Below the pieces are notes generated by a model that was given only the letters and a program-made list of their open reading frames with translations, did not search any database and was not told where the DNA came from. The position numbers were made by a program, and so were the translations under genes. Below are positions 1 through 64,000 of a stretch of 64,000 nucleotides of DNA, one piece after another. Source of the DNA: a virus (taxonomy: Duplodnaviria > Heunggongvirae > Uroviricota > Caudoviricetes); IMG/VR virus record IMGVR_UViG_3300027792_000307, positions 866 to 64,865 of that record; one strand, written 5' to 3'. How positions within the stretch are numbered: the stretch's first letter is position 1; each line of letters opens with the position of its first letter.

Positions 1-859
1 TGAATAAATGAAAAAAGCAAAAACATTTGACGAAATCGACATCGAATATTATTTAGAATATCTATAATCGATCATTTTTTATTTTTTTCTCTTACGGTGG
101 GACCCGCGTGCTAGACATTCTCACGCGATCGAGGCGAACAAGGCGAGCTAAACATTGTCATGCGTGCTAAACACTGACACGCGTGCTAGAGAGTGTCTAG
201 CGTGCTATGATGTGTCGGGTGGGTCCCACCCTGATAAAGAATAGCATGGCGATCCTTGCCATGCCACCTATTAGCGTGCTAACCTAACACATGCGTGACG
301 ATCTTTGTCATGTCACCTGCTACCCTGACATTTGCTGTCGTGCCATACATTGACATGTCAAGACCTATCGTGCCAACATGTAACCCGTCAGGATTTTGCA
401 CGTCAATGTATGCCATTGCCATGCTATCCCTTGACAAGCGAAGTGTTGCCATGAGATTATTTGACTTGCCAGACCTTCGCACGGTGATCTTTGGTTTATC
501 AGCCTTTTCAGTTCCAATAATATTTTCTGTCATAATATACCATAACGCGTGTTGGTTTATATACTTTGCGTGACAAGCATTAGCATGGATCAGGTTACGG
601 TGGGACCGCCGTGCTAGAGTCTGTCATTCAGGGTCTGGTCCCACCATGACAATGATTATCATGTGGGTCCCACCTGTGCTAATTGTTAGCATGCTACAGA
701 TCCCCATGACACCTGTTAGCACGCCTCCTGTTGGCACTATTATTATATTAAAATGCGTATAAATGGCTTAAAATAAAAATAGTTGTATAAAATGCCCTAT
801 ATATTATAGAATTTAAATAAAATTGCATAGATATACGCATAAAAAAATAAAAGAAAGAA

Positions 860-1096
860 TTAAAGGGAAATGTAGCCTTTTTGCTTTAAATCCCTGAAAT
901 TCTTATCAGCGACCATGTTACTGAGTGCCATGACGCTGTTTCTCTTATCGAGAATATTTATCTGTTGCTCGCGGGACAAGTCATCCCAATTTTTTCCATA
1001 TACCCGTAAGGATATATATTTCATGGTGTCGACTTTCGTCATAATATACTGTATGGCGAGGTAGGTATATATAGTTTGCGTGACACATATTAGCAC
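860..1096 (-). CDS. hypothetical small protein (only plausible minus-strand ORF; lies inside repeat region)
   Basis: 78-aa ORF with non-repetitive, protein-like composition (..KYISLRVYGKNWDDLSREQQINILDKRNSVMALSNMVADKNFRDLKQKG..); no homology recognised. Confidence 0.3.
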   Translation of the reverse strand: MLICVTQTIYTYLAIQYIMTKVDTMKYISLRVYGKNWDDLSREQQINILDKRNSVMALSNMVADKNFRDLKQKGYISL

Positions 1097-1670
1097 GGAT
1101 CGTTGGATATGGTGGGACCGGCGTGCTACTTGTTAGCAGGAGGCGGCCGTGCTAGAGATTGTCACGCGTGGGTCTGATATTGTGTAGCATGGGGGTCCCA
1201 CCCTTGACACATGTTAGCGTGCTACATGTTAACATTGATCAGGCCGAAACCTTTAAATACCCCTCGCTGATACGGGGTTGTTAAGGTAGTTACGTAACAA
1301 ACGGATCCCCGTGAGACTTGTTAGCACGGACCATGATAAGAATTATATTTATCGTGTTACTGATTGGCACGGATTATATATAAAAGGAATTATAAAAGGT
1401 TAAAAATAGAATAATTAGCACGGTTATTTGTTGCATATAATTAATATTTATGATTTACATAATAATAAATCAAAAAAAGATATACAAAAAGATATATGAA
1501 TTTCTGCCGTGCTAATGTTTGCCGTGATATATATAAAAGTGAAAAACCTCTCTCCGAGAACTCTCGAAGAACCGAAAAGTATTTAAACTCACAATGGTTT
1601 ATGGTCTTGTCGGTGTGTAAGACGCAAGACAAGTCTTGCATATCGTGAGTACAACACAGGAGAAAACATT

Positions 1671-2207
1671 ATGTCTATGAGCAAACAAGACAAAAAGGAT
1701 ATTGCTGATATGATTAGTGCTTCATTACAGGCACTCATAACAGCAAAAAAGCCAGAAACTCCAAGTAAAAAGGAGAAACCTAAACAACAGGAGAAAAACG
1801 CCTCCCCACCACATAAAAAGAGCGATATTCCTCAACTTTTAACAGATATGCCTCAAAAGGAGTGCATTGATTTATTCGGTAATCTGTTACAAAGTGAACC
1901 GTACAAAGCGAGTATATCGCCCTTTTACGCAAAATACAATATCGTATTAGATACCGAGAAGTACGAGCGTAAAACCCTCACATACGAGCAAAAACACAAC
2001 ATTATCTTAAAACAACTACAGGGAGCGAGTAAAAAGGAATTTACCCGTCAAAAAGCACGTCATTTAAAATTCCTCCGAGAAAAACTCGCCTCCCCTCCAG
2101 AAACCAACATATTCGGAAAGGTAATGAGCGACAAAAACCTCGAAAACTGGCAAAACGCCCTTACAAAAGAGGTACAACGGTGGGAAAATGAATCCTACAA
2201 AGAGTAA
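1671..2207 (+). CDS. lysine-rich basic hypothetical protein
   Basis: 178-aa ORF preceded by aggag-like SD (acaggagaaaacattATG); K/E-rich, no domain recognised. Confidence 0.55.
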   Translation: MSMSKQDKKDIADMISASLQALITAKKPETPSKKEKPKQQEKNASPPHKKSDIPQLLTDMPQKECIDLFGNLLQSEPYKASISPFYAKYNIVLDTEKYERKTLTYEQKHNIILKQLQGASKKEFTRQKARHLKFLREKLASPPETNIFGKVMSDKNLENWQNALTKEVQRWENESYKE

Positions 2208-4091
2208 AAACGACAAATTCGACGAAAAGGTACGGAATTACCTTAAACAGAAAGAGAAAGAGGGAGTAATTCCCTCTTCCTCTATAAAAGAACGAAGAGA
2301 ATTTCAAAATAGAGTATCAAAGATGGATTTTTCAGAAATCCAAAAACTCTATGATAATGAATAGCACGGGAAAGGTTCTCATGCTAACTACCCTGAAGTA
2401 CGCCCTCGATGGCGTTGGGCGTGATAAAGACTATCACGAATCCCTATGGGAGATGGGCTTGACCCATGTGTCAGTAAGTAGCACGAGAACCCCTGACATG
2501 CTATTCGTTGTCATTATTTTTTTTTTTGCTGGACCATGCTACATGTTAGCACGGATCATGGTAGAGTGGGTGGGACTCCAGTGCCAATTGTTAACATTTC
2601 GCCTGTTTAAGTATATAAACTTTGTGGTGGAAAAATTCCTCGAGAGGTTTCTCCTGTTGAGCCTGTTTTCTACTATATAAAGGTTTCTGTAGTTCTCCTT
2701 TATATACCTTTCGGTTGTTTTGAGGTTTCCTCCGAGAGAGCATTTTTTGGTGGGACCCCCGTGCTAGACCTTATCAGCCATGGCACGAGGCGGCGTGACA
2801 CATGTTAGCACGCTTCAAGGTAAGCGTTGTCATGGGGGTCCCACCTCCGATAGATTTATATACTCATAGCAGATACGGGGCTGTTACGGTAGTAGTTTAA
2901 CAGGAGTAACGGTGGGACTGCCGTGCTAAACAATATCTCGCTTTCCACACGTACATATATATGATGTTGCGAATAATAATATTATATGAATTAGTACGCC
3001 AACAGATAGCACGGGGCAGGGTAGTCCCACCATAAATGCCGTGCCACGCTATAACATGACACTATAAAAGAGTATTATAATGGTTGCTATTATATAGTTA
3101 AAACGGCATTATAATGGTGAAAATTGAAAGGCTCTATATAAATGCCCCTATATAGTAAAGAAAATGCCCCGATTATAATAGAAATTGAGAGTTTTTTTAA
3201 GGAGGGAATTATAATGGCGAGGTAATTGTAGTATATAGTAATACTTGGATGTATAGAATTGTACATTGTGGGATAAAAAATAACGTGTTTATATATATAC
3301 ACCTCAGTATTATAAATGTAATCACCTTATAATACAATATACCGTTCATAAAACAATTTGTTGTTTATTCTCATTATACAATACATAGATATTCTTTATA
3401 CGGTAATTGCCTCGGAAAAGGTTTTATCTATTGTTACATATAATAGCAGTTTATTGCGTGGAATGTAATAGCAACAGGAATAATACCACCCGAAACGTAG
3501 AGCCGTCAATTATTAATGGGCATATATAGAACTATATTCCTTGACCGAAAGGTTTATAAACCCTGTTCGGTTCTACCTATTGACGATGAAACTTTCGTCA
3601 GGAACGTGAGAAAGTATGAAATGCAATAATAACGGCAAGAACAAGCAATATAACGTAACAAACAAGCAACTATTAAAGGAATTAAAAGGCACAGGCAGGT
3701 GTATATATGCAAACTAAAGTACAATGTGATAAAGTATATTGTGGGCATAATATAGGGCAATTTTGCTCATTAAAAAAGATACATATTACAATCGGGGGTT
3801 GTGATATGTATAGGAATTGTAAAGGGTGTGATTAAAAATGAACAGAGCAGATTCTATAATGATAGGGGATAATCTATTATTAATATCCCAACAATTACAA
3901 ACAACCAATCAAGCATTAATAGAGATAATTAAAATAATGAGAGATGATTAAAATGCAATCAATAATAAAGAAAAAGGACTATATAATAGAGGCAGGTGAA
4001 ATAAAAAACAAGTTGTACAATTTAAATGTCGGAGAGCAACTTACAATACAAACACAATATACAACGAGAATATTTGAGAGAGTGATTTAAA

Positions 4092-4370
4092 ATGGCTTTG
4101 GAAGATATAATTATATATAAAGGGCATCAAATTGTATTAATTCGAGAAATATTAATAGATAAATTTGTTAATGGATATGTTTATCTCGAACATTTACAAG
4201 AAATGCCTAAAGAATTAACAGGGGAAACATATAGGAAGGGAAAAATAATTGGGGTTGATACAGCACACTATTATAATCAAAAAATGACTTACGAGCAAAA
4301 AAAGGAGGATGCAATAAGACAAATAAAAACAATTATAGATGAATACGAAGAATTAATAGGAGGTAATTAA
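4092..4370 (+). CDS. hypothetical protein
   Basis: 92-aa ORF with recurrent start context gATTtAAAATG seen at several neighbouring small genes. Confidence 0.5.
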   Translation: MALEDIIIYKGHQIVLIREILIDKFVNGYVYLEHLQEMPKELTGETYRKGKIIGVDTAHYYNQKMTYEQKKEDAIRQIKTIIDEYEELIGGN

Positions 4371-4556
4371 AATGCAAGACCTATTAGATAATTGGAGAAT
4401 GTTTAATACAATCGAGGTATTAGAAAAGGCAGGACAAACAGCAAATATTATGGTATTAGAAAAGGAGTTGATATAATGGGCAAAATAAGAGAGAAAGTTA
4501 GCGATATATGGAGTAAAATAAAAGAACAATATAAAAAGGACATGAGGTAGATAAAA

Positions 4557-5762
4557 ATGGTAGACATAAATAAATATACAAAAGCAGATGGAAACATTGA
4601 TTTCGACCTATTATATGAGGAAGATATGTCGGAGAAAACACAACAAGCAATTATAAAGATAGAGGCACAAAAGGAAATACCAACAGGAGTATTATCAAGT
4701 GCTAAAATGCTTGAAAGAGATATTAAATTAGCCGAGAGAAAAATGCCTTTTGTTGTATATAATGCCGAGCAGAAAGAGAGAATTAAAAAGGCAAAGAAAG
4801 AAAAGGCACGGGTTGAACAGGAATTTACTGAAATGGTATCCGAAAGGAAATCATTAGATGTAGCAGTAAAAGAAGATGATTTAATGGTAAATGAGATTAT
4901 TAATAAGAAAAACAAATCTCTTGAAACATTAAATCAGTCGGAAATTATGAATGTTGCCACAGTAAAGAACAAATATGGAAAGCAACGCAACATTATAATA
5001 GCAAATACCAAAATCGGAAGACATATAACTGAAAATGCTATATGGAATTTCGGTTGTATTGGCGATTATAATGTAGATAGTGTTCCACGTTCAAAGGTAA
5101 CTTGTAAAGGCACAGAGATTACTACTGTAAACACATACAATAAAGAAAATCGGAAGAATAAGCAATTAATTAGTAGAAGATTTTGCTCAAAAGTTGTAAT
5201 GTGTTGGGCAAAAATGGTTGATATGCAATATTCAAGTAAGGATATTGATAAACCAACAGCAATGTCTTTATGGGGTACACCAATAGAGTATCAGGGATTA
5301 GAAGGTGCTTGTTATCAGTACTTTATAAATGGAGAAACTATTGTTAAAATCCTCAAAGATATACTCTATATAATAAGAGGTAGACCTTACTCAAAGACCA
5401 ATTACAGTAACCAATTACAATGGGTTATTGAAAGGAGATTGAAATTAAGAAAAAGGAATCCCGACAAAATTACTAATGATATGAAAAACCGATTATACTA
5501 TACATATCAAAGTAATTCATTGGTATGGGGTTATCCTAAAGTTTCTCCTGAATATGTATTGGGATTAATAAGACACCTTGAAACGGGAGAATTTGGTAGA
5601 TTATTAAAGGAATATGATACACAAATAATGATACCTTTAATTAGTAATTTAAGAAGGTATCCATTAAAATGCACAGCATATCATAAACCTAAAGATAATG
5701 CCGACCATAAAAAACAAGCAGATGATTATGCAATAGACCAATATATATTTGAAAGGGATTAA
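4557..5762 (+). CDS. hypothetical 401-aa protein flanked on both sides by ~1 kb structured non-coding DNA
   Basis: Long uninterrupted ORF, good SD (aggtagataaaaATG); no recognisable motifs. Confidence 0.7.
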   Translation: MVDINKYTKADGNIDFDLLYEEDMSEKTQQAIIKIEAQKEIPTGVLSSAKMLERDIKLAERKMPFVVYNAEQKERIKKAKKEKARVEQEFTEMVSERKSLDVAVKEDDLMVNEIINKKNKSLETLNQSEIMNVATVKNKYGKQRNIIIANTKIGRHITENAIWNFGCIGDYNVDSVPRSKVTCKGTEITTVNTYNKENRKNKQLISRRFCSKVVMCWAKMVDMQYSSKDIDKPTAMSLWGTPIEYQGLEGACYQYFINGETIVKILKDILYIIRGRPYSKTNYSNQLQWVIERRLKLRKRNPDKITNDMKNRLYYTYQSNSLVWGYPKVSPEYVLGLIRHLETGEFGRLLKEYDTQIMIPLISNLRRYPLKCTAYHKPKDNADHKKQADDYAIDQYIFERD

Positions 5763-6811
5763 TAATCTCTTTCTTCTTTTTTTTTTACTTTTAGCCGTGC
5801 TACTTGCTAACACTTCTACTAATTACTTTTATATTTAAATGAGGCGATTCCAGATTCTACGTACAATATAATATATTAATAAGTTAGTACAAATTAGTAC
5901 AGTAGTTAGTACATAATACCATTGGAAAGAGTTATAATAATTGCCTCTATTATAAGAGTAAAAGGCAACTTTTTGGTATAAAATTGCAGTATATTATGCT
6001 GTATTACACCACTATATTCCTGATTTTTCTTCGAGAGACGAAAGGTTTAAGTACTCGATGATTTCGTTCTCGGAGAGATTTCCGAAAGACTTATAAACTT
6101 TTCGGTTGCGAAATCCGTACGGGTTGAGAACAAGTTTTCTGTTTGTTTGTTATTTTTGATATGGTTACTTTAGTATCCATATTATAACTTATACATACAT
6201 ACTTGAGTCGCATTAAAATTACCTTACCCAATCATTCGCACCTTTTAGATATACTTATACCTAAAAGGGGTTGATTATAAAGGCAATTAGGTTATTCCTG
6301 TATTGGACAGGTTTTTAATTAATCTAATGAGGGTTATAATCAATTCGGGAAAATTAGTAGATATTAATCCCATTAGGTTTTGGTAATACCTATTTCAACG
6401 CAAAATCTACACAGTAATACAGTATAACAAGACTTCGGAAAGGATTATAATTACTTTATTGGGTTGTTATCCAACCCTCTAATCCTTTTCTACATAATTT
6501 AAAAATGCTTACCCAATTGTAAAATTGGGTGTTAAATCAACAGAAGGTGAAGGAAAAAAGGGAATAGGGTTGCGTTTATCCTATGGTATAGGTTAGGTTA
6601 CATTACCATTAATGGTTCGATTCCATTAAAAATCCTCGAGATTTTATCCTATTCCTAAATATTATTTAAATTCAGAAGCATAATATGAGCATAAAATCAT
6701 TTTTAGAGCAAAAAGCACAAGATATAGGCAAAATTGAAAGGAAAATTGATATATATAGGCACAAAATAATTGATTGCCAAAAAGAGATAGAAGAATTAAG
6801 GAAGGATTAAA
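5763..6811. other. AT-rich structured non-coding region with repeated GGAAAG(R)-N-TTATAA (BRE/TATA-like) motifs and multiple hairpins
   Basis: ggaaagagttataataa (5927), cgaaaggtttaagtac (6041), ccgaaagacttataaacttttcgg hairpin (6086), ggttgattataaaggc (6270), gggttataatc (6329), ggaaaggattataatt (6434), ggaatagg..cctattcc 8-bp inverted repeat (6561/6645) enclosing a tRNA-like T-arm AATGGTTCGATTCCATT (6610-6626). Confidence 0.6.
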
Positions 6812-7024
6812 ATGAGCAATATAAAAGTAAAAATAGATAATGAAATATACAAGAATACAAGGCAGGTTGCATTAACAAATACAGAAAGGATATTAGACGA
6901 ATTAGCATTATTAATGAGAGAATTAACAGGAAATACATTAGAAATAAATAATGCAAGTAAAGAGAAAGTTGCATTAATAATTCAAGGAATATCTCATACA
7001 ATAGATTATATACAATGTGCATAG
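6812..7024 (+). CDS. hypothetical protein
   Basis: 70-aa ORF, ggaggATTAAAATG start context. Confidence 0.5.
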   Translation: MSNIKVKIDNEIYKNTRQVALTNTERILDELALLMRELTGNTLEINNASKEKVALIIQGISHTIDYIQCA

Positions 7025-7034
7025 AGGTATTAAA

Positions 7035-7217
7035 ATGAAAACAATTAGATACAATAAAATAGAACGGATATTAAGTGCCCATTTGATTGTATATAATGGC
7101 AGGGTACATATGGTAAAGGAAAATGTAGAATTAAAACCACGATTGGTTACATTAATAGATGGAGGATTATCTGAAGATGATTATGCTGAATTAAGGCAAG
7201 AGGCATATATATTGTAA
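7035..7217 (+). CDS. hypothetical protein
   Basis: ORF with gaggtATTAAAATG start context directly after the previous stop. Confidence 0.5.
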   Translation: MKTIRYNKIERILSAHLIVYNGRVHMVKENVELKPRLVTLIDGGLSEDDYAELRQEAYIL

Positions 7218-7356
7218 AGGAGGTAATTATGATAGAAATACAAACCGACAAACCTTTTGTATTACTAACGGAATTATCCGACAAACCAAAATTGGCGATG
7301 ATAGAAGAAACCAAAGATACAAAGGGTAATTCCAGATTTAAATTGAGGTTTATATA

Positions 7357-7614
7357 ATGACTCGTTTAAATGATAAAATTAATAAAGACATTAAATTGGT
7401 TAAAAATTACTTTAAAAATAGATATAAAAATGACTATATAAATAAACAATACACCATATGCGTATTATTATGGGCAGATAAAGATTATTGTATAAGATTA
7501 AGGCACGGAAATGCAATTAAAGATATAGAATATCATAATTCTGAAAAAACTTTAATAGAATACAATACTAAACATCATATAGATAGTATAACTAAATTGA
7601 GGAACAGAAAATGA
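7357..7614 (+). CDS. hypothetical protein
   Basis: 85-aa ORF; ATGA overlap with next gene. Confidence 0.5.
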   Translation: MTRLNDKINKDIKLVKNYFKNRYKNDYINKQYTICVLLWADKDYCIRLRHGNAIKDIEYHNSEKTLIEYNTKHHIDSITKLRNRK

Positions 7615-7841
7615 AATTAAGAAAGGCAGATTATTGTTTAATGAAAGGAACGTATTTACGCATTAAATCAGCAAGTTTGGATGATATAATTAGAGTTACA
7701 AGCACAAAATCAAGAACGATTAGAGGTAGAGTTTTAAAATCTCTTGTTTCAGAAGATGTTGGTAAACTTTATAGATATATAGTAGAAGAATTAGATATTA
7801 ATGTAATTAAAAAGAAAGATTTGATGTTGGAATTATTATAA
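7611..7841 (+). CDS. hypothetical protein
   Basis: 76-aa ORF starting in ATGA overlap. Confidence 0.5.
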   Translation: MKLRKADYCLMKGTYLRIKSASLDDIIRVTSTKSRTIRGRVLKSLVSEDVGKLYRYIVEELDINVIKKKDLMLELL

Positions 7842-7972
7842 AGGAGAATTAAAATGGAAGAAATAAACGAAGATGATATATTTGTTTTCCACGCAAGAAC
7901 AGGAAATAAAGTAATGCTGATGAAAATTAGTTTCTGTCAAGTATCCAGAGATTTTAAAATGGAGAAAATGTA

Positions 7973-8092
7973 ATGCAAACTTCCTGCCCGATTTGTAAAA
8001 AACCATTAAAGGTGTGGTATTCAGGTTGTGGAGGCAAAAAGTTTATGGGTTGCTCGGATATTAAATGCCAATTTAAAGAGGAAATTGAATAA
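7973..8092 (+). CDS. small zinc-ribbon protein (39 aa)
   Basis: CPICKK..(16)..GC..C spacing; ATG overlaps previous stop (aTGtaATGc). Confidence 0.35.
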   Translation: MQTSCPICKKPLKVWYSGCGGKKFMGCSDIKCQFKEEIE

Positions 8093-8139
8093 AATTTAGG
8101 GTTACTATATGATTAGTAACAGATATGGAGGTATATATT

Positions 8140-8337
8140 ATGGCAACAAAGAAAGAAGAAACCCAAAAACCAAAGGCAGTAGCACACACAATGACCATCG
8201 AAAACATTATGGCGTATCCTTATACAAAGGAAGGAGATGCCGATGGATTCATTCGCAGGAGATTAATTGGTCAAGTTGTGTTTGAAGGCAAAATCCTGCA
8301 GATTAATGGTTTCGCAACACAGCGAAAAGGTCAGTAA
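8140..8337 (+). CDS. hypothetical protein
   Basis: ORF with ggaggtatatattATG SD context. Confidence 0.5.
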   Translation: MATKKEETQKPKAVAHTMTIENIMAYPYTKEGDADGFIRRRLIGQVVFEGKILQINGFATQRKGQ

Positions 8338-8347
8338 TTCGACACAG

Positions 8348-8409
8348 AATCGGGGTGCATTACAACCCCAGATAAAGACCACACGGGCAATTAAAATAGC
8401 ACCCCGATT
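8348..8409 (+). terminator. perfect 11-bp-stem hairpin (AATCGGGGTGC..40 nt..GCACCCCGATT) followed by T-rich run
   Basis: Read directly; immediately 3' of CDS ending 8337 and followed by attattttaattt. Confidence 0.5.
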
Positions 8410-8432
8410 ATTTTAATTTCAAGGAGGAAATT

Positions 8433-8603
8433 ATGAGACTAATATCATTTATACTTGGAATTGTAATGATTTTTTGTTTCTTTTTAAATTGGAATTCAGC
8501 AAGAGTAGTAAGAGGAAACGGAAAATACATTGCAATTATATTAATGCCGACCTGTATCATTTTTGCTATACTTGATTTTATGGCAGCATTTGAATTATTT
8601 TAA
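8433..8603 (+). CDS. small hydrophobic membrane protein
   Basis: aaggaggaaattATG SD; 56 aa, two hydrophobic stretches. Confidence 0.4.
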   Translation: MRLISFILGIVMIFCFFLNWNSARVVRGNGKYIAIILMPTCIIFAILDFMAAFELF

Positions 8604-8934
8604 TTCTTAATACTACGGTAGATGATATAGCAATACCAAAGATGGATACACAAGGGGTATCGGCATATAGGGATAGAAAATATAAGTGTTGCCCTAAAGG
8701 AGTTAGGTGACGGCTTACTCCCCTTATATCATTCTATCTACCCATATCCTATCCTATAACTTTGGTTAAAGCCGATATAGTATTTGGAATTGGAGGATAA
8801 TTATGAACAGGTTTTTAAAGTGGCTATTATATGGCAAAATCCATTGGAAAATGCGACATATAGCATACTTTATAGTAGTTTGCTTGTTTTTGAGTGCATT
8901 TGTAAGCATATTATTAAGATAAGGAGGGAAAATT

Positions 8935-9177
8935 ATGGAACAAATAGAATATAAAGGGCAAAAATATAGAGTAAAATACACACATATAAGACCAATTTTG
9001 AATGGTAAAATACAATCGAGAGGCGGTACGACAGTTGCATTTATAACGGATAGAGAACAAAATGTGATTGCAAGCGGTCAGGCAAATGTATCTTTAAAGG
9101 ACACTTACCAGAAAAAATTGGGAAGGATTATAGCAACTGGCAGATTATTAAAGGCACTTGGATTACCACGAAAATGA
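8935..9177 (+). CDS. hypothetical protein (weak resemblance to phage N4 gp49 / Sf6 gp66-type small proteins); first gene of the contiguous small-gene array
   Basis: 80-aa ORF, aaggagggaaaattATG; ..TTVAFITDREQNVIASGQANVSLKDTYQKKLGRIIATGRL.. Resemblance is from memory only. Confidence 0.5.
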   Translation: MEQIEYKGQKYRVKYTHIRPILNGKIQSRGGTTVAFITDREQNVIASGQANVSLKDTYQKKLGRIIATGRLLKALGLPRK

Positions 9178-9401
9178 AATACGCAAAATTAACTATGAAA
9201 CAACCAAGCGATTCAATAAAAATAAAATGGGTTGAAATAATTAAGGTTTTAAAAGACGATAGATTTCCAACTTGTATAAAAGGAAAATGCCTAATGTGTA
9301 ATGCAGATAAAGAAGATGTTGGAAGAACCTTTTATTATGATAAAAAATATTGGGATGTAATTACTTTAACAAAAGAGCAGGTTTTTATGGAGATGATATG
9401 A
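9174..9401 (+). CDS. small protein with stereotyped LE(V/I)L-junction C-terminus (array member; tail VFMEMI)
   Basis: ATGA overlap at both ends; 3' end gtttttatggagatgatATGA. Confidence 0.55.
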   Translation: MKYAKLTMKQPSDSIKIKWVEIIKVLKDDRFPTCIKGKCLMCNADKEDVGRTFYYDKKYWDVITLTKEQVFMEMI

Positions 9402-9598
9402 ATAAATTTGAGATAAATGATTATATTAGACTCAAATACGCCCAAGATTATATTGGAGTAATAATAGGAATGAGATACGAATGTAATAAGCACTATGTAT
9501 ATAGAGTTGCATTTATTAAGAATTCAAAGGTATCATTTGAAGATGAAATAGACCTTATTAAACTTACCGAGCAAGAATTATTTATGGAGATATTATGA
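9398..9598 (+). CDS. small protein, LEVL-junction array member (tail LFMEIL)
   Basis: Start in ATGA overlap; 3' end ttatttatggagatattATGA. Confidence 0.55.
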   Translation: MNKFEINDYIRLKYAQDYIGVIIGMRYECNKHYVYRVAFIKNSKVSFEDEIDLIKLTEQELFMEIL

Positions 9599-9846
9599 AT
9601 AAATACAAGTATAGTGTAAAGAATTTAAAGGTTGGAGATTGGATAGATTCTACAGATTATTGGAATATGAGATATCTATATAAAGTTTTATTTATAAAAA
9701 AAAAGATATATATGACTTTAAATTGTTATATAATTAGAAACAACTCACCAGAAAATTTAGGAATAACTAAACATCGTATTAATTATTTCGATGAAAATCA
9801 ATTTAAAGTAATAGACGAATCGGAAGCATTTCAATGGTTTATATAA
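9595..9846 (+). CDS. small protein, array member (N-terminal KVGDWI motif; degenerate tail AFQWFI)
   Basis: ATGA-overlap start; N-terminal ..LKVGDWIDS.. shared with other members. Confidence 0.5.
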   Translation: MNKYKYSVKNLKVGDWIDSTDYWNMRYLYKVLFIKKKIYMTLNCYIIRNNSPENLGITKHRINYFDENQFKVIDESEAFQWFI

Positions 9847-9855
9847 GGAAAAATT

Positions 9856-10083
9856 ATGAAAATAGGCAGGATTGTAAGATTAACTTGGAAAGAAGATAAA
9901 CATTATATAGTTATTCTTCAAGTAAAAACAAAGGATACCAGAATGAAACCTGTTACTTATTCTGGAATTGTAATTTCTAATCCAGAAAGGGATACATATA
10001 TTGGCGAAGAATTTTGGTTTAATAGTCGTTATTGGAATATAGAAATATTAAAAAAAGATAAGGCATTTTTGGAGATATTATGA
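9856..10083 (+). CDS. small protein, array member (tail AFLEIL)
   Basis: 3' end gcatttttggagatattATGA overlapping next start. Confidence 0.55.
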   Translation: MKIGRIVRLTWKEDKHYIVILQVKTKDTRMKPVTYSGIVISNPERDTYIGEEFWFNSRYWNIEILKKDKAFLEIL

Positions 10084-10277
10084 AAGAAGCATTATATTTT
10101 GGGAATTTTTGGTTTGAAAATGCCTATTCTAACAGAGGAACATGTAGGATATGCAACGAAAAAATTAAAAAGGACGAAGGATTATTAGTTGCTTGGTTTA
10201 ACAATAGAAGATGTGCAATTCATTCAAGACATTTTAACGAGGAAATTAGGAATGAAATTTTAATACATATGTTGTGA
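10080..10277 (+). CDS. small Cys/His-containing protein, array member (tail ILIHML)
   Basis: ATGA-overlap start; CRIC..(n)..C..H. Confidence 0.5.
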   Translation: MKEALYFGNFWFENAYSNRGTCRICNEKIKKDEGLLVAWFNNRRCAIHSRHFNEEIRNEILIHML

Positions 10278-10425
10278 GGTAATATGCACACACTAATTAC
10301 TAAATTCGATGCAGGATATAGATTTTACAGGGATACAAGATATGGTAATTTTCATTTGATTTGTTACCTATATAAGTATCTATCAGTTATATCTCTTTGG
10401 ATATGGGTTAAATCTGGGGGGAATT

Positions 10426-10695
10426 ATGAAACGAGTTAGTAAATACAAATTAGAGAATGGAAAAATCTATAAAATATGGAATAAAAGGTTGGGCGAATTA
10501 ATAATTTTCAAGATACTTTCTGAAAGTATAAGAGAATTATATGATGGGTGTATTGATGTTAATAAGACACATATTTATATAAGAAAACAAGATAATAAAA
10601 TTTACACGCAAAATGAGGAAATGGATTTAAAGATATTTAAAGATGACACTTTATATGAATTGTCCGAGTTGCAATTATTTGGGGAACTTTTATAG
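10426..10695 (+). CDS. small protein, array member (tail LFGELL)
   Basis: gggggaattATG SD; junction-type C-terminus. Confidence 0.5.
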   Translation: MKRVSKYKLENGKIYKIWNKRLGELIIFKILSESIRELYDGCIDVNKTHIYIRKQDNKIYTQNEEMDLKIFKDDTLYELSELQLFGELL

Positions 10696-10701
10696 GAGAA
10701 A

Positions 10702-11088
10702 TTGGAAATGAACGATATATACATAACAACGAAGGGCGTTAAGAAGCGATTAAAACAGGAAAAAGTTGGGTTTATTTCAAGAACACAAACCTTGTTTTTA
10801 ACGTGGTTATTAGAACCAATAACAGGGGGTTGGCATTTACACTATAAGGGCAACAAATACAATAATTTTTCCTTAATATTCCTCAACTTACGAAATTTAA
10901 ATAGAAAACATAAAATATCTCACTATAATGGAGATAGAGTTACTAATACTATAAACCACGAAATGCTACACCACGTTCTAACAAAATATATAGATAGCAA
11001 TACATCAAGTAAATTAGATAAATTAGTATATAAAGCAATTAAGGATATGAAATTTAGGGAATGGGCATCGGAATATGGATTAATATGA
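10702..11088 (+). CDS. hypothetical 128-aa protein containing an HExxH motif (INHEMLHHV)
   Basis: aggagaaattggaaATG; HEMLH read directly. Metalloprotease assignment speculative. Confidence 0.5.
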   Translation: MEMNDIYITTKGVKKRLKQEKVGFISRTQTLFLTWLLEPITGGWHLHYKGNKYNNFSLIFLNLRNLNRKHKISHYNGDRVTNTINHEMLHHVLTKYIDSNTSSKLDKLVYKAIKDMKFREWASEYGLI

Positions 11089-11345
11089 TAAAACAGATTG
11101 AATTAAAAGAAGGATATTTTTATTACGCAGAGCATAATAAAGATTCTAAGTGGCAGGATTGGAGATTCATAGGGAAAATTACTGGAAAGAAAGTTAAGAA
11201 AGCAAAAACATTTTGGTTTCCTTATTTAATTGTAAGGGGAAAATATGAACACGAAACTGGAGAATTCTCCCACGATTCTGCTCATTTCGAATCAATTAAA
11301 GGAGTTTCAAAAACAATAACTGGATTGAGAGTTTATATGCTTTAG
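11085..11345 (+). CDS. small protein, array member
   Basis: ATGA overlap with upstream stop (ggattaatATGAtaaaac). Confidence 0.5.
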   Translation: MIKQIELKEGYFYYAEHNKDSKWQDWRFIGKITGKKVKKAKTFWFPYLIVRGKYEHETGEFSHDSAHFESIKGVSKTITGLRVYML

Positions 11346-11358
11346 AGGAAATATAAAA

Positions 11359-11520
11359 ATGGAAATAGATATATGGGCGTTATTCATAACATTATTTACG
11401 GTTGCTTTATTGCAGGAATTAATCATAAAACCATTGGTAGAATTTCTAAAGGAATACCTGAAAAAATACTACAAGAAATCTAAACGGCACATTAAGAAAT
11501 TAATTAAGGAGGAATTATGA
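11359..11520 (+). CDS. small hydrophobic membrane protein (53 aa)
   Basis: Hydrophobic N-terminal helix; ends ggaggaattATGA overlapping next start. Confidence 0.4.
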   Translation: MEIDIWALFITLFTVALLQELIIKPLVEFLKEYLKKYYKKSKRHIKKLIKEEL

Positions 11521-11765
11521 GGAAAGTAAAACCACAGGATATAAAGGTTGGACAAATATATTTACAGATTATTGGTTTCACTAAATTGTATAAAAAAAGA
11601 ATTAGTAAAGGAAATGAAGATGAAATATGGGGTAATTATATTAAAACAGATAGACCAAATTGTTATCCAAAAGGAGAACATGGATTTGTAAGGTATGATA
11701 GTGGTGCAGAATTTTATCTATTAAATGAAAAGGAAATTGGGGAATTATTTTTTGAGGAAATATAA
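11517..11765 (+). CDS. small protein, array member (paralog A of a recent tandem duplicate; MRKVKPQDIKVGQIYLQ..)
   Basis: First 18 aa almost identical to next gene; tail LFFEEI. Confidence 0.65.
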   Translation: MRKVKPQDIKVGQIYLQIIGFTKLYKKRISKGNEDEIWGNYIKTDRPNCYPKGEHGFVRYDSGAEFYLLNEKEIGELFFEEI

Positions 11766-12016
11766 TGAGGAAAGTAAAACCACAGGATATAAAGGTTGGG
11801 CAAATATATCTACAGGTTATGGGAGAAACTAAACTATATAAGAAACGAATTAATAAAGGAAAAAAAGATGAAATATGGGGATATTATATTACATCAAACA
11901 AAAACTATTTTTTTCCTAAAGGAGAAGATGGTTTCGTACCCTATAATAGTACCGATGCTAAATTTTATCTATTAAATGAAAAGGAAATCGGAGAATTGTT
12001 TTTGGAGGAATTATAA
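11765..12016 (+). CDS. small protein, array member (paralog B of tandem duplicate)
   Basis: MRKVKPQDIKVGQIYLQ.. and ..FYLLNEKEIGELF.. shared with 11517..11765; tail LFLEEL. Confidence 0.65.
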   Translation: MRKVKPQDIKVGQIYLQVMGETKLYKKRINKGKKDEIWGYYITSNKNYFFPKGEDGFVPYNSTDAKFYLLNEKEIGELFLEEL

Positions 12017-12234
12017 TGTATCGAAAAGATATGGATAAATACAAAGAAAAACTTACAATGATATTAGAAAAAGGAATACAGAAGGAAGGTTTTTCTCACC
12101 AAGAATTACAAGACCTTGAAAATGAATTTGAAAAGATAATCCAAGAGATATATGAGCACGGTTACGAAGATGGCACTAATGAAAGGGAACACGAACAGGA
12201 AAAAGAACCTGTGCCTTGGGAGGATTTAGATTAA
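12016..12234 (+). CDS. acidic hypothetical protein
   Basis: 72-aa ORF starting in ggaggaattATAATG context. Confidence 0.5.
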   Translation: MYRKDMDKYKEKLTMILEKGIQKEGFSHQELQDLENEFEKIIQEIYEHGYEDGTNEREHEQEKEPVPWEDLD

Positions 12235-12235
12235 A

Positions 12236-12526
12236 ATGGGAAAGAAATTTATTCTTGGAGAAAATGAAGATAGAGATAAAAAATTAACTGGAAAGATTAT
12301 ATGGTTTAAGGGAAGAAAAATTGATAGTAAAACTATCTTTAGAACGGGAATAGCAAAAGTTAAGGGAGTAGAAACAGGAATGGATGGTCTTCGTATATAT
12401 ATTGATATGATAACTGAATTATCAAAAGAGCATACAAATGATTTTAGTTCATTTGAATGGGAAATACATAAAGGAGATGAAGTAGAAATATTAACTAAAA
12501 AAGAGGCATTTCTCTATCAATTATAG
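12236..12526 (+). CDS. small protein, array member (tail AFLYQL)
   Basis: 96-aa ORF; junction-type C-terminus (gaggcatttctctatcaattatag). Confidence 0.5.
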   Translation: MGKKFILGENEDRDKKLTGKIIWFKGRKIDSKTIFRTGIAKVKGVETGMDGLRIYIDMITELSKEHTNDFSSFEWEIHKGDEVEILTKKEAFLYQL

Positions 12527-12535
12527 GAGATTAAT

Positions 12536-12802
12536 ATGTTGCCAAAATCAAAATTCAAGGAAGGATATTATTATTACGTAGATTTTGTATCAGCCCATTT
12601 TTTAGAAAAAGTTTGCTTTATTGCTCAAATAGAAAAAATAGACGGAGAATTTATTCACTATAAAATTATAAACTCTTATGAATCTGGTAAAAGAGTTTGG
12701 AAAGAAAATGAATGTGGAGTTATGGAAGTTGGCTCAATGCATTATAAAGGAATTAAGGCAGTAGAAAAAGAAAAGAAGGATTTATTCTTATATATTTTAT
12801 GA
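12536..12802 (+). CDS. small protein, array member (tail LFLYIL)
   Basis: aggagattaatATG SD. Confidence 0.5.
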   Translation: MLPKSKFKEGYYYYVDFVSAHFLEKVCFIAQIEKIDGEFIHYKIINSYESGKRVWKENECGVMEVGSMHYKGIKAVEKEKKDLFLYIL

Positions 12803-12841
12803 GGCGATTTGATTTTTCAGATAAGGTTAGGAGATATATAT

Positions 12842-13078
12842 ATGAAGAAAAAATGTAATTGCGACAAGGTACATATAACCCAGAAACAGATAAAGGAAAT
12901 GCAGGAAAGGGTTGAAAGAATTGAAGAATTGATGAAAAAGGTTACAAAAACCCTTGAAAAGGAAGGTTGGGTACAAAATGAATACTGGGAATTAGATGGC
13001 AACGAAGATAATGTAATATGTGCCTCGTTTATTAATATAGATTTAGACCAATTATCTGTATTTTTTAACAGGGATTAA
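12842..13078 (+). CDS. hypothetical protein (CNCDK.. N-terminus)
   Basis: aggttaggagatatatATG SD; start chosen at internal ATG of track ORF 12809..13078. Confidence 0.5.
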   Translation: MKKKCNCDKVHITQKQIKEMQERVERIEELMKKVTKTLEKEGWVQNEYWELDGNEDNVICASFINIDLDQLSVFFNRD

Positions 13079-13080
13079 AT

Positions 13081-13302
13081 ATGATTAAAATTGGAGATTG
13101 GTATAGATGTCCTACACATTCGTTAATCGAGCAAGAATTTATGAGTAAATATTATTCTCCATTTAAAATCATAGATATAGAGGAAAGTATGTGCACTTGT
13201 AAAGGTCATAATTCGGGTTTTACTTGGCGTTGGAGTAAAAACTATATCAAAGCGTGTTGCAAAAAAATGACAAAAGGACAGGTATTTGAAGGAATGTTGT
13301 AA
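13081..13302 (+). CDS. small Cys-rich protein, array member (tail VFEGML)
   Basis: KIGDWYRC N-terminus; several Cys. Confidence 0.5.
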   Translation: MIKIGDWYRCPTHSLIEQEFMSKYYSPFKIIDIEESMCTCKGHNSGFTWRWSKNYIKACCKKMTKGQVFEGML

Positions 13303-13554
13303 ATGAAACGATTAAAGCAATCAAAAGAGATTAAAAAGGACGACTATATTAAAGCAATAAATAACCGAGGGAAATATATTGTTTTTAACTGCTTGGATAG
13401 TAGATACCCAAACACTGCTCTTATTTTAGATACCGATATAGCAGGGTTAGAAACAATGATAGGAAAGACCGAATATTTAAGTAAATTCGCACTCGAACAC
13501 GAATTTAAGTTATATAGGTTAAATAAGTTCGAAAAATGGCAATATATACTATAA
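13303..13554 (+). CDS. small protein, array member
   Basis: Immediately follows previous stop (gttgtaaATG). Confidence 0.5.
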   Translation: MKRLKQSKEIKKDDYIKAINNRGKYIVFNCLDSRYPNTALILDTDIAGLETMIGKTEYLSKFALEHEFKLYRLNKFEKWQYIL

Positions 13555-13749
13555 AGGAGAGAAAATGGCGGAAAACAAGTTATTGATACAGAACGAAGTG
13601 GTAAGGCAGGCATTTCTTATGGCAAACTATATGTATTTGTATAATAGTGCTAATGATTCGGCACTAACTATATTAATACCAGAAGAAAAGAGAACGGGAG
13701 AAGGAGAATTGGACAGGAAACCAGATTTACCAAAATCTCCTTAAAGATT

Positions 13750-14022
13750 ATGAGATATAAGATATTAAAACCAAATCATTACTACCGATTTACATATAAA
13801 GAAGGTAAGAATTTATGTAAGGCATATTACTTACATTTTTCTCACTATTCGGAACGGACTAAATTTATAAACGTATTTAAGGCATATAAAGTAAACCATA
13901 ATGGAAATATAAATAAATTTGGCACGAGAGAATTATTATTAAAACCCTACAGAAAAAATAGATATGCAAAGGAAATAACAGAAGAAGAATACGAACAGGG
14001 AGTTATGCTTGAGGTATTATGA
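13750..14022 (+). CDS. small protein, array member (tail VMLEVL)
   Basis: ATGA overlap with next gene. Confidence 0.55.
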   Translation: MRYKILKPNHYYRFTYKEGKNLCKAYYLHFSHYSERTKFINVFKAYKVNHNGNINKFGTRELLLKPYRKNRYAKEITEEEYEQGVMLEVL

Positions 14023-14267
14023 CGAACGTGAAGGTTGGTAAATACTATATGTTTACTTATAACTCCCCAAAATATGTAAAATTAATATATTGTAAAATTT
14101 TAGAAAAGACTAAAAGTTCCTTTTATATTAGAGGTTTTAGTATTGACCATGAAGATAGATTTTTTAAACATAATTATAGTTTAATTCCATTAATAAATCG
14201 AGATAGAAACATAAAAGAAATAACAGAAGAAGAATTCGAACGGGCAACCATGTTGGAGATGATATAA
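14019..14267 (+). CDS. small protein, array member (tail TMLEMI; shares EITEEE(F/Y)E internal motif with previous gene)
   Basis: ..KEITEEEYEQGVMLEVL vs ..KEITEEEFERATMLEMI: adjacent paralogs. Confidence 0.6.
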   Translation: MTNVKVGKYYMFTYNSPKYVKLIYCKILEKTKSSFYIRGFSIDHEDRFFKHNYSLIPLINRDRNIKEITEEEFERATMLEMI

Positions 14268-14463
14268 TGAAAACAAAAAAGTTGTTTGAAGATTTGGAAG
14301 TAGATATAACGCAGATGAAATACTGGCTAAAAGGCAAAGGTTGGCTTTAGAATGAAAGAGATTATAGATAAGAAACTTTGCCGATTCTGTGATTTTGGGG
14401 ATAAAAAACACGATGGAAGTTGCATTTTAAAGGGATGTAAATTTGAATCAGAGGTAAAAACCA

Positions 14464-14676
14464 ATGGAATTTGAAATTGGGGATTATGTTAGAATTAAGG
14501 TTCATTATTTAGCAAATCCAGATAATTGGAGAGGAAAAATAGTAAATAGAAAGATGAATTTCGACCAGTTTGGTTTACCATTCTATGTGTATAAAATTAT
14601 GATTAAAGATGGAAGAATTGCACATGAAATGGATTGCGATTTAGAGAAAATTGACTGGTTATTGGAGGAATTATGA
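14464..14676 (+). CDS. small protein, array member (IGDYVRIKV N-terminus; tail WLLEEL)
   Basis: ATGA overlap at 3' end (ttggaggaattATGA). Confidence 0.55.
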   Translation: MEFEIGDYVRIKVHYLANPDNWRGKIVNRKMNFDQFGLPFYVYKIMIKDGRIAHEMDCDLEKIDWLLEEL

Positions 14677-14918
14677 TAGAATTTAAAGTGGGGAGTTTCT
14701 ATAAGTTTATTCCCACAAATATAAAAAAAGGATTCTATATATGCAAAGTGTTGGAAGAAAGGAAAGACCTATATATAGTTGAGGTTATTTACGATAAAGA
14801 TGAGAGTAGTACAAGATTTGAAGTAGGAAAGATACTTAAATTTTCAAAAGATAGAGATAATATAAAACCACGAACTGAATATATCAAAGAGGAAGATGTT
14901 TTTCTGGAGGTATTATGA
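14673..14918 (+). CDS. small protein, array member (KVGSFYKF; tail VFLEVL)
   Basis: 3' end gtttttctggaggtattATGA. Confidence 0.55.
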   Translation: MIEFKVGSFYKFIPTNIKKGFYICKVLEERKDLYIVEVIYDKDESSTRFEVGKILKFSKDRDNIKPRTEYIKEEDVFLEVL

Positions 14919-15538
14919 CGCAATCTGAATACAATGAAGATTATATATGGTTTGATAGTAGTACACGGGGATATAGTTACTTTTCTTATTACTATCTCAC
15001 AAGAGTTCAAAATGGGTTAGCGAAAAAAATAAAATTTAAATACAAAGACAATGTAGATACTATAACTATATATGAAAACAACCATTCTTTTGGTAAAGTT
15101 TTAGAAAAACAACACTTTCAGGAATTCGTTGATTATTGTGTAAAGAAAGGAATAGAAATAAAGGAGATAGAAGAGGATAAAACCAGCAAGAAATTCACCG
15201 TTGAAAAACTATTGGAAAAGATGGGAATACAAAGAATGTCCTGCCAATATGGTTGTTCTCAAACAATTAAATACAATAAAGATAGAGAAATTGTAGCATA
15301 TACCCTCGGTCCATATTCGGGGTTGATTATAGTTAAAAAGTTAAATGAAAAGGAAGGATATTTTGCGAGCAGATTTTATATTACTTACTTAAAGAGAGGA
15401 GATGCAACATTTACAGGGATGGATTTAAATGAAGCGTTGGGAGAATTAAGGAGATTTAAGAAGGAAGGATTTAAGGTTGTATTAAGCAAAAAAACGGAGG
15501 AAAAATTGCAGAGTGCAATATTTATGAAGAATATATAG
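14915..15538 (+). CDS. hypothetical 207-aa protein
   Basis: ATGA-overlap start; no motif recognised. Confidence 0.6.
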   Translation: MTQSEYNEDYIWFDSSTRGYSYFSYYYLTRVQNGLAKKIKFKYKDNVDTITIYENNHSFGKVLEKQHFQEFVDYCVKKGIEIKEIEEDKTSKKFTVEKLLEKMGIQRMSCQYGCSQTIKYNKDREIVAYTLGPYSGLIIVKKLNEKEGYFASRFYITYLKRGDATFTGMDLNEALGELRRFKKEGFKVVLSKKTEEKLQSAIFMKNI

Positions 15539-15546
15539 GAGGAAAA

Positions 15547-15774
15547 ATGAAAGAAATATATATAAGGTGCGATTGTACAACGGAAGTTATGAGGATAGAA
15601 TATGATGAAGAAGAAAAACAATACTATATAAGTATATATGAATATAAAACAAGTAAGTATCCTATAAGGCAAAAATTAAAATGGATTTGGCGTATCTTTA
15701 GATTTGGAACTCCTTATGGAGACCAAATTGTAGTTTCAAAAGAAAAAATGGATAAACTAAAGGAGTTTTTATAA
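15547..15774 (+). CDS. hypothetical protein
   Basis: aggaggaaaaATG SD. Confidence 0.5.
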   Translation: MKEIYIRCDCTTEVMRIEYDEEEKQYYISIYEYKTSKYPIRQKLKWIWRIFRFGTPYGDQIVVSKEKMDKLKEFL

Positions 15775-15792
15775 TAAATTAGGAGATATAAT

Positions 15793-16017
15793 ATGGATTT
15801 AGTAGAGGTTAAAAAGAAAACCAAATGTATGTTCTGTAAGAAAACATTAAATAAGGGTGATATGGCAGATTATTCCTGTGGTAGAGGATATGCTTGTCAA
15901 TCCTGTCAGAAGAATATAGAACAAGATATAGAAAAAGAATTAGGAAAGATTCCAGATACAACCTGTCCTTTATGTAAAGGAACAGGCAAAGTTTCTGGAT
16001 TATATAATATATTTTAA
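15793..16017 (+). CDS. zinc-finger protein (multiple CxxC)
   Basis: CMFCKK..C..C..C..CPLCKGTGK. Confidence 0.5.
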   Translation: MDLVEVKKKTKCMFCKKTLNKGDMADYSCGRGYACQSCQKNIEQDIEKELGKIPDTTCPLCKGTGKVSGLYNIF

Positions 16018-16029
16018 AGGAGGTATATT

Positions 16030-17160
16030 ATGGAAGTATTTGAAGTAAACCACCAAGAACTTAAAGCATTCATTAAGAAATGCTATACAAGCAAATTGCC
16101 ACTACATATGTGGGGCACTATTGGAATTGGAAAATCTGAATCTGCCGATGAGGTTGCTAATGAATTGGCAGGGGAGTTCCAACGAAAATATGTTAAATGG
16201 AACAAACTGACGAAAGAGGAAAAGCACAAACTCGCAGAAAATCCAAAGGATTATTTCTTCTTTATGGATATTCGGTTGTCTCAATTAGACCCGAGTGATT
16301 TAAGAGGATTACCTGCACTGAATGGGCACGATACAGTAGAGTGGAAAATTCCATTCTGGTTACACGTAGCAACCCTGAAAGATGCCAAAGGAATTATCTT
16401 CTTTGATGAGATGAACCTTTCTCCACCGAGTATTCAAGCGAGTGGGTATCAGGTAATTCTTGACCGAGCATTAGGAGAGGTTACATTAGCAGACGGTGTT
16501 GGTGTAATCGCAGCAGGTAACAGGATTACAGATAAAGCAAATGTCTATGATATGGCAAAACCACTACAAAATCGGTTCAACCACGTTACCTTGAAAGTTC
16601 CAAACATCGAGGCATGGACATCTTGGGCAATTACCAAAGGAGTTGATACAAGAATAATTACATTCCTTAATGCACGACCACAACTTTTAATGGGTCGGTT
16701 GGATATGAAATCTGGAGATGTGGCATTTCCAACTCCGAGGACTTGGGGTAAATATTGTAGTGCCTTGATTAACGGAGAGACTGGGTTGGATAATCTTATG
16801 CAATTAGCCAGTGCATCTGTTGGAACAGGGGCAGCGACAGAATTTATCAGTTTCATTAAGTTGCAAAAGCAAATCAACTTACAGGAATTGCTAAAGAAAC
16901 CTGAAACGGCAACCAACATCAAGGAAACCGATATGTTATATTCGTTGGTCGGTTTAGTTTCAGAGTGGTATGATGCACATACCAAAGCCGATGACTTGGA
17001 TAAAGTTCTACAAATATCCAACAACCTACAGCCAGAGTTTGCTATCCTTATGCTTCGTATGTGTAAGGAACGACACCTGCCACAATTCAGACGAGATGTA
17101 AACAAATTGGATTCGTGGAAAATAACGTGGAAAAAGTATGGGAAATACTTTGAAATTTAA
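16030..17160 (+). CDS. MoxR-like AAA+ ATPase (AAA_5 type)
   Basis: Walker A GTIGIGKSE, Walker B IIFFDEMNL, sensor-1 AAGN read directly. Partner VWA protein lies 1.2 kb downstream, as in MoxR-VWA pairs. Confidence 0.75.
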   Translation: MEVFEVNHQELKAFIKKCYTSKLPLHMWGTIGIGKSESADEVANELAGEFQRKYVKWNKLTKEEKHKLAENPKDYFFFMDIRLSQLDPSDLRGLPALNGHDTVEWKIPFWLHVATLKDAKGIIFFDEMNLSPPSIQASGYQVILDRALGEVTLADGVGVIAAGNRITDKANVYDMAKPLQNRFNHVTLKVPNIEAWTSWAITKGVDTRIITFLNARPQLLMGRLDMKSGDVAFPTPRTWGKYCSALINGETGLDNLMQLASASVGTGAATEFISFIKLQKQINLQELLKKPETATNIKETDMLYSLVGLVSEWYDAHTKADDLDKVLQISNNLQPEFAILMLRMCKERHLPQFRRDVNKLDSWKITWKKYGKYFEI

Positions 17161-17398
17161 GATAGGAGACTATGTTCTCCTATCTAATCCCTGTGTTCCA
17201 CGATTTTTTATGACAGTTGGAAGGATTGTTAGTATAACTCCAAGAGGATTTTACGAGGTAAAATTATTAAATGGAAATCCTTACTTAAATAATATCCATT
17301 TACCAAAGGGTATTCATTGGACAAATACTAATGTTTATATGTTAGCAAAAGAAATGACTAAATTGACGGAAGAAGAATACCTAATCGAGGCATTATGA
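17138..17398 (+). CDS. small protein, array member (KIGDYVLL; tail YLIEAL)
   Basis: N-terminal KxKIGDYV motif; ATGA overlap at 3' end. Confidence 0.55.
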   Translation: MGNTLKFKIGDYVLLSNPCVPRFFMTVGRIVSITPRGFYEVKLLNGNPYLNNIHLPKGIHWTNTNVYMLAKEMTKLTEEEYLIEAL

Positions 17399-17607
17399 AA
17401 TCTAAACCAAAGTATAAAGTGGGGGATTATATACTTGTCCTCCGTTCCCAAAATCCTTATTTGATTTGTAAAATTAAAAAATTATATTCTTACATATTAG
17501 ATGAAATCGTTTATGTTGTTGAGTTTCCAAATGGAAATGAAGGATATTTAAGTGAAGAACAAATGAGAAAAATCAGCAAGGAAAGATACTTTTTAGAGGC
17601 ATTATGA
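17395..17607 (+). CDS. small protein, array member (KVGDYILV; tail YFLEAL)
   Basis: ATGA overlaps both ends. Confidence 0.6.
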   Translation: MKSKPKYKVGDYILVLRSQNPYLICKIKKLYSYILDEIVYVVEFPNGNEGYLSEEQMRKISKERYFLEAL

Positions 17608-17813
17608 AATTCAAAGTTGGCGACCACGTTAGAATAATAACAAAAGAATACGGAGATTTGTGGTATAATAAAGTTGGAACAGTAAAGGATATTTATACAA
17701 ATGAACAAGTTTCTATTGATGTAGAACATTTATCAGAAAAATATTTTGGTGCATTTTTTGAAAGAGAATTAAAAAAAATATCAAAGCAGGAATATTTCCT
17801 TGAGGTATTATAA
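17604..17813 (+). CDS. small protein, array member (KVGDHVRI; tail YFLEVL)
   Basis: Close paralog of previous two (..KISKQEYFLEVL vs ..KISKERYFLEAL). Confidence 0.6.
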   Translation: MKFKVGDHVRIITKEYGDLWYNKVGTVKDIYTNEQVSIDVEHLSEKYFGAFFERELKKISKQEYFLEVL

Positions 17814-18094
17814 TGCCGTATGTTATTAGAAATAAGGTAACTGGTTGGTTCTGGTATTCCGATAAATTTCAAAGGGCAAAAACATTTAGAAGTTTAACAG
17901 CAGCAAAATGTGCTTTAACATCTTTTATTGGAGATACCTACTACTTAAGGAATTGTAAGAAGTTAAAAGGAAAACCAGAAAGGGAACAACTCGAAAGATT
18001 TAGAATAAAAAGAGATGAATGGGAAATTATAGAGGTAGAATTAAAAATAGTAGATGAAGAAGTAGCAAAAAGAATATTTTTGGATATGTTATAA
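17813..18094 (+). CDS. hypothetical protein (tail IFLDML)
   Basis: 93-aa ORF; taATG right after previous stop. Confidence 0.5.
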   Translation: MPYVIRNKVTGWFWYSDKFQRAKTFRSLTAAKCALTSFIGDTYYLRNCKKLKGKPEREQLERFRIKRDEWEIIEVELKIVDEEVAKRIFLDML

Positions 18095-18105
18095 AGGAGA
18101 TAAAT

Positions 18106-18390
18106 ATGGTAAAACTACACTTTGAAGATGAAGATGGAAACATAGTAAATGAGGCATATTTTGATGCGTATGCTTTTGGAGATAGATTATTAGAGGGAGT
18201 AATATATAAGGCAACAATAGTAAATAATGAAATAGTTATAACCTATGCAGATAAAACCACGGCAGAATATATGGAACAATTCAATGAGAAAATGTGGTTT
18301 GAAAATGCAAAAGCATATATAGAAGATGAACCAGATTTGATGAGTAAAAATGGAAAGAAGGAGATTTATTTAGTTAAAGAAGAGGAATAG
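18106..18390 (+). CDS. acidic hypothetical protein
   Basis: aggagataaatATG SD. Confidence 0.5.
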   Translation: MVKLHFEDEDGNIVNEAYFDAYAFGDRLLEGVIYKATIVNNEIVITYADKTTAEYMEQFNEKMWFENAKAYIEDEPDLMSKNGKKEIYLVKEEE

Positions 18391-18391
18391 T

Positions 18392-19669
18392 ATGGTAGAA
18401 TTAAGTCCGTTGGATAAGTTAATTAAAGCAAGAATAGACCTATTAAGAGAAAAACCGTTCTTCGCATTTTTGGCAAACCACTTGGAGTTTGTGGAAGTTA
18501 CTGAGAAAGAATGCCCTACAATGGGGGTTGATATAAAGGGAACTATGGTATATAATCCCAACTTTGTAGCAAAACTTTCAAAGGAAGAATGTAAAGGGGT
18601 TCTTTGCCACGAGGTTATGCACTGTGCACTGGAACATATGAAACGGCACAGAGGAAAGAAATTGGATTTATGGAATGTTGCAGGTGATACAGTTATTAAT
18701 ACAATCCTTTCAGCAGATGGATTAACCTTGCCTAAAGATGGAATTATGCCTCACAACGGTGATATAACTCTATTTGGAATTAGGATAACTGAAACCGATA
18801 AGAAATGTGCCGAGGAAGTTTACGATGCTGTATATTCAAAGTTAAGGCAGAAAGATATAAAGGATTTGGAGAAATTCTTAAAGAGCCACGCTGATAGTAA
18901 AAAGGGATTTGATGTTCATATATACCCTGCACCTGGAGATGGAGAAGATGGGGACCAAAAAGGAAATGGAAAACAAGGAGAAGGATTATCTGGAGGATTA
19001 GCAGGGGAATTAAAGACAGATAAAGGAAAGAACTGGGGAAAATTAATGGTTGATGCTTGTACCTTTGCCAGAAACCAAGGTAAACTACCAGCAGGAATGG
19101 AAAGAATCCTCGGGGATTTATTGAAAACTGATTTGGATTGGAGAGGGTTACTCTATAGATATATCACAAACCAAATACCTGTGGATTATTCTTGGGCACA
19201 ACCATCAAAGAAATCCTATTCTGTTGGAACATATCTCCCGTCTGTTACAAAGGAATCCCTTGATTTAGTAATTGCCATAGATACCTCTGGGAGTATTTCC
19301 AAAACAGAGTTAGATGAATTTGCTTCGGAATTATGTGGTATTATTAATTCCTTTGCGAATGTTTCTCTTACGATTATAGATTGCGATTGCGAGATTAATT
19401 CTGTGGTTAAGAAACAACGAGCAACAGTAACCGACATTACAGATTTAAAATTAAGAGGGGGAGGAGGTACTTCACACATCCCAGTATATCGTTGGTTGGA
19501 CGAGAATCTTCCTAATGCCAAATTGGTTATCTGTTTTACGGATGGATATACATCGTTTCCGAAGTCAAGTTCAATCCCAACATTATGGGTAGTCGCAGGA
19601 AGCAGCAGAATGGAGGAAAACAAATTCCCATTCGGAGATGTGGTTTACCTTGATAGGAAAGAAAATTAG
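18392..19669 (+). CDS. putative metallopeptidase domain + von Willebrand factor A domain protein (DUF2201-like partner of MoxR ATPases)
   Basis: HExxH (CHEVMHCALEH) in the N-terminal half and a MIDAS-type motif DTSGSIS in the C-terminal half, read directly. Confidence 0.7.
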   Translation: MVELSPLDKLIKARIDLLREKPFFAFLANHLEFVEVTEKECPTMGVDIKGTMVYNPNFVAKLSKEECKGVLCHEVMHCALEHMKRHRGKKLDLWNVAGDTVINTILSADGLTLPKDGIMPHNGDITLFGIRITETDKKCAEEVYDAVYSKLRQKDIKDLEKFLKSHADSKKGFDVHIYPAPGDGEDGDQKGNGKQGEGLSGGLAGELKTDKGKNWGKLMVDACTFARNQGKLPAGMERILGDLLKTDLDWRGLLYRYITNQIPVDYSWAQPSKKSYSVGTYLPSVTKESLDLVIAIDTSGSISKTELDEFASELCGIINSFANVSLTIIDCDCEINSVVKKQRATVTDITDLKLRGGGGTSHIPVYRWLDENLPNAKLVICFTDGYTSFPKSSSIPTLWVVAGSSRMEENKFPFGDVVYLDRKEN

Positions 19670-19874
19670 GTACTTTAAGATTAGTTATGAAGGTGGAGAT
19701 TATTTTATAGTAAAAGAATTACCAAATCATAAATGGATTATTATATATTCTATTGTGGATGAAATTTTCCATAATCTTCAAGTCCAACATTATTTATACG
19801 ACCCGTTAAATTATGGAGTGAAAAGAGAGGAAATATCTGAAGCCGAAGCACAAATGGAGATTATGTTAGGATGA
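19638..19874 (+). CDS. hypothetical protein
   Basis: 78-aa ORF; start uncertain (overlaps upstream gene by ~30 nt). Confidence 0.4.
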   Translation: MWFTLIGKKIRYFKISYEGGDYFIVKELPNHKWIIIYSIVDEIFHNLQVQHYLYDPLNYGVKREEISEAEAQMEIMLG

Positions 19875-20137
19875 AAAGAACCAAAACAAAATTTAAGGTC
19901 GGAGATATAGTATTAATTTATAGATATAAGGAAGACATGTCTTTTGGATTTGCACATCTTATGGAAGAATGGGTTGGGAAAGTTGGGAGAATAATAGAGG
20001 TTACTTCTAATAAAGGTTATAAAGATGCCTATAAAATAGAAGCTATTAATTGGGAACCAGAAGATAGTAATTGGACTTGGGATGAATCTGTAATAAAAAA
20101 ACTATCAGATAAGGAAGCATTTCTGGAGTTAATATGA
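19871..20137 (+). CDS. small protein, array member (KVGDIVLI; tail AFLELI)
   Basis: ATGA overlaps; 3' end gcatttctggagttaatATGA. Confidence 0.6.
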   Translation: MKRTKTKFKVGDIVLIYRYKEDMSFGFAHLMEEWVGKVGRIIEVTSNKGYKDAYKIEAINWEPEDSNWTWDESVIKKLSDKEAFLELI

Positions 20138-20400
20138 TATTAAAGGTTGGTCATTACTATAAAACTACAAGAGTAAGAAAGGGACATTGGATGAAAGACC
20201 TCTTTATAAAGGTAGTTTCCTTAAATGAACATGGAAGCGAAGCAGAATATCCTCTTCAATATACCTTGGATTCTTTTGGTTATCATAATAGACCAACAAA
20301 AGGACGTACCTGGCATATGAGTGAACGATTTTGCTCTATCTATTTTAAGGAAATCACAAAGGAAGAATATGATACCGAGTGGTTATTGGTGAATCTATGA
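20134..20400 (+). CDS. small protein, array member (KVGHYYKT)
   Basis: ATGA-overlap start. Confidence 0.5.
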   Translation: MILKVGHYYKTTRVRKGHWMKDLFIKVVSLNEHGSEAEYPLQYTLDSFGYHNRPTKGRTWHMSERFCSIYFKEITKEEYDTEWLLVNL

Positions 20401-20663
20401 GATTAAAGGGAAGATATATTTTAACGACCAACGATTTTAAGTTGTTATTTAAATGCAACGAGGTTCTTGAAAGGCACAAAACAAGCGAAGGCATAGATTA
20501 TTATATATCTGCACACATATATAGATATAATAACACATACAGTAATATTGAGGGAACACCCAAAAATCAAAACAGAAAGTTATTTTTATTTACAGATAAA
20601 AATGATAAACCTCTGGACTGGGTTTTTCTTACGAGGAATGAATTCCTTGTGGAGTTATTATGA
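20397..20663 (+). CDS. small protein, array member (tail FLVELL)
   Basis: ATGA overlaps both ends. Confidence 0.5.
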   Translation: MRLKGRYILTTNDFKLLFKCNEVLERHKTSEGIDYYISAHIYRYNNTYSNIEGTPKNQNRKLFLFTDKNDKPLDWVFLTRNEFLVELL

Positions 20664-20935
20664 AATTAGAAAGAAACAAATGGTATTTAATAAGTAGTAA
20701 ATATATAGAAGAAAAAACAGGGAAAAGGATAGTTGCCGCAAAGTTTATTGGAGGAGAATCTATTCTTATGTCTTGGGAGTTATCAATACCAATAGAACAT
20801 CCAGCAAGGCATAACGGAGAAGTTATTGTAAATCGTATACTATATAAAGGAAGAATGGGATATTGTGTTTATATAGAACCAGAACGAGTTATAAGAAAAC
20901 TTACAAAGATGGAAGCATTTTTGGAATCACTATGA
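20660..20935 (+). CDS. small protein, array member (tail AFLESL)
   Basis: 3' end gcatttttggaatcactATGA. Confidence 0.55.
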   Translation: MKLERNKWYLISSKYIEEKTGKRIVAAKFIGGESILMSWELSIPIEHPARHNGEVIVNRILYKGRMGYCVYIEPERVIRKLTKMEAFLESL

Positions 20936-21171
20936 AAAAAGAGAAAATTAAAGTTGGGGATTATGTTAGGATAATAAAACCAGATACCATAATTGAAGGA
21001 GATAACTATTTTACAGCGGGGAAAGATAAAATAGCAAAAGTAGTACTCTTAAGGAAAGGAGATTGTAGATATAAAGTACAATTTTTAGAGAGAGTTTTTG
21101 CAGTGGAGATATACAGCGATAGTGAAGTAAAAAAATTGACCGATGTAGAGATATTTATGGAGATATTGTGA
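20932..21171 (+). CDS. small protein, array member (KVGDYVRI; tail IFMEIL)
   Basis: Canonical N- and C-terminal family motifs. Confidence 0.6.
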   Translation: MKKEKIKVGDYVRIIKPDTIIEGDNYFTAGKDKIAKVVLLRKGDCRYKVQFLERVFAVEIYSDSEVKKLTDVEIFMEIL

Positions 21172-22088
21172 TGGAAATTCAGGAAGAAATAAAGGAATTA
21201 ACCGAGAAGCAGAAGAAACTAATAAATCAATCCGTGGAGATTAATAAGGAAAAGATAGAGAAACTAAACGGGGCATATGGAATATACCCGAAGAATTACG
21301 CAAGATTGGACAAAATTCTACAGAAATATGACGAACTCCTCGGTAGTCAGAATAATTATACAACCAATAAGGAGGAAGTAAATAAGTTATATATGAGACT
21401 TTGCCAAAAGATTTTTAGTGAATCTATTAAATTAAATAGATATTATCGGGTCGACGATAAACTTCATTGGCATACACCAAACAAAAATGATAAAATCGCC
21501 TTTACAAGAAGGGGATTGGCATACAAACCAGAATACCACCATAGATTAAGAACTGTTGATGATATTACTTTTACAATTAAATACTTCAATCAAGACAAAT
21601 CTTTGAGGGATTTGCCTATATCAAAAAGAAAATTGGAAATGTGGCAGAAATTCTATGATATGATATTGCCATTTATTTTCCACGAGCATAAACTTGAGGA
21701 ATCTATTAAATTAGAAGTTCCAATAAAAACGGCGGTAGAACAAGATAGAGTTTATTGCAGAGATGAATATGACCACATAAAATATAGAGATATAAAGGAG
21801 GTAATTATTGATAAAATTGAGATAGATATTAATGAATATAGAAGGCAGATAAATTTTATCAAGCAACACAGCAGTGATTGTATTATTAGAATCAACTTTT
21901 CGAGAGGCGATTATGATGAGACAGATAACAGATACATTAAGCATATCATAAACCAAATGCCCGAGGAGATATTTACAAAACTCGAGAAATTCATAAACGA
22001 CGTACAGACAGCAACGGATAATAATAAAGCAATTCACGAAAAAATGAGGGAAGAATTCGGGCATTTATTACTATCGGAGGAAATATAA
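21171..22088 (+). CDS. hypothetical 305-aa protein
   Basis: Long ORF; no motif recognised. Confidence 0.6.
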   Translation: MEIQEEIKELTEKQKKLINQSVEINKEKIEKLNGAYGIYPKNYARLDKILQKYDELLGSQNNYTTNKEEVNKLYMRLCQKIFSESIKLNRYYRVDDKLHWHTPNKNDKIAFTRRGLAYKPEYHHRLRTVDDITFTIKYFNQDKSLRDLPISKRKLEMWQKFYDMILPFIFHEHKLEESIKLEVPIKTAVEQDRVYCRDEYDHIKYRDIKEVIIDKIEIDINEYRRQINFIKQHSSDCIIRINFSRGDYDETDNRYIKHIINQMPEEIFTKLEKFINDVQTATDNNKAIHEKMREEFGHLLLSEEI

Positions 22089-22387
22089 TGTTCAAATCAA
22101 AAGAAGACCTGATAAAAGAGGCAAAAGATACATATAAAAAACATTATGATAATCTTACATATGCTGATGGTATAAGAAACGCATTCCAATCCATCTCTGA
22201 ACGCATTGAGTTCTATGAAAGATATGAAGGGGATTGGTTCAAATTCAAAACTGAACAAGAGAAACTATATAACAAGTTTGTTTCTGATAGACCAGATATC
22301 TTAAAGGGTATAAACCAACGATTTGAAAGAGAAGCATTAATATTCAATGATTGGCTCTTCCACTTCTGTTTCGATGGGGTGAAGTAA
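22088..22387 (+). CDS. hypothetical protein
   Basis: 99-aa ORF, taATG after previous stop. Confidence 0.5.
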   Translation: MFKSKEDLIKEAKDTYKKHYDNLTYADGIRNAFQSISERIEFYERYEGDWFKFKTEQEKLYNKFVSDRPDILKGINQRFEREALIFNDWLFHFCFDGVK

Positions 22388-22481
22388 ATGGGATTCTTAG
22401 ATTGGATTGGGTTAGGTTGGTTTGTAGTGTTTGTATTGGCTTGTATAGGATTAGTAATCTGTATCTTTTTGGTGATTTAAA

Positions 22482-22739
22482 ATGACTCCAGAACCATTGA
22501 AAGGAAAAAGAGTTTGGTATAGAGATATGATACCTGCATATACAGAGGATGATATCAAATCAGCAGTAGCAGGTCTCATCAAATTCCACGAGGACAGGAT
22601 TGAAGAGCTGATAGAAAGAATTGTTGAATATAGTGATTGGAGTATAAGTGATGAAACTTATTGTGATTTATTAAGGGAAATCAAAAAGGAATATGAATCC
22701 ATCATGGCAATCGAGCATTGGTTGGAGGATGTGATATGA
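22482..22739 (+). CDS. hypothetical protein
   Basis: 85-aa acidic ORF. Confidence 0.5.
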   Translation: MTPEPLKGKRVWYRDMIPAYTEDDIKSAVAGLIKFHEDRIEELIERIVEYSDWSISDETYCDLLREIKKEYESIMAIEHWLEDVI

Positions 22740-23122
22740 AAGAAATCAGAAGGAAATTAGGCACGGTAAATATCGGCAATTACTTTAATAAAATCCTGTG
22801 GGTTGATATTATCCCACTTACCAACGATTTAATTAGGTATAAAATCTATTGTTGCGTATCTGAATTGCCAGACGGATTTGATATATCTCAAGTTCCAAAA
22901 GTATCCAACGGATTTATAGAAAAACGATTTCACTCGTGGTTTATTAATGGAGGGAGGAACTATAAAACCTACCACAAAATATATATGGATATGGATTCTA
23001 TGGAAGAATTGCGGGTAATTGTGGAGGAATTAATAAAGAACCCTATATTAGATATTTTCACGTTCAATATCACAATAGATGTGGAAAAAATACTAAACGA
23101 ACTAAAGATAAGTGTATTATGA
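22736..23122 (+). CDS. hypothetical protein
   Basis: ATGA-overlap start (gtgatATGAaag). Confidence 0.5.
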   Translation: MKEIRRKLGTVNIGNYFNKILWVDIIPLTNDLIRYKIYCCVSELPDGFDISQVPKVSNGFIEKRFHSWFINGGRNYKTYHKIYMDMDSMEELRVIVEELIKNPILDIFTFNITIDVEKILNELKISVL

Positions 23123-23355
23123 AGAGAGGGGATTATTTTATAGTTAATTGCGAGGGTAAAAAACTAATTGGAAGAATAACTTGTTTTAGGAAGGAAATTA
23201 TATATTATATTTGCTTGTACAATGATATTGATGATTTGGCTTATTCTTATGTAGAAGATAGAGCCGGGAGAAAAGACAAATTTACGAAACAAAGCAATAT
23301 GGCAGAAAGATTAAAAATGATAAACGAAGAGGAAGTTTTTTTAGAAATTCTATAA
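23119..23355 (+). CDS. small protein, array member (tail VFLEIL)
   Basis: ATGA-overlap start; last gene before a 125-bp promoter-like gap. Confidence 0.55.
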   Translation: MKRGDYFIVNCEGKKLIGRITCFRKEIIYYICLYNDIDDLAYSYVEDRAGRKDKFTKQSNMAERLKMINEEEVFLEIL

Positions 23356-23480
23356 GGAGAGAGCATTTAGAATGGCATAAAGTAGCCAAAATCACAAAAA
23401 TGAAAAATTATATGCTATATAGGTAATATTTTCAGAAAAAATCGATAGTATTAAGCAAAAATAAAAGGAGTTGAAAAGAA

Positions 23481-24155
23481 ATGGAAAAGAAACAAAAAAC
23501 AATAGTTGCGAGTACTTCCATAGTGGCAGCAGCCATAGTGGTTCTCGCAGCATTGGGAGGGCAGGTGTTTGGCACAGACACAACTGTGAGTGTTATCGTG
23601 CCTACAGGAACATATAGAATTGGAGATACAATTACTGTATCAATTCAATGTTCTCCGACAAGACCAGTAAAAGCATGGGAATTGAATGTAAATTTCAATA
23701 AGAATGTTTTGAATGCCAATGCGGTGTTTGAAGGAAATTTCTTTGTTGGTAAAACAACATTCTTTAATGCGGGAACTATACAGAATTCCAATGGAAAAAT
23801 TATCAACATATATGATTTGATAATTGGACCCGGAAATGTAACAACCCAAGGAAATTTAATTACAATATCTTTTACTGCGGTTGGGTATGGAACTAGTGCC
23901 GTAGAAATATACAATGTTGGACTTACAAATGAGACAATGTATATTCCAATTAGTATAGTTAATTCCACAACAATAGTATATTCTCCATATGATATGAATG
24001 CGGATGGTGTGGTTGATATGCTAGATTTAGTTGATGTTGCTGGGCACTATGGAGAAACTGGAACATCTGGTTGGATTATGCAGGATATAAACAAAGATGG
24101 GAAGATTTCGGTTATGGACTTGGTGTTAATATCTACTCATTGGGGTAGTTATTAA
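23481..24155 (+). CDS. secreted/membrane-anchored cohesin-like domain + type-I dockerin protein
   Basis: N-terminal hydrophobic segment; cohesin-like start TVSVIVPTGTYRIGDTITVSIQC; two textbook dockerin Ca-binding repeats DMNADGVVDMLDLVDV and DINKDGKISVMDLVLI at the C-terminus. Confidence 0.65.
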   Translation: MEKKQKTIVASTSIVAAAIVVLAALGGQVFGTDTTVSVIVPTGTYRIGDTITVSIQCSPTRPVKAWELNVNFNKNVLNANAVFEGNFFVGKTTFFNAGTIQNSNGKIINIYDLIIGPGNVTTQGNLITISFTAVGYGTSAVEIYNVGLTNETMYIPISIVNSTTIVYSPYDMNADGVVDMLDLVDVAGHYGETGTSGWIMQDINKDGKISVMDLVLISTHWGSY

Positions 24156-24652
24156 TGAGGAAGTGGTTGTTGGTCTCTGTAGGAATAGTAGGGATGGTGA
24201 TTATGGTTGTGATGAGTGGCTGTTTTGAGCCACCCACCACCACCAACACAGTATATATTTATCCACAAAGTTCCTATAAAGCAGTTGAGGAGCAATTTAC
24301 CATATCAATTAAGTGTGATTCAATACAGGAAATCAATGGATTTGAAACCTCACTAAAATTTAATAAAACCCATATAAGAGTAATTAGTTGGGAGTGGGAG
24401 GATTTCTTTTCCACAGATTCATTTAAGAGTGTGCCTATTATAGACAATGTAAATGGAATTGTATTTGATATCTACGCAGTTTCTATAGGATTGGATGGAG
24501 CAAAATCAAACAAACCAATAATAACCTTTACTTGTATTCCTATATCAACTGGAACAAGTAAAATTGAACTATATAATACAAACATTGTTAATGCCTCTGG
24601 AATTATTCCGTGTGAATTAATCAATGGAACGTTAATTTCAGCTTATTCGTAG
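24155..24652 (+). CDS. membrane-anchored cohesin-like domain protein (paralog of N-terminal domain of previous gene)
   Basis: TM helix; ..FTISIKCDSIQEINGFETSLKFNKTHIRVISW.. parallels ..ITVSIQCSPTRPVKAWELNVNFNKNVLNANAV.. Confidence 0.55.
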   Translation: MRKWLLVSVGIVGMVIMVVMSGCFEPPTTTNTVYIYPQSSYKAVEEQFTISIKCDSIQEINGFETSLKFNKTHIRVISWEWEDFFSTDSFKSVPIIDNVNGIVFDIYAVSIGLDGAKSNKPIITFTCIPISTGTSKIELYNTNIVNASGIIPCELINGTLISAYS

Positions 24653-24658
24653 GTAATT

Positions 24659-24844
24659 ATGATAGTTGTAAAAGGAATAGATTGGGAAGAATTTAAAGGT
24701 CTATTGGATGAAACATACGAACATTTTATTAAAAAGAAATATGTGGGTTCCACCGCCTTATTAGATAAGGTGTATAATAGATATCAAAAGGGAGAGAGAA
24801 CATTGCAATTATATAAGGAATTCATGGATATAGTGGGGGATTAG
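24659..24844 (+). CDS. hypothetical small protein
   Basis: 61-aa ORF. Confidence 0.4.
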   Translation: MIVVKGIDWEEFKGLLDETYEHFIKKKYVGSTALLDKVYNRYQKGERTLQLYKEFMDIVGD

Positions 24845-24846
24845 AA

Positions 24847-25779
24847 ATGGATAAAGAAAGAGTATGTTTGGATTGTGGTATTTCTATAAAAGAAAGACCT
24901 TATGGAAGTGTACGTTGTAAACCGTGCCAAGTAGAATATACAAGGAAGCGTGTGGCAGAAAGAAGTAGAAAAAGGTACGTTCCTAAAATACTAAAACCTC
25001 TTTTTTGTTTGGATTGTAAAAAACCAATGGAGAGGGGGAAATATAGGGGAAATAAAATAAGATGTGAATCTTGCAGGAAAGAATTTAAGGTGAAATATGC
25101 AAGAGAATACGAAGAAGTAATAGTTCTAAAATCTTGTTTAGAATGCCAGGAATTAATGGTTGTTGAAAGGAAAGAAGGGGAACATCTCGGAAAATATCGG
25201 AATTACTGCCCAACCTGTAGACCAAAGCATTATGGCAGAAGGAAATTTGGGTATGTTCCTAATTTAATGAGGACTTGCCCAGAATGTAAAAAGGAAATGA
25301 CATATTACCATATGAGACCGTACAATGGTGTGTTTTATTGTGTAAAGTGTAAAAAGAAAAAAATTAATAGAGAACGACACGAAAATGCTTTAAAGAAGAG
25401 AGAAGAATACAAAAAAAGAATGGAAGAAGTTGTATTGGAACGTAATAGTAGATATTGTGTGGATTGTAATAAAAAGATAGAAGGAATACCTCCAAGAAAT
25501 TGGAATACAATTAGATGTAAACCTTGCCAAGCAACTTATTCAAAAGCAACAACAGAAAATAGAATAAACAAAAGGATTGGAACAGTTTCTATGATTAGAA
25601 ATCTACATATAGAAAAAGATAAGGACGGTAATCCTGACTGGGCAAAGGAAGCGGAGAAAATCAAAAAATTAAAGCATAAAACATATTATCCTTATAAGGG
25701 GGATTACAAGAATAGAAGAATGGAAGAACATCTTAGAAAGAATACACACACATATAAACCAGAGGGAGAAGATGGGTAA
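24847..25779 (+). CDS. zinc-ribbon repeat protein (at least 7 CxxC..CxxC units)
   Basis: CLDCG..CKPCQ, CLDCKK..CESCR, CLECQ, CPTCR, CPECKK, CVKCKK, CVDCNK..CKPCQ. Confidence 0.6.
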   Translation: MDKERVCLDCGISIKERPYGSVRCKPCQVEYTRKRVAERSRKRYVPKILKPLFCLDCKKPMERGKYRGNKIRCESCRKEFKVKYAREYEEVIVLKSCLECQELMVVERKEGEHLGKYRNYCPTCRPKHYGRRKFGYVPNLMRTCPECKKEMTYYHMRPYNGVFYCVKCKKKKINRERHENALKKREEYKKRMEEVVLERNSRYCVDCNKKIEGIPPRNWNTIRCKPCQATYSKATTENRINKRIGTVSMIRNLHIEKDKDGNPDWAKEAEKIKKLKHKTYYPYKGDYKNRRMEEHLRKNTHTYKPEGEDG

Positions 25780-26011
25780 AATTTGTTCAATATGTGGGGA
25801 GAGAACCATATTTTTTGTTTGGGGGAGTAGCAGAAATATAAAAGGAACTGCCTCTAATTTAATAATTAAACACTGTAGCAGAGAATTAGATACTATGGAT
25901 GTATTTTGCCACAATTGTTGTAAGAAGTATGATATTTTAGAGGAAAGACCACCGATAATAAATAGACCGAGGAAATATAAGACTTGGAGCGATACAAAAT
26001 GGAGAAGTTAA
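25772..26011 (+). CDS. Cys-rich small protein (CSICGERTIFFVW family; paralog at 49068..49250)
   Basis: CSICGERTIFFVWGSSRN vs CSICGIRTIFYVWSTTRN in the 49068 gene. Confidence 0.5.
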   Translation: MGKICSICGERTIFFVWGSSRNIKGTASNLIIKHCSRELDTMDVFCHNCCKKYDILEERPPIINRPRKYKTWSDTKWRS

Positions 26012-26319
26012 AAAGTAATAAAAGAAAACCAAAAGTTGGAGATTGGGTGAGAATAACAAATCCTTGGGGAGATAAATGGAAGGAATCTGGGATTTCTCAA
26101 AAAGATAGAAAAGCAGTTAAGGGGATGGTAGGAAAAATAACAAGAATACAGGAAGGTATGAAAACTGGAGCAGGATTATACCTCGATTATGTTATTAATA
26201 TTATATCAAGTAAGGATGAAATAAGAAAATCAATGCCCGGTTTCTCTGGACAGGTTTGGGATATAAGGGAATTTGAAGTTATACACGATAAACTCGAGAT
26301 ATTTTGTGAGGTATTATAA
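25999..26319 (+). CDS. small protein, array member (KVGDWVRI; tail IFCEVL)
   Basis: N-terminal and junction motifs. Confidence 0.55.
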   Translation: MEKLKSNKRKPKVGDWVRITNPWGDKWKESGISQKDRKAVKGMVGKITRIQEGMKTGAGLYLDYVINIISSKDEIRKSMPGFSGQVWDIREFEVIHDKLEIFCEVL

Positions 26320-26321
26320 AA

Positions 26322-26948
26322 ATGAATACGATAGAATTGTTTTCTGGAACAAAATCCTTTAGTAAGGTAATGAAAAAATATAACCACGATGTATTTACTA
26401 TTGATAATAATCCAGATTTAAATCCAGATTTATGTATAGATATACTACAAATGCCAAAAACTATTAAGAAAGTGGATATATTCTGGGCTTCTCCTCCTTG
26501 CACAGGATTTAGTGTTGCTTCTATAAGTAGACATTGGACTGGAGGATACAGAAAGTATATACCTAAATCTGAAACGGCTAAATTAGGATTACAATTACTT
26601 GACAGAACTATAGAGATTATATCTATAAATAAACCAACAGAATGGTATATAGAAAATCCTCGGGGAGTTATGCGTAAAGTAATAGACGATATATTTAAGA
26701 AATATGGAATTGCAGATTATAGGAGAGTTACAATTACTTATTGCCAATATGGAGATATACGGATGAAACCAACTGATATATGGACAAATAATATGACTTG
26801 GATACCAAAACCTGTATGTAAAAATGGAGATACCTGCCATACCTCTGCACCGAGAGGTTCAAGAACAGGAACTCAAGGATTAAAGAATGCAACTGAAAGA
26901 GGAAAAATCCCAGAGGAATTATTTGTTGAGATACTAAATGGGAGGTAA
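26322..26948 (+). CDS. C5-cytosine DNA methyltransferase-like protein, unusually short (208 aa; motifs I, IV, VI, VIII-like only)
   Basis: LFSGTKS (motif I-like), SPPCTGFS (PC motif IV), ENPRG (ENV motif VI), QYGDIRMKP (VIII-like). No room for a canonical TRD or motifs IX/X. Confidence 0.65.
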   Translation: MNTIELFSGTKSFSKVMKKYNHDVFTIDNNPDLNPDLCIDILQMPKTIKKVDIFWASPPCTGFSVASISRHWTGGYRKYIPKSETAKLGLQLLDRTIEIISINKPTEWYIENPRGVMRKVIDDIFKKYGIADYRRVTITYCQYGDIRMKPTDIWTNNMTWIPKPVCKNGDTCHTSAPRGSRTGTQGLKNATERGKIPEELFVEILNGR

Positions 26949-26949
26949 T

Positions 26950-27240
26950 ATGAAACTAATTCCTGGAAGATATTATATACTAAGGAATATATTTTTGAGT
27001 ACTAGACTTAAAGGTAGAGAATTTATTGTTGGTAAGTATATAGAATCAATTGGAACCAAACCAAGGCATTTATTTAGAATTAGAGAATTAAGTGGTTATC
27101 TACATAATGGAAATGGTCATTGTAAAGAAATATTTTATGATAAAGATGGATGGTATTTTAGTAATGAAGACATAAAAGAAATAATTAACGGAAAAACAGA
27201 AGAAGAAATTAAGATAGGAATTTTTCTATATATGTTATAG
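26950..27240 (+). CDS. small protein, array member (tail IFLYML)
   Basis: ggaggtaatATG SD. Confidence 0.5.
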   Translation: MKLIPGRYYILRNIFLSTRLKGREFIVGKYIESIGTKPRHLFRIRELSGYLHNGNGHCKEIFYDKDGWYFSNEDIKEIINGKTEEEIKIGIFLYML

Positions 27241-27248
27241 GAGAAGAT

Positions 27249-27839
27249 ATGGTATATATGAGCGATGGAAACAGACGGATGAATATTCCAACGTTTTCTT
27301 TACTATCTGAACATACCTGTCCGAATGCAACGGAACTATGTAAAAAATACTGCTATGCAAAGAAGGCAGAGAGAGCATATAAAAATGCCTTTATTAATCG
27401 GATGACTAATACATTTGATAGTTTAAAGGCAACGTTTGTAGATGAAACTAAAAATATAATCTCCCAAAAGAAAAGCAAGTATATTAGAATCCACGAATCA
27501 GGGGATTTCTATTCTCAAGAATACCTCGAGAAGTGGTTTAAAATCTGTAAATCCTCGCCAGATAAGAAATTCCTCGTATATACACAAATGTTTAATTTAG
27601 ATTGGAGCGAAAAGCCCAAGAATATGGTAGTTTATTGGACAATTTGGCCAGATACAGCAACAATTCCAAGGAAAGGATTAAAAGCATATGTTATAGACAA
27701 CGGAGCAGGGAAAATTCCTTTATATAAGAAAAACATAACTGGATTTAGATGCCAGAAAGGTAAGGGAAATACTATGACCTGTAATCAATGTATGTATTGT
27801 TTTAAGGGGAAGGGAAATGTCCTATTCAAAATCCACTAA
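27249..27839 (+). CDS. Cys-containing hypothetical protein (weak resemblance to phage Gp37/Gp68-DUF5131 N-terminus: TCP..C..YCYA)
   Basis: HTCPNATELCKKYCYAKKAERAYKN; assignment speculative. Confidence 0.5.
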   Translation: MVYMSDGNRRMNIPTFSLLSEHTCPNATELCKKYCYAKKAERAYKNAFINRMTNTFDSLKATFVDETKNIISQKKSKYIRIHESGDFYSQEYLEKWFKICKSSPDKKFLVYTQMFNLDWSEKPKNMVVYWTIWPDTATIPRKGLKAYVIDNGAGKIPLYKKNITGFRCQKGKGNTMTCNQCMYCFKGKGNVLFKIH

Positions 27840-28104
27840 ATTTAAGGTTGGGGACTTTATTATTCATACGAAAGATGGTGTAGACAATAATACCTATATA
27901 TGTAAAATAACAAAAGTCTTTAAATCTACTTGTCATCGTGGTAGTTTTCAATATAATGCGGACTTTTTTAGAGAAATATTAATTGAACATGATGAATGGA
28001 TAAAACACTCAACTGGAAAACATAACTTTGAGGAAAAAAGTAACTTCTGTGATTATTGCAAAAAAATAAAAGATAAAGGAGAACTTTTCTTTTGGTTATT
28101 ATAA
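27817..28104 (+). CDS. small protein, array member (KVGDFIIH; tail LFFWLL)
   Basis: N-terminal family motif. Confidence 0.5.
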   Translation: MSYSKSTKFKVGDFIIHTKDGVDNNTYICKITKVFKSTCHRGSFQYNADFFREILIEHDEWIKHSTGKHNFEEKSNFCDYCKKIKDKGELFFWLL

Positions 28105-28115
28105 CGAGGGAAAAA

Positions 28116-28343
28116 ATGGGATATTCAAAATACATTAAGGACGTTAGAGTTAGAACAGGAGAATTCTATATAGCTAAAAAAATATCTAAAGATAGATATA
28201 AAATAATATTTATAAAAGGAAGTTGGGGTTTCCAAAGTCCAGATTCAGATATAGTTGATGAAAAGTGGGTATTTACAGAAAATGATGGCAAATACAAATC
28301 AGAATATATCAGCAAGCAAGAGGCTTTTTTGGAGATGTTATGA
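28116..28343 (+). CDS. small protein, array member (tail AFLEML)
   Basis: 3' end gcttttttggagatgttATGA. Confidence 0.55.
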   Translation: MGYSKYIKDVRVRTGEFYIAKKISKDRYKIIFIKGSWGFQSPDSDIVDEKWVFTENDGKYKSEYISKQEAFLEML

Positions 28344-28585
28344 AAAGAATTAAGAAATTAACCGAATTTAAGGTCGGAGAGAAGTACCTTTTCATAAGTA
28401 AATTAGGTAATAAATCCCTTGGTATTTCCACCGAACTTAAAGATGGATTTGCCATATTTAGAATATATCAATCCACATATAAAGACCTTCCTTCAGGAAC
28501 AGAATGTTGTTTAGATGAATTCTCCTTTAAAGATGGAAAATCTTACTTATTAACTGAAAACGAGTTTCTCGTGGAGTTATTATGA
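28340..28585 (+). CDS. small protein, array member (KVGEKYLF; tail FLVELL)
   Basis: ATGA overlaps both ends. Confidence 0.55.
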   Translation: MKRIKKLTEFKVGEKYLFISKLGNKSLGISTELKDGFAIFRIYQSTYKDLPSGTECCLDEFSFKDGKSYLLTENEFLVELL

Positions 28586-28857
28586 TTAAAGTGGGAGATA
28601 AGGTTAAATTTATCTACTATTATACAGATGCTACAAGGATATATTTTGGTATAATAAGAAAAATTGGAGAGAAAGTAGCTAGTTATCCAAATAATATAAA
28701 CATAGTAGAATTTGAGCAACGTTGTTTTATTAGGAGAAAACTAGATGGAACTATAGATGTAGATAATTATAAAGAGATATCTGGAAAATATTTTGCTTAT
28801 TCAAGTATAGAAAAAATAGATAATTTTGATTCGGAAATTTTCCTGGAGTTATTATGA
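28582..28857 (+). CDS. small protein, array member (KVGDKVKF; tail IFLELL)
   Basis: ATGA overlaps both ends. Confidence 0.55.
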   Translation: MIKVGDKVKFIYYYTDATRIYFGIIRKIGEKVASYPNNINIVEFEQRCFIRRKLDGTIDVDNYKEISGKYFAYSSIEKIDNFDSEIFLELL

Positions 28858-29099
28858 GTGAGGAAGATTCGGCAGTAAAACGATGGTTTAGAGACCACAC
28901 AGATGGAAGGCAGAAGTGTTCAATTTGCGATAGGTGTATTCCGAAGTATATAAAACGGGTTAGTTTTTCCTATACAGGTTCCTATGGAAATAGTGGTTCT
29001 ATAAGAATATGCGAGAAGTGCGTATTGGAATTATCAGAGGAAATTAACCACGCCAACGTAGATAAATGGAGAATGGAGATATTTATGGAGGAATTATGA
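28854..29099 (+). CDS. small Cys-rich protein, array member (tail IFMEEL)
   Basis: CSICDRC..C..C. Confidence 0.5.
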   Translation: MSEEDSAVKRWFRDHTDGRQKCSICDRCIPKYIKRVSFSYTGSYGNSGSIRICEKCVLELSEEINHANVDKWRMEIFMEEL

Positions 29100-29452
29100 C
29101 GACAGGACAATTTGCTATATGTGATTGCTGTAAAAGAATTGTTGCCACAGAAAAATGTGAATTATGTGGGGGAGATATGTGTAACAACCATACTACTTTT
29201 ATAGCATTAAATGTTGGTGACTCTTCAGATTGTGAATTTGGATTTATTTTTCAAAGTAGTTTGGGGGATATGAAGATATGCACTAATTGTAGAGATAGAT
29301 TAAGAAAATTCGGAGAATGTATAAAATCTGCCTTAAATATAGGTAGACATAATGAACAGAGAGCAACAAAAGACCAACGGAAAATAAGGAAGGAGATATG
29401 TAATAAGATATTATCAATAGTTTACGAGGAGGAAAAGGTGTTCGTAATATGA
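29096..29452 (+). CDS. Cys-rich (B-box-like) hypothetical protein
   Basis: CDCCKR..CELCGGDMCNNH..C..C. Confidence 0.5.
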   Translation: MTTGQFAICDCCKRIVATEKCELCGGDMCNNHTTFIALNVGDSSDCEFGFIFQSSLGDMKICTNCRDRLRKFGECIKSALNIGRHNEQRATKDQRKIRKEICNKILSIVYEEEKVFVI

Positions 29453-29661
29453 GAGTAGGAAAATATTATAGAGTTACAAACAAAAGACTTAAAGAGGAAT
29501 TCGTTTTAAAATGTATTGGTAAGAATTTGGTGTATCTTTATTGGAGAAATACTCCAAGAAATGCTAGCCCACATTATCTTGGAGAATGTGAATTTCCTTA
29601 CGAGGAAGGAGATGTGGAGATAGAGCTAAAGAAAACCCAGGTATTTATGGAAGTGATATGA
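29449..29661 (+). CDS. small protein, array member (tail VFMEVI)
   Basis: ATGA overlaps both ends. Confidence 0.55.
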   Translation: MRVGKYYRVTNKRLKEEFVLKCIGKNLVYLYWRNTPRNASPHYLGECEFPYEEGDVEIELKKTQVFMEVI

Positions 29662-29927
29662 TGGATAAAATGATAGGAAAGTTTATAAGAGATAAGGAAA
29701 CCGGAGATATAGGACAAATAATTGAATTAAAGGATTATACATATGGATGGAGATACAAAAAGAAAAGGATATACTATCTGATAAGATGGATTCATTTTGA
29801 AGATAAGTCTTGGCACAAGTCAATTAGAAAAGAGAATTACGCTCAATACACACCAGAAAACATATCTGAACCAAATGGTAGGTTCGAGATATTAACTGGC
29901 AGCGAGGCAATGTTCTATGTCATTTAA
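29658..29927 (+). CDS. small protein, array member (degenerate tail)
   Basis: ATGA-overlap start; followed by 145-bp intergenic region. Confidence 0.5.
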   Translation: MMDKMIGKFIRDKETGDIGQIIELKDYTYGWRYKKKRIYYLIRWIHFEDKSWHKSIRKENYAQYTPENISEPNGRFEILTGSEAMFYVI

Positions 29928-30072
29928 AAAACCCACCCGAAGAAATACAGGAAAAAACCTCGAAATTACGTAAATTTCTACATTTAAGACCAAAAATGAG
30001 GTAAAACCACCGAAAAGTATATAAACCCCACCTTCCTATTAGATATTTTATGAGGAGAAAAAGTAAATTAAT

Positions 30073-30342
30073 ATGAGTAACAATAAACAATCTAATAGAG
30101 TAAAAAAAGATTCAACTCTTACTACAGTTAATTGTTTTTTCTGTGGTAGAAATATAAAATATAAATATGATATTATTAGTCCAGAGGAATTATATAGTCT
30201 TTGGGGTATTATAAAATATGAGTCTGTATGTATGTGTGCAACATGTCAACATTTATATGAGGAACAACAGGAAGAAAAGGAATTAGATAGAATAAGACAA
30301 GAAGATGGATATGATTATTACTGGGAAGTAAGTAATCCTTAA
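30073..30342 (+). CDS. zinc-ribbon hypothetical protein
   Basis: CFFCGR..CMCATCQH. Confidence 0.5.
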   Translation: MSNNKQSNRVKKDSTLTTVNCFFCGRNIKYKYDIISPEELYSLWGIIKYESVCMCATCQHLYEEQQEEKELDRIRQEDGYDYYWEVSNP

Positions 30343-30357
30343 CCCTGTTGGATTTTT

Positions 30358-30888
30358 ATGAAGAATAAAATGAATAAATTAAGGACTTCTGGATATAGAA
30401 GTCAAAATGGATTCGATAATCTATTGGCTGAATTAGACAATTCCAGTTTAAAATTCTTAAGTAGTAAATATAATAGAGATTTAGTATATTATAGAATACA
30501 TCATAATCTTAATGACCAAACATACGCTCAAGAATACAAAGAAATGCAACAAAGAAAGAGTATGGTTGATCAAGAGATTAAAAATAGGAAAAGATATGGA
30601 ACTGCAATTACTGGTTCTTATAATGAAGTTAGGTTTAATTCAGAAACAGGTTGTGTAATAGATTCCGATAATAATGTATTAGAAGAACTTGCTTACAATG
30701 AAACCGAGACCGAGATAATTAATTTACCTTCTGGAACTAAAGGAAAGAAAGAAGATTATCCAGAATGGGAAAATCTATCAGATACATTAGATGACGACCC
30801 AACATTCGAATATACATTAAAAGATGAGGTTGAGTTATCCTGGGAAGATTGGTGTAAAAAGAAGAAATTGGTAAAATCAAATGACTAG
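30358..30888 (+). CDS. hypothetical protein
   Basis: 176-aa ORF. Confidence 0.55.
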   Translation: MKNKMNKLRTSGYRSQNGFDNLLAELDNSSLKFLSSKYNRDLVYYRIHHNLNDQTYAQEYKEMQQRKSMVDQEIKNRKRYGTAITGSYNEVRFNSETGCVIDSDNNVLEELAYNETETEIINLPSGTKGKKEDYPEWENLSDTLDDDPTFEYTLKDEVELSWEDWCKKKKLVKSND

Positions 30889-31456
30889 TGGAGACATAAA
30901 GTTCAGAAAAAAAGGCTCTAAAGAACCTATAACTAAAAGAGCCAAAAGCAATTATCCTTTATATAAACTCGCAAGAGATTTGAAATTAGAAGAAATTACA
31001 ATGCTCATAACAGATAGAAGAAATAAAATAAAGTATGAGCAAGATTATAGTAAAATATTAGAATATAAAGAAGATATCCTTTTATTAGAGGATATGTATA
31101 AGATTAAAAGAGCCGAAGATGTGGCTGTTCTCAACAGATGGAAAGATGAGAATATAGATATATTATATTCTACTGTTCTTGGAGCAAGAGTTGGTTGTAT
31201 GATATCTTATTTAGGATTTACAGGTTCTCTATATAAAGACGAAGGAATTAAATTATCAGAAGGTCTATTTCAAGAGGATATGGAAACAAATATAGATATT
31301 ATCGCAGCCTCAATAGTAATAGAAATATTAGATTATTATAATGCAAAATTTGATGAGAATATATTAATAACTACTTATGATTTAGACAAGGGTTTATTAT
31401 ATAAAATTCATTTCTCTCTTCATAATTGGTGTAAAAAAAATTATTGGAAAAATTAG
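30881..31456 (+). CDS. hypothetical protein
   Basis: 191-aa ORF. Confidence 0.55.
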   Translation: MTSGDIKFRKKGSKEPITKRAKSNYPLYKLARDLKLEEITMLITDRRNKIKYEQDYSKILEYKEDILLLEDMYKIKRAEDVAVLNRWKDENIDILYSTVLGARVGCMISYLGFTGSLYKDEGIKLSEGLFQEDMETNIDIIAASIVIEILDYYNAKFDENILITTYDLDKGLLYKIHFSLHNWCKKNYWKN

Positions 31457-31565
31457 GTGAAACATATGGTAGAAGACAAAGAAAAAGAAAAAATTAGAAG
31501 CAGACATACAGACAAGCCAAAAAAAGCCAAGAGCATTTTAGAATGGATATTCGGAGAGCGATAAA

Positions 31566-32462
31566 ATGTTCGGAGTAATTTTAGGAGTATTCTTTTTAAT
31601 CGTTGCTATTGTAGCAATATTTTTGAAAAGAATGGATAAAAATGACGGTCCGTTACTTCCACAGAAGTTATGGTCAATAATTATCATTGGATCGTTAATT
31701 ATTTGTCCATTATCTATTTTAGGATTTGATTGTATTGTTACGGTGGACGCTGGAACTGTAGGAGTTCAGAATACATTTGGAAGTATCTCTCCAGAAGAGT
31801 TATCTCCTGGAATAGCATTTAAGAATCCATTTACAGATGTAATTCAATATTCAACACAAACACAGCAAGTATTTGAAATATCGTCCGTTCCATCCAAGGA
31901 AGGACTTATAGTTACATTGGATGTATCAATTCTATATAAGATTATGCCAACTAAAGCGGACGAAATAGCACAAAAATTGGGAGTTGAATATTCAGATACA
32001 GTTATAATATCTCAATTAAGATCTGTTGTTAGAGAAATCACAGCAAAATATGAAGCGAAGGCTCTATATACAGTTGGAAGGGAAAACATTACAAACGAGA
32101 TTTTTGATGTTTTAGAACCAGTATTAGCAGAGAGGGGAATTATTCTTGAGAAAGTTCTATTGAGAGATTTGCAGTTACCTTCAACCGTTACAACTTCTAT
32201 TGAAAAGAAATTAGCGGCAGAACAGGAAGCTCTACAAATGCAATTCGTTCTACAAAAGGAAACGCAGGAAGCTGAACGGAAAAGAGTTGAGGCACGAGGA
32301 ATCGCAGATGCACAGGCAATTATCCACGAAAGTTTAACACCGGCTTACTTAACGTGGTATTTCATTAGCCACTTGAAAGACATGGAAGGAACTTATTTTG
32401 TTCCACTCGGTAACAATGGACTGCCATTATTCTTTGATATGCAAGGTTTAATTAAGAATTAA
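31566..32462 (+). CDS. SPFH/band-7 (stomatin/prohibitin-like) membrane protein
   Basis: N-terminal TM helices followed by band-7 core (..VTVDAGTVGVQNTFG..VIQYSTQTQQVFEISSVPSKEGLIVTLDVSILYKI..) and C-terminal coiled-coil with AEQEA/EAERKR. Confidence 0.75.
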   Translation: MFGVILGVFFLIVAIVAIFLKRMDKNDGPLLPQKLWSIIIIGSLIICPLSILGFDCIVTVDAGTVGVQNTFGSISPEELSPGIAFKNPFTDVIQYSTQTQQVFEISSVPSKEGLIVTLDVSILYKIMPTKADEIAQKLGVEYSDTVIISQLRSVVREITAKYEAKALYTVGRENITNEIFDVLEPVLAERGIILEKVLLRDLQLPSTVTTSIEKKLAAEQEALQMQFVLQKETQEAERKRVEARGIADAQAIIHESLTPAYLTWYFISHLKDMEGTYFVPLGNNGLPLFFDMQGLIKN

Positions 32463-32495
32463 TAGTTTAATGTAAGAAAAAAAGGAGAACAAAAA

Positions 32496-33158
32496 ATGAG
32501 CAAAGTATTAACAGAAGATATGTTCGACGAAATTTTATCGTCAGGACCAAAGCAGTATTTCTTCCAAAAGGAAGAAGATGGTGAAGTAACAATTGTATTT
32601 CAATCGGAGATACGAGTTACTGATCCAGGTGAAGAAGATATAGTTGGACGGGTTTGGAATCCGCCAGTTACGGATGCCAATGGAAATCCCATCCTAAATT
32701 TCCGTGGAGAACCAAGATTACCTTGGTCCAAAGTAGAAGCGGAAGCAATTATCAAAGGAGCACCGATGGTTTATTCTTTCGGTGGTAAGGAAACAAACCT
32801 TTGTAAAGCGTGGATTTCAGCTTTCAGAGCCAACGAAATTCCAGCAAAAGAATTGCCAGGAACAAAATGGACCGCAATGAAAACTGGCAAGTGGAATTGG
32901 ACTATTCGGTACATTGGAAGGGAGGAAATTACCTCCACTCCCTCTCCAACCGGTCCAGATATTAGTGGGGTTAAACAAATTTTATCAGATTTAAAAGTAA
33001 AAAATCCAATGGTAACTAAAGGGGTTCAAAAGAGCCAATTAGTTAAAACTGTGGCGTTGTTATCAGGTAAATCCCAAGATGAAGTTGAGGGAATGTGGTC
33101 TAAATTAGTTAGAGAGAAAATTGTAGTGGAAAAGGACGGGAAGGTATCCGTTCTCTAA
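32496..33158 (+). CDS. hypothetical protein
   Basis: 220-aa ORF, aaaaggagaacaaaaaATG SD. Confidence 0.55.
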   Translation: MSKVLTEDMFDEILSSGPKQYFFQKEEDGEVTIVFQSEIRVTDPGEEDIVGRVWNPPVTDANGNPILNFRGEPRLPWSKVEAEAIIKGAPMVYSFGGKETNLCKAWISAFRANEIPAKELPGTKWTAMKTGKWNWTIRYIGREEITSTPSPTGPDISGVKQILSDLKVKNPMVTKGVQKSQLVKTVALLSGKSQDEVEGMWSKLVREKIVVEKDGKVSVL

Positions 33159-33160
33159 TT

Positions 33161-34069
33161 ATGACAACTATCAGAACACATCATGATGCAGACGGAATTA
33201 TCGCTGCATATTTCCTTTCTTTTTCGGTTCCAGACGCTATCATACAAATCTGGGATGGTCAATTCGGAGATACAACGGGTCTTAAACAGGGGGATTTCAT
33301 GACAGACATGAGACCTCTGCAAGATTTGGAAGGTCTTACGGTAATTGACCATCACTCTCCTTATCCAGAAGGGCATAAATATACATTAATTACCTCAGAA
33401 GAACCAGCTAGTTTAATTGCCTGGAAACATTGCAAGGATGTAATTCCTAAATCTCAATGGTGGAAATTAGCAATAGGATTGCTCGGGGATGGACAGCCGG
33501 AACTCATTCCTTACGAAGTGTTTGAACAATGCCCGATGCTATTAACCAAGGTAAAGACTTCTTCATACCAGGATAAATACACTTGGAAATGGAAAACCAG
33601 TTTTTTTATCTTATATAAGTTACTTTCCTCGGGAATTAATGCTCTATTACGAACTCGAGCGTATGAGACAGCTTTGAACTTGGTTAAGAAGGCAGAAACT
33701 CCAATGGATATAATGCACAACAAGGATTGTAAAATTGCCAAGGCAAAAGTAAAAGCGGAGTTCGAAACAATAAATCGAGCCTGTGAGATATTTTCATTTG
33801 ATAATCTAAAGGTTTGTATCTATGACTCCAACTTAAGAATGGCTGGATACATTGCTACGATGATGAATCTCGAAGATGAAGTTACAACTCTGGCAATTAA
33901 TAAGGCAGACGGTAGCGGCTCTTTGAGAGGCGATTTAGCATTATACTGGCGTGATGCCTTGAAGGAATTAGATTACCTCGAGATAGATGGACACCCAGGA
34001 TTTATGGGTGCAAGATTAAAAGACAAACCCGAAAGATTAATTAAAGACTTGTCGGAAAGATTGAAATGA
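33161..34069 (+). CDS. DHH-family phosphoesterase (RecJ/GAN-like)
   Basis: Motif I HHDADGI near N-terminus and motif III VIDHHSP read directly. Confidence 0.65.
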   Translation: MTTIRTHHDADGIIAAYFLSFSVPDAIIQIWDGQFGDTTGLKQGDFMTDMRPLQDLEGLTVIDHHSPYPEGHKYTLITSEEPASLIAWKHCKDVIPKSQWWKLAIGLLGDGQPELIPYEVFEQCPMLLTKVKTSSYQDKYTWKWKTSFFILYKLLSSGINALLRTRAYETALNLVKKAETPMDIMHNKDCKIAKAKVKAEFETINRACEIFSFDNLKVCIYDSNLRMAGYIATMMNLEDEVTTLAINKADGSGSLRGDLALYWRDALKELDYLEIDGHPGFMGARLKDKPERLIKDLSERLK

Positions 34070-34182
34070 ACGAAGAAACAAAACTATATGTTTGTGTTAA
34101 CAACTGTCACTTTAGATGGTGTACAAATGTTCCACCAAAAAATTGTCCTAAATGTGGAGTAAGATTACCAAATGATATCTGA
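34066..34182 (+). CDS. small zinc-ribbon protein (38 aa)
   Basis: ATGA-overlap start; CVNNCH..CPKCG. Confidence 0.35.
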   Translation: MNEETKLYVCVNNCHFRWCTNVPPKNCPKCGVRLPNDI

Positions 34183-34322
34183 AGAGATAAAAAAAGAAGA
34201 ATTGCTCGAAAAAGCGTTACCTTATACAATACTACATCCATCAATGGTTACTATGATATGTATGAGTTATAGCAATCCAGGAATGTTAATATTAAAAGGA
34301 TATTATAATACATGAGAACCTT

Positions 34323-35372
34323 ATGCAAATTCTATCAATTTTTTATGATAATATTGGAATTGGACGTGCTTTAATATTAGGAGATTCTGGAAAAACATAT
34401 AATACAAATGTAGACTTAGAAATGAATAAGGCGTGGTGTTCATGTGATTCTTATGTTTATAACAAAGACAAAGCATGTAAACATATCTCTTACTTGCTTA
34501 TGAATTTGGAGTTTGACAAAATGGTTAATAAAATTGATTCATTAGATAAATTATCCACAGGTTCAGATACAATTGATAAATTACTTGGTGGGGGTATTCC
34601 TTATGGAACTATCACCACGATTTTTGGAGAACCAAAGTGTGGCAAGTCTATGTTAGCATATCAAGTTGGAATCGCTAATATAGATAAAACAAACCTAAAA
34701 ACCCTGTATATAGATACAGAAGGAATTAGGAAGCAGGACTTTTTTTCAATCATAAATAAATTTAACTCAAGGTATAATGTGCCTCCGAAGGAATTAACGG
34801 ATAAATTCCAATATATAACAAGCCTGGCAGATTTAAAGTTAAAATCAATCCAGAAGTTATTTCAGATATTTGGTTTTCTGCCTATGATTGAAATGTCCAA
34901 AGGTGGAAGATATACAGTCCAGTTTGAAACCTGTGCTCCAACGATTAAAGAAGAGGAATGGAAGAATTATAGTATGATTATTATTGATTCTATGACAGCT
35001 CCTCTTAAAATGGCTATCGGTTCAAGCACGGCAAATCTTCCAACGAGAGCACAATTCACTGAACGGTTATTTGGTTTATTGATTGAAATAGCGATGCGAC
35101 ATAATATAGCGGTTATTGTAAACCACCACGCTTCAGTTGACCCGATGAATTTATTTGGTAGGGATTTTGGTAAGGCTTGGGGTGGAGACCCTATTCTATA
35201 CAATTCAAAATATGCCTTATTAATACTGGATGCAGATGCAAAGACCCGTAAGGAAACAAATTGGAACCACGAGGCTAGACGGGTTATGTTGATACGAAGA
35301 CCGGACGAACAAGATACGAACCAGAAATATCCGGTTAGATTAATGAAGGATTATGGGTACACAGACAAGTAA
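34323..35372 (+). CDS. SWIM-type zinc finger fused to RecA/RadA/KaiC-like ATPase
   Basis: N-terminal CSCDSYVYNKDKACKHI (CxC..CxH); Walker A GEPKCGKS; Walker B MIIIDS. Confidence 0.65.
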   Translation: MQILSIFYDNIGIGRALILGDSGKTYNTNVDLEMNKAWCSCDSYVYNKDKACKHISYLLMNLEFDKMVNKIDSLDKLSTGSDTIDKLLGGGIPYGTITTIFGEPKCGKSMLAYQVGIANIDKTNLKTLYIDTEGIRKQDFFSIINKFNSRYNVPPKELTDKFQYITSLADLKLKSIQKLFQIFGFLPMIEMSKGGRYTVQFETCAPTIKEEEWKNYSMIIIDSMTAPLKMAIGSSTANLPTRAQFTERLFGLLIEIAMRHNIAVIVNHHASVDPMNLFGRDFGKAWGGDPILYNSKYALLILDADAKTRKETNWNHEARRVMLIRRPDEQDTNQKYPVRLMKDYGYTDK

Positions 35373-35691
35373 TAGTTATTATCCAAGCAATATTATTATA
35401 AATCCGGCAGTTTGCCAAAGTTTAATGAGTGGTAACTATACTTATACTAATACTTCATCAAATATTAGTTCTGGATTTTTTACGATATCTGGTAATAGTA
35501 GTGCCTACGGAAATTGGGAACCACCTGCAATTCCAGAATCCCAACAAAGAATAGAAATCACATTTAAAGATGGTGGAACTATGGTTATGTCTTTAAAAGA
35601 CTATACTATATTCGTTGCTTTGCACGGAAAATCTCCGTCTGAATGCACGAAGCAAGAATATGAGGAATTAAGTTTTGGAGAGAGAGTATGA
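35353..35691 (+). CDS. hypothetical protein
   Basis: 112-aa ORF overlapping upstream gene end by 20 nt. Confidence 0.45.
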   Translation: MGTQTSNSYYPSNIIINPAVCQSLMSGNYTYTNTSSNISSGFFTISGNSSAYGNWEPPAIPESQQRIEITFKDGGTMVMSLKDYTIFVALHGKSPSECTKQEYEELSFGERV

Positions 35692-35813
35692 GAATAATAA
35701 GAAGTTGTCCAAATTGCCACAGAAAGTTAGATATACAGCATATGGTTTATGCTTGCCCATTTTGTGGTTGTGCAATAATCGATGAAGAAGGATACGGAGG
35801 ATTGGTAATATAG
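35688..35813 (+). CDS. small zinc-ribbon protein (41 aa)
   Basis: ATGA-overlap start; CPNCHRK..CPFCGC. Confidence 0.4.
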   Translation: MRIIRSCPNCHRKLDIQHMVYACPFCGCAIIDEEGYGGLVI

Positions 35814-36082
35814 GAAACATAAAAGACAACAAAATTAAAAAATATGCCCGAGAAATTATAGAGAAGTTTCCAGACAGAGTTTCTCTGGACTTTAACAAGA
35901 ATAAACTGCTTCTAAATGAAATCTGCGATATCCACGGAAAAATCTATAGAAACAGAATTGCTGGTTGTATAGTTTCAGAATTGAAAACCCAAGGAAATAC
36001 CTACGAAAATATTAAACGGGAACTTTATGAGAATAAAAATAAGCGGAAACGAAGGAAAGTGAAGGAAGAAGGAATTATATGA
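35810..36082 (+). CDS. ribosomal protein eS17 (S17e) homologue; no ATG/GTG/TTG start, apparent ATA (or ATT) initiation 9 nt after GGAGG
   Basis: Translation IGNIKDNKIKKYAREIIEKFPDRVSLDFNKNKLLLNEICDIHGKIYRNRIAGCIVSELK.. matches the conserved S17e pattern (MGxIR..ARE.IEK(F/Y)..(S/T).DF..NK....E......K.RNRIAG(Y/C)(I/V)). Missed by the ORF track; stop overlaps next ATG (attatATGA). Confidence 0.6.
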   Translation: MGNIKDNKIKKYAREIIEKFPDRVSLDFNKNKLLLNEICDIHGKIYRNRIAGCIVSELKTQGNTYENIKRELYENKNKRKRRKVKEEGII

Positions 36083-36786
36083 GAGATAAATTAAGTAAAT
36101 TTCGAGGCAAATTATCTTGTCCTCGTTGTAATGCTATGTGCGATTCGGAAGAACTATTAGATAGACACAGAGAATATCTCCACGGAGAATACAAATCTAA
36201 CGACGAAAAATACAAACGATATGAGAAGACAACTAAAAGCAAGCGGAAATTAGCAATCAATATAGGAAAGCACCCGCCAAGGAAGGAATGGATTCTAAAA
36301 ACCCCAACCAAACAGATGTTTATCTGGGATTGTTGGGATGGTTGCTACTATCAATATCATAAAGGAATTGGATTAATAGATGACCTCGATACAGTTGTTG
36401 TGGACGAGAGTTCAGATTACTTCAAAACTTTGATGAAGATAATCAACAAGGAATTGCCTTTGAGCAAGATAGTTCCTCAACCGATGAAAACCAAAGCCCA
36501 CGGATTGCCTTGGATTCCATTACCAGCGAAGATGAAGAAACTGCCAAAGGATTGTATACTTTGTGGAAGTTGCCACCAAATTATTAAAGTTATTGGTCCG
36601 CCTATAACTAATTTAACATTATGCCCCAATTGTGGGAGGAAGTTACCATATGAAGAGCCAAAAAGTAAGAAAAATAGACCCAAACAGGTGCAACAAAAAG
36701 CTCCTGGAATACAGCCAAAACAAGATAGAAAACGGGTGGGTAAAAAGAAACCTACTAAAGTGGAAGCAAGACAGCATCGCAAATAA
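36079..36786 (+). CDS. C2H2-zinc-finger protein with basic C-terminal tail
   Basis: CPRCNAMCDSEELLDRHREYLH (C2H2); C-terminal K/R/Q-rich tail overlaps next ORF. Confidence 0.55.
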   Translation: MRDKLSKFRGKLSCPRCNAMCDSEELLDRHREYLHGEYKSNDEKYKRYEKTTKSKRKLAINIGKHPPRKEWILKTPTKQMFIWDCWDGCYYQYHKGIGLIDDLDTVVVDESSDYFKTLMKIINKELPLSKIVPQPMKTKAHGLPWIPLPAKMKKLPKDCILCGSCHQIIKVIGPPITNLTLCPNCGRKLPYEEPKSKKNRPKQVQQKAPGIQPKQDRKRVGKKKPTKVEARQHRK

Positions 36787-37045
36787 ATCCTTAATAGAAG
36801 GAACCGACCCATTCTACACATACAAGGAATATAAGTATGCTAGAATTGTTGCTGGTTATTTACCGCAGGATATTCCAGAGTGTTGGAGAGTCAAATGCGT
36901 GGTAGAAGCTTACGATGAATTATTTGTAATAGATAAAGAAAAGAAAGAAGCGAAACAGAATGAGAAAGATGGAATAAAAACCATTAAGACAGAAAAGAGA
37001 ACCAAATTTGATTTTGGTAAGATAAAAGAGAAAAATAAGAGGTGA
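36632..37045 (+). CDS. hypothetical protein (overlaps previous gene by ~150 nt in another frame; start uncertain)
   Basis: 137-aa protein-like ORF; no alternative downstream start. Confidence 0.4.
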   Translation: MGGSYHMKSQKVRKIDPNRCNKKLLEYSQNKIENGWVKRNLLKWKQDSIANKSLIEGTDPFYTYKEYKYARIVAGYLPQDIPECWRVKCVVEAYDELFVIDKEKKEAKQNEKDGIKTIKTEKRTKFDFGKIKEKNKR

Positions 37046-37302
37046 TATATATAATTTGTCCAAAATGCAACGAAGGCCAATTTATGGCCAAAGGCAGCCG
37101 AATGTCCAAGCGAACTGGCTACTGGACAAGAACCCGTATCTGCGATAAATGCGGATACAAAACTATAACTATAGAAGTTAGTAGAGACCAATTCGGGCTT
37201 GAAATGGATCTTCTAAATGAGTTCCAAGATGCGATGGAAAGGTATGCATTTAAGAAATCGGAGATGGAAAAGCCTGCGGATGCAGATAAAGATGTGGCAT
37301 AA
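37042..37302 (+). CDS. zinc-ribbon protein (GTG start)
   Basis: CPKCNEGQ..(22)..CDKCGYK. Confidence 0.5.
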   Translation: MIYIICPKCNEGQFMAKGSRMSKRTGYWTRTRICDKCGYKTITIEVSRDQFGLEMDLLNEFQDAMERYAFKKSEMEKPADADKDVA

Positions 37303-37418
37303 AAAATGTATAATATATTAGATAAGTTTAACGAAAAACTATCTAATATAGCATACTTTTTAACAAAAACTCAATTTAAGCCATATTATACTAGGAAAAA
37401 TAGTCTTAAGGAGGGAAC

Positions 37419-37709
37419 ATGGAAATAAAAGAGTTATGTAAGAGGGCACACGAAACAGCAGCTAAAAAAGGATTTTGGAAAGAACCGAGGGCAATTTCTG
37501 AATTACTTATGCTTGTAGTTACTGAATTGGGAGAAGCTTGTGAGGCTGATAGAAAAGGGGACGAGGCTAACTTCCGAGAAGAAATAGCTGATACATTCAT
37601 ACGTTTATTTGATATGGTTGAAGCATTGGATATTGATATCGAGGAAGAAATTCTTAAGAAGATGAAAATTAATGAAGGAAGGCCGATGAAGCATGGGAAA
37701 CGGTACTAA
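37419..37709 (+). CDS. MazG-like nucleoside triphosphate pyrophosphohydrolase
   Basis: ELGEACEA..(n)..EEIADTFIRLFDM..IDIEEEILKKMKINEGR matches MazG EExxE/D motifs; taaggagggaacATG SD. Confidence 0.7.
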   Translation: MEIKELCKRAHETAAKKGFWKEPRAISELLMLVVTELGEACEADRKGDEANFREEIADTFIRLFDMVEALDIDIEEEILKKMKINEGRPMKHGKRY

Positions 37710-37923
37710 ATTTAGGATAAAACAAAGACCTGGGCATTCAAATAGTTCAATTACCTTCTATTGTGTATGTAAAAAAGTTCCATTACTTCCTTTATATATA
37801 GAAGAAGAATCGTTTATTAAATTAAAAGATGCTATAGAAAAGAAAAAAGAGTTGATGGAAAGAAAAGGAAAAATAAAAAGTAAGTGGATAACAGAAGAGG
37901 AACAATTTGCGGAGATATTATGA
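37693..37923 (+). CDS. small protein, array member (tail QFAEIL)
   Basis: 3' end caatttgcggagatattATGA. Confidence 0.5.
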   Translation: MGNGTKFRIKQRPGHSNSSITFYCVCKKVPLLPLYIEEESFIKLKDAIEKKKELMERKGKIKSKWITEEEQFAEIL

Positions 37924-38183
37924 TAGAAGAAGAATATCCAAAATATAAGATAAAAAAAGTATATAGTTCATTATATCCTTCATATAGAATATACATTCTT
38001 CATGAAAAAGAAGTCGGCTTTTTTAATAAGAGAATTGAAAGAGAATATAAGGTGCATTGGGCTAGTCTAGATTTTCCAACTTTAAATGCAGCGATTGAAC
38101 AACTTAAGAGAATAAAGGAAGCTGATGAAAAGAAAGATGGAGAGTGGATTACTCCCGAAGAACTTATGTTGGAGCAACTATGA
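37920..38183 (+). CDS. small protein, array member (tail LMLEQL)
   Basis: ATGA overlaps both ends. Confidence 0.5.
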   Translation: MIEEEYPKYKIKKVYSSLYPSYRIYILHEKEVGFFNKRIEREYKVHWASLDFPTLNAAIEQLKRIKEADEKKDGEWITPEELMLEQL

Positions 38184-38353
38184 AATACACAATAAATTGT
38201 TATGACACCAATTTTGGACTTGATTTAGCAGCTGGGTTATTTAGATATGACGAAGTTCAAGTTAAAGTAGAAGCTGAAAATAATGATGAAGCGATAGAAA
38301 AAGCAAAAAAGATTGTGAAAAGAAAACACTACAGGGTTGTTGCAGTGGAATGA
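38180..38353 (+). CDS. hypothetical small protein
   Basis: ATGA-overlap start. Confidence 0.45.
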   Translation: MKYTINCYDTNFGLDLAAGLFRYDEVQVKVEAENNDEAIEKAKKIVKRKHYRVVAVE

Positions 38354-38384
38354 AGAATGAGAACATTCCGAAGGAAATTCAAAT

Positions 38385-38801
38385 ATGGATGTGGATATGA
38401 TTGAATTTATAACTTTATTGATTTTTGGTTTAATTGGTTATGGATTTGGGGTTGTTATTGGATATATTTTTAGAACTCCAGAGAAAAAGGTGGAAGTTAG
38501 AGAAATTAACCCAAAAGTTAATGAAAAAGAATGGAAAAAGTGTATGAAGGGATGCGGGGCATATTACCAGGACAATGGAAAAATCTGGGATAATGAAACG
38601 GCTGTTATAGCTCAACAAACTTGTTACGATGGGTATGTTGAAAAACCTAAGAGAATAAAACACGGAAAGTGTAAGACAAATCCAAATGACCCAGGTAAAC
38701 CTTATAGTGAATGTAATAAAAATGTTAAAAAGAAAAAGAAGAAAAAGAATGATAGTAGACTCAAGGGAACCAAAACAAATAATTCAAAAACTAAAAGGTA
38801 A
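38385..38801 (+). CDS. membrane-anchored hypothetical protein with lysine-rich tail
   Basis: N-terminal TM helix. Confidence 0.5.
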   Translation: MDVDMIEFITLLIFGLIGYGFGVVIGYIFRTPEKKVEVREINPKVNEKEWKKCMKGCGAYYQDNGKIWDNETAVIAQQTCYDGYVEKPKRIKHGKCKTNPNDPGKPYSECNKNVKKKKKKKNDSRLKGTKTNNSKTKR

Positions 38802-39381
38802 GAAGGACTTACTTGTAGTTGAGGAATTCATTGAATGTGGAGACTACTTGCTCTCCGATGGTTATGCCGTGGAAAGAAAGACAATACAAGATTTTATTGC
38901 TTCTATTTCAGATAAACGATTGTTTACTCAATTAAACTCTCTAATTCAATACGAAAATCCTATACTTGCTATTATTAACGACAACAAATGGGAAGCGTTC
39001 TATTTTTGCCGTAATAGATATATCCATTCAGTATATTTAGGAACATTAACAACTATCCTATTAAGTTACCCAAAGGTTAAAATAATGCAATTCGACACGG
39101 AAAACGAGTTCGTATCGTTCCTTGCTTCACTTGAAAAGAAACTCAATGAAGATGGAAAGCACCACGAAAGACCAAAATTACTATTAAGAAAACCGCAGAG
39201 TTTACAAGATAGAAAAGAGAACTCCTTGACCTGTGCCAAAAGCATTGGTATAAAGACAGCAAAACTCTGCCTCGGAAGTTACAAAACAATTGATGATATA
39301 TGTAGGGCTTCGCCTAAAGAACTCGAGGCTATATTAGGAAAAAAAGCAGCGGAGAATTTATATGAACTCCTCCATAAATAA
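38749..39381 (+). CDS. ERCC4-type (Hef/XPF/Mus81-like) nuclease with C-terminal helix-hairpin-helix
   Basis: MIVDSREP start, GDYLLSDGYAVERKTIQDF (ERK..D catalytic motif), C-terminal IGIKTAKLCLGSYKTIDDICRASPKELEAILG (HhH). Confidence 0.7.
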   Translation: MIVDSREPKQIIQKLKGKKDLLVVEEFIECGDYLLSDGYAVERKTIQDFIASISDKRLFTQLNSLIQYENPILAIINDNKWEAFYFCRNRYIHSVYLGTLTTILLSYPKVKIMQFDTENEFVSFLASLEKKLNEDGKHHERPKLLLRKPQSLQDRKENSLTCAKSIGIKTAKLCLGSYKTIDDICRASPKELEAILGKKAAENLYELLHK

Positions 39382-39610
39382 AATAAAAGTAGGACAGATA
39401 AGAATTAGAGACATAAGTAGGAATAATTCAGAAAGAAAATTTGTATTCAAAATAATAAAAAAAGATAAATTTTCATATCACATTAGGGTAATGAAAAACG
39501 ATTGGTTTGATAATTATAGTTATCAATACGATATAAATATATATGAAGACGATTATTTTGATGATACCCATATAATAACTAAAAAACAAGCATTTATGGA
39601 ATTAATATGA
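39362..39610 (+). CDS. small protein, array member (KVGQIRIR; tail AFMELI)
   Basis: Family motifs both ends. Confidence 0.55.
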   Translation: MNSSINKIKVGQIRIRDISRNNSERKFVFKIIKKDKFSYHIRVMKNDWFDNYSYQYDINIYEDDYFDDTHIITKKQAFMELI

Positions 39611-39780
39611 AAAAATATTATAGATGGATAACAAGAAACGGAACCCTATTATATATTTATAGTATAGATGGACTAAATATAAAGGCAATATATTCTGATA
39701 TGTTCGCTGAATGGCCGCAACCTTGGGATTATTTAGAAGAAGAAATAACTAAAGAAGAAGCATTTATGGAGATGATATGA
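39607..39780 (+). CDS. small protein, array member (57 aa; tail AFMEMI); below the 60-aa track cutoff
   Basis: ATGA overlaps at both ends; 3' end gcatttatggagatgatATGA. Confidence 0.5.
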   Translation: MKKYYRWITRNGTLLYIYSIDGLNIKAIYSDMFAEWPQPWDYLEEEITKEEAFMEMI

Positions 39781-39962
39781 GCTTAAAACAAAATATCTGT
39801 GAAATCCTCGAAGAATCTGGGTTTGAATTAAAAGGAACACCCGGATACAGAGTTCATATCTATACAAAGGATAATGTTGTTGTGATTGTTGAAGAAAAGG
39901 AATACACCAAATCCTGCGAAGGGTCGTGCTGTGAAAATGGAAAAGGATACCAAAGAGAATAA
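39777..39962 (+). CDS. hypothetical small protein
   Basis: ATGA-overlap start. Confidence 0.45.
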   Translation: MSLKQNICEILEESGFELKGTPGYRVHIYTKDNVVVIVEEKEYTKSCEGSCCENGKGYQRE

Positions 39963-40116
39963 TATACTCTGGGTTATACTGGGTTCCATATTCTGTATAT
40001 TCCTATTTATTGTAAATCCATTTGAACTTTTAGTCCTAGCGGCAATGATTATTTTTCTGGTAGGATTGATGAGTTTTGTTATATGTTATTGTAGATATAA
40101 GGAAAGGAAGAAATGA
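39937..40116 (+). CDS. small membrane protein
   Basis: Two hydrophobic helices. Confidence 0.4.
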   Translation: MEKDTKENNILWVILGSIFCIFLFIVNPFELLVLAAMIIFLVGLMSFVICYCRYKERKK

Positions 40117-40427
40117 AAACGAAAGAAGAATTAGAAGACGAGATTAAAAGTATGGCAAGAAAACGGGATGAGCATATTTTAGAGGCAAACAAGATACAAG
40201 AACAAATGATATATAAAGTGGAACAAATATACGAAATGAGCGAAGATATGGTAAAGATAAAATGTATTACCTGCGGTGGAGTCGGTTACTTAAAAGAAGG
40301 GGAGAAGAAAAAACCTTGTAATCTATGTAATATGAAATGCTATAATTGGATGCCAAAATTCAAGGAGGAAAAAGATGGGGAATTACCTAAAAGAAAACGG
40401 CCTATTCGCTCTGATGATCTTGATTAG
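40113..40427 (+). CDS. coiled-coil / zinc-ribbon hypothetical protein
   Basis: CITCGG..C..CNLCNMKC. Confidence 0.5.
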   Translation: MKTKEELEDEIKSMARKRDEHILEANKIQEQMIYKVEQIYEMSEDMVKIKCITCGGVGYLKEGEKKKPCNLCNMKCYNWMPKFKEEKDGELPKRKRPIRSDDLD

Positions 40428-40617
40428 TCTTATTGTCTCCGGGTTATTTTTCTGGGCAATAGACTATTCTATACACAATAATTTGTTAGAAGTTAGAACT
40501 AATACTTTGGGATATATAATTACCTCGCTGATTCTTGGTTTCTTGGTGGTTTGGTTTGCATATATATCAATCGAGTGGTTAATAAAGAGAAAGAAAAAGA
40601 AAATGTGGCCTTGGTGA
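40375..40617 (+). CDS. small membrane protein
   Basis: AGGAGG 5 nt before ATG; two TM helices. Confidence 0.45.
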   Translation: MGNYLKENGLFALMILISLIVSGLFFWAIDYSIHNNLLEVRTNTLGYIITSLILGFLVVWFAYISIEWLIKRKKKKMWPW

Positions 40618-40620
40618 ATT

Positions 40621-41145
40621 ATGAGTTATAGACCTGTATGTGATGTCTGGCTTTTAGCTAGACCAAAAGTGAAATACTATGGAAGTTATCCAAATGGATT
40701 TCTTGAGCGAGCGAGAACATTACTTGGATGTTCAACAGATGACCCCATACTCCACGTATGTGGAGGAATGGCAAAGGCATATCCTAATAAGAAAGCCTAC
40801 GGACCAAATGACAAAACCTTGGATATAGACCCAGCATTACAACCAGATTTCTGCCAGGATGTAAAGAAAGGAATTCCTCACGGAGATTGGAAGGCAATTC
40901 TAATAGATCCACCTTATACATTAGATGATGCTAGGCACTATAACCAATTCAACGGATTTTTACCAGAACCCAACGAATTAGTTCGGAACGCGATTAATTC
41001 AGTGGCAATCGGTAGATGTGTCGGATTATTACATTATATCGTTCCTGCTTGCCCAAAAAATGCCAAAGAGGTCGCATTAGTTGCGGTTTGTATGGGACAC
41101 AATAATAGAATACGGTGTTTTTCCGTATTTAGGAGAACTGAATGA
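40621..41145 (+). CDS. DPPY-motif DNA amino-methyltransferase (N6A/N4C type), short
   Basis: AILIDPPY read directly (motif IV of amino-MTases); VCGGMA possible SAM motif. Confidence 0.5.
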   Translation: MSYRPVCDVWLLARPKVKYYGSYPNGFLERARTLLGCSTDDPILHVCGGMAKAYPNKKAYGPNDKTLDIDPALQPDFCQDVKKGIPHGDWKAILIDPPYTLDDARHYNQFNGFLPEPNELVRNAINSVAIGRCVGLLHYIVPACPKNAKEVALVAVCMGHNNRIRCFSVFRRTE

Positions 41146-41813
41146 AAGAAAGTAAATTCAACCCGATGGGTATGAAAAAGCAAGATTTGGCTGTGCTATT
41201 CACAGAACATTGTAAGCACGGACATTTATACGCTGAACACCCTGCCTGTTACCTGGCAGAACACGAAGACAAACTTAAGATAGGATTTTTGGACATCGAG
41301 ACCTCCAATTTGAAGGCAGATTTTGGAATTATGCTATCTTATTGTATCAAAGAAGCAAACAACAAGAAAATCCTTGGACGAGCAATAAATAAGAAAGAAC
41401 TCGACAATGGAACCCTCGATAAGGATTTAGTTAAGGAATGTATAGCGGATGTAGGAAAATTTAACCTAATAGTTACCTACTATGGCACGAAGTTCGATGT
41501 CCCATTTATTCGCTCGAGGGCATTATATTGGGATATAGAGTTTCCAAAGTTTGGTAGTCATAATCATAAAGACTGCTATTATATGGTCCGTAATAGATTA
41601 TGTATCCATAGAAACAGAATGGAAGATGCGGCGAGATTACTCGGCATAGAAGGAAAGAACCACATAGATGGATATTATTGGATTACAGCATTAACTGGAA
41701 ATCCGAAGGCACTAGCATATATTCTGGACCACAACGAAAGAGATGTAGAAGTTCTCGAGAAAGTATACTATAAAATGAAGGACTTCTCAAGAGATGTTAG
41801 TAAGAGTATCTAA
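41142..41813 (+). CDS. RNase H-like 3'-5' exonuclease (YprB/PolB-exonuclease-like)
   Basis: IGFLDIETSNL (Exo I-like DIET) and YYGTKFDVPFI (YNG..FD.P-type motif). Confidence 0.6.
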   Translation: MKESKFNPMGMKKQDLAVLFTEHCKHGHLYAEHPACYLAEHEDKLKIGFLDIETSNLKADFGIMLSYCIKEANNKKILGRAINKKELDNGTLDKDLVKECIADVGKFNLIVTYYGTKFDVPFIRSRALYWDIEFPKFGSHNHKDCYYMVRNRLCIHRNRMEDAARLLGIEGKNHIDGYYWITALTGNPKALAYILDHNERDVEVLEKVYYKMKDFSRDVSKSI

Positions 41814-41819
41814 TAATAG

Positions 41820-42020
41820 ATGATAATTGAAGAATTCCCATATAATTTTGGAGTTCCTCCACGAGATATGGTTTTTATCTGGTTCCACAAGAAAGACCTG
41901 GAACCGGACTATATCTTAACTATTGATGAATTCAATGGAGTTAAAAAAATCCTTGGTAAAGATTACAAAAAAGTTTCACTTGAAGAATTTAAAATGGCTT
42001 ATATGGCGGAATTAATATGA
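41820..42020 (+). CDS. small protein, array member (tail YMAELI)
   Basis: ATGA overlap 3'. Confidence 0.5.
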   Translation: MIIEEFPYNFGVPPRDMVFIWFHKKDLEPDYILTIDEFNGVKKILGKDYKKVSLEEFKMAYMAELI

Positions 42021-42229
42021 CAGTTTTAAAAAAAGATTTAAAGAATGGAGCATATTATAGATTTGTAAATCATAGTACTAATTATTTTAAGTTTATTAAA
42101 ATGGGAAAGAATAAAGAATATCCTCTTATATTTAGAGAACCGAGTGGAAGACAATTAGAATGGTCTTTATCTGTATTAGAGATGATAACACCTTTAACAG
42201 AATTAGAGTATTTTCTGGAGGTATTATGA
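42017..42229 (+). CDS. small protein, array member (tail YFLEVL)
   Basis: 3' end tattttctggaggtattATGA. Confidence 0.55.
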   Translation: MTVLKKDLKNGAYYRFVNHSTNYFKFIKMGKNKEYPLIFREPSGRQLEWSLSVLEMITPLTELEYFLEVL

Positions 42230-42417
42230 ATTCCATTGTATTATATAACGAAACTGGAGAAACACTAATTACTATCCACGATGAATTAGAAGTAACTTTA
42301 TCCAATGGGATTAAGTTTATAGTAACACAAGAAGATATACAGAAATTTTGCGATGAGGGCATAGAGAAAATACATACAAAGGATTTATATGATTTTGTAT
42401 TAATAAATAGATTATAG
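42226..42417 (+). CDS. hypothetical small protein
   Basis: ATGA-overlap start. Confidence 0.45.
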   Translation: MNSIVLYNETGETLITIHDELEVTLSNGIKFIVTQEDIQKFCDEGIEKIHTKDLYDFVLINRL

Positions 42418-42426
42418 GTTGATATT

Positions 42427-42627
42427 ATGATTTTTAATAGAAGAATAAGATTATCCAAATTAATAACAACAGATACTCAAAGTTGTAAATCTTGGAATCA
42501 CCCCAGAAAGAATATAAATGAAAGAATATTTATTACTTACGATGAAATTAAAGACTTATTAAGTAGAGGAATAGACCGAGTTAGCGTAAAAGAATTAGAA
42601 ATGTATTTATTTGAAATGAGGTTATAA
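42427..42627 (+). CDS. hypothetical small protein (tail LFEMRL)
   Basis: 66-aa ORF. Confidence 0.45.
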   Translation: MIFNRRIRLSKLITTDTQSCKSWNHPRKNINERIFITYDEIKDLLSRGIDRVSVKELEMYLFEMRL

Positions 42628-42629
42628 AT

Positions 42630-42833
42630 ATGGTAAAAGAATTCCGTAGAGAGGGCTACAAATTAAAAGCCTATGAAGAGGAATCCTACCGGATGGACAT
42701 TGAGGACGACGAAAGCAACATATACACCAGCAAATATTCAAGCAACTGGGAGGAATTATATATGCTTGCAAAAACGCTGGTAAAAGAAGGCAAACGCTGC
42801 ATTATTATGGAGATTCGTTATGAGTTCGAATGA
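42630..42833 (+). CDS. hypothetical small protein
   Basis: 67-aa ORF. Confidence 0.45.
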   Translation: MVKEFRREGYKLKAYEEESYRMDIEDDESNIYTSKYSSNWEELYMLAKTLVKEGKRCIIMEIRYEFE

Positions 42834-43125
42834 TATCGGCTGGAACCACATTATCCTTGAAGGATTTTGTTGCAGAGAATATAATTGTAAGAAAGGTAAG
42901 TATGTATATGAATTCTATATAGATGATAAAAAAGAATTAAGAACCAAGAAAGTTAAAAATTCTTGTTACGATCCTAAATATAAAACACCTAGAAAACCCA
43001 AATATTGTAAAGATAGAATAAACCAAGATTGTTATTTTAAGAAATGCCCCCATTTAGGAATAGGGGAAGTCGAAGAAACAGATTACAAAAAGATTATGAA
43101 GAAAATCAATGAGGTGTATAAATGA
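42820..43125 (+). CDS. Cys-rich hypothetical protein
   Basis: 101-aa ORF with 7 Cys. Confidence 0.45.
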   Translation: MSSNDIGWNHIILEGFCCREYNCKKGKYVYEFYIDDKKELRTKKVKNSCYDPKYKTPRKPKYCKDRINQDCYFKKCPHLGIGEVEETDYKKIMKKINEVYK

Positions 43126-43304
43126 ATTTAAGTGATTACGAGAAATTATTTGGGGAGCACGGACATAAATATATGTATTACCCGAAGGAAATAATACAGG
43201 AGAAACTCAGAAAGGAACTTATAGAAGAACTTTCAAGGGAGTTTCCAGAGAATAAAAAAGAAATTAAGAAAACAATAAATATGTATTTTAGGGGTTATGA
43301 CTAA
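43122..43304 (+). CDS. hypothetical small protein
   Basis: ATGA-overlap start. Confidence 0.45.
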   Translation: MNLSDYEKLFGEHGHKYMYYPKEIIQEKLRKELIEELSREFPENKKEIKKTINMYFRGYD

Positions 43305-43542
43305 ATCTATAATGAATGGAAAAAGATTTACAACAATATTAAATAACTCCAATATCCTTGGCTACGAAATAACAGTTGGAGATGCCGACGAAATAACTTA
43401 TTGTAAATTATACTTTAAGAACGAAAAAGAGGAAATTATAATAACCAATAAAGAATTGGATTTATTAGAAAAAAACAATAAGAATTGGAATGAGTTAAAC
43501 CTCGAGGAATTTAAGAGTTTATTATTTTTCATAAGAATATAG
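43297..43542 (+). CDS. hypothetical protein
   Basis: 81-aa ORF. Confidence 0.45.
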   Translation: MTKSIMNGKRFTTILNNSNILGYEITVGDADEITYCKLYFKNEKEEIIITNKELDLLEKNNKNWNELNLEEFKSLLFFIRI

Positions 43543-43551
43543 TGATTATTT

Positions 43552-44445
43552 ATGAGCGACCTGTTAGATATTCCATTTGGAATTAGAAAATTCAGCCACT
43601 GGAGCAACGGAACTGGCAACCAGATACCGGTGAAAACTAGGGAAGAAATCTATGAACTTGTAGGTAGATACCTTGGTGAGGAGAATATAGGTTTATCAAT
43701 CTGCACCTATGTAGATGAAGTTCCATTTGTAATGTTTGTTCCCTTTGATTTCGATTCAAATGGGGATATTAAACTTGCCTGGAAAGATGCAATAAAACTC
43801 TATAATAAGTTCGTGGAGTTAAACTATAATGTTCGCCTGATATATTCAGGGAAAAAGGGATTCCACGTGATGGTTAAAGTTGTTCCTAAACCATATGGTA
43901 GAGAATGCCTCCGAGCATTCCAGAAGTGGTTTGTGAATATGCTGGATTTAAAAACTGCGGATATTCAAATATTCGGTGATACTAAGAGAATTATGCGGAT
44001 GATTTATACTTATAATATAAAGGGGGATTTATGCCGGGAAATAGCATATAATCCAGGTATTCCTATAGATATTGAAGATTTGCTGTTAACTACCTATGTA
44101 GCAAAACCCACTACATATGAAAAGAGGGAGTTCCACGAGTATCCTTGTATCGAGGAATTAATGAAAACTGATCCAGAACCACGGGAATTGATTAGATTAT
44201 CCTACGTGGCATTAAGACTTGCTAAAGGAATGACCGAGGATGATATTATAGATGAAATGAAAACATTTGATATTGTAGACTTCGATGAGGAATTAAGTAG
44301 AAGAAAAATACAATATATAAATGACGGGGAATACGACCCATTAAGTTGTAGAAGTTTAGATGGAATGGGGTTTTGTTTAAAAGAAAAATGTAAATTATAT
44401 TGCGAGAAGAATATTGATGTGGATGGTTATTTAAATGGCAACTAG
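43552..44445 (+). CDS. archaeo-eukaryotic primase (AEP) PriS-like primase/polymerase
   Basis: Motif I FVPFDFDSNGD (DxD), motif II YSGKKGFHVMV (SGxxGFH), motif III FGDTKRIMRMIYTYNIK. Confidence 0.7.
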   Translation: MSDLLDIPFGIRKFSHWSNGTGNQIPVKTREEIYELVGRYLGEENIGLSICTYVDEVPFVMFVPFDFDSNGDIKLAWKDAIKLYNKFVELNYNVRLIYSGKKGFHVMVKVVPKPYGRECLRAFQKWFVNMLDLKTADIQIFGDTKRIMRMIYTYNIKGDLCREIAYNPGIPIDIEDLLLTTYVAKPTTYEKREFHEYPCIEELMKTDPEPRELIRLSYVALRLAKGMTEDDIIDEMKTFDIVDFDEELSRRKIQYINDGEYDPLSCRSLDGMGFCLKEKCKLYCEKNIDVDGYLNGN

Positions 44446-44758
44446 CGAAGCATTAAGAAAATATAGGAACGCTCAAAAGCGGAGATACTATAAAACAACC
44501 CACGGAAAAGCGATAAAGAAATTCAATAACCGCAGGAGAAGGAAGCGGTTGAAATATTTTAATCTATTTGAAAATCCATTCCCACCGGAAGAGTTTGATA
44601 TAGAATATCATCATATAGACACATTGATAACAGTTCCTATACCAAGAAAGATGCATATTGCAGCGAGAGGATATCAACATCACAAAAAATGCAGGAAGAT
44701 TATTATTGATTTATATGGATTTGATGTTTATGAATTATTTAAAGAGGTTAAAAAATGA
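44435..44758 (+). CDS. basic HNH-like nuclease-domain protein
   Basis: EYHHID..(n)..VPIPRKMH; K/R-rich N-terminus. Confidence 0.45.
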   Translation: MATSEALRKYRNAQKRRYYKTTHGKAIKKFNNRRRRKRLKYFNLFENPFPPEEFDIEYHHIDTLITVPIPRKMHIAARGYQHHKKCRKIIIDLYGFDVYELFKEVKK

Positions 44759-45000
44759 AACCACCAGTTCCTTTCAAGTGGAGAGGGGTCCACCATTCTT
44801 ATCTGGGGGCATTCTTCGTGGCATTCGGGGCATTCTTCTTATATATGAATGCCGGCAATGGATTAGATTTCTTGAATTGCTTCTACTGGATGTTCGTAGT
44901 TACCGGGGTATATTTTATAATTGATGACCTCATAGAACATTTAATCACAGAGGACACGCCGTTAAGAACAATATGGAATAAAATGATAGGAGCAAAATAA
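44755..45000 (+). CDS. small membrane protein
   Basis: Two TM helices. Confidence 0.45.
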   Translation: MKPPVPFKWRGVHHSYLGAFFVAFGAFFLYMNAGNGLDFLNCFYWMFVVTGVYFIIDDLIEHLITEDTPLRTIWNKMIGAK

Positions 45001-45126
45001 TGAAAGAAACGAACGAGAAAGAAATTAGAGCCCTAGCAGAATTACATTGGGAATACGTCGAATCTATATGCCATAAAATGTACGTGGACGCGTTTATCCA
45101 CGGATATGGACACGGAAGAGGTAAAA

Positions 45127-45294
45127 ATGGTAACCTGTAGAAATTGCGGCAAGGAAGTTCCTTGGGTAGACGACGATGGTTATTGTCAAGAATGCCTCGA
45201 TTCCGATGACGAGGATGATGAAGAGTGGACTGGAGAGGAGATGGACGACTTCGCCACTTGTATAATCAATAGTCCATTTAATCCAATAAAATGA
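45127..45294 (+). CDS. zinc-ribbon acidic small protein
   Basis: CRNCGK..CQEC; aggtaaaaATG SD. Confidence 0.45.
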   Translation: MVTCRNCGKEVPWVDDDGYCQECLDSDDEDDEEWTGEEMDDFATCIINSPFNPIK

Positions 45295-45303
45295 GGCAAA
45301 ATA

Positions 45304-45564
45304 ATGTGGTATAACTATGTAATATTTATTGCAGGCTGCGGAACAATAGCGTATCTATGCTATAGGCAAGTGAGTTCTATGGTCTATAATACGTTGTTAA
45401 CTAGAAAGATGAGAGGAGAACAAGTTCCTGGTTTTCCAAAGTTAGATGAATTCGAAGACAATATCAAGGAAATGACCAGGGAAATCATAGAAAATTACGA
45501 AGCTATGAAGGAAAAGAAAACCCGAAAGAAGAAAGATAATAAAGATGACCGAATGTTTCAGTGA
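45304..45564 (+). CDS. membrane-anchored hypothetical protein
   Basis: N-terminal TM helix. Confidence 0.45.
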   Translation: MWYNYVIFIAGCGTIAYLCYRQVSSMVYNTLLTRKMRGEQVPGFPKLDEFEDNIKEMTREIIENYEAMKEKKTRKKKDNKDDRMFQ

Positions 45565-45568
45565 AAAT

Positions 45569-45994
45569 ATGATAAAAATAAACCCAACAAATTATACACT
45601 AAATTATCCACTTGCAGGTGGAGGAAACTGTGGATTTAAATTAGAAACATTGGAAGATATAAATCTTGTAACAGGAACGGGTCCAGTAGATATAGATATA
45701 GGAAATATGATATTAAGAGATTGTTATATAACTGGATATATTAAAAATTGTAATATGGTTAGATATGAAATTGTAGGGTCGGACGAAGCTTGTAATATCC
45801 CTGGAAGAATTGAAGTTGTTATAGAAGGAGTATTTATGTCCTGCGATGAGCAAAAAAAGGTTAAATTCAAGGGAGAAAAGAAATATAGAAATATATGGAA
45901 AACTGATTATGAAAAAGCTACAGAAATACTAGGAAAATTATCTAAAGTTACTTATGAAGAATATGAGAGACAGGTGTTTTCGGAGAGAATATGA
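45569..45994 (+). CDS. hypothetical protein
   Basis: Start at first ATG after upstream stop. Confidence 0.5.
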   Translation: MIKINPTNYTLNYPLAGGGNCGFKLETLEDINLVTGTGPVDIDIGNMILRDCYITGYIKNCNMVRYEIVGSDEACNIPGRIEVVIEGVFMSCDEQKKVKFKGEKKYRNIWKTDYEKATEILGKLSKVTYEEYERQVFSERI

Positions 45995-48513
45995 TAGAAC
46001 CTATACCAGATTTATTGAAAATGGATTTCGATGGAGATTCTTTAGTATATGTAAATGATAATGAATTCTACTATGGAGACCAAGTTGATAAGAAACTATT
46101 GGAAGACCTAAAGAACAAAGATATACAGGTTTATGGCGGGTATTATGAATTCTATAAGTATAAGAAATCCCCACTAATCTTTTTACTTTGTAGGGGTAAG
46201 TTATCTGGTAAGATTAAAGTTAAGATAGAGAATTTCCTGCCGTATTGTTATATATCTAAAAATGACGGGGAATATAAAACCTACCTTGGAGAACCCTGTG
46301 AGAAGATTTCATTCCAATCATCGCATCCATCGAGGGTTGCCTTCTTTAGGGATTTAAGGAAGAGGAAAGGTTACCCACTGCCACACGAGGCAGATATCCT
46401 TTTCGTGAGGCGATTCCTTTGTGATGTCTACGATATGTTCAAATCAACAGAACCAATCAAACCAAGGGTAGTTATAGTGGATATAGAGACAAATCACCCA
46501 GTTTCAGAGGATATTATATCTTATTGTATAAATGATATGGAAAATGACTTGGTATATGATTCCAAGTTCAATAGTAACTGCCTGGTAATGGCATTGGATT
46601 TATACCAGAAACTGCAAGAATATGACTGGATGACTGGTTGGAACATAAAGTTTGATAAAGACATATTGAATAAAGAATTGCTTCAAATTAAGGACGTTAC
46701 TGATTACATACTCAAGAACATAGGGATGTTTACTAAAGAAGAAATAATTGCCACCTACTCGATAAACACATTCTATAAGGATAAAATAGCCGAATTACTG
46801 GAATCGCTCTCAAACTATGGATATATAGTAGAATTGGAAGAAAAAAAGCTATATATAGGTGCTCCATTCGATCCTGCCATAGAACATTCCATTTCAGATA
46901 TAGATTTACTTACGGTGTCAAAGAAAATGTATGGACAGGAGATTCGTGGAAACTGGACATTAGGTAATGTCGGTCATAGAATCTGCGGCATAGATAAAGC
47001 CTATATAGGTGGAAAACACATTAGAGACCTTTCCGAGGAGGAACTATTCATATATAATACGCTGGATACAATAATCCCAGAGATTGTGGATAACTTCCTT
47101 GGGGGTTTAGAAGCTCATTTGATGCTAGCATGGTCTTTACATTGTATCATAGAAGAAACACAGATAACTGCGGTAGTGAATGATATTGCATTGATTAGAG
47201 CCTATCACAAAGCTGGACTCGTTCTTCCTTCCAGAGATTATGGAAAAGAGAAGGACGATGATGAACCTAAATATAAGGCAGCAGAACCAGATGCCAAGCC
47301 AGGAGTTTACAAAGGAATTATTGCAACGGATTTATCTCACGCCTATCCATTTGCGGTTATATCTAAAAATATATCCCCTGAAACAAAGGATTTAAATGGG
47401 GATAATATAGTGAAATACAAAGATCGAGAAGGAAACGAGAAAGAGATACATTTCAATAATAACAATAGTGTATTTATAGAAACACTTAAAGATATTATGA
47501 CGGAGAGAGCCAAAGCAAAGAAGATGATGGAATCGCTGGAAAAAGGAACACAGGAATGGCGTAAATATAAGTATATTGACTTTGCCTTGAAGACTCAAGC
47601 GGCAGCATTTTCTCACGGTATCTTTGGATGGACAAATTCAAGGATGGTAGATTATGAAGTTGCGGATGCAATTACTGGTATTGTAAGAAATTTATTAGAT
47701 GAAATTAAGAAATCCTGTGAAGCTATAGGTAGGGAATGGATTTACGTACATACTGATAGTTGCTATGTAAATTCACTAAAAGAGGAAAAAGATAAACTTC
47801 TAACATATTTGAATGAACAAATTAGCAAGTATTGTGAAGGTTATTTGGTTCAACCGAATCTCGACTTTAAGAATTTCTATCCAATCGGTTATATTCATTC
47901 CAAGGCAAGAAATGTTCTTGTTCCAGAGGATGGAGATATCTATAATTCTGAGACTTGGGATATTACAGGAATGGATTTCCTCCGCAGTGAAACCCCAGAA
48001 CCTATTGGAGATATAGAAATAAAACTAATATCTATGGTGTTCGAAGGACATACACGGGAAGAACTTATCAATAGCTTACGAGAAATGGTTCAAAATCTTG
48101 TATCTATTGATTCTACGTTGCTTGGGACAATGAAACCCCTACATAAACCTATAACAGCATATGGTAAAATGAAGAAAGATGGAACCTGGGGCGGTGTGCC
48201 ATTTCACATAAAAGCGTTACAGAAAGCAAACGTGGAATACGGGTTTCAAGTTAATCTAAATGAAAAGTTTATGGTGATACCTATTATATCGGATGAAACA
48301 GAAGGAAAGAGAGTTATTAAGAGAAAGAGGGCATTTATTGCGTATAGCCCAGAAACTGGTTTGCCCAGTTCATATAGAATTGATTTTGAGAACTATTTAA
48401 GAAGTAATCTATGGGGAAAAATCGATTCTCTGTTTAATTGTAAACCAAAGGAGTTGGAAAAAGAAATTATGAATGATGATGTGAAGATGTGTTTATTTTC
48501 AGAGTTGATTTAG
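45991..48513 (+). CDS. family B DNA polymerase (divergent)
   Basis: Exo I VVIVDIET; motif A ATDLSHAYPF; motif C YVHTDSCYV (DTD). Motif B not recognisable in canonical K..NS.YG form. Confidence 0.8.
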   Translation: MIEPIPDLLKMDFDGDSLVYVNDNEFYYGDQVDKKLLEDLKNKDIQVYGGYYEFYKYKKSPLIFLLCRGKLSGKIKVKIENFLPYCYISKNDGEYKTYLGEPCEKISFQSSHPSRVAFFRDLRKRKGYPLPHEADILFVRRFLCDVYDMFKSTEPIKPRVVIVDIETNHPVSEDIISYCINDMENDLVYDSKFNSNCLVMALDLYQKLQEYDWMTGWNIKFDKDILNKELLQIKDVTDYILKNIGMFTKEEIIATYSINTFYKDKIAELLESLSNYGYIVELEEKKLYIGAPFDPAIEHSISDIDLLTVSKKMYGQEIRGNWTLGNVGHRICGIDKAYIGGKHIRDLSEEELFIYNTLDTIIPEIVDNFLGGLEAHLMLAWSLHCIIEETQITAVVNDIALIRAYHKAGLVLPSRDYGKEKDDDEPKYKAAEPDAKPGVYKGIIATDLSHAYPFAVISKNISPETKDLNGDNIVKYKDREGNEKEIHFNNNNSVFIETLKDIMTERAKAKKMMESLEKGTQEWRKYKYIDFALKTQAAAFSHGIFGWTNSRMVDYEVADAITGIVRNLLDEIKKSCEAIGREWIYVHTDSCYVNSLKEEKDKLLTYLNEQISKYCEGYLVQPNLDFKNFYPIGYIHSKARNVLVPEDGDIYNSETWDITGMDFLRSETPEPIGDIEIKLISMVFEGHTREELINSLREMVQNLVSIDSTLLGTMKPLHKPITAYGKMKKDGTWGGVPFHIKALQKANVEYGFQVNLNEKFMVIPIISDETEGKRVIKRKRAFIAYSPETGLPSSYRIDFENYLRSNLWGKIDSLFNCKPKELEKEIMNDDVKMCLFSELI

Positions 48514-48526
48514 GTAGGAGATTTAT

Positions 48527-49057
48527 ATGAATAATCTTAAAGATAGTTCAGAACAGATTAGCACATCGAAAGTATTAACAATCGATGAAGCTATACAAAG
48601 AAAAGGGGTGGTAGGACCAGCAGCAGAAGAATTTAAAAATTTAGTCGTTGGTAAGCAAGATGATTTGTTCAAGGATATAATGTGTATCGTATTCGGCTGG
48701 AAATTGCAACCCGATGGAAGTAAGAAGTTGGTGGCTAAACTGCCGAATGGCAAGATTATATTCCCAGACAGGTCTGAACAAGGTGCCGTGGAACCAGGAG
48801 TTCCATATATTTGTCTTGTTTATGAACGAGAACGAGAGGCATTTGCCAAGGTTTGTAGCGAAGAATACCAACCAAAAATATATGTTCAATCCAATCGGAT
48901 AGTAACAATGGTTTGGAGAGAACCATCCGGAAAAGTTACTAATAAAGTTGCTATAGGTAACTCCTTCGAAGAGAGGATTGCCGTCGCAATTAAAGAAATG
49001 GAAGAATTAAAATTGCCTTCGGTGAAGGTAGTTTATAGGTCGAACCAAAGTGGATAG
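48527..49057 (+). CDS. hypothetical protein
   Basis: 176-aa ORF. Confidence 0.55.
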   Translation: MNNLKDSSEQISTSKVLTIDEAIQRKGVVGPAAEEFKNLVVGKQDDLFKDIMCIVFGWKLQPDGSKKLVAKLPNGKIIFPDRSEQGAVEPGVPYICLVYEREREAFAKVCSEEYQPKIYVQSNRIVTMVWREPSGKVTNKVAIGNSFEERIAVAIKEMEELKLPSVKVVYRSNQSG

Positions 49058-49067
49058 GAGAAAAAAT

Positions 49068-49250
49068 ATGTCGAACAATTGTAGTATTTGTGGAATAAGA
49101 ACAATCTTTTATGTATGGAGCACAACAAGAAACTTTCCCTTGGATACATATTTTGGAAAGATGAAAATAACAAATAAAAGAGAAATGAAACAATTGAGAT
49201 ATAATGGAAGGCCAGTCTGCTTTCACTGTTTAAATGAGTTAAAGAAATAG
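49068..49250 (+). CDS. Cys-rich small protein (CSICGIRTIFYVW; paralog of 25772..26011)
   Basis: Shared N-terminal motif with the 25772 gene. Confidence 0.5.
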   Translation: MSNNCSICGIRTIFYVWSTTRNFPLDTYFGKMKITNKREMKQLRYNGRPVCFHCLNELKK

Positions 49251-49260
49251 GAGTTTTTAA

Positions 49261-50214
49261 ATGAAAATCGGAGTACAATGTGCAAGTATGGGCGACAGAT
49301 GCGGGATCTGGACCTATACAGATAGATTAGTTACCTATCTAAATAAAATAGATGGTATAAAGGCAGTGCCATTTGTGGATAAAATTAGAGAAAAGGTGGA
49401 TTTAATAAGTTTACAATACGAGCCGGGTTTAATGCAACCAGATAAATTACAGTGGTTCCTTCAGAAATATTCTCAACCCATAGTAATAACTGCTCATCAC
49501 ACAGGTTATCTTCCACAATTTTATCCAATGGTTGATGGTTTTATATTCCATTCAAAGAATCAAATAGTTGGGGACCCGTGGAATTATAAAGTTATTTTAC
49601 ACCCTGCATTAGTATATCCAGAAAAAGGAAAAGAAGCGATGCGTAAGAAATACGGCATTCCTTTAGATAAAAAAGTCCTTGGAACAGCTGGATTTATAGC
49701 AGGAACTGGCAAAGAATTACCAGTATTAATTAGGCCCATATTAGAGAAATTAAAAGACGATGAATTCGTTTACTTTATTACCTCTTTCTGGAAGGGTGGA
49801 GATTTCTCGGCATTAAGTCTTCTTAAAGACGCAGTTAAAGAATATGGTAGAGAGAAACAATTTAAAATAGATATAGACTTCGTAAAAGATGAAACAATGA
49901 ATGAGAAAATCCAATGCTGCGATTTATTATTCTCTTGGAATAACTCAAATGGACCCGGTGGAACATCTGGAATTGCTATGGATATTATAGGTGCACGTAG
50001 AAAACTTATAGTTAAATCAGTTCCTCATTATGAGGAAGCAGCAAAGATTCCAGGAGTTGAAAAGGGTAGAAATCCACCAAAAGAATTCGTGGAAGATGTA
50101 TTCAAGGTATTTCGTGAGGGAGATTTAAATAATGTTCCTGATCCAACTCCATATTCTTGGGAAACTTTAACTCCTCAATATGTGTCTTATTTTAAAGAGA
50201 TCATTGGAGAGTAA
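49261..50214 (+). CDS. putative glycosyltransferase (GT-B fold, weak)
   Basis: C-terminal half resembles GT-B nucleotide-sugar binding domain (GTAGFIAGTGKE..(n)..GGTSGIAMDIIGARRKLIV). Assignment tentative. Confidence 0.45.
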   Translation: MKIGVQCASMGDRCGIWTYTDRLVTYLNKIDGIKAVPFVDKIREKVDLISLQYEPGLMQPDKLQWFLQKYSQPIVITAHHTGYLPQFYPMVDGFIFHSKNQIVGDPWNYKVILHPALVYPEKGKEAMRKKYGIPLDKKVLGTAGFIAGTGKELPVLIRPILEKLKDDEFVYFITSFWKGGDFSALSLLKDAVKEYGREKQFKIDIDFVKDETMNEKIQCCDLLFSWNNSNGPGGTSGIAMDIIGARRKLIVKSVPHYEEAAKIPGVEKGRNPPKEFVEDVFKVFREGDLNNVPDPTPYSWETLTPQYVSYFKEIIGE

Positions 50215-50335
50215 TATGTATATATTTAAATGTTTTGAAATGGGATGCAGGAGTTTATATCATAATAAATAATAAATTATTCATAAAAACTTAGCTTCTT
50301 ACAAAATTTAAACTGTAATAACGAGGAAAATTATT

Positions 50336-50872
50336 ATGATATGGATCTCAGCATTAAGTGATGTTGATTTTTGTGAATATAAATTTTATCATAAATATGT
50401 ATTGAAAACCCCAGAAACTGAGACAAACTCAATGAAAAGTGGAACTATTAATCATTATAATCTAAGTAAGAATCCGAATGGAGATAACGAAGTTTGGATT
50501 AAATATAAGGATGTGCGTGGAAAAATAGACCATATAGGTTATAGTGGAAATACATTAAGAGTTGTTGAATATAAGAGTAATAAAAATGGAGAAGTGTATG
50601 AAAGCCAAAAAATACAAGTAGCAGCCTATTGTTATTTATTGAAAAAGGAACTTCCTCTTCTATTTGAAAAATACGAAAAAGTTCAATGCGTAATTAGAAG
50701 GATTGGGGATTTAAAAGTTCTTTATGAAAGTGATTATACTCCTCTAAAAGAGATAGATATAGAAAAAAAGTTAGAAAAAGTCAATTATATATTAACTGGA
50801 GCCGAAATACCAGAAAAGGCTACAAACAAAAATAAATGTGCGAAATGCGGGTATAAGGATGTGTGTTGGTAA
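50336..50872 (+). CDS. Cas4/RecB-like PD-(D/E)xK nuclease with Cys cluster
   Basis: N-terminal Cys (DFCEYKF), core D..VVEYKS..QKIQVAAY, C-terminal CAKCGYKDVC (Cx2Cx5C) typical of Cas4 Fe-S nucleases. Confidence 0.6.
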   Translation: MIWISALSDVDFCEYKFYHKYVLKTPETETNSMKSGTINHYNLSKNPNGDNEVWIKYKDVRGKIDHIGYSGNTLRVVEYKSNKNGEVYESQKIQVAAYCYLLKKELPLLFEKYEKVQCVIRRIGDLKVLYESDYTPLKEIDIEKKLEKVNYILTGAEIPEKATNKNKCAKCGYKDVCW

Positions 50873-50873
50873 T

Positions 50874-52013
50874 ATGCCTAAAAAATTAACAATTGAAGAA
50901 ATGCAGAGAATTGCTGAATCTAGAGGTGGAAAATGTCTTTCTGAAAAATATATTAATAATAGGACTAAATTAAAGTGGCAGTGTGAGAAAGGCCACATTT
51001 GGGAAGCAGCTCCTAGAAGAAGTTGGTGTCCTTATTGTAGTGAGAATAAAAATGAGGATTTTAATATGGAATTTGATGATATGTCTAAACAAATAATTGA
51101 AGGATGTTTATTAGGTGATGGATGTATTGACGGTTATATTAAAAGAAAAAACCGTACATTTAGAATTTGTTGTATTAAAAAAGAATATATAGAATATCTA
51201 AAAACTAATTTTGAAAAAAATGGAATCAAAGTAGGTAAATTAATCACATATAAAATAAAAGATAGAGATTTTGGCGATTATATATCAAAATGTAAAGATC
51301 AATATAGTATAAGTTTATATGTCTATAAAGAAATAAATAAATTCAGGGATATGTGGTATAAAAATAAAAAGAAAATTATTCCCTCGGATTTAAAATTAAC
51401 ATCAATTAATTTATTACATTGGTTTATTGGTGATGGTAGTTTTACATTTAGAAAAAATAAAAAAGGATGTTGGGCTCACATACAACTATCAACAAATTGT
51501 TTTTCTTTATCGGATATAAATAATTTATTAAATAAATTAAAAGTAGATTTAAATCTTAATTTTAATAAATATGAAGTTAATCCAGGACAATACAAATTAT
51601 CTATTAGTAATTACAAAGAAATATGTAAATTTTTTGATATTATAAAAGATTGCCCAAAAGAATTTGTAAATGATTATGGATATAAATGGCCTACAGAAGA
51701 TATATTTAATTATTTAAGAGAGGCACAACTTCCCAAAAAACAACTTATATTTTATATATGCGATATTTGTAAAGAGATGATATCTGTAAGAAGTGAAACA
51801 GATTTAAAGCGTCATGAGAAAGGAATTTGTCAGAAATGTAACTGTAATATTATGAGAGAAAAAACTATAGATAAACAAAAAGAAAAAAATATAGAAAGAG
51901 ATTCTTTATATTATAGTCTGTATGAATTTGGATATAGTAATAAAGAAATAAAAAATATATTAGATATTAAAAATGATTCTTATGAAGGTTGGAAATATTA
52001 TAGAGGATTATAA
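50874..52013 (+). CDS. LAGLIDADG homing endonuclease with N-terminal zinc-ribbon-like domain
   Basis: LLGDGCIDGY and HWFIGDGSF (two LAGLIDADG motifs); N-terminal C..(n)..CPYC. Confidence 0.65.
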   Translation: MPKKLTIEEMQRIAESRGGKCLSEKYINNRTKLKWQCEKGHIWEAAPRRSWCPYCSENKNEDFNMEFDDMSKQIIEGCLLGDGCIDGYIKRKNRTFRICCIKKEYIEYLKTNFEKNGIKVGKLITYKIKDRDFGDYISKCKDQYSISLYVYKEINKFRDMWYKNKKKIIPSDLKLTSINLLHWFIGDGSFTFRKNKKGCWAHIQLSTNCFSLSDINNLLNKLKVDLNLNFNKYEVNPGQYKLSISNYKEICKFFDIIKDCPKEFVNDYGYKWPTEDIFNYLREAQLPKKQLIFYICDICKEMISVRSETDLKRHEKGICQKCNCNIMREKTIDKQKEKNIERDSLYYSLYEFGYSNKEIKNILDIKNDSYEGWKYYRGL

Positions 52014-52014
52014 T

Positions 52015-52587
52015 ATGAAGTGGAGAAATAGATATTTCTTTGAATGCGAACAATGTGGGAAAATAGTCCAAGAAAGATTGGATAATATAAGAGAAAGAAA
52101 ATATCTACATTGTAGAGATTGTAAATATAAAAAATTACACAAAGATTATATTAATGGAGACTTTAAAATCTGGAATAAAGGAAACCATAAGTGTCTAAAT
52201 TCTGGCAGAACACACTTTAAAAGAGGACAACATATATCTCAAAAAACAGAATTTAAACGAGGAAAACTACATTTACAATGGAAACAAAATAGGAATGAAT
52301 TAAGAACTCCATTAAGAGAATTAATAAGAGGATGTGCTAATTATATAGAATGGAGAGAAAAAATATATAAAAGAGATAAATATACTTGCCAAATTTGTCA
52401 TGAAATGGGAGGCAAATTAGTTTCTCATCATATTAATACATTTGATAAAATATTGAGAAAGTATAATATTAAAGATTTAGAAGATGCATTAATATGTAAA
52501 GATTTATGGGATATTAATAATGGAATTACTTTATGTAATTATTGTCATAAGTATGTTCATAATGCAAATGTATTAAATCAAAATTAA
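52015..52587 (+). CDS. HNH homing-type endonuclease
   Basis: CQICHEMGGKLVSHHINTFD..(n)..NGITLCNYCHKYVHN. Confidence 0.65.
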   Translation: MKWRNRYFFECEQCGKIVQERLDNIRERKYLHCRDCKYKKLHKDYINGDFKIWNKGNHKCLNSGRTHFKRGQHISQKTEFKRGKLHLQWKQNRNELRTPLRELIRGCANYIEWREKIYKRDKYTCQICHEMGGKLVSHHINTFDKILRKYNIKDLEDALICKDLWDINNGITLCNYCHKYVHNANVLNQN

Positions 52588-52594
52588 GGATAAA

Positions 52595-53890
52595 ATGGTA
52601 AAAGAGAAAATATTAATTTGTGGAGATAGTCTTCAAGGACCTACAGGATTTGCCAATGATTTGGCCGGTATTGCGTGGTCTTTAGCAGAGAAATTTGATG
52701 TTCATTGTCTTGGTCTTCAATCATTCCAAGATGAAAAAGTAAAAGTTAATATGCACGGAATAGACCGAGTTATTCATCAACACGCAAATCAACCTAGAGG
52801 TCGTGACCGCTGGGACTTTGGTCAAAGAAGTCTACCACGGATATTGGATAATTTGGAACCAGAAATTCTTCTGACAGTGAATGATATCCAAATGGTTCAA
52901 CATATTCCCGGTATTATGTGTCCAAATACAATTAACTTAAATGCGGTAGATTTACCCTCAAAGGAGTATGTATCAGAAGAGGCATTAATTAATCAACTTA
53001 AGGGACAAATGCAGAAGTTTAAAGAAAAATTCCCAAGAACAACAAAGTGGATTCAATATGCCCCACAAGATGGAGATCCTCCAATGCCGCAGTGGGAACA
53101 TATTTATAGAATGGCTGATAACGTGGTAGCTATGAGTAAATATGGCCAGTGGGTATTTAAGCAGTGGTTTGGGATGAATGTTCCTTGGATTTATCACGGT
53201 GTAGATACAAATATATTTAAAGACCTTAATAACAAACCAAAAGAATTGGAAGACAAATTTATAGTTGGTAATCTTAATAGGAACCAACCACGAAAACAAC
53301 CAATTCGGACTATGATGGCATTTGCAAAATTTGCAAAGGATAAAAAGGATGTAGCATTACATATGCAGATGGATTGGAACGATGAATTCGGGTGGCCTAT
53401 AGAATACTTTGTGCAACAATATGGACTAGGTAATAAAATGATTCAACCAGCCCCTGTAGGAATTGGAAGAAAACAAGTAGCTAATATCTATAATATGTGG
53501 GATTTAAATCTAAATGCAACAGGTGGAGAAGGATTTGGTCTTACACATATAGAAGGATTTGCTTGCGGGGTTCCATCTTTAGGTTGTGACTATACAACAA
53601 GTAGAGAACTTATTATGGAAGGAGAACCTTCTCCAAGAGGATCCTTATTAAAAGTATTGGATTTACACTGGCAGATGATGGATGTAGCAGCAGTTCGTAG
53701 ATCTTTAGTGGATATTGATGATATGGCAAATGTAATGAATAAATACTATTATAATAGACAATTGGTACAAGAGCATGGTAAGAACGCCCAAGAATGGACT
53801 AAACAGAACGTTGCATGGGAAGTTGTAGGTAAACAGTGGATTAAATTTGTTGAAGATGTATTATCAGGTGATGATAAAGATGCAAAGTAG
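52595..53890 (+). CDS. GT4-family glycosyltransferase
   Basis: GGEGFGLTHIEGFACGVPS (E-x7-E motif of retaining GT-B GT4 enzymes). Confidence 0.7.
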   Translation: MVKEKILICGDSLQGPTGFANDLAGIAWSLAEKFDVHCLGLQSFQDEKVKVNMHGIDRVIHQHANQPRGRDRWDFGQRSLPRILDNLEPEILLTVNDIQMVQHIPGIMCPNTINLNAVDLPSKEYVSEEALINQLKGQMQKFKEKFPRTTKWIQYAPQDGDPPMPQWEHIYRMADNVVAMSKYGQWVFKQWFGMNVPWIYHGVDTNIFKDLNNKPKELEDKFIVGNLNRNQPRKQPIRTMMAFAKFAKDKKDVALHMQMDWNDEFGWPIEYFVQQYGLGNKMIQPAPVGIGRKQVANIYNMWDLNLNATGGEGFGLTHIEGFACGVPSLGCDYTTSRELIMEGEPSPRGSLLKVLDLHWQMMDVAAVRRSLVDIDDMANVMNKYYYNRQLVQEHGKNAQEWTKQNVAWEVVGKQWIKFVEDVLSGDDKDAK

Positions 53891-54044
53891 ATTTGCAGAA
53901 ATAACTTGCCCGGTTTGTTGCATAGACTTTAAGATAAAGTTGGAATCAGATGAGTATGTTCCTGACATGGCATACTTATTTTGTCCAATATGTGGTGGAA
54001 TAGATTGCAAAGCAAGATGGATAGATCATGACAATGGTAAGTGA
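53880..54044 (+). CDS. small zinc-ribbon protein
   Basis: CPVCC..(n)..CPICGG..C. Confidence 0.4.
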   Translation: MQSRFAEITCPVCCIDFKIKLESDEYVPDMAYLFCPICGGIDCKARWIDHDNGK

Positions 54045-54255
54045 TATATTAGAAAATGCGATTGCATTTATTTTCATTATATTAATGTTTATATTTTTTT
54101 TCGTGATGCTATAGAGATGATAAGATGGAATTAAGTAAGTGTTGCAGAGCGAAATTAATTAAAACAGGATATACAGATTGCAATTATTGTAGCAAATGTG
54201 GATTGATGTATTTTAAGATAAAAAAGAGATTAAAACCAGAAGAAGAAATTGATGA

Positions 54256-54723
54256 ATGGGAATAGACGTGGTATGTATGAATTTAATAAAAGCATTTGAT
54301 AGAAGCCAGGTATCAGGACTAGAACCAAGACCGAACAGTGTATTGATAATAATAACATCTCCAAACTCTGAATTTCCAGAATTGAGTAAAAAATGGATGG
54401 AAGTTCTACAAATTAAATTCGATGACGTGGAGAACGGATTTGGTCTAAAGGATAAAAAATACACCGCTATGACAGAATACGATGCAGAAACAATTCTGGA
54501 CTTTGTAATAAGAAATATAGACAAAGATATATTCATAAGTTGCGATGCCGGAATGAGTAGAAGTCCCGGAGTTCTTGTTGCTTTAGAACAGATATTCAAT
54601 AGTAAAGATGTAACCGATGACTATCCTTACCACAATAGATATGTTAAGAATAAGATTCGGGATGTTTGGTTTAGAAGGGTTTGGAGAAAAACTTACTCTG
54701 AACCTAAAGTATTTAATATATAG
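54256..54723 (+). CDS. CX5R protein-tyrosine/dual-specificity phosphatase-like protein
   Basis: ISCDAGMSRSPGV = (H)CxAGxSRS P-loop signature. Start uncertain (54256 or 54277). Confidence 0.6.
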   Translation: MGIDVVCMNLIKAFDRSQVSGLEPRPNSVLIIITSPNSEFPELSKKWMEVLQIKFDDVENGFGLKDKKYTAMTEYDAETILDFVIRNIDKDIFISCDAGMSRSPGVLVALEQIFNSKDVTDDYPYHNRYVKNKIRDVWFRRVWRKTYSEPKVFNI

Positions 54724-54731
54724 GAGAAACT

Positions 54732-55079
54732 ATGTGGTTTAAAAAGAAATACACTGTAAAAGCGTATAAATACATAGATAAATTTTATGTAAAGATATAC
54801 CATAAAAATGCCCAATACGGATATATGTCTGTTTATATAAATGGAATTACATTAGAAACATTACAAAAATGGTATTTGAGCGAAGTGGAATCAAATATAG
54901 AAATACAAGATTTATCTATAGATAAACTAATTTTATCAAAGAGCGGTTTATATGCATTATCTTCAGAACAGCAGAAGGAATGGTATAAATCGGATGAATA
55001 TGATACAGAAGAACAAGCTGAACAAGCTTCCAAAACTTTAGGAAGCGAATGGCATGATGTTAAAGTTAGGAGAAATTAA
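54732..55079 (+). CDS. hypothetical protein
   Basis: aggagaaactATG SD. Confidence 0.5.
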   Translation: MWFKKKYTVKAYKYIDKFYVKIYHKNAQYGYMSVYINGITLETLQKWYLSEVESNIEIQDLSIDKLILSKSGLYALSSEQQKEWYKSDEYDTEEQAEQASKTLGSEWHDVKVRRN

Positions 55080-55248
55080 TTATGATAATAAATCAAAATA
55101 CGTTGGCAAAAACCATAACATTAGCAGAAGGTAAAAAGAATATTTTAAAAATTGGAGATGTAAAAGAAGTTATCAAGTTAACTTTGATTGAACTTGCGAA
55201 GTTTGAGGATGAGGAAGTTCTAAAGTTAATTAAGAAATATAAATAAAA

Positions 55249-56142
55249 ATGTTGCTAATTTGTTGGGACTCGCTACGTTTGGACGCGGTAGAACCTCTCA
55301 AAGGAATTTTGGGTGAAGAGAGTTGGACAAGCATTCCTTCCATAGATGGATTTACTGGGCCAATCTTGCCTGCTATAGTAACAGGTAAATCCCCAGAGGA
55401 ATTAGGAATTCAGCGAGATGACTCCGCATTTTATTCAGGAATTGACCCAAGTAAAATAAATGATACTATATTTGATCATTTCGATAGTTATATTACTATA
55501 TCTAGGCTAATTGGACCAGAAACCCAATGTTGCCCACTTCCACCTAGCAGAAGGCAGCAAAATGTATTTATGCCTCCTATAAAATGGAACGCTGTCTCGA
55601 ATTGGGATGTTGACATATGGCGTTATGTGGCAAGAAAATGGTCTCTAGCGACAAATGATTGGTGGGATATGATATTCGCTTGGTCATTTATAACCCACGG
55701 TAACTTTTCTATTTACGATTCGATGGGAGCAGTGGAATCACCAGAGATTAAAGATGGTTCTATGGTAATGCGTAGATTAGCAGAGAATGACCCACAAAAA
55801 CTACGAGATTTATATATGAAGGGAGTATATTATGCAGCAGAAACACTCAGAGGTCTTAATGAAATTTGTGGAGGTCGTGAACTCATCATTTGTTTTGCGG
55901 ACCATAATGAAGCTCTGGGAGAGGAAGTTAATGGCCAAAAATATACGGGTCACTTTCACGGAATGGAAACAATCCCAGGATTAGAGAAAGTTCCGGTTTG
56001 GATTAATAGACCCAACGTAGAATTTCCAAAGGATTTTTCACAATTAAAACTAAAAGATTGGATAGTAGAAATGTATGATAAATACGAAAGAAATAATCCA
56101 GAGGTAATGGAATGGAAGATGAAGAAATTGTATCATTCTTAA
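55249..56142 (+). CDS. alkaline-phosphatase-superfamily enzyme (NPP/phosphodiesterase-like N-terminus)
   Basis: MLLICWDSLRLDAV resembles metal-binding N-terminal motif (hhhhxxDGxRxD) of nucleotide pyrophosphatase/phosphodiesterase-type AP-superfamily enzymes; later HN..G/H-rich patches. Confidence 0.45.
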   Translation: MLLICWDSLRLDAVEPLKGILGEESWTSIPSIDGFTGPILPAIVTGKSPEELGIQRDDSAFYSGIDPSKINDTIFDHFDSYITISRLIGPETQCCPLPPSRRQQNVFMPPIKWNAVSNWDVDIWRYVARKWSLATNDWWDMIFAWSFITHGNFSIYDSMGAVESPEIKDGSMVMRRLAENDPQKLRDLYMKGVYYAAETLRGLNEICGGRELIICFADHNEALGEEVNGQKYTGHFHGMETIPGLEKVPVWINRPNVEFPKDFSQLKLKDWIVEMYDKYERNNPEVMEWKMKKLYHS

Positions 56143-56226
56143 ATGGTTTACAATATCATTTAGATAGGATTCAAGAAGATATTAATCGCTTGAAAGATGT
56201 TTTGATGTCAAAAAAGGAGAAAAAGA

Positions 56227-56760
56227 ATGAGTAAAATTTTAGAAACAGCAGCTATTATTGTGGCTATTGTCGCAATAATGATATCCTGCGTAGCAGTGGG
56301 ATTAAACCGAGAACCAGGACCAAAGGGTAGTATTGGTCAAATTGGTCCAATAGGTCCAACTGGGGCAACTGGGGCAACAGGTCCGCAAGGATTACCAGGA
56401 AAAGATGGAATTAATGCACCGGTAAATAAACTCCCAATTATAAAACTTAATAATATGGGTGGAAATTACGTGGCAATTCTCCCGAGGATTTGTAATTATT
56501 GCAAATATGAGTATACAATTTCAGTAGTTATAGATGATCCAGAAGATGAAACAATGAAAGTTACATTCAATTATGCAAATAGTATTTCTGGACCTTGGAA
56601 TGAGGTTAGTGTATTCTATGGTAAGGATGGAACTTACTCAGCCACCACAGAATTCCAATATGAAACCCCGCAGGGAGTTAAAAAAATCTATTGGTTAGTT
56701 GAAGCATGGGATGGTTCGGATATATCAACGGAAATTTTCCCACAAGAAATTTCCCCTTAG
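56227..56760 (+). CDS. membrane-anchored collagen-like (Gly-X-Y repeat) protein
   Basis: TM helix then GPKGSIGQIGPIGPTGATGATGPQGLPGKDG (10 consecutive G-X-Y triplets). Confidence 0.75.
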   Translation: MSKILETAAIIVAIVAIMISCVAVGLNREPGPKGSIGQIGPIGPTGATGATGPQGLPGKDGINAPVNKLPIIKLNNMGGNYVAILPRICNYCKYEYTISVVIDDPEDETMKVTFNYANSISGPWNEVSVFYGKDGTYSATTEFQYETPQGVKKIYWLVEAWDGSDISTEIFPQEISP

Positions 56761-57084
56761 ATTTATTTAATATGTTATTGATGTAATAAATAGGAAATAA
56801 AAATGGCGAAAAAAACTAAAAAAGATAAGGCTAAGAAAGAAGAACAAAAGCAGAAGAAAAAACAGAAGAAAAAATAAAAAGGGGAATTTTATTCCCCAAC
56901 CTACAAGGTGATATTATGAGGAAAATTAAAATAATAACACAGGATTTAGGAATAAAGGAAACCCACGAAGACTTTGAAAAAAGAGTGATAGAATTTATAA
57001 ATAAAGCAAATGTTTATGATGTAAATTACTCGCTAGCCTATGATGCTGGATTTGATGATTATGTTAATAGCGTCCTGGTGATAT

Positions 57085-57318
57085 ATGATGATTAAAAAAG
57101 ATAAAGAAATAGACTGCTGGTGTGGTTTTAAATCTTACTATCATCACACATCCACAGCAAATAGAAAAGACGGAAAGATAACTGTTTGGTATAAGTGTAG
57201 TGATAAACACATGACACCGGTAGATGTTAATTATAAAGCTGTCACCAAAGAACCAGTTAAAAAGAAGAAGGAGAAGAAGGATGGAAAAGACAAAAAAACC
57301 GAAGTGCCTACACAATAG
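57085..57318 (+). CDS. lysine-rich Cys-containing small protein
   Basis: 77-aa ORF; an overlapping alternative-frame ORF (57224..57418) also exists. Confidence 0.4.
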   Translation: MMIKKDKEIDCWCGFKSYYHHTSTANRKDGKITVWYKCSDKHMTPVDVNYKAVTKEPVKKKKEKKDGKDKKTEVPTQ

Positions 57319-57414
57319 GTCTGTTGATTGCGATATATTTGATGATACGATAAACTGCTGGTATGAGAGTTGGATGTTATGCAGACAAGCTAAATCCAAA
57401 AGAGATAAGAAAAA

Positions 57415-57738
57415 ATGACTTTATTTAGTAAAGAAAAAGAGAAATATTATTTTTGTGAAAACTGCGGGTCTATAAAATCTGAAACAGAAATAAAGAATGA
57501 CAAAGTTGATAGACTGGCCTACGGAAGTAAAATATGTAACTGCGAATATGGTTATTTGAGATATGATAAACTATCGGATTCTTTTTTACCAGTTTATGGA
57601 AAAACATTTATTCCAATGGTAGAAATTCCAAAGGCAATTTACGATGTTCTTCATACTGAAGAAAATGAAATTATCCGTATGAGAATGTATAATAGTTGGA
57701 AGAAACAGATATCAGATGAAAAGGAGCAAGAATGTTAG
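57415..57738 (+). CDS. zinc-ribbon hypothetical protein
   Basis: CENCG..(n)..CNCEYG. Confidence 0.5.
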   Translation: MTLFSKEKEKYYFCENCGSIKSETEIKNDKVDRLAYGSKICNCEYGYLRYDKLSDSFLPVYGKTFIPMVEIPKAIYDVLHTEENEIIRMRMYNSWKKQISDEKEQEC

Positions 57739-58354
57739 GAAAAGTAAAGAATAAAGAGTATTTTAAGAACTATTTAGAAAAACTATCAACAGCGGAATTA
57801 CTTGCCTTAATGCAGGCAATTACAGAGTTTGGATTAGAAATGGCTGGGGCAACAGGTAAGTTCCCCAAAAAGGGATTTGATCAAGACGTTACTTGAATAT
57901 GAGACAACAGTACTATTGTAAAAGATGTGAAGAGTTCTTTCCCTTGAATGAATTCTCTCCAAAGAGATGTCCAAAATGTTTCTGTGGAGCAGAATTTATA
58001 CTCGGACCTTATCCAGTGAGTGAATATTTTTATTAGGAAAAAATGAATAATTTATTCGTTCCGTATATACCAATAATTCCATCGGATGAAACAATTGAAA
58101 CCTCGGGAGAGTTAATTATTGTAGGTATCATAGTTATATTAATAGTATTATTTAGTTTATTAGCATATAAGATATGGAAGGAAGAACATGAAACATAAAG
58201 ACAAAATTGAAGGCGTAATAATAGAAATCGACGATGGAGACAAATCAACCGACGATATTACGGAACTCCACGGAACCCTCGCAGAAGAAGCAGATAATGA
58301 CCTTGTGGAATTTGCCAAGAAGATTCTATTAGATAGGGGATATAAGGTGAGTAA

Positions 58355-58639
58355 ATGAAGAAACTGAAAACATTGAAAGACATAGAAGGTATTATAAATC
58401 CATCAGAATATTCGTGGGAAATAGATGAAATTGGCATAGGAAGTAATGAACTAAGAGAAGTAGCAAAAGAATGGATAAAAGAACTTGGGGAACCAGTTCC
58501 TATTTATGGAATTCCTATTATAACGGCAAAACTTAAGGAACTATCAGATAAGGAATTTGTTGAAGCATATAACTTACATATGAGAACTTCTGCACAAAAT
58601 ATTCTAAAACACTTCTTCAATTTGGAGGAAGAACAATGA
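58355..58639 (+). CDS. hypothetical protein
   Basis: 94-aa ORF. Confidence 0.5.
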   Translation: MKKLKTLKDIEGIINPSEYSWEIDEIGIGSNELREVAKEWIKELGEPVPIYGIPIITAKLKELSDKEFVEAYNLHMRTSAQNILKHFFNLEEEQ

Positions 58640-58935
58640 AAAAATTAAGTATATTAATCATAATACTAATAATCTTATCTTGTATATCCATTTCTGGGTG
58701 TACAGAAGAAGAGGAGAAAATACTGGAAGGAAAATTAACTGGTGTGGATTACAGAAAAGGAGGATGGGCAGAATACGATAAAATTGTTTTGATTATTGAT
58801 TCAATTCCATATAGATTCTATAATGGATTTGAATTTAAATTATTAGCAGAAGGGTTTATAAATAAAACTATTATAATAACTTATACCATTCGGAGTAATG
58901 AATATCCAATAATAAGTAAAATAGAGGAAAAATGA
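58636..58935 (+). CDS. putative lipoprotein
   Basis: Signal peptide + lipobox-like ISGCTEEE. Confidence 0.5.
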   Translation: MKKLSILIIILIILSCISISGCTEEEEKILEGKLTGVDYRKGGWAEYDKIVLIIDSIPYRFYNGFEFKLLAEGFINKTIIITYTIRSNEYPIISKIEEK

Positions 58936-59171
58936 GATTTATACCATTAACTGAAATGAAAGCAAATGAAATAGGAACCATATCTTGCTTGAATTGTGGT
59001 GATACCTGTTGCCAACGCCTTTGTGATATGGGTTTAACCAAGGGAACAGAGATTAAATTGCTTCGAATGGTTCCTTATGGGCCAGTTGAAATAACTGTGA
59101 GAGGAACAAACCTTGTCATAGGAAGAGGAATGGCTAGTAAGGTTTATGTTGAGGTGGAAGAATGTTTATAG
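58932..59171 (+). CDS. FeoA-domain-like small protein
   Basis: ..GTISCLNCGDT..RLCDMGLTKGTEIKLLRMVPYGPVEITVRGTNLVIGRGMASKVYV fits the FeoA SH3-like pattern (rL.dmGl.pG..i.v.r..p.gP..i.v.g..lalgr..A..i.V). Confidence 0.55.
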   Translation: MRFIPLTEMKANEIGTISCLNCGDTCCQRLCDMGLTKGTEIKLLRMVPYGPVEITVRGTNLVIGRGMASKVYVEVEECL

Positions 59172-59362
59172 AAATCGTAATAGCAGCACTGCTTATCATA
59201 ATGGATATTCTCTGTTTCACGTTTCCATACCTATATTCCACAGAATTTGAGAAACTTTATTATAAGATATTAATTCTACTCAGTGGGTATTCTCTATGGA
59301 TAATGGGAAATTTGGTTGCCTTGGAATTAATTGGAGTAATTACATTTGTTCCGTTATGGTAA
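59162..59362 (+). CDS. small membrane protein
   Basis: Two TM helices. Confidence 0.45.
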   Translation: MFIEIVIAALLIIMDILCFTFPYLYSTEFEKLYYKILILLSGYSLWIMGNLVALELIGVITFVPLW

Positions 59363-59374
59363 AGGTGGAAGAAA

Positions 59375-59698
59375 ATGAGTGAAGATAATTGGATTGGAAT
59401 TATCATACCAACAAAAGATGGGAAATATATGATGGCAAGAGCAACAATCGAAGAAGATAAAACTATAGAAACTTTAAACGATGCAGCAATAACTGTATCA
59501 GATTCAGAAGGAAAGAAAGAGGATTTAAAATATCCATTTGTATTATTGGAGGATATCGAAACCCTCAGACAGAAGCTGATCGAAGATATCGCTGATTATG
59601 ATAGTTATCTTTCTGATAAAGGAATTGATGGAGTTTGGGAAGCACCAAAAGCAGATATAATTGAAATCATCAACAAACGATTTGGAGTGGAAAAATGA
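59375..59698 (+). CDS. acidic hypothetical protein
   Basis: 107-aa ORF. Confidence 0.5.
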   Translation: MSEDNWIGIIIPTKDGKYMMARATIEEDKTIETLNDAAITVSDSEGKKEDLKYPFVLLEDIETLRQKLIEDIADYDSYLSDKGIDGVWEAPKADIIEIINKRFGVEK

Positions 59699-59937
59699 TA
59701 CATAAAAAATCAGTAAAAGAAATGTGTGAAGAATTTGATAGAAAAATGGAAAACCTTGAGAATCCTAAAGAACCAGAGATTAAGTCTAAATGTGAATTAT
59801 GTAAAATTACATTGGAAGCACATAGAGAAAGTTCTATGCCAAATAATCCAGTTTTTGGTCAAACCTATCGTTCATATGTAGATTACTATTATTGTCCAAA
59901 TTGCAAATTAATGTATAGTCCAATGGTAGAAGAATGA
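59695..59937 (+). CDS. zinc-ribbon hypothetical protein
   Basis: CELCK..(n)..CPNCK. Confidence 0.5.
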   Translation: MIHKKSVKEMCEEFDRKMENLENPKEPEIKSKCELCKITLEAHRESSMPNNPVFGQTYRSYVDYYYCPNCKLMYSPMVEE

Positions 59938-59971
59938 AAATGTTTAACTATGTTTTAAAGGAGATGAATAA

Positions 59972-60160
59972 ATGAGAAGTTTTGGAAGAGGAAGAGGATT
60001 TGCAGGTCGTGGAAGAATGCCTGGAGGAGATAGACCAGGAAGTGGACCCGGAGGTAGCTGCGTGTGTCCATCATGTGGATATACAATGGCACATTCAAGA
60101 TACTCCCCGTGCAACCAAAGAAAATGCCCAAAATGTGGCACAACATTAACTAGAGAGTGA
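59972..60160 (+). CDS. RG/RGG-rich zinc-ribbon small protein
   Basis: GRGRGFAGRGRMPGG then CVCPSCGY..(n)..CPKCG. Confidence 0.5.
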   Translation: MRSFGRGRGFAGRGRMPGGDRPGSGPGGSCVCPSCGYTMAHSRYSPCNQRKCPKCGTTLTRE

Positions 60161-60305
60161 ACTATGACTGAAGATGTTCATTTATGTGAAACTTGTAAAT
60201 GGTGGGATTATCTAACAGATACCTGCCATTTTCAACCATTTATGACCCAAACCGGGAAATTAAGATTTCCTAAAATAGCAAGTAAAGTACATAAGTGTGG
60301 GAAAT

Positions 60306-60530
60306 ATGAAAATAATCCAAAAAGAAAGTAAATCGACATATTATGATATAGATAAACCTTGTTGTAAACAAATGAAAAAACATCTTAAACATAATGTTAC
60401 AGTTCAAAATGGGCATGCTCAATTCCAGCTAATAATGGATAATCGATATTCTATGGAGACATTAAACTTTAATTACTGTCCTTGGTGTGGGCAGCAGATA
60501 ACAGATGAAATTGAGTGGGCGTTAAAATGA
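60306..60530 (+). CDS. Cys-containing hypothetical protein
   Basis: 75-aa ORF. Confidence 0.45.
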   Translation: MKIIQKESKSTYYDIDKPCCKQMKKHLKHNVTVQNGHAQFQLIMDNRYSMETLNFNYCPWCGQQITDEIEWALK

Positions 60531-60775
60531 AAGTAATTAATAAACTCTTTTGTCCGATTTGCGGTAAAGAAATGGATGCAGATTGTCATGCAGTTGAAGA
60601 TGGTGCAAAATGGATGGGTAATCCACCAGATTGGTCGCTTGATACAAAGAAAGCAAGAGATATAGATAATTGGATTTGTATAGACCATCCAGAACATAAG
60701 CATTGCGTGGTTTTTTGTAGAGAAGACATTAAAGATTGGTTAGAAGAAAAATATAAAGAGGAAAGTGGACTATGA
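60527..60775 (+). CDS. zinc-ribbon hypothetical protein
   Basis: CPICGKEMDADCH..(n)..H..HC. Confidence 0.5.
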   Translation: MKVINKLFCPICGKEMDADCHAVEDGAKWMGNPPDWSLDTKKARDIDNWICIDHPEHKHCVVFCREDIKDWLEEKYKEESGL

Positions 60776-62658
60776 AAGTGATAAAAAAAAGTGGTTTTCG
60801 CCAAGATTATCAGGTGGAAAAGATTAAGATAGCCTTACAGAAAACAGCAAAATCAATTAATGAGGAATTCAAGGAAGCAGATTGGAAAGAATTCAAACCA
60901 AGGGTTCTTGCTAGATTAGAACCTGTTATGGAAAATAGAGAGGAAATCTTCTTCTGGGAGATAGACGATGCAGTTATTGATTCATTACTTCGAAGCAGAT
61001 TCAAGGAGATTGCCAAGGAATATATCCAGTCACGAAGTAGGATTAGAAAGGATAAACTTAATGATTTGGGTCTTTCTCCAGTCGCTATGCAATTATTAAA
61101 GGAACGATATTTAAAGAAAGATGACAAAGAGGAACCCATAGAGACAGCGAAGGAAATGATGTGTAGAATTGCCACTGCAATTTCAAGTGTAGAAAAACAA
61201 CAAAAATTGAAGGAAGAATATTCAGAGAAGTTTACTAATATGCTCTGCAATTTGGAATTCCTCCCAAATAGTCCCTGCATTTTTAATGCTGGAACTGGTA
61301 GAAGAGGAACACTAGCAGCTTGCTTTGGTTATACAATAGAAGATTCTCTGGACTCTATATTTGAAACTCTTAAATTATCTGCTAAAACATTCCAAATGGG
61401 TGGAGGAGTAGGAATTAATATATCTAAATTAAGGGAAGCTGGTTGCAGTATAAAATCTTCCCACGGCACCTCTTCTGGGCCTATAGCATTCTTATATCTA
61501 TTTGATACTATGGTAGAAACAGTTAAATCTGGTGGAGCTCGTAGAGGGGCTATGTTGTCTATGATGCATTATACGCACCCAGATATAGAGAAGTTTATAG
61601 ATTGCAAGAATCAAACAAACCAATTAAATAATATGAATGTAAGCGTTCTTTTAGATGATAAATTTATAAAAGCTGTAGACAAGGACGAGTTAATTGTTCT
61701 AAAATCACCTAAAACTGGAAAAGAGATAAACGCAATTCCTGCAAGGCAGCTATTAGAATCTATAGCAATTCATATCTATAATACAGGTGAACCGGGAGTA
61801 TTGTTTGATGAGAATATAAATAAGGACAATCCAACACCACATCTTGGTCCTTTAGATGTAATTAATCCGTGCGGTGAAAGCCCTATGAGAGGAACTCCTG
61901 GAGAAAGTTGTAATCTTGGTTCTATAAATCTTACAAAATTTGTAAGAGATAAAGATGTAGACTGGGATAGACTCTCCGAAATAACCAAATTAGCAGTGAG
62001 ATTTTTAGATAATATGATAGATGCAAGTGCTTATCCATCGAAGATAGTAGAACAATCAGTTAAAGATACCAGAAAGATAGGATTAGGCATTATGGGATTT
62101 GCTGATTTGTTAATTATGATGGATATAAAATATAGCTCTAAACAGGCAATAGAAATGGCTGGTAAGATTACTTCTTTCATAAGTGATGTAGCAAGTCAAT
62201 ATTCTACAGAATTAGGAAAAGAAAAAGGAACCTATCTCGCTTATAAGGAAGGATATAAGAATAGAAGGAATTCTGTTTGCTGTATTGTTGCACCAACGGG
62301 AACTTTATCTCTATTAGCTGGATGCTCTTCTGGGATAGAACCGAACTTCTCAAAGGAATACACAAGAATTTTGGGCAACGAGATAGTAAAAATTGCTCAT
62401 CCGCTCAAGGATAATTCTTCATTCGAAATGACATATGATGTTCCGGTAGAGCAACATTTAGCAATACAAGCAGAAGTTCAGAAAAATATTGAGGGAGCAA
62501 TTAGTAAGACAATCAACGCACCAGAAAATATAACTGTAAGAGAAATAAAAGAATTGATAATCAAGGCCCATAAATTAGGAATTAAAGGATTTACTTTGTT
62601 CAGGCAGAATTGTAGTAGAGAAGCTCTTATAAAAGGATGTACGGAGTGTCAAATATGA
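60772..62658 (+). CDS. nrdJ: class II (adenosylcobalamin-type) ribonucleotide reductase with N-terminal ATP-cone
   Basis: ATP-cone start VIKKSGFRQDYQVEKIKIAL; NSPCIFNAG; GGGVGINISKLREAGCSIKSSHGTSSGPIAF; NPCGE and CNLGSINL active-site motifs; C-terminal Cys pair GCTECQI. No glycyl-radical motif. Confidence 0.75.
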   Translation: MKVIKKSGFRQDYQVEKIKIALQKTAKSINEEFKEADWKEFKPRVLARLEPVMENREEIFFWEIDDAVIDSLLRSRFKEIAKEYIQSRSRIRKDKLNDLGLSPVAMQLLKERYLKKDDKEEPIETAKEMMCRIATAISSVEKQQKLKEEYSEKFTNMLCNLEFLPNSPCIFNAGTGRRGTLAACFGYTIEDSLDSIFETLKLSAKTFQMGGGVGINISKLREAGCSIKSSHGTSSGPIAFLYLFDTMVETVKSGGARRGAMLSMMHYTHPDIEKFIDCKNQTNQLNNMNVSVLLDDKFIKAVDKDELIVLKSPKTGKEINAIPARQLLESIAIHIYNTGEPGVLFDENINKDNPTPHLGPLDVINPCGESPMRGTPGESCNLGSINLTKFVRDKDVDWDRLSEITKLAVRFLDNMIDASAYPSKIVEQSVKDTRKIGLGIMGFADLLIMMDIKYSSKQAIEMAGKITSFISDVASQYSTELGKEKGTYLAYKEGYKNRRNSVCCIVAPTGTLSLLAGCSSGIEPNFSKEYTRILGNEIVKIAHPLKDNSSFEMTYDVPVEQHLAIQAEVQKNIEGAISKTINAPENITVREIKELIIKAHKLGIKGFTLFRQNCSREALIKGCTECQI

Positions 62659-62897
62659 ATAAGGAAGAAAAGGTGGTTATAGATTGTTTGGACGAAATGT
62701 ATAAAGCGAGCGATCCACCGATTACCTGGAAACGGATATTAAGAGACTATTCCAACACCGATATTCAATTCTGCCAGCTACATAAGATAAAGGAGGAAGA
62801 CTACATTAGAATCAAGGAAAAATATAAGAAGAAGTTATCCAAAGCTTACCACAAGTCTTTAGAGATGGATTTACTTAATTATGCTCCTTCAATATAA
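62655..62897 (+). CDS. hypothetical protein
   Basis: ATGA-overlap start. Confidence 0.5.
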   Translation: MNKEEKVVIDCLDEMYKASDPPITWKRILRDYSNTDIQFCQLHKIKEEDYIRIKEKYKKKLSKAYHKSLEMDLLNYAPSI

Positions 62898-62909
62898 GGA
62901 GAGAACCAT

Positions 62910-62935
62910 TTTACCTAGGCAAATGTGCCTAAAAA
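62910..62935 (+). terminator. hairpin TAGGCA-aatg-TGCCTA followed by A-rich tract
   Basis: Perfect 6-bp inverted repeat read directly after the RNR operon. Confidence 0.35.
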
Positions 62936-63020
62936 TGAAAATGTGCTCAGAAATAGCATATATTAGCTATATTTTCTTTAAAAATAGCAAGATGTACTAA
63001 CAAAAAAAAAAGGTGTATGT

Positions 63021-63272
63021 GTGATTAGAGTTTATAGCATGAAAAACTGCAAATATTGCGAGCAGGCGAAGGAATATCTTAAGGAAAGGGGAATTCCCTA
63101 CGAGGAAATAAACCTTTCAGATAAGAACAACGGAGAGGCAAGGAAATACTATAGAAGCCTTGGAATAAACGTTGCCCCGATAATCACGGAGAATTCCTGG
63201 ATTATATGTGGGTTTGATGAAGAGAAGAAATGTCTATTAGATAAATATATCAAAGGAGTCCATGAAGAATAA
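63021..63272 (+). CDS. glutaredoxin (NrdH/Grx-like redoxin), GTG start
   Basis: IRVYSMKNCKYCEQAKEYL (CxxC active site in glutaredoxin context), AAAGGTG SD. Confidence 0.7.
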   Translation: MIRVYSMKNCKYCEQAKEYLKERGIPYEEINLSDKNNGEARKYYRSLGINVAPIITENSWIICGFDEEKKCLLDKYIKGVHEE

Positions 63273-63453
63273 GAGTAATAAAAAAGCGGAAGAAGACATA
63301 CACATCGTAACTCGTGGGGTTAGAATCAATACTCCTGGGGTTCAGGTGGAACTTCAATCAAATGACCACCGAGAAACATTGAAAGATATTAAAAAAATGG
63401 CAGAAGAACTTATAGATAAGTATAAGGAAAAACAGGATGGTAATTGTAGATGA
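63262..63453 (+). CDS. hypothetical small protein
   Basis: 63-aa ORF. Confidence 0.45.
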   Translation: MKNKSNKKAEEDIHIVTRGVRINTPGVQVELQSNDHRETLKDIKKMAEELIDKYKEKQDGNCR

Positions 63454-63893
63454 AAGCGGAAGATATAGATGAGCTATTTAAACTGATGGAAAAGATGATG
63501 AACGGGCAATATTATAATGGTGGAGCATATATGAAGCAACCTCTATTAGATGATGATTCCGATGAAGATGATTCTATTGATATAACAGAAGATAGTAAAT
63601 ACATATATATAACGGTTGAATTAAGAGGTATTAATAAAGAGGACTTTAATGTTCTCGTTGAACCCTACGCGGTTATATTGGAAGTATTTTCTGAGGGTAA
63701 ATGGTATAGTGACAAATTTAATTTGCCACATAAAGTTAAGAGAAAAGCGAAGATAGAGTTTAATAATTGTATATTAGATGTTATTTTAACAAAGGATAAG
63801 GAGAAAAATGGCAAGGATAAGAAAGGAAAGTCCGGAAAAAGTAGAGGAAGTATTAGAGGCACTAACGGCAAAGAATCCCCGGAAATCGCCTAA
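63450..63893 (+). CDS. Hsp20/alpha-crystallin-like small heat-shock protein
   Basis: ITEDSKYIYITVELRGINKEDFNVLVEPYAVILEV then ILDVIL (IxI-like) motif. 3' end probably shorter than the ORF (overlaps next gene). Confidence 0.6.
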   Translation: MKAEDIDELFKLMEKMMNGQYYNGGAYMKQPLLDDDSDEDDSIDITEDSKYIYITVELRGINKEDFNVLVEPYAVILEVFSEGKWYSDKFNLPHKVKRKAKIEFNNCILDVILTKDKEKNGKDKKGKSGKSRGSIRGTNGKESPEIA

Positions 63894-64000
63894 TGGGTAT
63901 ATTCCTGTAAAATACGATGATATTGAGTTATGGTTTGACCCATCCGATGGAAAGTATTTTGCAACTATTAGATTAGGAACGAAGAAATTGACTTTGGAGG
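63808..64000 (+). CDS. hypothetical protein, 3'-partial at window end
   Basis: AGGAG 6 nt upstream of ATG; MARIRKESPEKVEEVLEALTAK.. open to window end. Confidence 0.45.
   Translation, partial: MARIRKESPEKVEEVLEALTAKNPRKSPNGYIPVKYDDIELWFDPSDGKYFATIRLGTKKLTLE

What the first reader, a model, noticed from the sequence alone, without database searches (positions are those of the whole stretch)
11517..12016. Freshly duplicated adjacent array members
Genes 11517..11765 and 11765..12016 share MRKVKPQDIKVGQIYLQ at the N-terminus and ..FYLLNEKEIGELF(F/L)EE(I/L) at the C-terminus, with a divergent middle. Neighbours are otherwise unrecognisably different. Likewise 13750/14019 share ..KEITEEE(Y/F)E..MLE(V/M)(L/I), and 17395/17604 share ..KISK(E/Q)(R/E)YFLE(A/V)L. 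This shows the array grows by local tandem duplication followed by fast divergence, consistent with an arms-race cassette system.
Basis: seen in the sequence. Interest (0 to 1): 0.55.

Follow-up and report, generated by a model that had tools for sequence, protein, structure and literature searches.

The report
Old tandem duplicate in viral small-gene array
Two neighbouring 82/83-codon genes of an uncultivated virus are true tandem copies, but old ones kept by selection, inside a family of at least 33 small beta-barrel proteins whose members are gained and lost as whole genes by recombination at the gene junctions.

Summary
Genes 11517-11765 and 11765-12016 are head-to-tail paralogs along their whole length: 72% amino-acid identity, 81% nucleotide identity, BLASTP E 2e-41.

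They are not fresh. dS is about 0.55 and dN/dS about 0.26. The two copies are as far from each other as from the single-copy ortholog in a sister virus lineage, where the flanking genes are the same.

They belong to a virus-specific family of at least 33 small proteins in this window. Each is a predicted Tudor/SH3-like barrel plus a C-terminal helix. The family has no Pfam or PHROG match.

The shared C-terminal x-F-[L/M]-E-x-[L/I] motif is a protein motif, but its codons (TG GAG ... TTA TGA) also form the Shine-Dalgarno site and the overlapping start of the next gene.

Tandem duplication is a real mode of growth. The three most similar of 3403 protein pairs are all adjacent.

Related viruses show ongoing turnover:
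- The A/B type occurs in 1, 2 or 3 copies.
- One to five small genes sit between the same ATPase and DUF2201 genes.
- Two 98-99% identical relatives differ by whole genes, with breakpoints in 13-17 nt of junction homology.

An arms race and the function of the proteins remain untested.

The parts
11517..11765 (+). Gene A (82 aa), the upstream tandem copy and the faster-evolving one
   Evidence: ORF. 72% aa and 81% nt identity to B. 21 unique nucleotide changes against 12 in B. AlphaFold2 pLDDT 90.5: strands 2-4, 14-19, 22-30, 36-44, 55-59, 65-68 and helix 71-79.
11765..12016 (+). Gene B (83 aa), the downstream tandem copy and the more conservative one
   Evidence: ORF. 78% aa identity to P0003 and 72% to the single-copy ortholog of L006/L008. 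Its last 75 nt differ at 1 position from the L008 ortholog.
11498..11516 (+). Upstream junction: the last codons of the 53-aa membrane-protein gene (..KEEL), which carry the GGAGG SD for gene A, with an ATGA stop/start overlap
   Evidence: Sequence aaggaggaattATGA. The repeat alignment starts at 11498.
11743..11767 (+). A/B junction: the last codons of A (..LFFEEI) hold the GAGGA SD for B, with a TAATG overlap
   Evidence: repeat D4, 89% identical to the B/downstream junction.
11994..12018 (+). Junction between B and the downstream gene (..LFLEEL, TTGGAGGAATTATAATG)
   Evidence: It shares GGAGGAATTAT with the junction upstream of A.
11359..11520 (+). Left flanking gene (53 aa, hydrophobic N-terminus), conserved next to the single copy in relatives
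   Evidence: 85% aa identity to L008 1141-1293.
12016..12234 (+). Right flanking gene (72 aa, MYRKDM...PWEDLD), conserved next to the single copy in relatives
   Evidence: 62% aa identity to L006/L007/L008 orthologs. Also matched in L017.
13750..14267 (+). Older adjacent pair 13750-14022 / 14019-14267
   Evidence: 32% aa identity, E 9e-5, z 12.1. The 3' ends are 74% identical over 69 nt. In relative L009 the 14019 ortholog is 55% identical, but the 13750 slot holds an unrelated family member.
17138..17813 (+). Adjacent triplet 17138-17398 / 17395-17607 / 17604-17813 between the AAA+ ATPase and DUF2201 genes
   Evidence: z 12.4, 10.4 and 5.7. Relatives have 1-2 genes here. In L016 the first 6 codons of 17138 are fused to a 17395 ortholog. 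The AlphaFold2 model of 17604 has pLDDT 82 and the same architecture.
7611..29927 (+). Main part of the small-gene array: 30 of the 33 HMM-defined family members, interspersed with backbone genes
   Evidence: HMM iteration, alignment A6 and the junction table.
39362..42229 (+). Outlying family members 39362-39610, 39607-39780 and 42017-42229

Best explanation
Shown:
- Genes A and B are a whole-gene, head-to-tail tandem duplicate of about 250 bp.
- The host sequence is an uncultivated double-stranded DNA virus. Its host is unknown.
- The same virus, with both copies, was assembled independently from three metagenomes.
- A sister lineage has one copy between the same two flanking genes. A third lineage has three diverged copies.
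- The duplication is old. The copies differ at 19% of nucleotides and are about as far from each other as from orthologs in other lineages.
- Both copies stay intact under purifying selection. Most differences fall in predicted loops, above all the loop between strands 3 and 4.
- The pair belongs to a family of at least 33 small proteins in this window. Each has a five- or six-stranded Tudor/SH3-like beta-barrel closed by a C-terminal amphipathic helix that ends x-F-[L/M]-E-x-[L/I].
- The genes are packed in one direction with 1- or 4-base stop/start overlaps.
- The last three or four codons of each gene are chosen (..TG GAG xTA TTA TGA) so that they also form the GGAG ribosome-binding site and start codon of the next gene. 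The end of the protein motif is therefore doubly constrained.

Inferred:
- These near-identical 13-18 nt junctions act as recombination sites at which whole genes are duplicated, deleted or swapped in frame.
- Each rearranged gene keeps its translational coupling.
- The A/B duplicate arose this way, by unequal exchange between the GGAGGAATTAT sequences at its two ends.

Inferred, weakest step (about 0.35):
- The proteins are a diversified set of small binding modules.
- They are made as a coupled polycistron for host takeover or counter-defence.
- Each paralog has a different target.
For: Duplicate:
- establish the full-length similarity.
- Six contigs from JGI samples 3300027762, 3300009037 and 3300009009 are 99.98-100% identical to the window and carry both genes.

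Copy number in relatives:
- One copy between the same flanks in L006, L007 and L008.
- Three copies in L012 and one in L013.

Age and selection:
- dS 0.55, dN 0.14, dN/dS 0.26.
- Pairwise aa identities among A, B, P0003 and the L006 ortholog are 70-78%.
- Quartet-informative sites: AB 6, BX 6, AX 2.

Family and fold:
- HMM iteration to 33 members.
- With the last 10 residues removed and leave-one-out training, 17 of 33 members outscore all 75 other small proteins.
- Two AlphaFold2 models (pLDDT 90.5 and 82.4) have the same barrel-plus-helix layout.

Dual coding:
- The Glu codon at position -3 is GAG in 18 of 21 members with an abutting gene, against 23% genome-wide (P 2e-9).
- The preceding Leu codon ends in G in 8 of 11, against 19.5% (P 2e-4).
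- The two members with no gene downstream keep the F-L-E-I-L or M-L-E-L-L peptide but use GAA.

Junction recombination:
- L012 and L013 are 98-99.5% identical. They differ by two whole genes with the crossover inside ATATGAAAAAAGT.
- They differ by a third gene with the crossover inside TGGARTTAYTATGA.
- L016 and the window differ by one gene unit joined at TGAAAT.
- Many junctions share 13-18 nt.

Growth between backbone genes:
- ATPase to DUF2201: 5 small genes in the window against 1-2 in L010, L014, L012/L013 and L017.
- DUF2201 to the 305-aa gene: 6 against 0 in L014.
- GP88 gene to the 176-aa gene: 9 against 0 in L017.

Precedent:
- Phage T4 makes tandem amplifications through 6-10 bp microhomologies (PMC9391042).
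Against: - The order of duplication and lineage split is unresolved. B is nominally closer to P0003 (78%) than to A (72%).
- The original breakpoints of the A/B duplication can no longer be read after 19% divergence. The present A/B junction is 3 nt longer than a simple GGAGGAATTAT crossover predicts.
- With the C-terminus removed, A and B score only 5-6 bits against the family profile, and 4-8 unrelated proteins score higher. Their membership therefore rests on the motif and the predicted fold.
- About six of the 33 'members' are recognised only through the C-terminal motif.
- There is no evidence for function: no Pfam, PHROG or PDB sequence match, and only generic fold matches.
- No positive selection was detected.
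- The L012 scaffold has 100-N gaps at graph branch points. One of the junction comparisons crosses such a gap, which is bridged by an identical 55-mer.
Confidence: 0.72

Rival explanations
1. One reading: a recent in-place duplication, followed by rapid adaptive divergence of the middle of the protein in an arms race.
For: - The middle is the most variable part: pN 0.20 against 0 and 0.07 at the two ends.
- The first 35 nt are identical.
- A and B share four synonymous states in the first 60 nt against the L008 ortholog.
Against: - dS is 0.55 overall and 0.77 in the middle. dN/dS is 0.31 in the middle, so there is no excess of amino-acid change.
- The same conserved-ends, variable-middle pattern is seen between orthologs of different lineages.
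- A and B are not closer to each other than B is to orthologs.
- All six contigs of this virus are identical, so no copy-number polymorphism is seen.
Confidence: 0.08
2. One copy (most likely A) was not made in place. It was captured from a co-infecting related virus by recombination at the conserved junctions, so the pair is an allele inserted next to its counterpart.
For: - A, B and the orthologs of other lineages are about equidistant, and the neighbour-joining tree puts A outside (L008, (P0003, B)).
- Unique changes are unevenly spread. The X lineage has 6 in the first 60 nt, and A has 6 in the last 69 nt.
- In L012/L013 a junction crossover joins a 97%-identical gene to a 63%-identical one. 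This shows exchange between diverged genomes at junctions.
Against: - The internal branches are very short, with quartet sites 6/6/2.
- The 5'/3' asymmetry is not significant (Fisher P 0.13).
- Faster evolution of one copy after duplication explains the same data.
Confidence: 0.2
3. The two-copy state is ancestral, and the single-copy relatives (L006-L008, L013) lost a copy by junction recombination. The duplication would then predate the lineage split.
For: - Deletions of whole genes at junction homology are directly visible between L012 and L013.
- L012 carries three old copies (33-49% identical to A), so this sub-family was multi-copy early.
- The tree does not make A and B sisters.
Against: - dS between flanking orthologs of the two lineages (1.0-1.8) is nominally higher than dS between A and B (0.55). 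This would place the duplication after the split.
- However, B against the ortholog is also only 0.58, so this gene may simply have slow synonymous sites.
Confidence: 0.25
4. The resemblance is confined to junction-forced or low-complexity residues, or is an assembly artefact that placed strain variants in tandem.
For: - The last 3-4 residues really are shaped by the embedded SD.
- Unrelated proteins also end ..EEL or ..SELI where a gene abuts.
Against: - z is 47 after removing the last 6 residues, and identity extends over all 83 columns.
- The same arrangement appears in independent assemblies from three samples.
- Both reading frames are intact, with dN/dS well below 1.
Confidence: 0.01

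Closest known systems
PeSL-mediated modular shuffling in the hyperplastic regions of T4-type phages (Arbiol et al. 2010, PMC2839356; PMC4122927)
   Same: - Stretches of small, non-essential, mostly unknown genes lie between conserved core genes.
- Closely related genomes differ by insertion, deletion and replacement of whole genes.
- The events are bounded by a short conserved sequence repeated at gene boundaries.
   Different: - PeSLs are intergenic promoter-plus-terminator cassettes, and their cargo genes are unrelated to one another.
- Here there is no intergenic space (overlaps of 1 or 4 nt).
- Promoter-like sites are not enriched (51 against 66.5 expected), and terminator-like sites are at the chance level (4 against 4.2).
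- The repeated sequence is the coding 3' end plus the SD plus the start codon.
- Most of the cargo genes are paralogs of one family.
Segmental amplification or 'genomic accordion' of counter-defence genes (T4 tifA, PMC9391042; T6 SegB-driven amplification, PMC13096335; poxvirus K3L, from my own knowledge)
   Same: Head-to-tail tandem copies arise by recombination between short homologies that flank a small accessory gene.
   Different: - Accordion copies are near-identical, unstable and polymorphic between clones, and they act through dosage.
- A and B are 19% diverged, fixed in all six contigs, and each is under purifying selection. This is the end state (retention and divergence), not an active accordion.
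- No link to a defence system is shown.
Multigene families of large DNA viruses (African swine fever virus MGF genes, repeat-protein families of giant viruses; own knowledge and PMC5753266, seen only as a title)
   Same: One fold is expanded to dozens of tandemly clustered paralogs with variable copy number between strains, and function is mostly unknown or host-interaction.
   Different: - The members here are far smaller (57-106 aa) and consist of a single Tudor/SH3-like barrel.
- They are translationally coupled in a prokaryote-type operon.
- The family is restricted to one clade of uncultivated viruses: 40 hits among 1.84 billion representative proteins, about half of them from this virus.
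Tudor / SH3-like / KOW / Sm small beta-barrel folds
   Different: - Sequence identity is 5-18%.
- No Pfam match reaches its threshold. The best are KOW E 0.17, SH3_15 E 0.003 and GPKOW_C E 0.001, all for 17604 only.
- The C-terminal helix with its x-F-[L/M]-E-x-[L/I] end is particular to this family.
- Fold class alone gives no function.
Integron gene-cassette arrays (own knowledge)
   Same: A one-directional array of small genes that are gained and lost as units at a repeated boundary sequence.
   Different: - No attC-type imperfect inverted repeats are possible in overlapping junctions.
- No integrase was seen among the larger proteins scanned.
- The exchange looks like ordinary homology-dependent recombination.

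Membership tests
Small barrel-plus-helix family of this virus clade (defined here, alignment A6) | Protein of 57-106 aa ending in the hydrophobic x-F-[L/M]-E-x-[L/I] C-terminal motif | tested here: met
   A ends ..GELFFEEI and B ends ..GELFLEEL. Both are included by the family HMM.
Small barrel-plus-helix family of this virus clade (defined here, alignment A6) | Predicted five- or six-stranded small beta-barrel followed by a terminal helix | tested here: met
Small barrel-plus-helix family of this virus clade (defined here, alignment A6) | Sequence similarity of the barrel itself, independent of the C-terminal motif | tested here: inconclusive
   With the last 10 residues removed and both copies left out of training, A scores 6.0 bits and B 5.2 bits. 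Four and eight of 75 non-family proteins respectively score as high or higher. For comparison, 17 of 33 members beat all controls.
Tudor domain | Barrel fold similar to solved Tudor domains | tested here: met
Tudor domain | Aromatic cage that reads methylated Lys/Arg, and a sequence match to Tudor profiles | tested here: not met
   No Tudor family appears in the Pfam scan at E <= 1 for A, B or eight other members. The cage geometry was not examined.
KOW / NusG-Spt5 type barrel | KOW sequence motif | tested here: not met
   PF00467 reaches E 0.17 (12.2 bits against a cut-off of 22.3), and only for 17604. There is nothing for A or B.
Sm/LSm/Hfq | Sm1/Sm2 motifs with an N-terminal helix, and ring-forming oligomers | tested here: not met
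Genomic accordion / segmental amplification | Head-to-tail tandem copies of the same unit | tested here: met
   Start-to-start spacing is 248 nt, and the unit runs from junction to junction.
Genomic accordion / segmental amplification | Near-identical copies whose number varies between closely related genomes | tested here: not met
   The copies are 81% identical. Six contigs of this virus all have two copies and are 99.98-100% identical. Copy number differs only between diverged lineages.
Genomic accordion / segmental amplification | Amplified gene counters a host defence | not testable with these tools
   No homolog of known function was found.
PeSL-type modular shuffling | Intergenic promoter plus stem-loop terminator cassette at the module boundaries | tested here: not met
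   The genes overlap by 1 or 4 nt. Between 9000 and 21500 there are 51 promoter-like sites against 66.5 +/- 8.7 expected, and 4 terminator-like sites against 4.2.
PeSL-type modular shuffling | Whole-gene indels between close relatives, bounded by the repeated boundary sequence | tested here: met
   L012/L013 and L016/window.
Integron cassette array | attC recombination sites and an integron integrase | tested here: not met
   The junctions leave no room for attC. No integrase domain was found in the 30 larger proteins scanned. Not every ORF was scanned.
Diversity-generating retroelement target | Template/variable repeat pair and a reverse transcriptase | tested here: not met
   The only long direct repeat in 7-30 kb is the A/B pair itself, and its differences are not restricted to adenines. 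No reverse transcriptase was found among the scanned proteins.

The most novel reading that the evidence does not exclude
The conserved gene end is a three-in-one module: the C-terminal helix of one protein, the ribosome-binding site of the next gene, and the overlapping stop/start. This module would make every gene of the family a self-contained, in-frame, translationally coupled cassette. Ordinary recombination between these 13-18 nt junctions would then act as an integrase-free cassette system. The virus could use it to expand, contract and exchange a library of small Tudor/SH3-like binders, possibly aimed at host defences or working with the conserved AAA+ ATPase / VWA-metallopeptidase pair that the array surrounds.
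Probability: 0.25. Interest if true: 0.65.

Novelty: new variant of a known kind. Interest (0 to 1): 0.4.

Why it matters
Tandem duplication and retention of small accessory genes is an expected way for large viruses to evolve. The pair itself is therefore ordinary.

What is less ordinary is the context:
- About a fifth of the genes in 64 kb belong to one undescribed family of small barrel proteins.
- The family's conserved C-terminal peptide is also the translation signal of the next gene.
- The junctions are the places where closely related genomes differ by whole genes.

If the junction really works as a recombination and coupling module, it gives a simple sequence-level rule for how such arrays grow. 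It also gives a handle for finding similar arrays elsewhere.

The family offers a natural series of duplicates of all ages, from 81% nucleotide identity to barely detectable, for studying the fate of duplicated viral genes.

None of this identifies a function, so the practical value is limited until partners are found.

Tried and rejected
- IMG/VR scans with the A/B alignment and with the ATPase found nothing.
- The family profile in the word-indexed 5.8-billion protein search returned only proteins of this virus.
- The exhaustive profile search found only 40 proteins. About half are from this virus and the rest from close relatives.
- Pfam, PHROGs and the PDB sequence search gave nothing at threshold.
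- BFVD fold hits were only weak, and all to uncharacterised phage proteins. The AFDB50 library was unavailable.
- Tandem Repeats Finder does not report the pair. Two copies at 80% identity fall below its score.
- Literature searches for a described family of this kind found none.
- Gene conversion between A and B was considered because of the identical first 35 nt and the uneven spread of unique changes. The counts are too small to support it (Fisher P 0.13).
- The near-identical 28 nt in 13750/14019 can be explained by the strong GAA/ATA/ACA codon preference.
- Host assignment was attempted and left open:
  - The ERCC4-HhH nuclease matches only a Methanobacteriales virus among 50,697 phage records, and a BRE/TATA-like motif exists.
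  - Against that, the ATPase has about 30% identical homologs in hundreds of bacterial phages, and a 46% identical homolog sits in an Arcobacteraceae bin.
- There are no tRNA genes and no Rfam matches.
- The 55-bp perfect repeats around N runs in L012 and L013 were recognised as scaffolding artefacts and were not counted as duplications.
Full report
**Observation.**
- ORFs 11517-11765 (A, 82 aa) and 11765-12016 (B, 83 aa) lie on the + strand. The stop of A overlaps the start of B.
- They are 72% identical in protein (60/83, BLASTP E 2e-41) and 81% identical in DNA (202/249).
- The N-terminal 17 residues are identical. The C-terminal 17 are 15/17 identical. The middle is about 57% identical, with one 1-codon indel.
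- The Smith-Waterman z-score against shuffled sequence is 54, and 47 when the last six residues are removed.
- The DNA repeat runs 11498-11767 against 11743-12018. It covers exactly one gene plus the junction on each side.
  - 13750/14019: 32% identity, E 9e-5, z 12.1.
  - 17395/17604: z 10.4, and 5.5 without the last six residues.
  - 17138/17395 (z 12.4) makes the second case a triplet.

**Not an artefact.** Six contigs from three JGI metagenomes (3300027762, 3300009037, 3300009009; longest 155 kb) carry both proteins exactly. The three contigs fetched are 99.98-100% identical to the window.

**Age and selection.**
- By Nei-Gojobori counting, dS = 0.55, dN = 0.14 and dN/dS = 0.26.
- The middle third has dS 0.77 and dN/dS 0.31. 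The N-terminal 17 codons have two synonymous changes only.
- Only four protein clusters in 5.8 billion are homologous: B itself, a 99% variant of A, P0003 and P0004.
- A, B, P0003 and P0004 are all 70-78% identical to one another. B is nominally closer to P0003 (78%) than to A (72%).
- With L012 2541-2804 as outgroup, informative sites split AB 6, BX 6, AX 2. Unique changes are A 21, ortholog 21 and B 12.
- The duplication is thus about as old as the split from the sister lineage, and A is the faster copy.
- Flanking orthologs show nominally higher dS (1.0-1.8). B against its ortholog is only 0.58, so the order of events stays unresolved.
- 'Freshly duplicated' is not supported.
- The conserved-ends, variable-middle pattern recurs among orthologs. 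On the model the variable positions fall mostly in loops, notably residues 43-54 between strands 3 and 4.

**Relatives.**
- Three contigs of a sister lineage (L006, L007, L008) have one copy between the same neighbours. The neighbours are the 53-aa hydrophobic protein (85% identical) and the 72-aa MYRKDM...PWEDLD protein (62% identical).
- A third lineage, with an ATPase 79% identical, has three diverged tandem copies in L012 (33-49% identical to A). Its near-identical sibling L013 has one.

**The family.**
- HMM iteration inside the window converges on 33 proteins of 57-106 aa. Thirty lie between 7.6 and 30 kb and three lie at 39-42 kb.
- With the last 10 residues removed and leave-one-out training, 17 of 33 members outscore all 75 other small proteins.
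- About six members depend on the C-terminal motif alone.
- A and B are marginal on barrel sequence, at 5-6 bits.
- AlphaFold2 gives a confident small beta-barrel plus terminal helix for A (pLDDT 90.5) and for 17604 (82.4).
- There is no match in Pfam, PHROGs or PDB sequences.
- An exhaustive profile search of 1.84 billion representatives finds 40 proteins. About half are from this virus. The others are short proteins with the same C-terminal motif, and those whose contigs were fetched come from related viruses.
- The proteins are mildly basic (median pI 8.7) and rich in aromatic residues.

**The C-terminal motif is doubly coded.**
- Genes abut with ATGA or TAATG overlaps. A GGAG-type Shine-Dalgarno site lies 5-8 nt before each start, so it sits inside the preceding gene's last codons.
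- In family members with an abutting gene, the Glu codon at -3 is GAG in 18 of 21, against 23% GAG genome-wide (P 2e-9).
- The Leu codon before it is TTG or CTG in 8 of 11, against 19.5% (P 2e-4).
- Met (ATG) is the common alternative at that position, which also gives TGGAG.
- The two members with no downstream gene (7611, 23119) keep the peptide (MLELL, FLEIL) but use GAA.
- Unrelated proteins such as the 53-aa membrane protein (..KEEL) and the DNA polymerase (..FSELI) show the same pull.
- So the last three or four residues are partly junction-forced. The wider helix, [T/S]-x-x-E-[A/I/V/Y]-F-[L/M]-E-x-[L/I], is a protein feature, and the A/B similarity goes far beyond it.

**Does the array grow by local duplication?**
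- With the last six residues removed, the three best of 3403 pairs among 83 small proteins are all adjacent (chance 1.3e-5).
- Four adjacent pairs exceed z 5, against 0.74 expected (P 0.0055).
- Most neighbours, however, are no more alike than distant members.
- Backbone genes keep their order across relatives while the number of small genes between them changes.

| Interval | Window | Relatives |
|---|---|---|
| AAA+ ATPase to DUF2201 | 5 | L010 and L014: 1; L012/L013 and L017: 2; L016: at least 5, with different content although its ATPase is 95% identical |
| DUF2201 to the 305-aa gene | 6 | L014: 0 |
| GP88-like gene to the 176-aa gene | 9 | L017: 0 |

- In L009 the orthologs of 14019 (55%) and 14673 (64%) are in place. 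The slots of 13750 and 14464, however, hold unrelated family members.

**Breakpoints.** L012 and L013 share blocks that are 98-99.5% identical (one block 95%) and encode the identical ATPase protein.
- L013 lacks two genes. The sequences are:
  - L012 left junction: ..GAGGTTATATGAAAAAAGT|TTCCCC
  - L012 right junction: ..GAGTTAATATGAAAAAAGT|AAGAGT
  - L013: ..GAGGTTATATGAAAAAAGT|AAGAGT

  The crossover therefore lies in 13 shared nt at the stop/start overlap.
- A second indel removes one gene between ..TGGAATTATTATGA and ..TGGAGTTATTATGA.
- In L016 the first six codons of 17138 are joined at TGAAAT to an ortholog of 17395. This is a one-unit difference from the window.
- Junctions across the window share 13-18 nt exact matches.
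- For A/B the two outer junctions share GGAGGAATTAT. The original crossover can no longer be read.

**Mechanism.**
- Shown:
  - A tandem whole-gene duplicate, retained under purifying selection.
  - A dual-coded junction.
  - Whole-gene gain and loss at junction homology in relatives.
- Inferred:
  - The A/B duplicate arose by unequal exchange at the junctions, as phage T4 does through 6-10 bp microhomologies (PMC9391042).
  - Every rearranged gene stays translationally coupled.
- Weakly inferred (about 0.35):
  - The proteins are diversified binding modules for host takeover or counter-defence.
  - This rests only on small size, strain-level turnover, higher dN/dS than core genes (0.17-0.38 against 0.06) and position in a long one-directional block downstream of a divergent region.
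- The host is unresolved.

**Comparison with known systems.**
- The closest described process is PeSL-mediated modular shuffling in T4-type phages (PMC2839356).
- Here there are no intergenic promoter/terminator cassettes, and the cargo genes are paralogs.
- It is not an active genomic accordion, because the copies are diverged and fixed.
- It is not an integron or a diversity-generating retroelement.
- The fold belongs to the Tudor/SH3-like class, without membership of any sequence family.

**Verdict.**
- The pair is an ordinary, fairly old tandem duplicate.
- The surrounding family and its junction-coded cassette behaviour are a new variant of known viral gene-array dynamics.

Noticed in passing
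window 23481-24155 and 24155-24652: These are adjacent paralogs (28% aa identity, E 9e-15). The first carries a cohesin domain (PF00963, E 1.7e-7) and a type I dockerin (PF00404, E 7.6e-6) behind a hydrophobic N-terminus. A virus-encoded cohesin/dockerin protein is unusual.
   Followed up: partly
window 1573-1588 (+), 30011-30026 (+), 555-570 (-), 3546-3561 (+): The motif CGAAAAGTATWTAAAC resembles an archaeal BRE/TATA element and sits upstream of gene blocks. It has 8 matches at up to 3 mismatches, against 3.6 expected. No match on the coding (+) strand lies inside the 3.6-30 kb array, which would fit one or a few long transcripts.
   Followed up: partly
L016 1361-1597 versus window 17138-17607: In a relative whose ATPase is 95% identical, the first gene after the ATPase is a hybrid. 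It has codons 1-6 of 17138 (which overlap the ATPase end) joined to an ortholog of 17395 (56% aa identity). Two further family genes follow that have no counterpart in the window.
   Followed up: yes
window 16030-19669 and loci L010, L012-L014, L016, L017: A family member always starts 23 nt inside the 3' end of the AAA+ (AAA_5/MoxR-like) ATPase gene (MGNT../MANT..). It lies between that gene and the DUF2201 metallopeptidase/VWA gene in every relative examined. This suggests that this one member is tied to that pair.
   Followed up: partly
window 11061-11345 and 12536-12802; L008 883-1131: A second sub-family is marked by KEGY[F/Y]YY near the N-terminus, S..H...IKGV.K, and an end of L.[L/V]Y[M/I]L. 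The two members are 1.2 kb apart on either side of the A/B pair, with z 8.9.
   Followed up: partly
window 25772-26011 and 49068-49250: Two small Cys-rich proteins 23 kb apart share a 22-residue N-terminus (64% identical, E 2e-6).
   Followed up: no
window 50336-52587: A Cas4-like PD-(D/E)XK nuclease gene is followed by a LAGLIDADG endonuclease gene (E 6e-19), and then by an overlapping 204-aa ORF with an HNH-like C-terminus. This looks like a cluster of homing-type nucleases.
   Followed up: no
window 524-616 and 1034-1128: There is a direct repeat of about 95 nt, 79% identical, in the higher-GC (about 40%) region at the left end. There, minus-strand ORFs (279-533, 860-1096) diverge from the long plus-strand block.
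   Followed up: no
window 38686-39381: An ERCC4 + helix-hairpin-helix (XPF-like) nuclease is encoded here. Its only match among 50,697 phage records is a virus assigned to Methanobacteriales (25% identity, E 7e-6). This is a weak hint at an archaeal host. It conflicts with the many bacterial-phage homologs of the ATPase.
   Followed up: partly
L012 2397-2496, 5602-5701, 7922-8021, 9404-9503; L013 3806-3905, 7254-7353, 9109-9208: These are 100-N scaffold gaps. The four checked (L012 2397-2496 and 5602-5701, L013 9109-9208) are flanked by identical 55-mers. At least the first L012 gap sits exactly where the two strain variants diverge, so the assemblies probably broke at population-level cassette polymorphisms.
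   Followed up: partly

What the first reader, a model, noticed from the sequence alone, without database searches (positions are those of the whole stretch)
23481..24652. Cohesin-dockerin pair: secreted cohesin+dockerin protein followed by a membrane-anchored cohesin
Gene 23481..24155 ends with two textbook type-I dockerin Ca-binding segments (DMNADGVVDMLDLVDV.. and DINKDGKISVMDLVLI..) after a cohesin-like beta-sandwich start (TVSVIVPTGTYRIGDTITVSIQC). The next gene has a TM anchor plus a paralogous cohesin-like domain. A self-contained cohesin/dockerin pair is a protein-assembly Lego. Here it is preceded by its own 125-bp promoter-like gap. It could tether a viral or host surface component (adhesion, virion decoration, cell-surface remodelling).
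Basis: partly seen in the sequence, partly recalled or inferred. Interest (0 to 1): 0.75.

Follow-up and report, generated by a model that had tools for sequence, protein, structure and literature searches.

The report
Viral mini cohesin–dockerin surface cassette
A large tailed virus, probably of uncultured Thermoplasmatota archaea, carries a stripped-down copy of its likely host's cohesin–dockerin "protein Velcro": one exported cohesin+dockerin protein and one lipid-anchored cohesin, which most likely plug into or mask the host's surface protein network during infection.

Summary
ORF A (23481–24155, 224 aa) passes Pfam's own thresholds for Cohesin and Dockerin_1. ORF B (24155–24652, 165 aa) has no Pfam hit, but it is homologous to A (E 3e-17) and its model matches only cohesins in the PDB.

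- B's N-terminus is a lipoprotein signal (lipobox S-G-C + PP linker, in 12 of 12 small relatives), not a plain TM anchor.
- The dockerin is not demonstrably type I.

New context:
- The element is a ~155-kb tailed virus. Terminase and portal genes lie just outside the window.
- A's modules are 41–56% identical to those of chromosomal cohesin–dockerin clusters in Thermoplasmatota archaea.
- In those clusters, secreted Coh–X–Doc proteins sit next to C-terminally membrane-anchored Coh proteins, and Doc-bearing GHL15 and cadherin-like proteins lie nearby.
- The viral pair has the same two-tier layout with every payload and spacer domain removed.
- It recurs in several viral lineages, overlaps TAATG in three of four, and is under purifying selection.

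Best reading: an exported, host-derived mimic that docks onto or caps the host surface network. Surface remodelling or superinfection exclusion is inferred, not shown. No partner binding could be tested. I found no earlier description of a viral cohesin+dockerin cassette.

The parts
23356..23480 (+). 125-bp intergenic gap upstream of gene A. It contains a TATA-like stretch (TTATATGCTATATAGG, 23408-23423) and a Shine-Dalgarno-like AAGGAG (23465-23470) 10 nt before the ATG.
   Evidence: Read directly from the sequence. Sigma-70 promoter-like sites are not enriched (11 found, 13.0 +/- 3.7 expected). TATA-like elements occur in a few other gaps, but this was not tested statistically. The gap length is not conserved in relatives (12 to 294 bp).
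23481..24155 (+). Gene A: 224-aa exported cohesin+dockerin protein with no payload domain.
   Evidence: ORF. Pfam Cohesin and Dockerin_1 both score above their gathering cut-offs. There are 18 homologous clusters, all metagenomic. dN/dS is 0.12.
23481..23573 (+). N-terminal export signal of A (aa 1-31): MEKKQK, a ~20-residue hydrophobic core, then GGQVFG|TD. It is either a cleavable Sec signal or an uncleaved signal anchor.
   Evidence: Sequence. The basic-hydrophobic-small-residue layout is conserved in the family although the sequence is poorly conserved (37-47% identity in this segment). No signal-peptide predictor was available, so cleavage is inferred.
23577..23978 (+). Cohesin module of A (aa 33-166), a nine-strand beta-sandwich.
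   Evidence: AF2 pLDDT is 85-96 over this segment. All top-50 Foldseek PDB hits are cohesins, led by C. perfringens 2jh2 and A. fulgidus 2xdh (E about 1e-8). It is 44-53% identical to Thermoplasmatota cohesins.
23988..24152 (+). Dockerin module of A (aa 170-224). It has two 22-residue segments (171-192 and 202-223), each a 12-residue D-x-N-x-D-G-x-x-x-x-x-D Ca loop plus a helix. It is joined to the cohesin by only about 3-4 residues.
   Evidence: Pfam Dockerin_1. D171, D182, D202, G207 and D213 are invariant and N173 and D175 are at least 90% conserved in 18 sequences. The family profile matches PDB dockerins 3kcp_A (5e-8) and 2y3n_B (1.3e-5). The two segments are 9/22 identical. The AF2 model shows two helices but at low confidence (pLDDT 38-62).
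24155..24652 (+). Gene B: 165-aa lipobox-anchored single cohesin. Its start overlaps A's stop codon (TAATG).
   Evidence: ORF. BLASTP against A gives E 3e-17. The A-family cohesin HMM scores 58 bits. B homologues lie immediately downstream of A homologues in L050, L053 and L055. dN/dS is 0.27.
24155..24223 (+). Lipoprotein-type signal of B (aa 1-23): MRK, a hydrophobic core, then lipobox V-M-S-G-C23. It is followed by the linker FEPPTTTN.
   Evidence: S21-G22-C23-F24-E25-P26-P27 are invariant in A3. The Cys plus PP linker is present in L053 and L055 and in 12 of 12 small family representatives. The lipobox consensus comes from PMC12462473. Lipidation itself was not tested.
24248..24640 (+). 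Cohesin module of B (aa 32-162).
   Evidence: AF2 pLDDT is about 80-97 over the module. All top-50 Foldseek PDB hits are cohesins, including 4dh2 OlpC, 5lxv ScaC and 2xdh A. fulgidus. It is only 26-34% identical to any other cohesin, including A.

Best explanation
Genes A and B are a co-expressed, payload-free cohesin-dockerin cassette. It sits in a ~155-kb tailed virus whose likely host is a low-GC Thermoplasmatota archaeon.

Shown:
- A consists of an export signal, a cohesin and a dockerin.
- B consists of a lipobox signal and a cohesin.
- A's modules derive from the same stock as the host's chromosomal surface cohesin-dockerin clusters.
- The layout 'secreted Coh-Doc protein followed by membrane-anchored Coh protein' copies the host cassette, with every spacer and payload domain removed.

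Inferred mechanism:
1. During infection both proteins are exported by the Sec pathway.
2. B is lipid-anchored on the outer face of the cell membrane.
3. A docks through its Ca-dependent dockerin onto B. This is what the dockerin of A. fulgidus ORF2375 does with the cohesin of the adjacent ORF2376. A may also dock onto the host's own anchored cohesins.
4. A's host-like cohesin is then free to capture host dockerin-bearing surface proteins, such as the GHL15 hydrolase-like, cadherin/Ig-like and Coh-X-Doc adaptor proteins.
5. The viral proteins carry only the connectors and no functional cargo, so their effect must come from occupying, capping or re-routing connections in the host's surface network.

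The most plausible benefit is surface remodelling, for example masking a receptor complex (superinfection exclusion, or protecting progeny from sticking to debris) or changing cell-cell adhesion. That last step is speculation.
For: Domain identity: Pfam scores above the cut-offs, cohesin folds for both proteins, and a dockerin profile match to the PDB.

Operon: TAATG overlap, conserved in L053 and L055.

Viral element: terminase and portal lie 7 kb or more left of the window. Relatives carry terminase, portal, Mu-F and gp10 genes. PolB, Rad51-like, RNR and homing-endonuclease genes are in the window.

Host link:
- 39 genome loci were found, and about 25 of the best are Thermoplasmatota.
- A's cohesin is 44-53% and its dockerin 44-56% identical to theirs.
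- In a crude NJ tree the viral A clade is sister to the Thermoplasmatota clade, with 41-42% mean identity against 28-30% to other groups.
- GC of several of these loci is 29-36%, against about 32% for the window.
- The host loci are chromosomal, next to Hdr/hydrogenase and GlmS genes.

Host cassette logic: Coh-Doc proteins lack a C-terminal TM segment and Coh-only proteins have one. Payloads are GHL15, cadherin/Ig and PKD domains.

Minimal form: the shortest cellular Coh-Doc proteins are 322-343 aa, while the viral ones are 223-229 aa.

Lipobox: 12 of 12 small relatives have it, and the candidate host loci themselves encode SGC-lipobox proteins.

Selection: dN/dS is 0.12 and 0.27.

Precedent: the dockerin of one gene binds the cohesin of the adjacent gene in A. 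fulgidus (PMC9705933).

Surface theme: neighbours of A in L054 are CARDB-like and Flg_new_2 proteins, the latter with a C-terminal hydrophobic segment. A glycosyltransferase in the window and a ~10-kb sugar-modification cluster next to it show that the virus invests in surface chemistry.
Against: - No binding was tested. No multimer prediction was available, and the dockerin part of the A model has low confidence.
- B is absent beside A in at least five lineages. A therefore cannot depend on B everywhere.
- B is only 26-34% identical to any cohesin, so its specificity cannot be inferred from homology.
- The host assignment rests on gene similarity, GC content and archaeal-flavoured genes, including only a weak Alba hit. 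There is no CRISPR or tRNA link.
- The archaeal lipoprotein enzymes AliA/AliB are reported to have gaps in Thermoplasmata (PMC12462473).
- Whether A's N-terminal signal is cleaved is unknown.
- Expression timing is unknown.
- There is no direct evidence at all for the superinfection-exclusion or adhesion role.
Confidence: 0.5

Rival explanations
1. Closed, orthogonal viral assembly. A and B bind only each other, or A binds A head-to-tail through its own cohesin and dockerin. They build a virus-specified coat or polymer on the infected cell surface and do not touch host cohesins or dockerins.
For: - A carries both modules with only a ~3-4-residue linker, so any Coh-Doc contact must be in trans. 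That favours chains or rings.
- R. bromii Amy4 was proposed to self-aggregate in this way (PMC4611034).
- A occurs alone in several lineages.
- B has diverged far from the host cohesins, as expected for an orthogonal partner.
- The dockerin is the most conserved part of A.
Against: - A's cohesin and dockerin remain 44-56% identical to host modules, and the viral A clade sits next to the host clade. This gives no sign of escape from host specificity.
- A polymer of bare connectors has no obvious use.
- Nothing was tested directly.
Confidence: 0.2
2. Virion-associated adhesion. A (with or without B) decorates the virus particle, or acts as an adaptor that attaches virions to host cohesin- or dockerin-bearing surface proteins (receptor binding).
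For: - In L008 and L009 the A homologue lies just upstream of the terminase, portal and head genes.
- Host-like connector modules would make an effective receptor-binding device.
Against: - Both proteins have N-terminal export signals and B has a lipobox. Tailed-virus particles assemble in the cytoplasm (established knowledge).
- In the window the genes lie among small early or replication-type genes, on the strand opposite to the terminase and portal and more than 20 kb away from them.
- No other Coh or Doc gene that could link A to a particle was found in the window, its flanks or the related loci.
Confidence: 0.08
3. Passenger or lysogenic-conversion gene. The cassette is a captured fragment of the host surface system. 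It either does nothing for the virus or simply adds one more adhesin or scaffold to the host (benefiting a lysogen) without any antagonistic role.
For: - The modules clearly have a host-type origin.
- Viruses often carry host-derived surface 'morons' (general knowledge).
Against: - The cassette is conserved across viral lineages down to 50% identity, with intact ORFs, conserved Ca ligands and dN/dS of 0.12-0.27.
- All payload domains have been removed systematically, and a new anchor type (lipobox) has appeared that none of the ~70 host proteins uses. This points to adaptation.
- No integrase or other lysogeny gene was seen among the ~20 larger ORFs annotated, although most ORFs of the window were not scanned.
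Confidence: 0.12
4. Lysis proteins. B is a spanin-like lipoprotein and A is a holin-like membrane protein.
For: Weak PHROG hits to the N-termini only: B to an Rz-like spanin (E 0.24) and A to a holin (E 0.87).
Against: - Those hits cover only the hydrophobic signal regions and are not significant.
- The bulk of both proteins is a confidently predicted cohesin fold.
- Spanins belong to phages of diderm bacteria (established knowledge), whereas the host here is probably an archaeon.
Confidence: 0.02

Closest known systems
Archaeoglobus fulgidus ORF2375/ORF2376 non-cellulosomal cohesin-dockerin pair (Bayer 1999; Haimovitz 2008; Voronov-Goldman 2011; structure 2xdh)
   Same: - Two adjacent archaeal-type genes, the first with cohesin+dockerin and the second with a cohesin.
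- No cellulolytic context.
- The dockerin of the first gene binds the cohesin of the second strongly and specifically (PMC9705933).
- 2xdh is among the best structural matches of both viral cohesins.
   Different: - The A. fulgidus dockerin lies at aa 432-506 of a protein more than 500 aa long, so that protein has extra domains. Viral A is 224 aa with a ~3-4-residue Coh-Doc linker.
- The viral second protein is lipobox-anchored.
- The viral genes are in a virus genome.
- Sequence identity to 2xdh is only 10-16%.
Chromosomal cohesin-dockerin surface clusters of Thermoplasmatota MAGs (for example CP070798.1, locus L013 5338-9353; CAYGAC010000086, locus L020 7167-11183)
   Same: - Closest sequence relatives of A's modules: cohesin 44-53% and dockerin 44-56% identity.
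- Same gene order: secreted Coh-...-Doc, then membrane-anchored Coh.
- Shared motifs: TFFNxGxI, TNETxYI and HYGETGxPGWIxxD.
   Different: - Host proteins are 313-640 aa or longer and carry Ig/Big, PKD, GHL15 or cadherin-like domains.
- Their anchor is a C-terminal TM segment, not a lipobox.
- A third, dockerin-only gene is part of the host cluster and is absent from the virus.
- As far as I found in the held library, these host systems have not been characterised experimentally.
Adaptor plus anchoring scaffoldins of bacterial cellulosomes and amylosomes (for example A. cellulolyticus ScaA/ScaB, C. thermocellum CipA with OlpB/SdbA, R. bromii Amy4/Sca proteins)
   Same: - Two-tier logic: a Coh+Doc adaptor docks onto a cell-bound cohesin protein.
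- Ca-dependent duplicated dockerin segments.
- Cohesin beta-sandwich fold.
- Amy4 shows that Coh and Doc on one chain can self-associate.
   Different: - No enzymes, no CBM, no multi-cohesin scaffoldin, and no SLH or sortase anchor.
- No X-module.
- Not involved in polysaccharide degradation as far as can be seen.
- Encoded by a virus.
Phage-encoded receptor-masking lipoproteins (for example T5 Llp and Cor-type superinfection-exclusion proteins); functional analogy only, recalled from general knowledge
   Same: A small lipobox protein encoded by a lytic-type tailed virus outside the structural module, exported to the cell envelope, where it could block a surface component.
   Different: - No sequence or fold relationship.
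- The analogy was not tested here.
- The target here would be a cohesin-dockerin network, not an outer-membrane transporter.
Dockerin genes mentioned in viral metagenome contigs (PMC13452462: ANME-2-like contig with NosD-like and dockerin genes; bioRxiv 10.1101/2024.01.25.577265: a jumbo phage 'dockerin')
   Same: Dockerin modules on putative viral contigs. In the first paper they are related to archaeal host genes and are proposed to influence adhesion.
   Different: - Those reports describe dockerins attached to other domains.
- PMC13452462 does not contain the word cohesin. I checked only the dockerin passage of the preprint.
- Neither passage describes a cohesin partner, a lipobox-anchored cohesin or a payload-free cassette.

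Membership tests
Cohesin module (Pfam PF00963) | Sequence match to the family model above the curated threshold | tested here: met
   A: 32.0 bits against a cut-off of 24.1. B alone does not reach Pfam. It is linked to the family through A (BLASTP E 3e-17) and through the A-family HMM (58 bits).
Cohesin module (Pfam PF00963) | Nine-stranded flattened beta-sandwich (jelly-roll) fold | tested here: met
   The AF2 models reach pLDDT of about 80-97 over most of both modules. All top-50 Foldseek PDB matches are cohesins for both A and B, with probability 1.00 and TM-score up to 0.77 normalised to the target. B's model used an alignment made mostly of A-family rows.
Cohesin module (Pfam PF00963) | Binds a cognate dockerin | not testable with these tools
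   No complex prediction or experiment was available.
Dockerin module (Pfam PF00404) | Two tandem ~22-residue segments, each with a 12-residue EF-hand-like Ca loop (Asp/Asn at positions 1, 3, 5, 9, 12) followed by a helix | tested here: met
   Segments 171-192 and 202-223. D171, D182, D202, G207 and D213 are invariant, and N173 and D175 are at least 90% conserved. Pfam scores 26.5 bits against a cut-off of 22.9. The profile hits PDB dockerins. Two helices are predicted at 180-189 and 211-218, but at low pLDDT.
Dockerin module (Pfam PF00404) | Ca-dependent folding and cohesin binding | not testable with these tools
   Would need biochemistry, for example binding lost in EDTA.
   The best PDB sequence matches come mostly from complexes titled type II or from X-dockerins of scaffoldins: 3kcp, 2y3n_B, 2b59, 4wi0, 4u3s, 5g5d and 5k39 (with titles). 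Positions 10-11 are M-L and V-M. The Ser-Thr criterion is recalled from the literature, and no formal type phylogeny was run.
Cellulosome / amylosome | Dockerin-bearing carbohydrate-active enzymes plus a scaffoldin with several cohesins and/or a CBM | tested here: not met
   Only one dockerin and two single-cohesin proteins occur in the window, its flanks and the related viral loci, and neither has a catalytic or CBM domain.
Archaeal two-gene cassette [Coh-Doc protein][anchored Coh protein] (A. fulgidus ORF2375/2376; Thermoplasmatota, Methanoperedens) | Adjacent, co-oriented genes. The first has a signal peptide, Coh and Doc and no anchor. The second has Coh and a membrane anchor. | tested here: met
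   Window genes A and B. The same layout occurs in L022, L035, L040, L042, L047 and in the three-gene clusters of L013, L015, L019 and L020. The anchor type differs: lipobox in the virus, C-terminal TM in the cellular genes.
Archaeal two-gene cassette [Coh-Doc protein][anchored Coh protein] | The dockerin of the first protein binds the cohesin of the second | not testable with these tools
   Shown experimentally only for A. fulgidus (PMC9705933).
Lipobox lipoprotein (bacterial or archaeal) | N-terminal basic residues, a hydrophobic core, then [L/V/I]-[A/S/T/V/I]-[G/A/S]-C within about 15-35 residues | tested here: met
   B: MRK...VVM-S-G-C23. The Cys is conserved in A3, in L053 and L055 and in 12 of 12 small family representatives. 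The consensus is from PMC12462473. Position -3 is M, T, F, L, V or I, so some members fit only the looser PROSITE-type pattern, which I recalled rather than looked up.
Lipobox lipoprotein (bacterial or archaeal) | Actual lipid modification and signal cleavage at the Cys | not testable with these tools
   Needs mass spectrometry or labelling. AliA/AliB homologues are reported to be patchy in Thermoplasmata.
Phage spanin / holin | Significant similarity to lysis-protein families, with a small Pro-rich outer-membrane lipoprotein (o-spanin) or a multi-TM holin | tested here: not met
   PHROG E-values are 0.24 and 0.87 and cover only the signal regions. Both proteins are cohesin folds.

The most novel reading that the evidence does not exclude
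This would be the first described virus-encoded cohesin-dockerin system. An archaeal virus has miniaturised its host's surface scaffolding into bare connectors. It has also invented a lipoprotein-anchored mini-cohesin family: about a dozen clusters at 50% identity, and wherever genomic context could be examined the family lies next to the viral Coh-Doc gene. The virus would use these connectors as a dominant-negative or hijacking device against the host's extracellular protein network, for superinfection exclusion or control of cell adhesion. If so, cohesin-dockerin networks of uncultured archaea are a battleground of virus-host conflict, and the viral pair is a naturally minimal connector set (a 224-aa Coh-Doc protein and a ~140-aa mature cohesin).
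Probability: 0.3. Interest if true: 0.75.

Novelty: new variant of a known kind. Interest (0 to 1): 0.58.

Why it matters
Cohesin-dockerin pairs are the classic high-affinity connectors of bacterial cellulosomes, and they are widely used in synthetic biology. In archaea they are abundant but their function is unknown. A virus that keeps only the connectors offers three things:

1. **A handle on the archaeal surface networks.** It could show what these networks do and whether they serve as virus receptors.
2. **A host link.** It ties a ~155-kb uncultured virus to Thermoplasmatota.
3. **A compact natural connector set.** A has almost no linker between its cohesin and dockerin, and B is a lipid-anchored mini-cohesin. 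Both could be tested directly for specificity and orthogonality.

It would also add "mimicry of extracellular scaffolding" to the known ways in which viruses remodel the host cell surface.

Tried and rejected
- **Known phages.** Megablast of 24 kb around the locus and tblastn of A against 50,697 phage records gave no match. PHROGs and NCBIfam gave nothing significant for A or B.
- **Is B a recent duplicate of A, or restricted to one clade?** I first concluded this from the word-based search (3 hits) and from L005, L006 and L008. I then withdrew it. Divergent B homologues follow A in L050, L053 and L055, and the exhaustive search finds about 12 small clusters at 50% identity. B is no closer to A (28%) than to host cohesins (26-34%).
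- **Full-length matches in archaeal genomes.** The matches that seemed to cover A end to end are unions of a dockerin at the end of one gene and a cohesin at the start of the next. They are not 224-aa proteins.
- **Other partners in the virus.** Family HMMs and a dockerin regular expression found no other Coh or Doc gene in the window, in roughly 10 kb beyond each end, or in the related viral loci. The rest of the ~155-kb genome could not be read.
- **Sigma-70 promoter and terminator scan.** At background level, and not appropriate for an archaeal virus. A quick look at the intergenic gaps showed TATA-like elements, but I did not test them statistically.
- **tRNAs and tandem repeats.** Nothing relevant. 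I briefly considered a Borg-like element of Methanoperedens because of the low GC and single-strand coding. I dropped the idea because of the terminase and portal genes and the much closer Thermoplasmatota similarity.
- **Literature.** Peer et al. 2009 (PMC3035643) is not held. Five searches for viral cohesin or dockerin reports returned only passing mentions of dockerin.
- **Mapping conservation onto the 8-3-6-5 dockerin-binding face.** I note only that the near-invariant residues (K64, E67; T93, F94, N96, G98, I100; G105, I107, Y111, L113; G147, N150, E151, T152) fall in or next to predicted strands 3, 5, 6 and 8.
Full report
**1. The observation**

Gene A is 23481–24155 (+, 224 aa) and gene B is 24155–24652 (+, 165 aa). 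The quoted peptides are present. A's TAA stop and B's ATG share one base (TAATG at 24153–24157). A 125-bp gap precedes A.

Pfam places A in Cohesin (32.0 bits, curated cut-off 24.1, aa 38–137) and in Dockerin_1 (26.5 bits, cut-off 22.9, aa 170–217). B gets no Pfam, PHROG or NCBIfam assignment. It does align to A over the whole β-sandwich (28% identity, E 3e-17).

AlphaFold2 models support both assignments:
- A has mean pLDDT 75, with about 85–96 across the cohesin.
- B has mean pLDDT 80.
- For each model, all top-50 PDB matches are cohesins. They include the non-cellulosomal cohesins of *C. perfringens* (2jh2) and *A. fulgidus* (2xdh).

The dockerin part of the A model shows the expected two helices, but at low confidence. 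Its identity rests on sequence:
- There are two 22-residue segments (171–192 and 202–223, 9/22 identical).
- The Ca-loop positions D171, D182, D202, G207 and D213 are invariant, and N173 and D175 are at least 90% conserved, in 18 family members.
- The family profile matches solved dockerins (3kcp_A at 5e-8, 2y3n_B at 1.3e-5).

**2. Two corrections to the description**

*The "TM anchor" of B is a lipoprotein signal.* Its sequence is MRK, a hydrophobic core, V-M-S-G-C23, and then F-E-P-P. The S-G-C-F-E-P-P stretch is invariant in the close homologues. A cysteine in lipobox position followed by a proline-rich linker is also present in the divergent copies of L053 and L055 and in 12 of 12 small (159–201 aa) representatives found by the exhaustive search. 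Lipobox lipoproteins are established in archaea and are common in Euryarchaeota (PMC12462473).

*"Textbook type I" is not supported.* The seven best PDB dockerin matches come mostly from complexes titled type II, several of them X-dockerins of scaffoldins (with titles). The recognition positions 10–11 are M-L and V-M.

**3. What the element is**

The window is about 32% GC, is coded almost entirely on the + strand, and has no tRNA genes. It carries the following genes:
- family-B DNA polymerase;
- Rad51/RadA-like recombinase;
- primase-like protein;
- class I/II-type ribonucleotide reductase;
- LAGLIDADG endonuclease;
- glycosyltransferase;
- MoxR-like ATPase with a DUF2201 partner.

Walking off the left end finds a terminase large subunit, a weak Alba-like hit and a portal on the opposite strand. 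Walking off the right end finds a ~10-kb sugar-modification cluster. A more distant A homologue lies next to terminase, portal, Mu-F and HK97-gp10 genes.

The same protein A is found on contigs of up to 155 kb from several samples. The element is therefore a large tailed virus. It has no near relative among 50,697 deposited phage genomes.

**4. Where the modules come from**

A scan of one genome per prokaryotic species found 39 loci. About 25 of the best are Thermoplasmatota MAGs (40–54% identity). *Methanoperedens*, *Methanosarcina* and a few bacteria are more distant.

In Thermoplasmatota chromosomes the relatives form a conserved cluster beside housekeeping genes (Hdr/hydrogenase, GlmS). 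Its members are:

| Host gene | Architecture | Size |
|---|---|---|
| Dockerin-only protein | signal – X – Doc | ~330 aa |
| Adaptor | signal – Coh – Ig-like repeats – Doc | 540–640 aa |
| Anchored cohesin | signal – Coh – PKD – C-terminal TM | 390–470 aa |

Other dockerin partners in these loci carry GHL15 glycosyl-hydrolase-like, cadherin-like and β-propeller domains.

A simple rule holds across about 70 cellular proteins. Coh–Doc proteins lack a C-terminal TM segment, Coh-only proteins have one, and none has a credible lipobox. Pairs of [Coh–Doc][anchored Coh] genes also occur in *Methanoperedens* and in Dehalococcoidia. This mirrors the *A. fulgidus* ORF2375/ORF2376 pair, whose dockerin and cohesin bind each other strongly (PMC9705933).

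The relationship of the viral modules to these host modules is as follows:
- A's cohesin is 44–53% identical, and its dockerin 44–56% identical, to the Thermoplasmatota modules.
- In a crude neighbour-joining tree the viral A cohesins are monophyletic and sister to the Thermoplasmatota clade. Mean identity is 41–42% to that clade and 28–30% to other groups.
- B's family is monophyletic on a long branch. On average it is closest to the Thermoplasmatota cohesins (26–27%), and it is no closer to A.
- Several of these archaeal loci have 29–36% GC, and they encode their own SGC-lipobox proteins.

I therefore consider a low-GC Thermoplasmatota archaeon the likely host, at roughly 0.7. There is no CRISPR or tRNA link.

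**5. What is special about the viral version**

It is the host cassette reduced to its connectors. A is 223–229 aa in all viral lineages, with only about 3–4 residues between the last cohesin strand and the first Ca loop. The shortest cellular Coh–Doc proteins in the sample are 322–343 aa. B is a bare cohesin on a lipobox with a short Pro-rich tether.

The window, about 10 kb beyond each end, and the related viral loci contain no other cohesin or dockerin gene.

The cassette is old and maintained:
- B follows A in lineages where A is 80%, 61% and 50% identical to the window copy (L050, L053, L055). The TAATG-type overlap is kept in L053 and L055.
- B is missing beside A in L005, L006/7, L008/9, L054 and L049.
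- In the least saturated comparison (window against L050, dS about 1.1), dN/dS is 0.12 for A and 0.27 for B. B accumulates amino-acid changes 2.3 times faster.

**6. Mechanism**

*Shown:* domain identities, export-type N-termini, operon structure, host-type origin, conservation and purifying selection.

*Inferred:* both proteins are exported. B is lipid-anchored at the outer face of the membrane. A docks through its dockerin on B and/or on host anchored cohesins. A's host-like cohesin can then hold host dockerin proteins. Because the viral proteins carry no cargo, they can act only by occupying or re-routing connections in the host network.

The biological pay-off is a hypothesis. It could be receptor masking or superinfection exclusion, prevention of progeny loss on debris, or altered cell–cell adhesion. 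Context offers only weak support: surface-protein neighbours in L054, a second lipobox candidate at 58636–58935, and the virus's large glycan-modification gene set.

The rivals are:
- **Closed A–B or A–A assembly (0.2).** It is supported by the very short linker, which forces trans interactions, and by the A-only lineages.
- **Passenger or conversion gene (0.12).**
- **Virion adaptor (0.08).** It is disfavoured by the export signals.
- **Lysis proteins (0.02).** They are excluded by the folds.

**7. Comparison and novelty**

The modules are ordinary members of the cohesin and dockerin families. The two-gene logic matches archaeal non-cellulosomal cassettes and, functionally, the adaptor and anchoring scaffoldins of cellulosomes. 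It is not a cellulosome, because it has no enzymes, no CBM and no multi-cohesin scaffoldin.

Three things are new: the viral location, the payload-free miniaturisation, and the lipobox-anchored mini-cohesin family. In the held literature I found only passing mentions of dockerin genes on viral contigs (PMC13452462; bioRxiv 10.1101/2024.01.25.577265). I found no viral cohesin and no cassette like this one. The library is incomplete, so this is absence of evidence only.

I rate the finding a new variant of a known kind, with interest about 0.58. The decisive tests are multimer prediction and all-against-all Ca-dependent binding between the viral and host modules.

Noticed in passing
window, about 16 small + strand ORFs, e.g. 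9350-9598, 9856-10083, 13750-14022, 14673-14918, 17604-17813, 20379-20663, 20863-21171, 23119-23355, 25984-26319, 28340-28585, 28582-28857, 37693-37923, 42017-42229: Many small proteins (56-111 aa) end with the same C-terminal motif...(E/D)-x-(F/L)-x-E-[I/V/L]-L-COOH (for example EIFMEIL, EVFLEIL, EIFCEVL). Several begin with G-D-(Y/W)-(V/F). The 208-aa methylase-like protein at 26322-26948 has ...EELFVEILNGR. This looks like a multi-copy small-protein family or a shared C-terminal tag. Two members had no Pfam hit.
   Followed up: partly
window 58636-58935 (+): A second small lipobox candidate (99 aa, MKKLSILIIILIILSCISISGC|TEEEE...). It has no Pfam hit. The virus may export more than one lipoprotein.
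   Followed up: partly
L056 8910-18792 (same virus, immediately right of the window): A ~10-kb sugar/glycan gene cluster follows the RNR and glutaredoxin genes. It includes sulfotransferase, NTP-transferase, NAD-epimerase/dehydratase, SIS, methyltransferase, three glycosyltransferases, GHMP kinase, PfkB kinase and a dual-specificity phosphatase. This is unusually large for a virus and suggests glycan remodelling of the host surface or of the virion.
   Followed up: no
L058 1-2981 (same virus, left of the window, opposite strand): A terminase large subunit and a portal flank a 90-aa ORF with a weak Alba hit (Alba is an archaeal chromatin protein). The structural module is on the strand opposite to the 64-kb window.
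   Followed up: no
window 34323-35372 (+): The Rad51/RadA-like recombinase (Pfam Rad51, 1e-18) has an N-terminal SWIM zinc-finger hit (E 0.0025, below the cut-off). This is an unusual fusion.
   Followed up: no
window 50838-52013 (+): A free-standing LAGLIDADG homing endonuclease (391 aa) lies in the lowest-GC stretch of the window (26% GC at 50001-52000), between the polymerase region and a glycosyltransferase.
   Followed up: no
window 16030-17160 and 18392-19669 (+): A MoxR-like AAA ATPase (phrog_1297, 1e-77) with a DUF2201/VWA-like partner two genes downstream. This is a recurrent phage pair of unknown role.
   Followed up: no
L054 480-2316 (virus related through P0012): In this lineage the A homologue has no B. 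It is preceded by a CARDB-like protein (a faint precomputed Pfam hit) and by a 386-aa Flg_new_2-repeat protein with a Cys-rich region and a C-terminal hydrophobic segment. This is a different set of surface proteins in the same genomic position.
   Followed up: partly
P0027, P0031, P0032, P0034 (proteins): After its own small family, B's closest relatives are 750-1100-aa proteins with 4-5 tandem cohesins. P0027 and P0032, whose sequences I read, also have a repeated C-terminal domain. They are true scaffoldin-like proteins of unknown organisms, and Chadwick et al. (PMC9012536) note that earlier surveys found no such proteins in archaea.
   Followed up: no
window 1-4000: GC (37-40%) and GC skew (about 0-0.1) differ from the rest of the window (about 30% GC, skew 0.2-0.39). 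There are long gaps without ORFs (2681-3943) and short tandem repeats at 143-207, 3623-3681 and 3917-3954. This may be the switch region between the divergently transcribed structural and early modules, or an origin.
   Followed up: no

What the first reader, a model, noticed from the sequence alone, without database searches (positions are those of the whole stretch)
35786..36082. Virus-like element encodes a ribosomal protein eS17 (S17e) homologue with no canonical start codon
A 91-codon open frame (35810..36082) translates to IGNIKDNKIKKYAREIIEKFPDRVSLDFNKNKLLLNEICDIHGKIYRNRIAGCIVSELK.. This matches the hallmark archaeal/eukaryotic S17e pattern (ARE.IEK(F/Y)P..(S/T).DF..NK and K.RNRIAG(Y/C)(I/V)). 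It is invisible to ATG-based gene calling. The frame opens after a TGA at 35783 and contains no ATG, GTG or TTG before the conserved N-terminus. The position equivalent to Met1 is ATA (35810-35812), 9 nt after a perfect GGAGG (35796-35800). Possibilities: AUA/AUU initiation, a -1 ribosomal frameshift from the preceding 41-aa zinc-ribbon ORF (whose TAG at 35811 overlaps), or a recent ATG-to-ATA mutation. A ribosomal protein gene in a phage/virus-like genome is unusual. eS17 has no bacterial counterpart, which points to an archaeal (or eukaryote-like) host translation system.
Basis: partly seen in the sequence, partly recalled or inferred. Interest (0 to 1): 0.85.

Follow-up and report, generated by a model that had tools for sequence, protein, structure and literature searches.

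The report
Archaeal-virus eS17 gene, AUA start
A large virus-like genome, most likely of an archaeal virus, carries its own copy of the small-subunit ribosomal protein eS17; selection keeps the gene intact in about a dozen related genomes, yet it begins with the weak start codons AUA, AUC or UUG instead of AUG, so gene finders miss or truncate it.

Summary
Frame 35786..36082 (+) is open and has no ATG/GTG/TTG before codon 65. From ATA 35810 it encodes a 90-aa protein that matches Pfam Ribosomal_S17e (49.4 bits, cut-off 22.8), solved eS17 chains and the eS17 fold. Fifteen related contigs were examined. In the 13 other contigs of the close family, the codon aligned with Met1 is ATG (1), TTG (3), ATC (3) or ATA (6 with the window), always 7-10 nt after a GGAG/GGGG block. 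Lineages with ATA/ATC show strong purifying selection (21 synonymous against 3 non-synonymous changes; dN/dS 0.02-0.08). That excludes sequencing error and a recent pseudogene. There is no slippery site, no downstream structure and no conserved upstream partner, so a frameshift is unlikely. ATA means Ile elsewhere in the window. Best reading: initiation at AUA led by a Shine-Dalgarno (SD) ribosome-binding site, probably helped by the ATAG stop/start overlap, giving low expression of a viral eS17. The protein belongs to a clade with its own C-terminal extension (N-x-Y-E-x-[IV]-[KR] plus a basic tail). The clade sits downstream of a SWIM-RadA gene, usually after a Zn-ribbon ORF. A related module lies in a 138-kb IMG/VR genome. 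I found no published report of eS17 in a virus.

The parts
35796..35800 (+). Shine-Dalgarno-like GGAGG, 9 nt upstream of the ATA
   Evidence: Read directly. A GGAG/GGGG block 7-10 nt upstream of the start position is present in all relatives, whatever lies upstream. Most genes of the window have GGAG/GGAGG/GAGGT 3-9 nt upstream of their ATG.
35810..35812 (+). ATA codon at the position of Met1 of eS17; proposed near-cognate initiation codon
   Evidence: Aligned to Met1 of solved eS17 chains. Relatives have ATG, TTG, ATC or ATA here. It overlaps the TAG of the upstream ORF (ATAG).
35810..36082 (+). Coding sequence of the viral eS17 homologue (90 aa plus TGA)
   Evidence: PF00833 49.4 bits. Solved-structure matches are all eS17. 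AF2 model with Foldseek top hits all eS17, rmsd 1-2 A over 53-63 residues for the compact-domain matches. dN/dS is 0.02-0.08 against the closest relatives.
35984..36079 (+). Clade-specific C-terminal extension (residues 59-90: KTQGNTYENIKRELYENKNKRKRRKVKEEGII)
   Evidence: The motif [NKD]-x-Y-E-x-x-[KR] after the RNRIAG helix occurs in all 22 viral-type sequences retrieved and in none of the other ~250 S17e-like proteins. It is predicted helical at low confidence, pLDDT 53-59.
35688..35813 (+). 41-aa Zn-ribbon ORF (CPNC...CPFC) immediately upstream; its TAG overlaps the ATA
   Evidence: Homologous Zn-ribbon ORFs precede the S17e gene in L008, L012, L019, L002, L009, L003, L013, L015 and L020. 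The profile gives no significant specific match in the PDB.
35353..35691 (+). 112-aa ORF of unknown function between RadA and the Zn ribbon
   Evidence: No Pfam or PHROG match. In L001 and L005-7 its homologue directly abuts the S17e gene.
34323..35372 (+). SWIM-RadA/Rad51-like ATPase, syntenic anchor of the module
   Evidence: PF08423 E=1.1e-18 and a SWIM match at 17.7 bits, below its 19.6-bit cut-off. It lies upstream of the S17e gene in L013, L015, L019 and L020 as well.
36079..36786 (+). Downstream 235-aa Zn-finger ORF whose ATG overlaps the S17e stop (ATGA)
   Evidence: It shows that the S17e frame sits inside a tightly coupled run of + strand genes.

Best explanation
The frame 35810..36082 is a functional gene for a diverged, virus-specific homologue of the archaeal/eukaryotic small-subunit ribosomal protein eS17. 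It is translated from the near-cognate codon AUA (35810), presumably decoded as Met by initiator tRNA. Initiation is led by the GGAGG 9 nt upstream. It is probably helped by ribosomes that terminate on the overlapping UAG of the Zn-ribbon ORF (ATAG stop/start overlap, the analogue of ATGA coupling). The weak start codon would keep output of the protein low relative to its neighbours. By inference only, the protein replaces or supplements host eS17 on the head of the 30S subunit during infection of an archaeon, and its basic C-terminal extension adds a virus-specific contact. Shown here: homology and fold, absence of a canonical start, conservation of the start position and of the SD-like block, restriction of that codon to ATG/TTG/ATC/ATA, and purifying selection. 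Inferred: use of AUA as the start, coupling, low dosage, and incorporation into ribosomes.
For: Homology: PF00833 49.4 bits against a 22.8-bit cut-off; 78 PDB matches up to E=1, and all 60 listed are eS17, starting at residue 1-2; the AF2 model superposes on eS17 of T. kodakarensis, human, yeast and others.

Start position: in the 13 other contigs of the close family the codon aligned to Met1 is ATG (L001), TTG (L002, L003, L009), ATC (L004, L008, L012) or ATA (L005-7, L019, plus the window). The more distant L013 has TTG with a TTGA overlap and L015 has ATG.

All Leu codons at this site are TTG, although TTG makes up only 16% of Leu codons in the window. Residues upstream in the frame are not conserved between lineages.

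A GGAG/GGGG block lies 7-10 nt upstream in every member, and SD use is general in the window.

Selection within lineages that lack a canonical start: window vs L008 21 synonymous and 3 non-synonymous changes (dN/dS 0.02), window vs L012 0.05, L008 vs L012 0.08, L005 vs L006 9 and 1.

Gene callers truncated or mis-started the gene in five assemblies: P0005-7 truncated, P0004 and P0181 extended upstream.

ATA is ordinary Ile inside genes: 31 ATA codons of the RNR gene align to Ile 55% and Met 4%, and codon 4 of this gene is ATA aligned to I/V.
Against: There is no direct evidence of translation or of the N-terminus. To my knowledge (not checked here) AUA and AUC are very poor initiators in the bacteria where this has been measured. 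A review reports that archaeal aIF1 discriminates against non-canonical start codons (PMC8211752). L004 has an in-frame GTG 3 codons upstream. L020 and L019 have in-frame ATGs 6 and 20 codons upstream, inside the upstream ORF, so in some relatives an N-terminally extended product from a canonical codon cannot be excluded. All three Ile codons are near-cognate, so the Ile state by itself does not separate 'start codon' from 'hydrophobic sense codon'. The NCBIfam equivalog cut-off is not reached (62.2 vs 72 bits). Viral identity and host rest on context only.
Confidence: 0.65

Rival explanations
1. Expression depends mainly on termination-reinitiation. Ribosomes finishing the upstream ORF (UAG 35811-35813) restart on the overlapping AUA without full de novo start-codon selection, so the gene is translated only as a fixed small fraction of the upstream ORF. 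The SD-like block merely tethers the subunit.
For: ATAG overlap in the window and, with a different upstream gene, in L005-7. TTGA overlap in L013 and GTGA in L004. In L008, L012, L002 and L009 the upstream stop lies 11 nt downstream of the start. ATGA coupling is the rule in this window.
Against: L019 and L003 have the start 12-18 nt after the upstream stop, and L001 has it after a TAA with no overlap. The SD-like block at optimal spacing is conserved, as expected for ordinary initiation. This is a variant of the best explanation, not an exclusive alternative.
Confidence: 0.2
2. Programmed -1 ribosomal frameshift in the last codons of the Zn-ribbon ORF produces a Zn-ribbon-eS17 fusion protein, and there is no independent initiation.
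For: The S17e frame is -1 relative to the Zn-ribbon ORF and is open for 8 codons before the ATA. The Zn-ribbon/S17e pair is conserved in many relatives.
Against: There is no X XXY YYZ heptamer in 35786-35813 (read). There is no conserved or stable downstream structure: consensus fold 0 pairs, and the window MFE of -7.2 kcal/mol has z=0.53. The Zn-ribbon ORF is absent in L001 and L005-7, while L005-7 keep the ATA state. In L003 the S17e frame opens only one codon before its TTG. Upstream in-frame residues are not conserved between lineages.
Confidence: 0.05
3. Initiation occurs at another non-canonical codon of the open frame (ATT 35801 or ATA 35792), giving a product 3-6 residues longer.
For: Both are in-frame near-cognate codons. 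The duplicated IGN-IGN reading (ATT GGT AAT ATA GGA AAC) makes ATT 35801 look like a second copy of the N-terminus.
Against: ATT 35801 directly abuts the GGAGG (spacing 0) and ATA 35792 lies upstream of it. The spacings used in this window are mostly 3-9 nt. Only the 35810 position is conserved as ATG/TTG/ATH across lineages.
Confidence: 0.06
4. The frame is a dead gene (recent ATG-to-ATA mutation), or the ATA is an assembly or sequencing error.
For: No canonical start. Gene callers skip the frame.
Against: ATA or ATC occurs at this codon in 9 further contigs from different samples and assemblers. There are no frame disruptions in any of them. dN/dS is 0.02-0.08 at dS 0.4-0.8 among genomes that all lack ATG.
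Confidence: 0.03

Closest known systems
Cellular archaeal ribosomal protein eS17 (S17e), e.g. T. kodakarensis 6skf chain At; Pfam PF00833, NCBIfam NF002242
   Same: Same three-helix domain, the same N-terminus M-G-(N/K)-(I/V)-(K/R), and the RNRIAG(Y/C) motif. The 60-residue core is 44-50% identical to eS17 of Bathyarchaeia, Promethearchaeota and Methanomethylicota.
   Different: It is encoded in a virus-like genome and scores below the NCBIfam equivalog cut-off. It carries a ~30-residue extension with the N-x-Y-E-x-[IV]-[KR] motif and a basic tail, found in none of about 250 other S17e-like proteins retrieved. The core evolves faster than in cells. The start codon is non-canonical.
Virus-encoded ribosomal proteins (Mizuno et al. 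2019, PMC6375957; bS21 phages PMC9723584; eL21 in haloarchaeal tailed viruses PMC8651126; bL19 in Kunpengvirus PMC10541130; eL40 in giant viruses PMC11499249)
   Same: A single ribosomal-protein gene carried by a large virus-like dsDNA genome, under purifying selection, and presumably used to modify host ribosomes.
   Different: None of these papers mentions eS17 or S17e, and PHROGs v4 has no matching family. Here the gene also has a conserved near-cognate start, which I did not find described for viral ribosomal-protein genes in those papers.
Bacterial genes with AUU/AUA starts, notably infC (IF3) with its AUU-based autoregulation (my own knowledge, not checked here)
   Same: A translation-machinery gene whose own start codon is a conserved near-cognate preceded by a good SD. 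The weak codon sets or regulates dosage.
   Different: The host is probably an archaeon. No link between eS17 and start-codon discrimination is known. The codon varies among AUA, AUC, UUG and AUG between close relatives instead of being fixed.
Stop/start-overlap translational coupling (ATGA-type termination-reinitiation) in bacteria and archaea (my own knowledge; Huber et al. 2019 not read here)
   Same: Four-base overlap of the upstream stop and the downstream start within a densely packed operon.
   Different: The overlap is ATAG (AUA start, UAG stop) rather than AUGA or GUGA.
Borg extrachromosomal elements of Methanoperedens that carry ribosomal protein genes (PMC9605863; bioRxiv 10.64898/2026.05.22.727314)
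   Same: Low-GC (~33%) archaeal extrachromosomal DNA from sediments, with genes on one strand and occasional ribosomal protein genes.
   Different: The Borg papers list S1, S2, S4, S7, S11, S12, S13, L11 and S3ae, not S17e. The window has no Borg-like perfect tandem repeats and is packed with very short ORFs and phage-type genes.

Membership tests
Ribosomal protein eS17 / S17e (Pfam PF00833) | Significant match to the family HMM above the curated cut-off | tested here: met
   49.4 bits, E=5.4e-13, cut-off 22.8, residues 10-93 of the frame against profile positions 2-86.
Ribosomal protein eS17 / S17e (NCBIfam NF002242 equivalog) | Score at or above the equivalog cut-off, i.e. same function as cellular S17e | tested here: not met
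   62.2 bits against a cut-off of 72. It is a diverged homologue, not a routine orthologue.
Ribosomal protein eS17 / S17e | Three-helix eS17 fold superposable on eS17 in solved ribosomes | tested here: met
   AF2 model with pLDDT 83-88 over residues 11-60. All 50 listed Foldseek matches are ribosome or pre-ribosome entries, including 6skg_Bm, 6tmf_T, 6skf_At and 9fhl_S; chains such as 6skf_At and 6tmf_T are named eS17. rmsd 0.7-2.4 A over 52-63 residues for the compact-domain matches, probability 1.00.
Ribosomal protein eS17 / S17e | Conserved N-terminus and RN(R/K)IAG motif | tested here: met
   (M/I)GNIKD and RNRIAGC in the window. K10, A13, N31, K44, N48, A51 and G52 are invariant across the viral-type clade.
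Ribosomal protein eS17 / S17e | Physical incorporation into the 30S/40S head | not testable with these tools
   Needs purified ribosomes from infected cells.
Virus-encoded ribosomal proteins | The gene lies in a bona fide viral genome (capsid, terminase or portal on the same molecule) | tested here: inconclusive
   No structural hallmark gene was found in the 64-kb window. Phage-type families are present (phrog_1297 E=1e-77, GP88, phrog_403, MazG-like phrog_3301). A related RadA/Zn-ribbon/S17e module lies in IMGVR_UViG_3300028920_000038, 137,847 bp.
Virus-encoded ribosomal proteins | The gene is maintained by purifying selection within the viral lineage | tested here: met
   dN/dS 0.02-0.15 in all pairs with measurable dS.
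Near-cognate (non-AUG/GUG/UUG) translation initiation | No canonical start in frame between the upstream stop and the conserved N-terminus | tested here: met
   The same holds in L005-7, L008 and L012.
Near-cognate (non-AUG/GUG/UUG) translation initiation | The same codon position is a canonical start in homologues, and variation is restricted to one-base neighbours of AUG | tested here: met
   Only ATG, TTG, ATC and ATA occur, in 14 close-family contigs including the window. Leu at this site is always TTG, which is 16% of Leu codons in the window.
Near-cognate (non-AUG/GUG/UUG) translation initiation | Ribosome-binding site at functional spacing | tested here: met
   GGAGG 9 nt upstream. The block is conserved at 7-10 nt in relatives, and this matches the spacing used by other genes.
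Near-cognate (non-AUG/GUG/UUG) translation initiation | Experimental N-terminus or initiation-site profiling | not testable with these tools
   No proteomic or Ribo-seq data are available here.
Programmed -1 ribosomal frameshifting | Slippery heptamer X XXY YYZ in the zero frame within the overlap | tested here: not met
   The overlap GAA GAA GGA TAC GGA GGA TTG GTA ATA TAG contains none. No shared site exists in relatives.
Programmed -1 ribosomal frameshifting | Downstream stimulatory hairpin or pseudoknot, conserved | tested here: not met
   RNAalifold predicts 0 pairs. The single-sequence MFE of -7.2 kcal/mol is no better than shuffles.
Alternative genetic code with ATA = Met | ATA codons align with Met in conserved proteins | tested here: not met
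   The 31 ATA codons of the RNR gene align with Ile 55%, Val 14% and Met 4%. All three stop codons are in use.

The most novel reading that the evidence does not exclude
A whole group of large (64 to 138 kb or more) uncultivated archaeal viruses carries a virus-specific eS17 paralogue whose basic C-terminal extension remodels the head of the host 30S subunit in favour of viral mRNAs. The recurrent AUA/AUC/UUG start of its gene would then be a regulatory device, not just a weak signal. Synthesis of the viral eS17 would depend on, and feed back on, the stringency of start-codon selection in the infected cell. This would be an archaeal-virus analogue of the infC AUU circuit, possibly involving the co-conserved Zn-ribbon protein as a second ribosome-binding factor.
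Probability: 0.12. Interest if true: 0.85.

Novelty: new variant of a known kind. Interest (0 to 1): 0.68.

Why it matters
Ribosomal proteins in viruses blur the line between viruses and cells. Almost all known cases are bacterial-type proteins in phages. According to the papers read here, only eL21 and bL19 had been noted in archaeal viruses (PMC10541130).

An eS17 clade that is specific to a group of large putative archaeal viruses, conserved in synteny and under strong selection, adds a new ribosomal target of viral manipulation. It lies on the small-subunit head, and the protein is shared only with eukaryotes.

The start codon matters in two ways. Practically, standard gene callers miss, truncate or extend this gene, so surveys of viral ribosomal proteins undercount it. 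Biologically, repeated use of AUA/AUC under purifying selection is a comparative indication that near-cognate initiation, or reinitiation, works in an archaeal system. That can be tested directly with reporters.

Tried and rejected
- Sequencing error or pseudogene: rejected by independent assemblies and by dN/dS.
- -1 frameshift fusion with the Zn-ribbon ORF: no slippery site, no structure, and the partner ORF is missing in some lineages.
- ATA reassigned to Met: rejected.
- General use of non-canonical starts in this genome: rejected. This is the only coding gap with a long start-less frame.
- Borg element: no tandem repeats, and the ribosomal-protein sets listed for Borgs lack S17e.
- tRNA or Rfam elements that could explain decoding: none in the window.
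- Identity of the Zn-ribbon ORF as a known ribosomal Zn-ribbon protein: only non-significant profile hits.
- Searches that gave little:
  - IMG/VR scans with the S17e protein, its alignment, PolB and RadA alone found nothing.
  - The metagenome scan returned only two contigs already known.
  - The genome scan returned one contig, binned in a Pirellulales MAG and probably mis-binned.
  - Cluster look-ups added almost no taxonomy.
- A Biopython NJ bootstrap timed out and was replaced by identity statistics, so monophyly of the viral-type clade is not formally tested. It rests on the bit-score gap, the exclusive C-terminal motif and synteny.
- The RNR search for host affinity gave mixed archaeal and bacterial neighbours at ~40% identity and is not decisive.
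Full report
**Observation.** The sequence is as described. TGA at 35783-35785 is followed by an open frame 35786..36082 on the + strand. It reads RRIRRIGN-IGNIKDNKIKKYAREIIEKFPDRVSLDFNKNKLLLNEICDIHGKIYRNRIAGCIVSELKTQGNTYENIKRELYENKNKRKRRKVKEEGII*. The frame has no ATG. Its first TTG is at codon 65 and its first GTG at codon 91. ATA occupies 35810-35812, and GGAGG (35796-35800) lies 9 nt upstream. The 41-aa Zn-ribbon ORF 35688..35813 ends in TAG 35811-35813, so stop and putative start overlap as ATAG. At the other end the TGA overlaps the ATG of ORF 36079..36786 as ATGA. Among all gaps in the + strand gene map, this is the only one that holds a long open frame without a canonical start.

**What the protein is.**
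- The translation matches Pfam Ribosomal_S17e at E=5.4e-13 (49.4 bits; gathering score 22.8).
- It scores 62.2 bits against the NCBIfam equivalog NF002242, below that model's 72-bit cut-off.
- It gave 78 PDB matches up to E=1. All 60 listed are eS17 chains from archaeal and eukaryotic ribosomes, aligned from their residue 1-2. IGNIKD pairs with MGNIKQ of T. kodakarensis S17e.
- An AlphaFold2 model has pLDDT 83-88 over residues 11-60 and 53-59 in the tail. Its listed Foldseek matches are all ribosome or pre-ribosome entries, at probability 1.00 and rmsd 0.7-2.4 A over 52-63 residues for the compact-domain matches.
- It is therefore a genuine but diverged eS17 homologue.

**Relatives and the start codon.** A search of 5.8 billion proteins found eight close relatives. 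Their contigs, plus contigs found by other routes, gave 13 further sequences of the close family.
- Gene callers had handled the gene inconsistently. Calls started at M or L at the homologous position, were truncated to an internal Met (P0005, P0006) or a later codon (P0007), or were extended upstream (P0004, P0181).
- In the DNA, the codon aligned with Met1 is:
  - ATG in L001;
  - TTG in L002, L003 and L009;
  - ATC in L004, L008 and L012;
  - ATA in L005, L006, L007, L019 and the window.
- Two more distant members have TTG in a TTGA overlap (L013) and ATG (L015).
- The middle T is invariant, and only one-base neighbours of ATG occur.
- Every Leu at this site is TTG, although TTG is only 16% of Leu codons in the window.
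- The in-frame residues upstream differ completely between lineages (RRIRRIGN, RKKFGDEN, FLYRSWWS, GFN, D).
- A GGAG/GGGG block sits 7-10 nt upstream in all of them, whether that stretch codes for a Zn-ribbon C-terminus, for the C-terminus of another protein, or for nothing.
- In L004 the GGAG is spaced for the ATC (8 nt), not for the GTG chosen by the gene caller (0 nt) (read).
- SD-led initiation is the norm in this window. Most genes have GGAG, GGAGG or GAGGT 3-9 nt before their ATG.

**The gene is alive.** Between genomes that all lack a canonical start, substitutions are overwhelmingly synonymous.

| Pair | Synonymous | Non-synonymous | dN/dS |
|---|---|---|---|
| window vs L008 | 21 | 3 | 0.02 |
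| window vs L012 | | | 0.05 |
| L008 vs L012 | | | 0.08 |
| L005 vs L006 | 9 | 1 | |

All pairs with measurable dS have dN/dS of 0.15 or less. dS of 0.4-0.8 within the ATA/ATC clade means the gene has been kept intact long after ATG was lost. Together with the independent assemblies, this rules out a sequencing error and a recent inactivating mutation.

**Alternatives tested.**
- Frameshift.
  - The 28-nt overlap with the Zn-ribbon ORF has no X XXY YYZ site.
  - The region has no conserved structure, and its fold is no more stable than shuffled sequence.
  - The Zn-ribbon ORF is absent in L001 and L005-7, though L005-7 keep ATA.
  - In L003 the frame opens one codon before the TTG.
- Altered code. 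ATA codons in the RNR gene align with Ile, not Met, and all three stop codons are in use.
- Other near-cognate codons. ATT 35801 abuts the GGAGG and ATA 35792 precedes it.
- What cannot be excluded: in some relatives a canonical codon further upstream may be used (GTG in L004; ATG inside the upstream ORF in L019 and L020).

**The family and its setting.**
- Profile searches show about 20 clusters of 'viral-type' S17e proteins (108-146 bits). A gap separates them from cellular S17e, which score 87 bits or less.
- All 22 viral-type sequences retrieved, and none of about 250 other S17e-like proteins, carry a C-terminal extension with the motif [NKD]-x-Y-E-x-x-[KR] followed by a Lys/Arg-rich tail.
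- In the 60-residue core they are 44-50% identical to cellular eS17 and evolve faster than cellular proteins do.
- The best named cellular matches are Methanomethylicota, Promethearchaeota, Thermofilum, Bathyarchaeia and Thorarchaeota.
- The gene sits downstream of a SWIM-RadA/Rad51 ATPase and usually directly after a small CPNC...CPxC Zn-ribbon ORF. This order holds in members with only 35-39% S17e identity (L013, L015).
- The same order holds in IMGVR_UViG_3300028920_000038, a 137,847-bp contig of the IMG/VR viral collection. Its S17e-like protein lacks the extension motif, scores 35.8 bits on PF00833, and again has ATA at the Met1 position with GGAG 9 nt upstream.

**The element and its host.**
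- The window has 33% GC, all genes on the + strand, and no tRNA or Rfam match.
- It encodes:
  - a family-B DNA polymerase with a separately encoded exonuclease;
  - class II ribonucleotide reductase;
  - Cas4, an ERCC4-HhH nuclease and a free-standing LAGLIDADG endonuclease;
  - a MoxR-like ATPase (phrog_1297, E=1e-77) with a VWA/metallopeptidase partner;
  - GP88, a MazG-like pyrophosphatase and a collagen-like protein resembling tail fibres.
- No capsid, portal or terminase gene was recognised in these 64 kb, so viral identity is inferred from gene content and from the IMG/VR relative.
- An archaeal host is indicated by several archaeo-eukaryotic genes: eS17 itself (absent from bacteria), RadA, XPF-type ERCC4-HhH, a weak sub-threshold small-subunit primase match in the window, and a PriL-like primase subunit in L020.
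- It is not shown which archaeon. Nearly identical or related contigs binned into Pirellulales and Actinobacteria MAGs are best read as mis-binning.
- The element does not look like a Borg.

**Mechanism proposed.** Ribosomes translating the operon reach the GGAGG and initiate, or re-initiate after terminating on UAG 35811-35813, at AUA 35810 with initiator tRNA. This yields MGNIKD... at a small fraction of the rate of an AUG gene. The start codon changes repeatedly among AUG, UUG, AUC and AUA between close relatives, at least five changes among 14 sequences. This suggests selection for a weak but not absent start, meaning low dosage. By inference only, the product takes the eS17 site on the 30S head, and its basic extension adds a virus-specific contact. 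I give about 0.65 to AUA initiation (with or without coupling) of a functional viral eS17, and 0.2 to coupling being the dominant route. The remaining readings get about 0.15 together.

**Comparison with what is known.** Virus-encoded ribosomal proteins are established (PMC6375957, PMC9723584, PMC13157829). For archaeal viruses, the Bathyarchaeia-virus paper states that only L21e had been detected before its report of bL19 (PMC10541130). None of the papers found mentions eS17/S17e in a virus or Borg. PHROGs v4 has no corresponding family. That search covers only the held library. The start-codon behaviour resembles bacterial infC-type near-cognate starts and ATGA-type coupling (my own knowledge). 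I found no archaeal or viral precedent in the library, and a review reports that aIF1 disfavours non-canonical starts (PMC8211752).

**Verdict.** It is a new variant of a known kind: a ribosomal protein family not previously reported in viruses, with a clade-specific extension, conserved synteny, and a recurrent near-cognate start that hides it from gene callers. Interest 0.68. The main uncertainties are the lack of expression data, the unproven viral and host identity, and whether AUA is used de novo or by reinitiation.

Noticed in passing
window, upstream of gene starts 9398, 9595, 10080, 20134, 20397, 20660, 20932, 28340, 28582, 28854, 29658, 37920, 38180, 39607, 39777, 42017: Many short ORFs end with the same junction, GA(A/G)NNNTT(T/C)NTGGAGNTN(A/T)T-ATGA (peptide E-x-F-[LMV]-E-[LMI]-[IL]*). 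It embeds GGAG 5 nt before the next ATG plus an ATGA overlap. An all-against-all blastp finds only five two-member paralogue pairs, so these are either very diverged paralogues or convergent coupling junctions.
   Followed up: partly
window 35688-35813 and homologous ORFs in L003, L008, L009, L012, L013, L015, L019, L020: A ~40-aa CPNC...CPxC Zn-ribbon ORF is co-conserved immediately upstream of the viral S17e gene, even in distant members. The profile search against solved structures gave only non-significant hits, some to Zn-ribbon proteins bound to archaeal ribosomes (9fhl_C E=0.009, 6skf_Az E=0.38).
   Followed up: partly
window 41142-41813 and 45991-48513: The proofreading exonuclease (RNase_H_2 / DNA_pol_B_exo2, phrog_403) and the family-B polymerase are separate genes 4 kb apart. 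This arrangement is described as unusual for the Bathyarchaeia virus Kunpengvirus (PMC10541130).
   Followed up: no
window 23481-24155: A 224-aa protein with a cohesin domain and a type I dockerin domain (cellulosome-type modules) lies in a virus-like genome. The adjacent ORF 24155-24652 is its paralogue.
   Followed up: no
window 1065-1495, 2681-3406, 5763-6684: Three stretches of 431, 726 and 922 nt have no plausible ORF on the coding strand in an otherwise tightly packed genome. They had no Rfam match at gathering thresholds. They could be origin or regulatory regions, or unknown RNAs.
   Followed up: no
L012 (CAYGVZ010000073.1) and P0301: A contig whose S17e protein is 96% identical to the window's is binned in an 'uncultured Pirellulales bacterium' MAG. 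A related RNR sits in an 'Actinobacteria bacterium' MAG. These are probably viral contigs mis-binned into bacterial genomes.
   Followed up: partly
L020 11451-11787 (IMGVR_UViG_3300028920_000038): In a distant 138-kb relative the S17e-like gene lacks the C-terminal motif. It again has ATA at the Met1-equivalent codon (11569) with GGAG 9 nt upstream, but an in-frame ATG lies 6 codons further up, inside the Zn-ribbon ORF. Two Zn-ribbon ORFs in tandem precede it.
   Followed up: partly
window 50838-52013 and 60772-62658: A free-standing LAGLIDADG endonuclease gene sits next to Cas4. Several close homologues of the window's RNR (P0304, P0311, P0324, P0327) are 300-400 residues longer and carry intein/LAGLIDADG domains, whereas the window's copy has none.
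   Followed up: no
window 16030-17160 and 18392-19669: A MoxR-like AAA ATPase (phrog_1297, E=1e-77) and a DUF2201 metallopeptidase/VWA protein form a pair about 1.2 kb apart.
   Followed up: no
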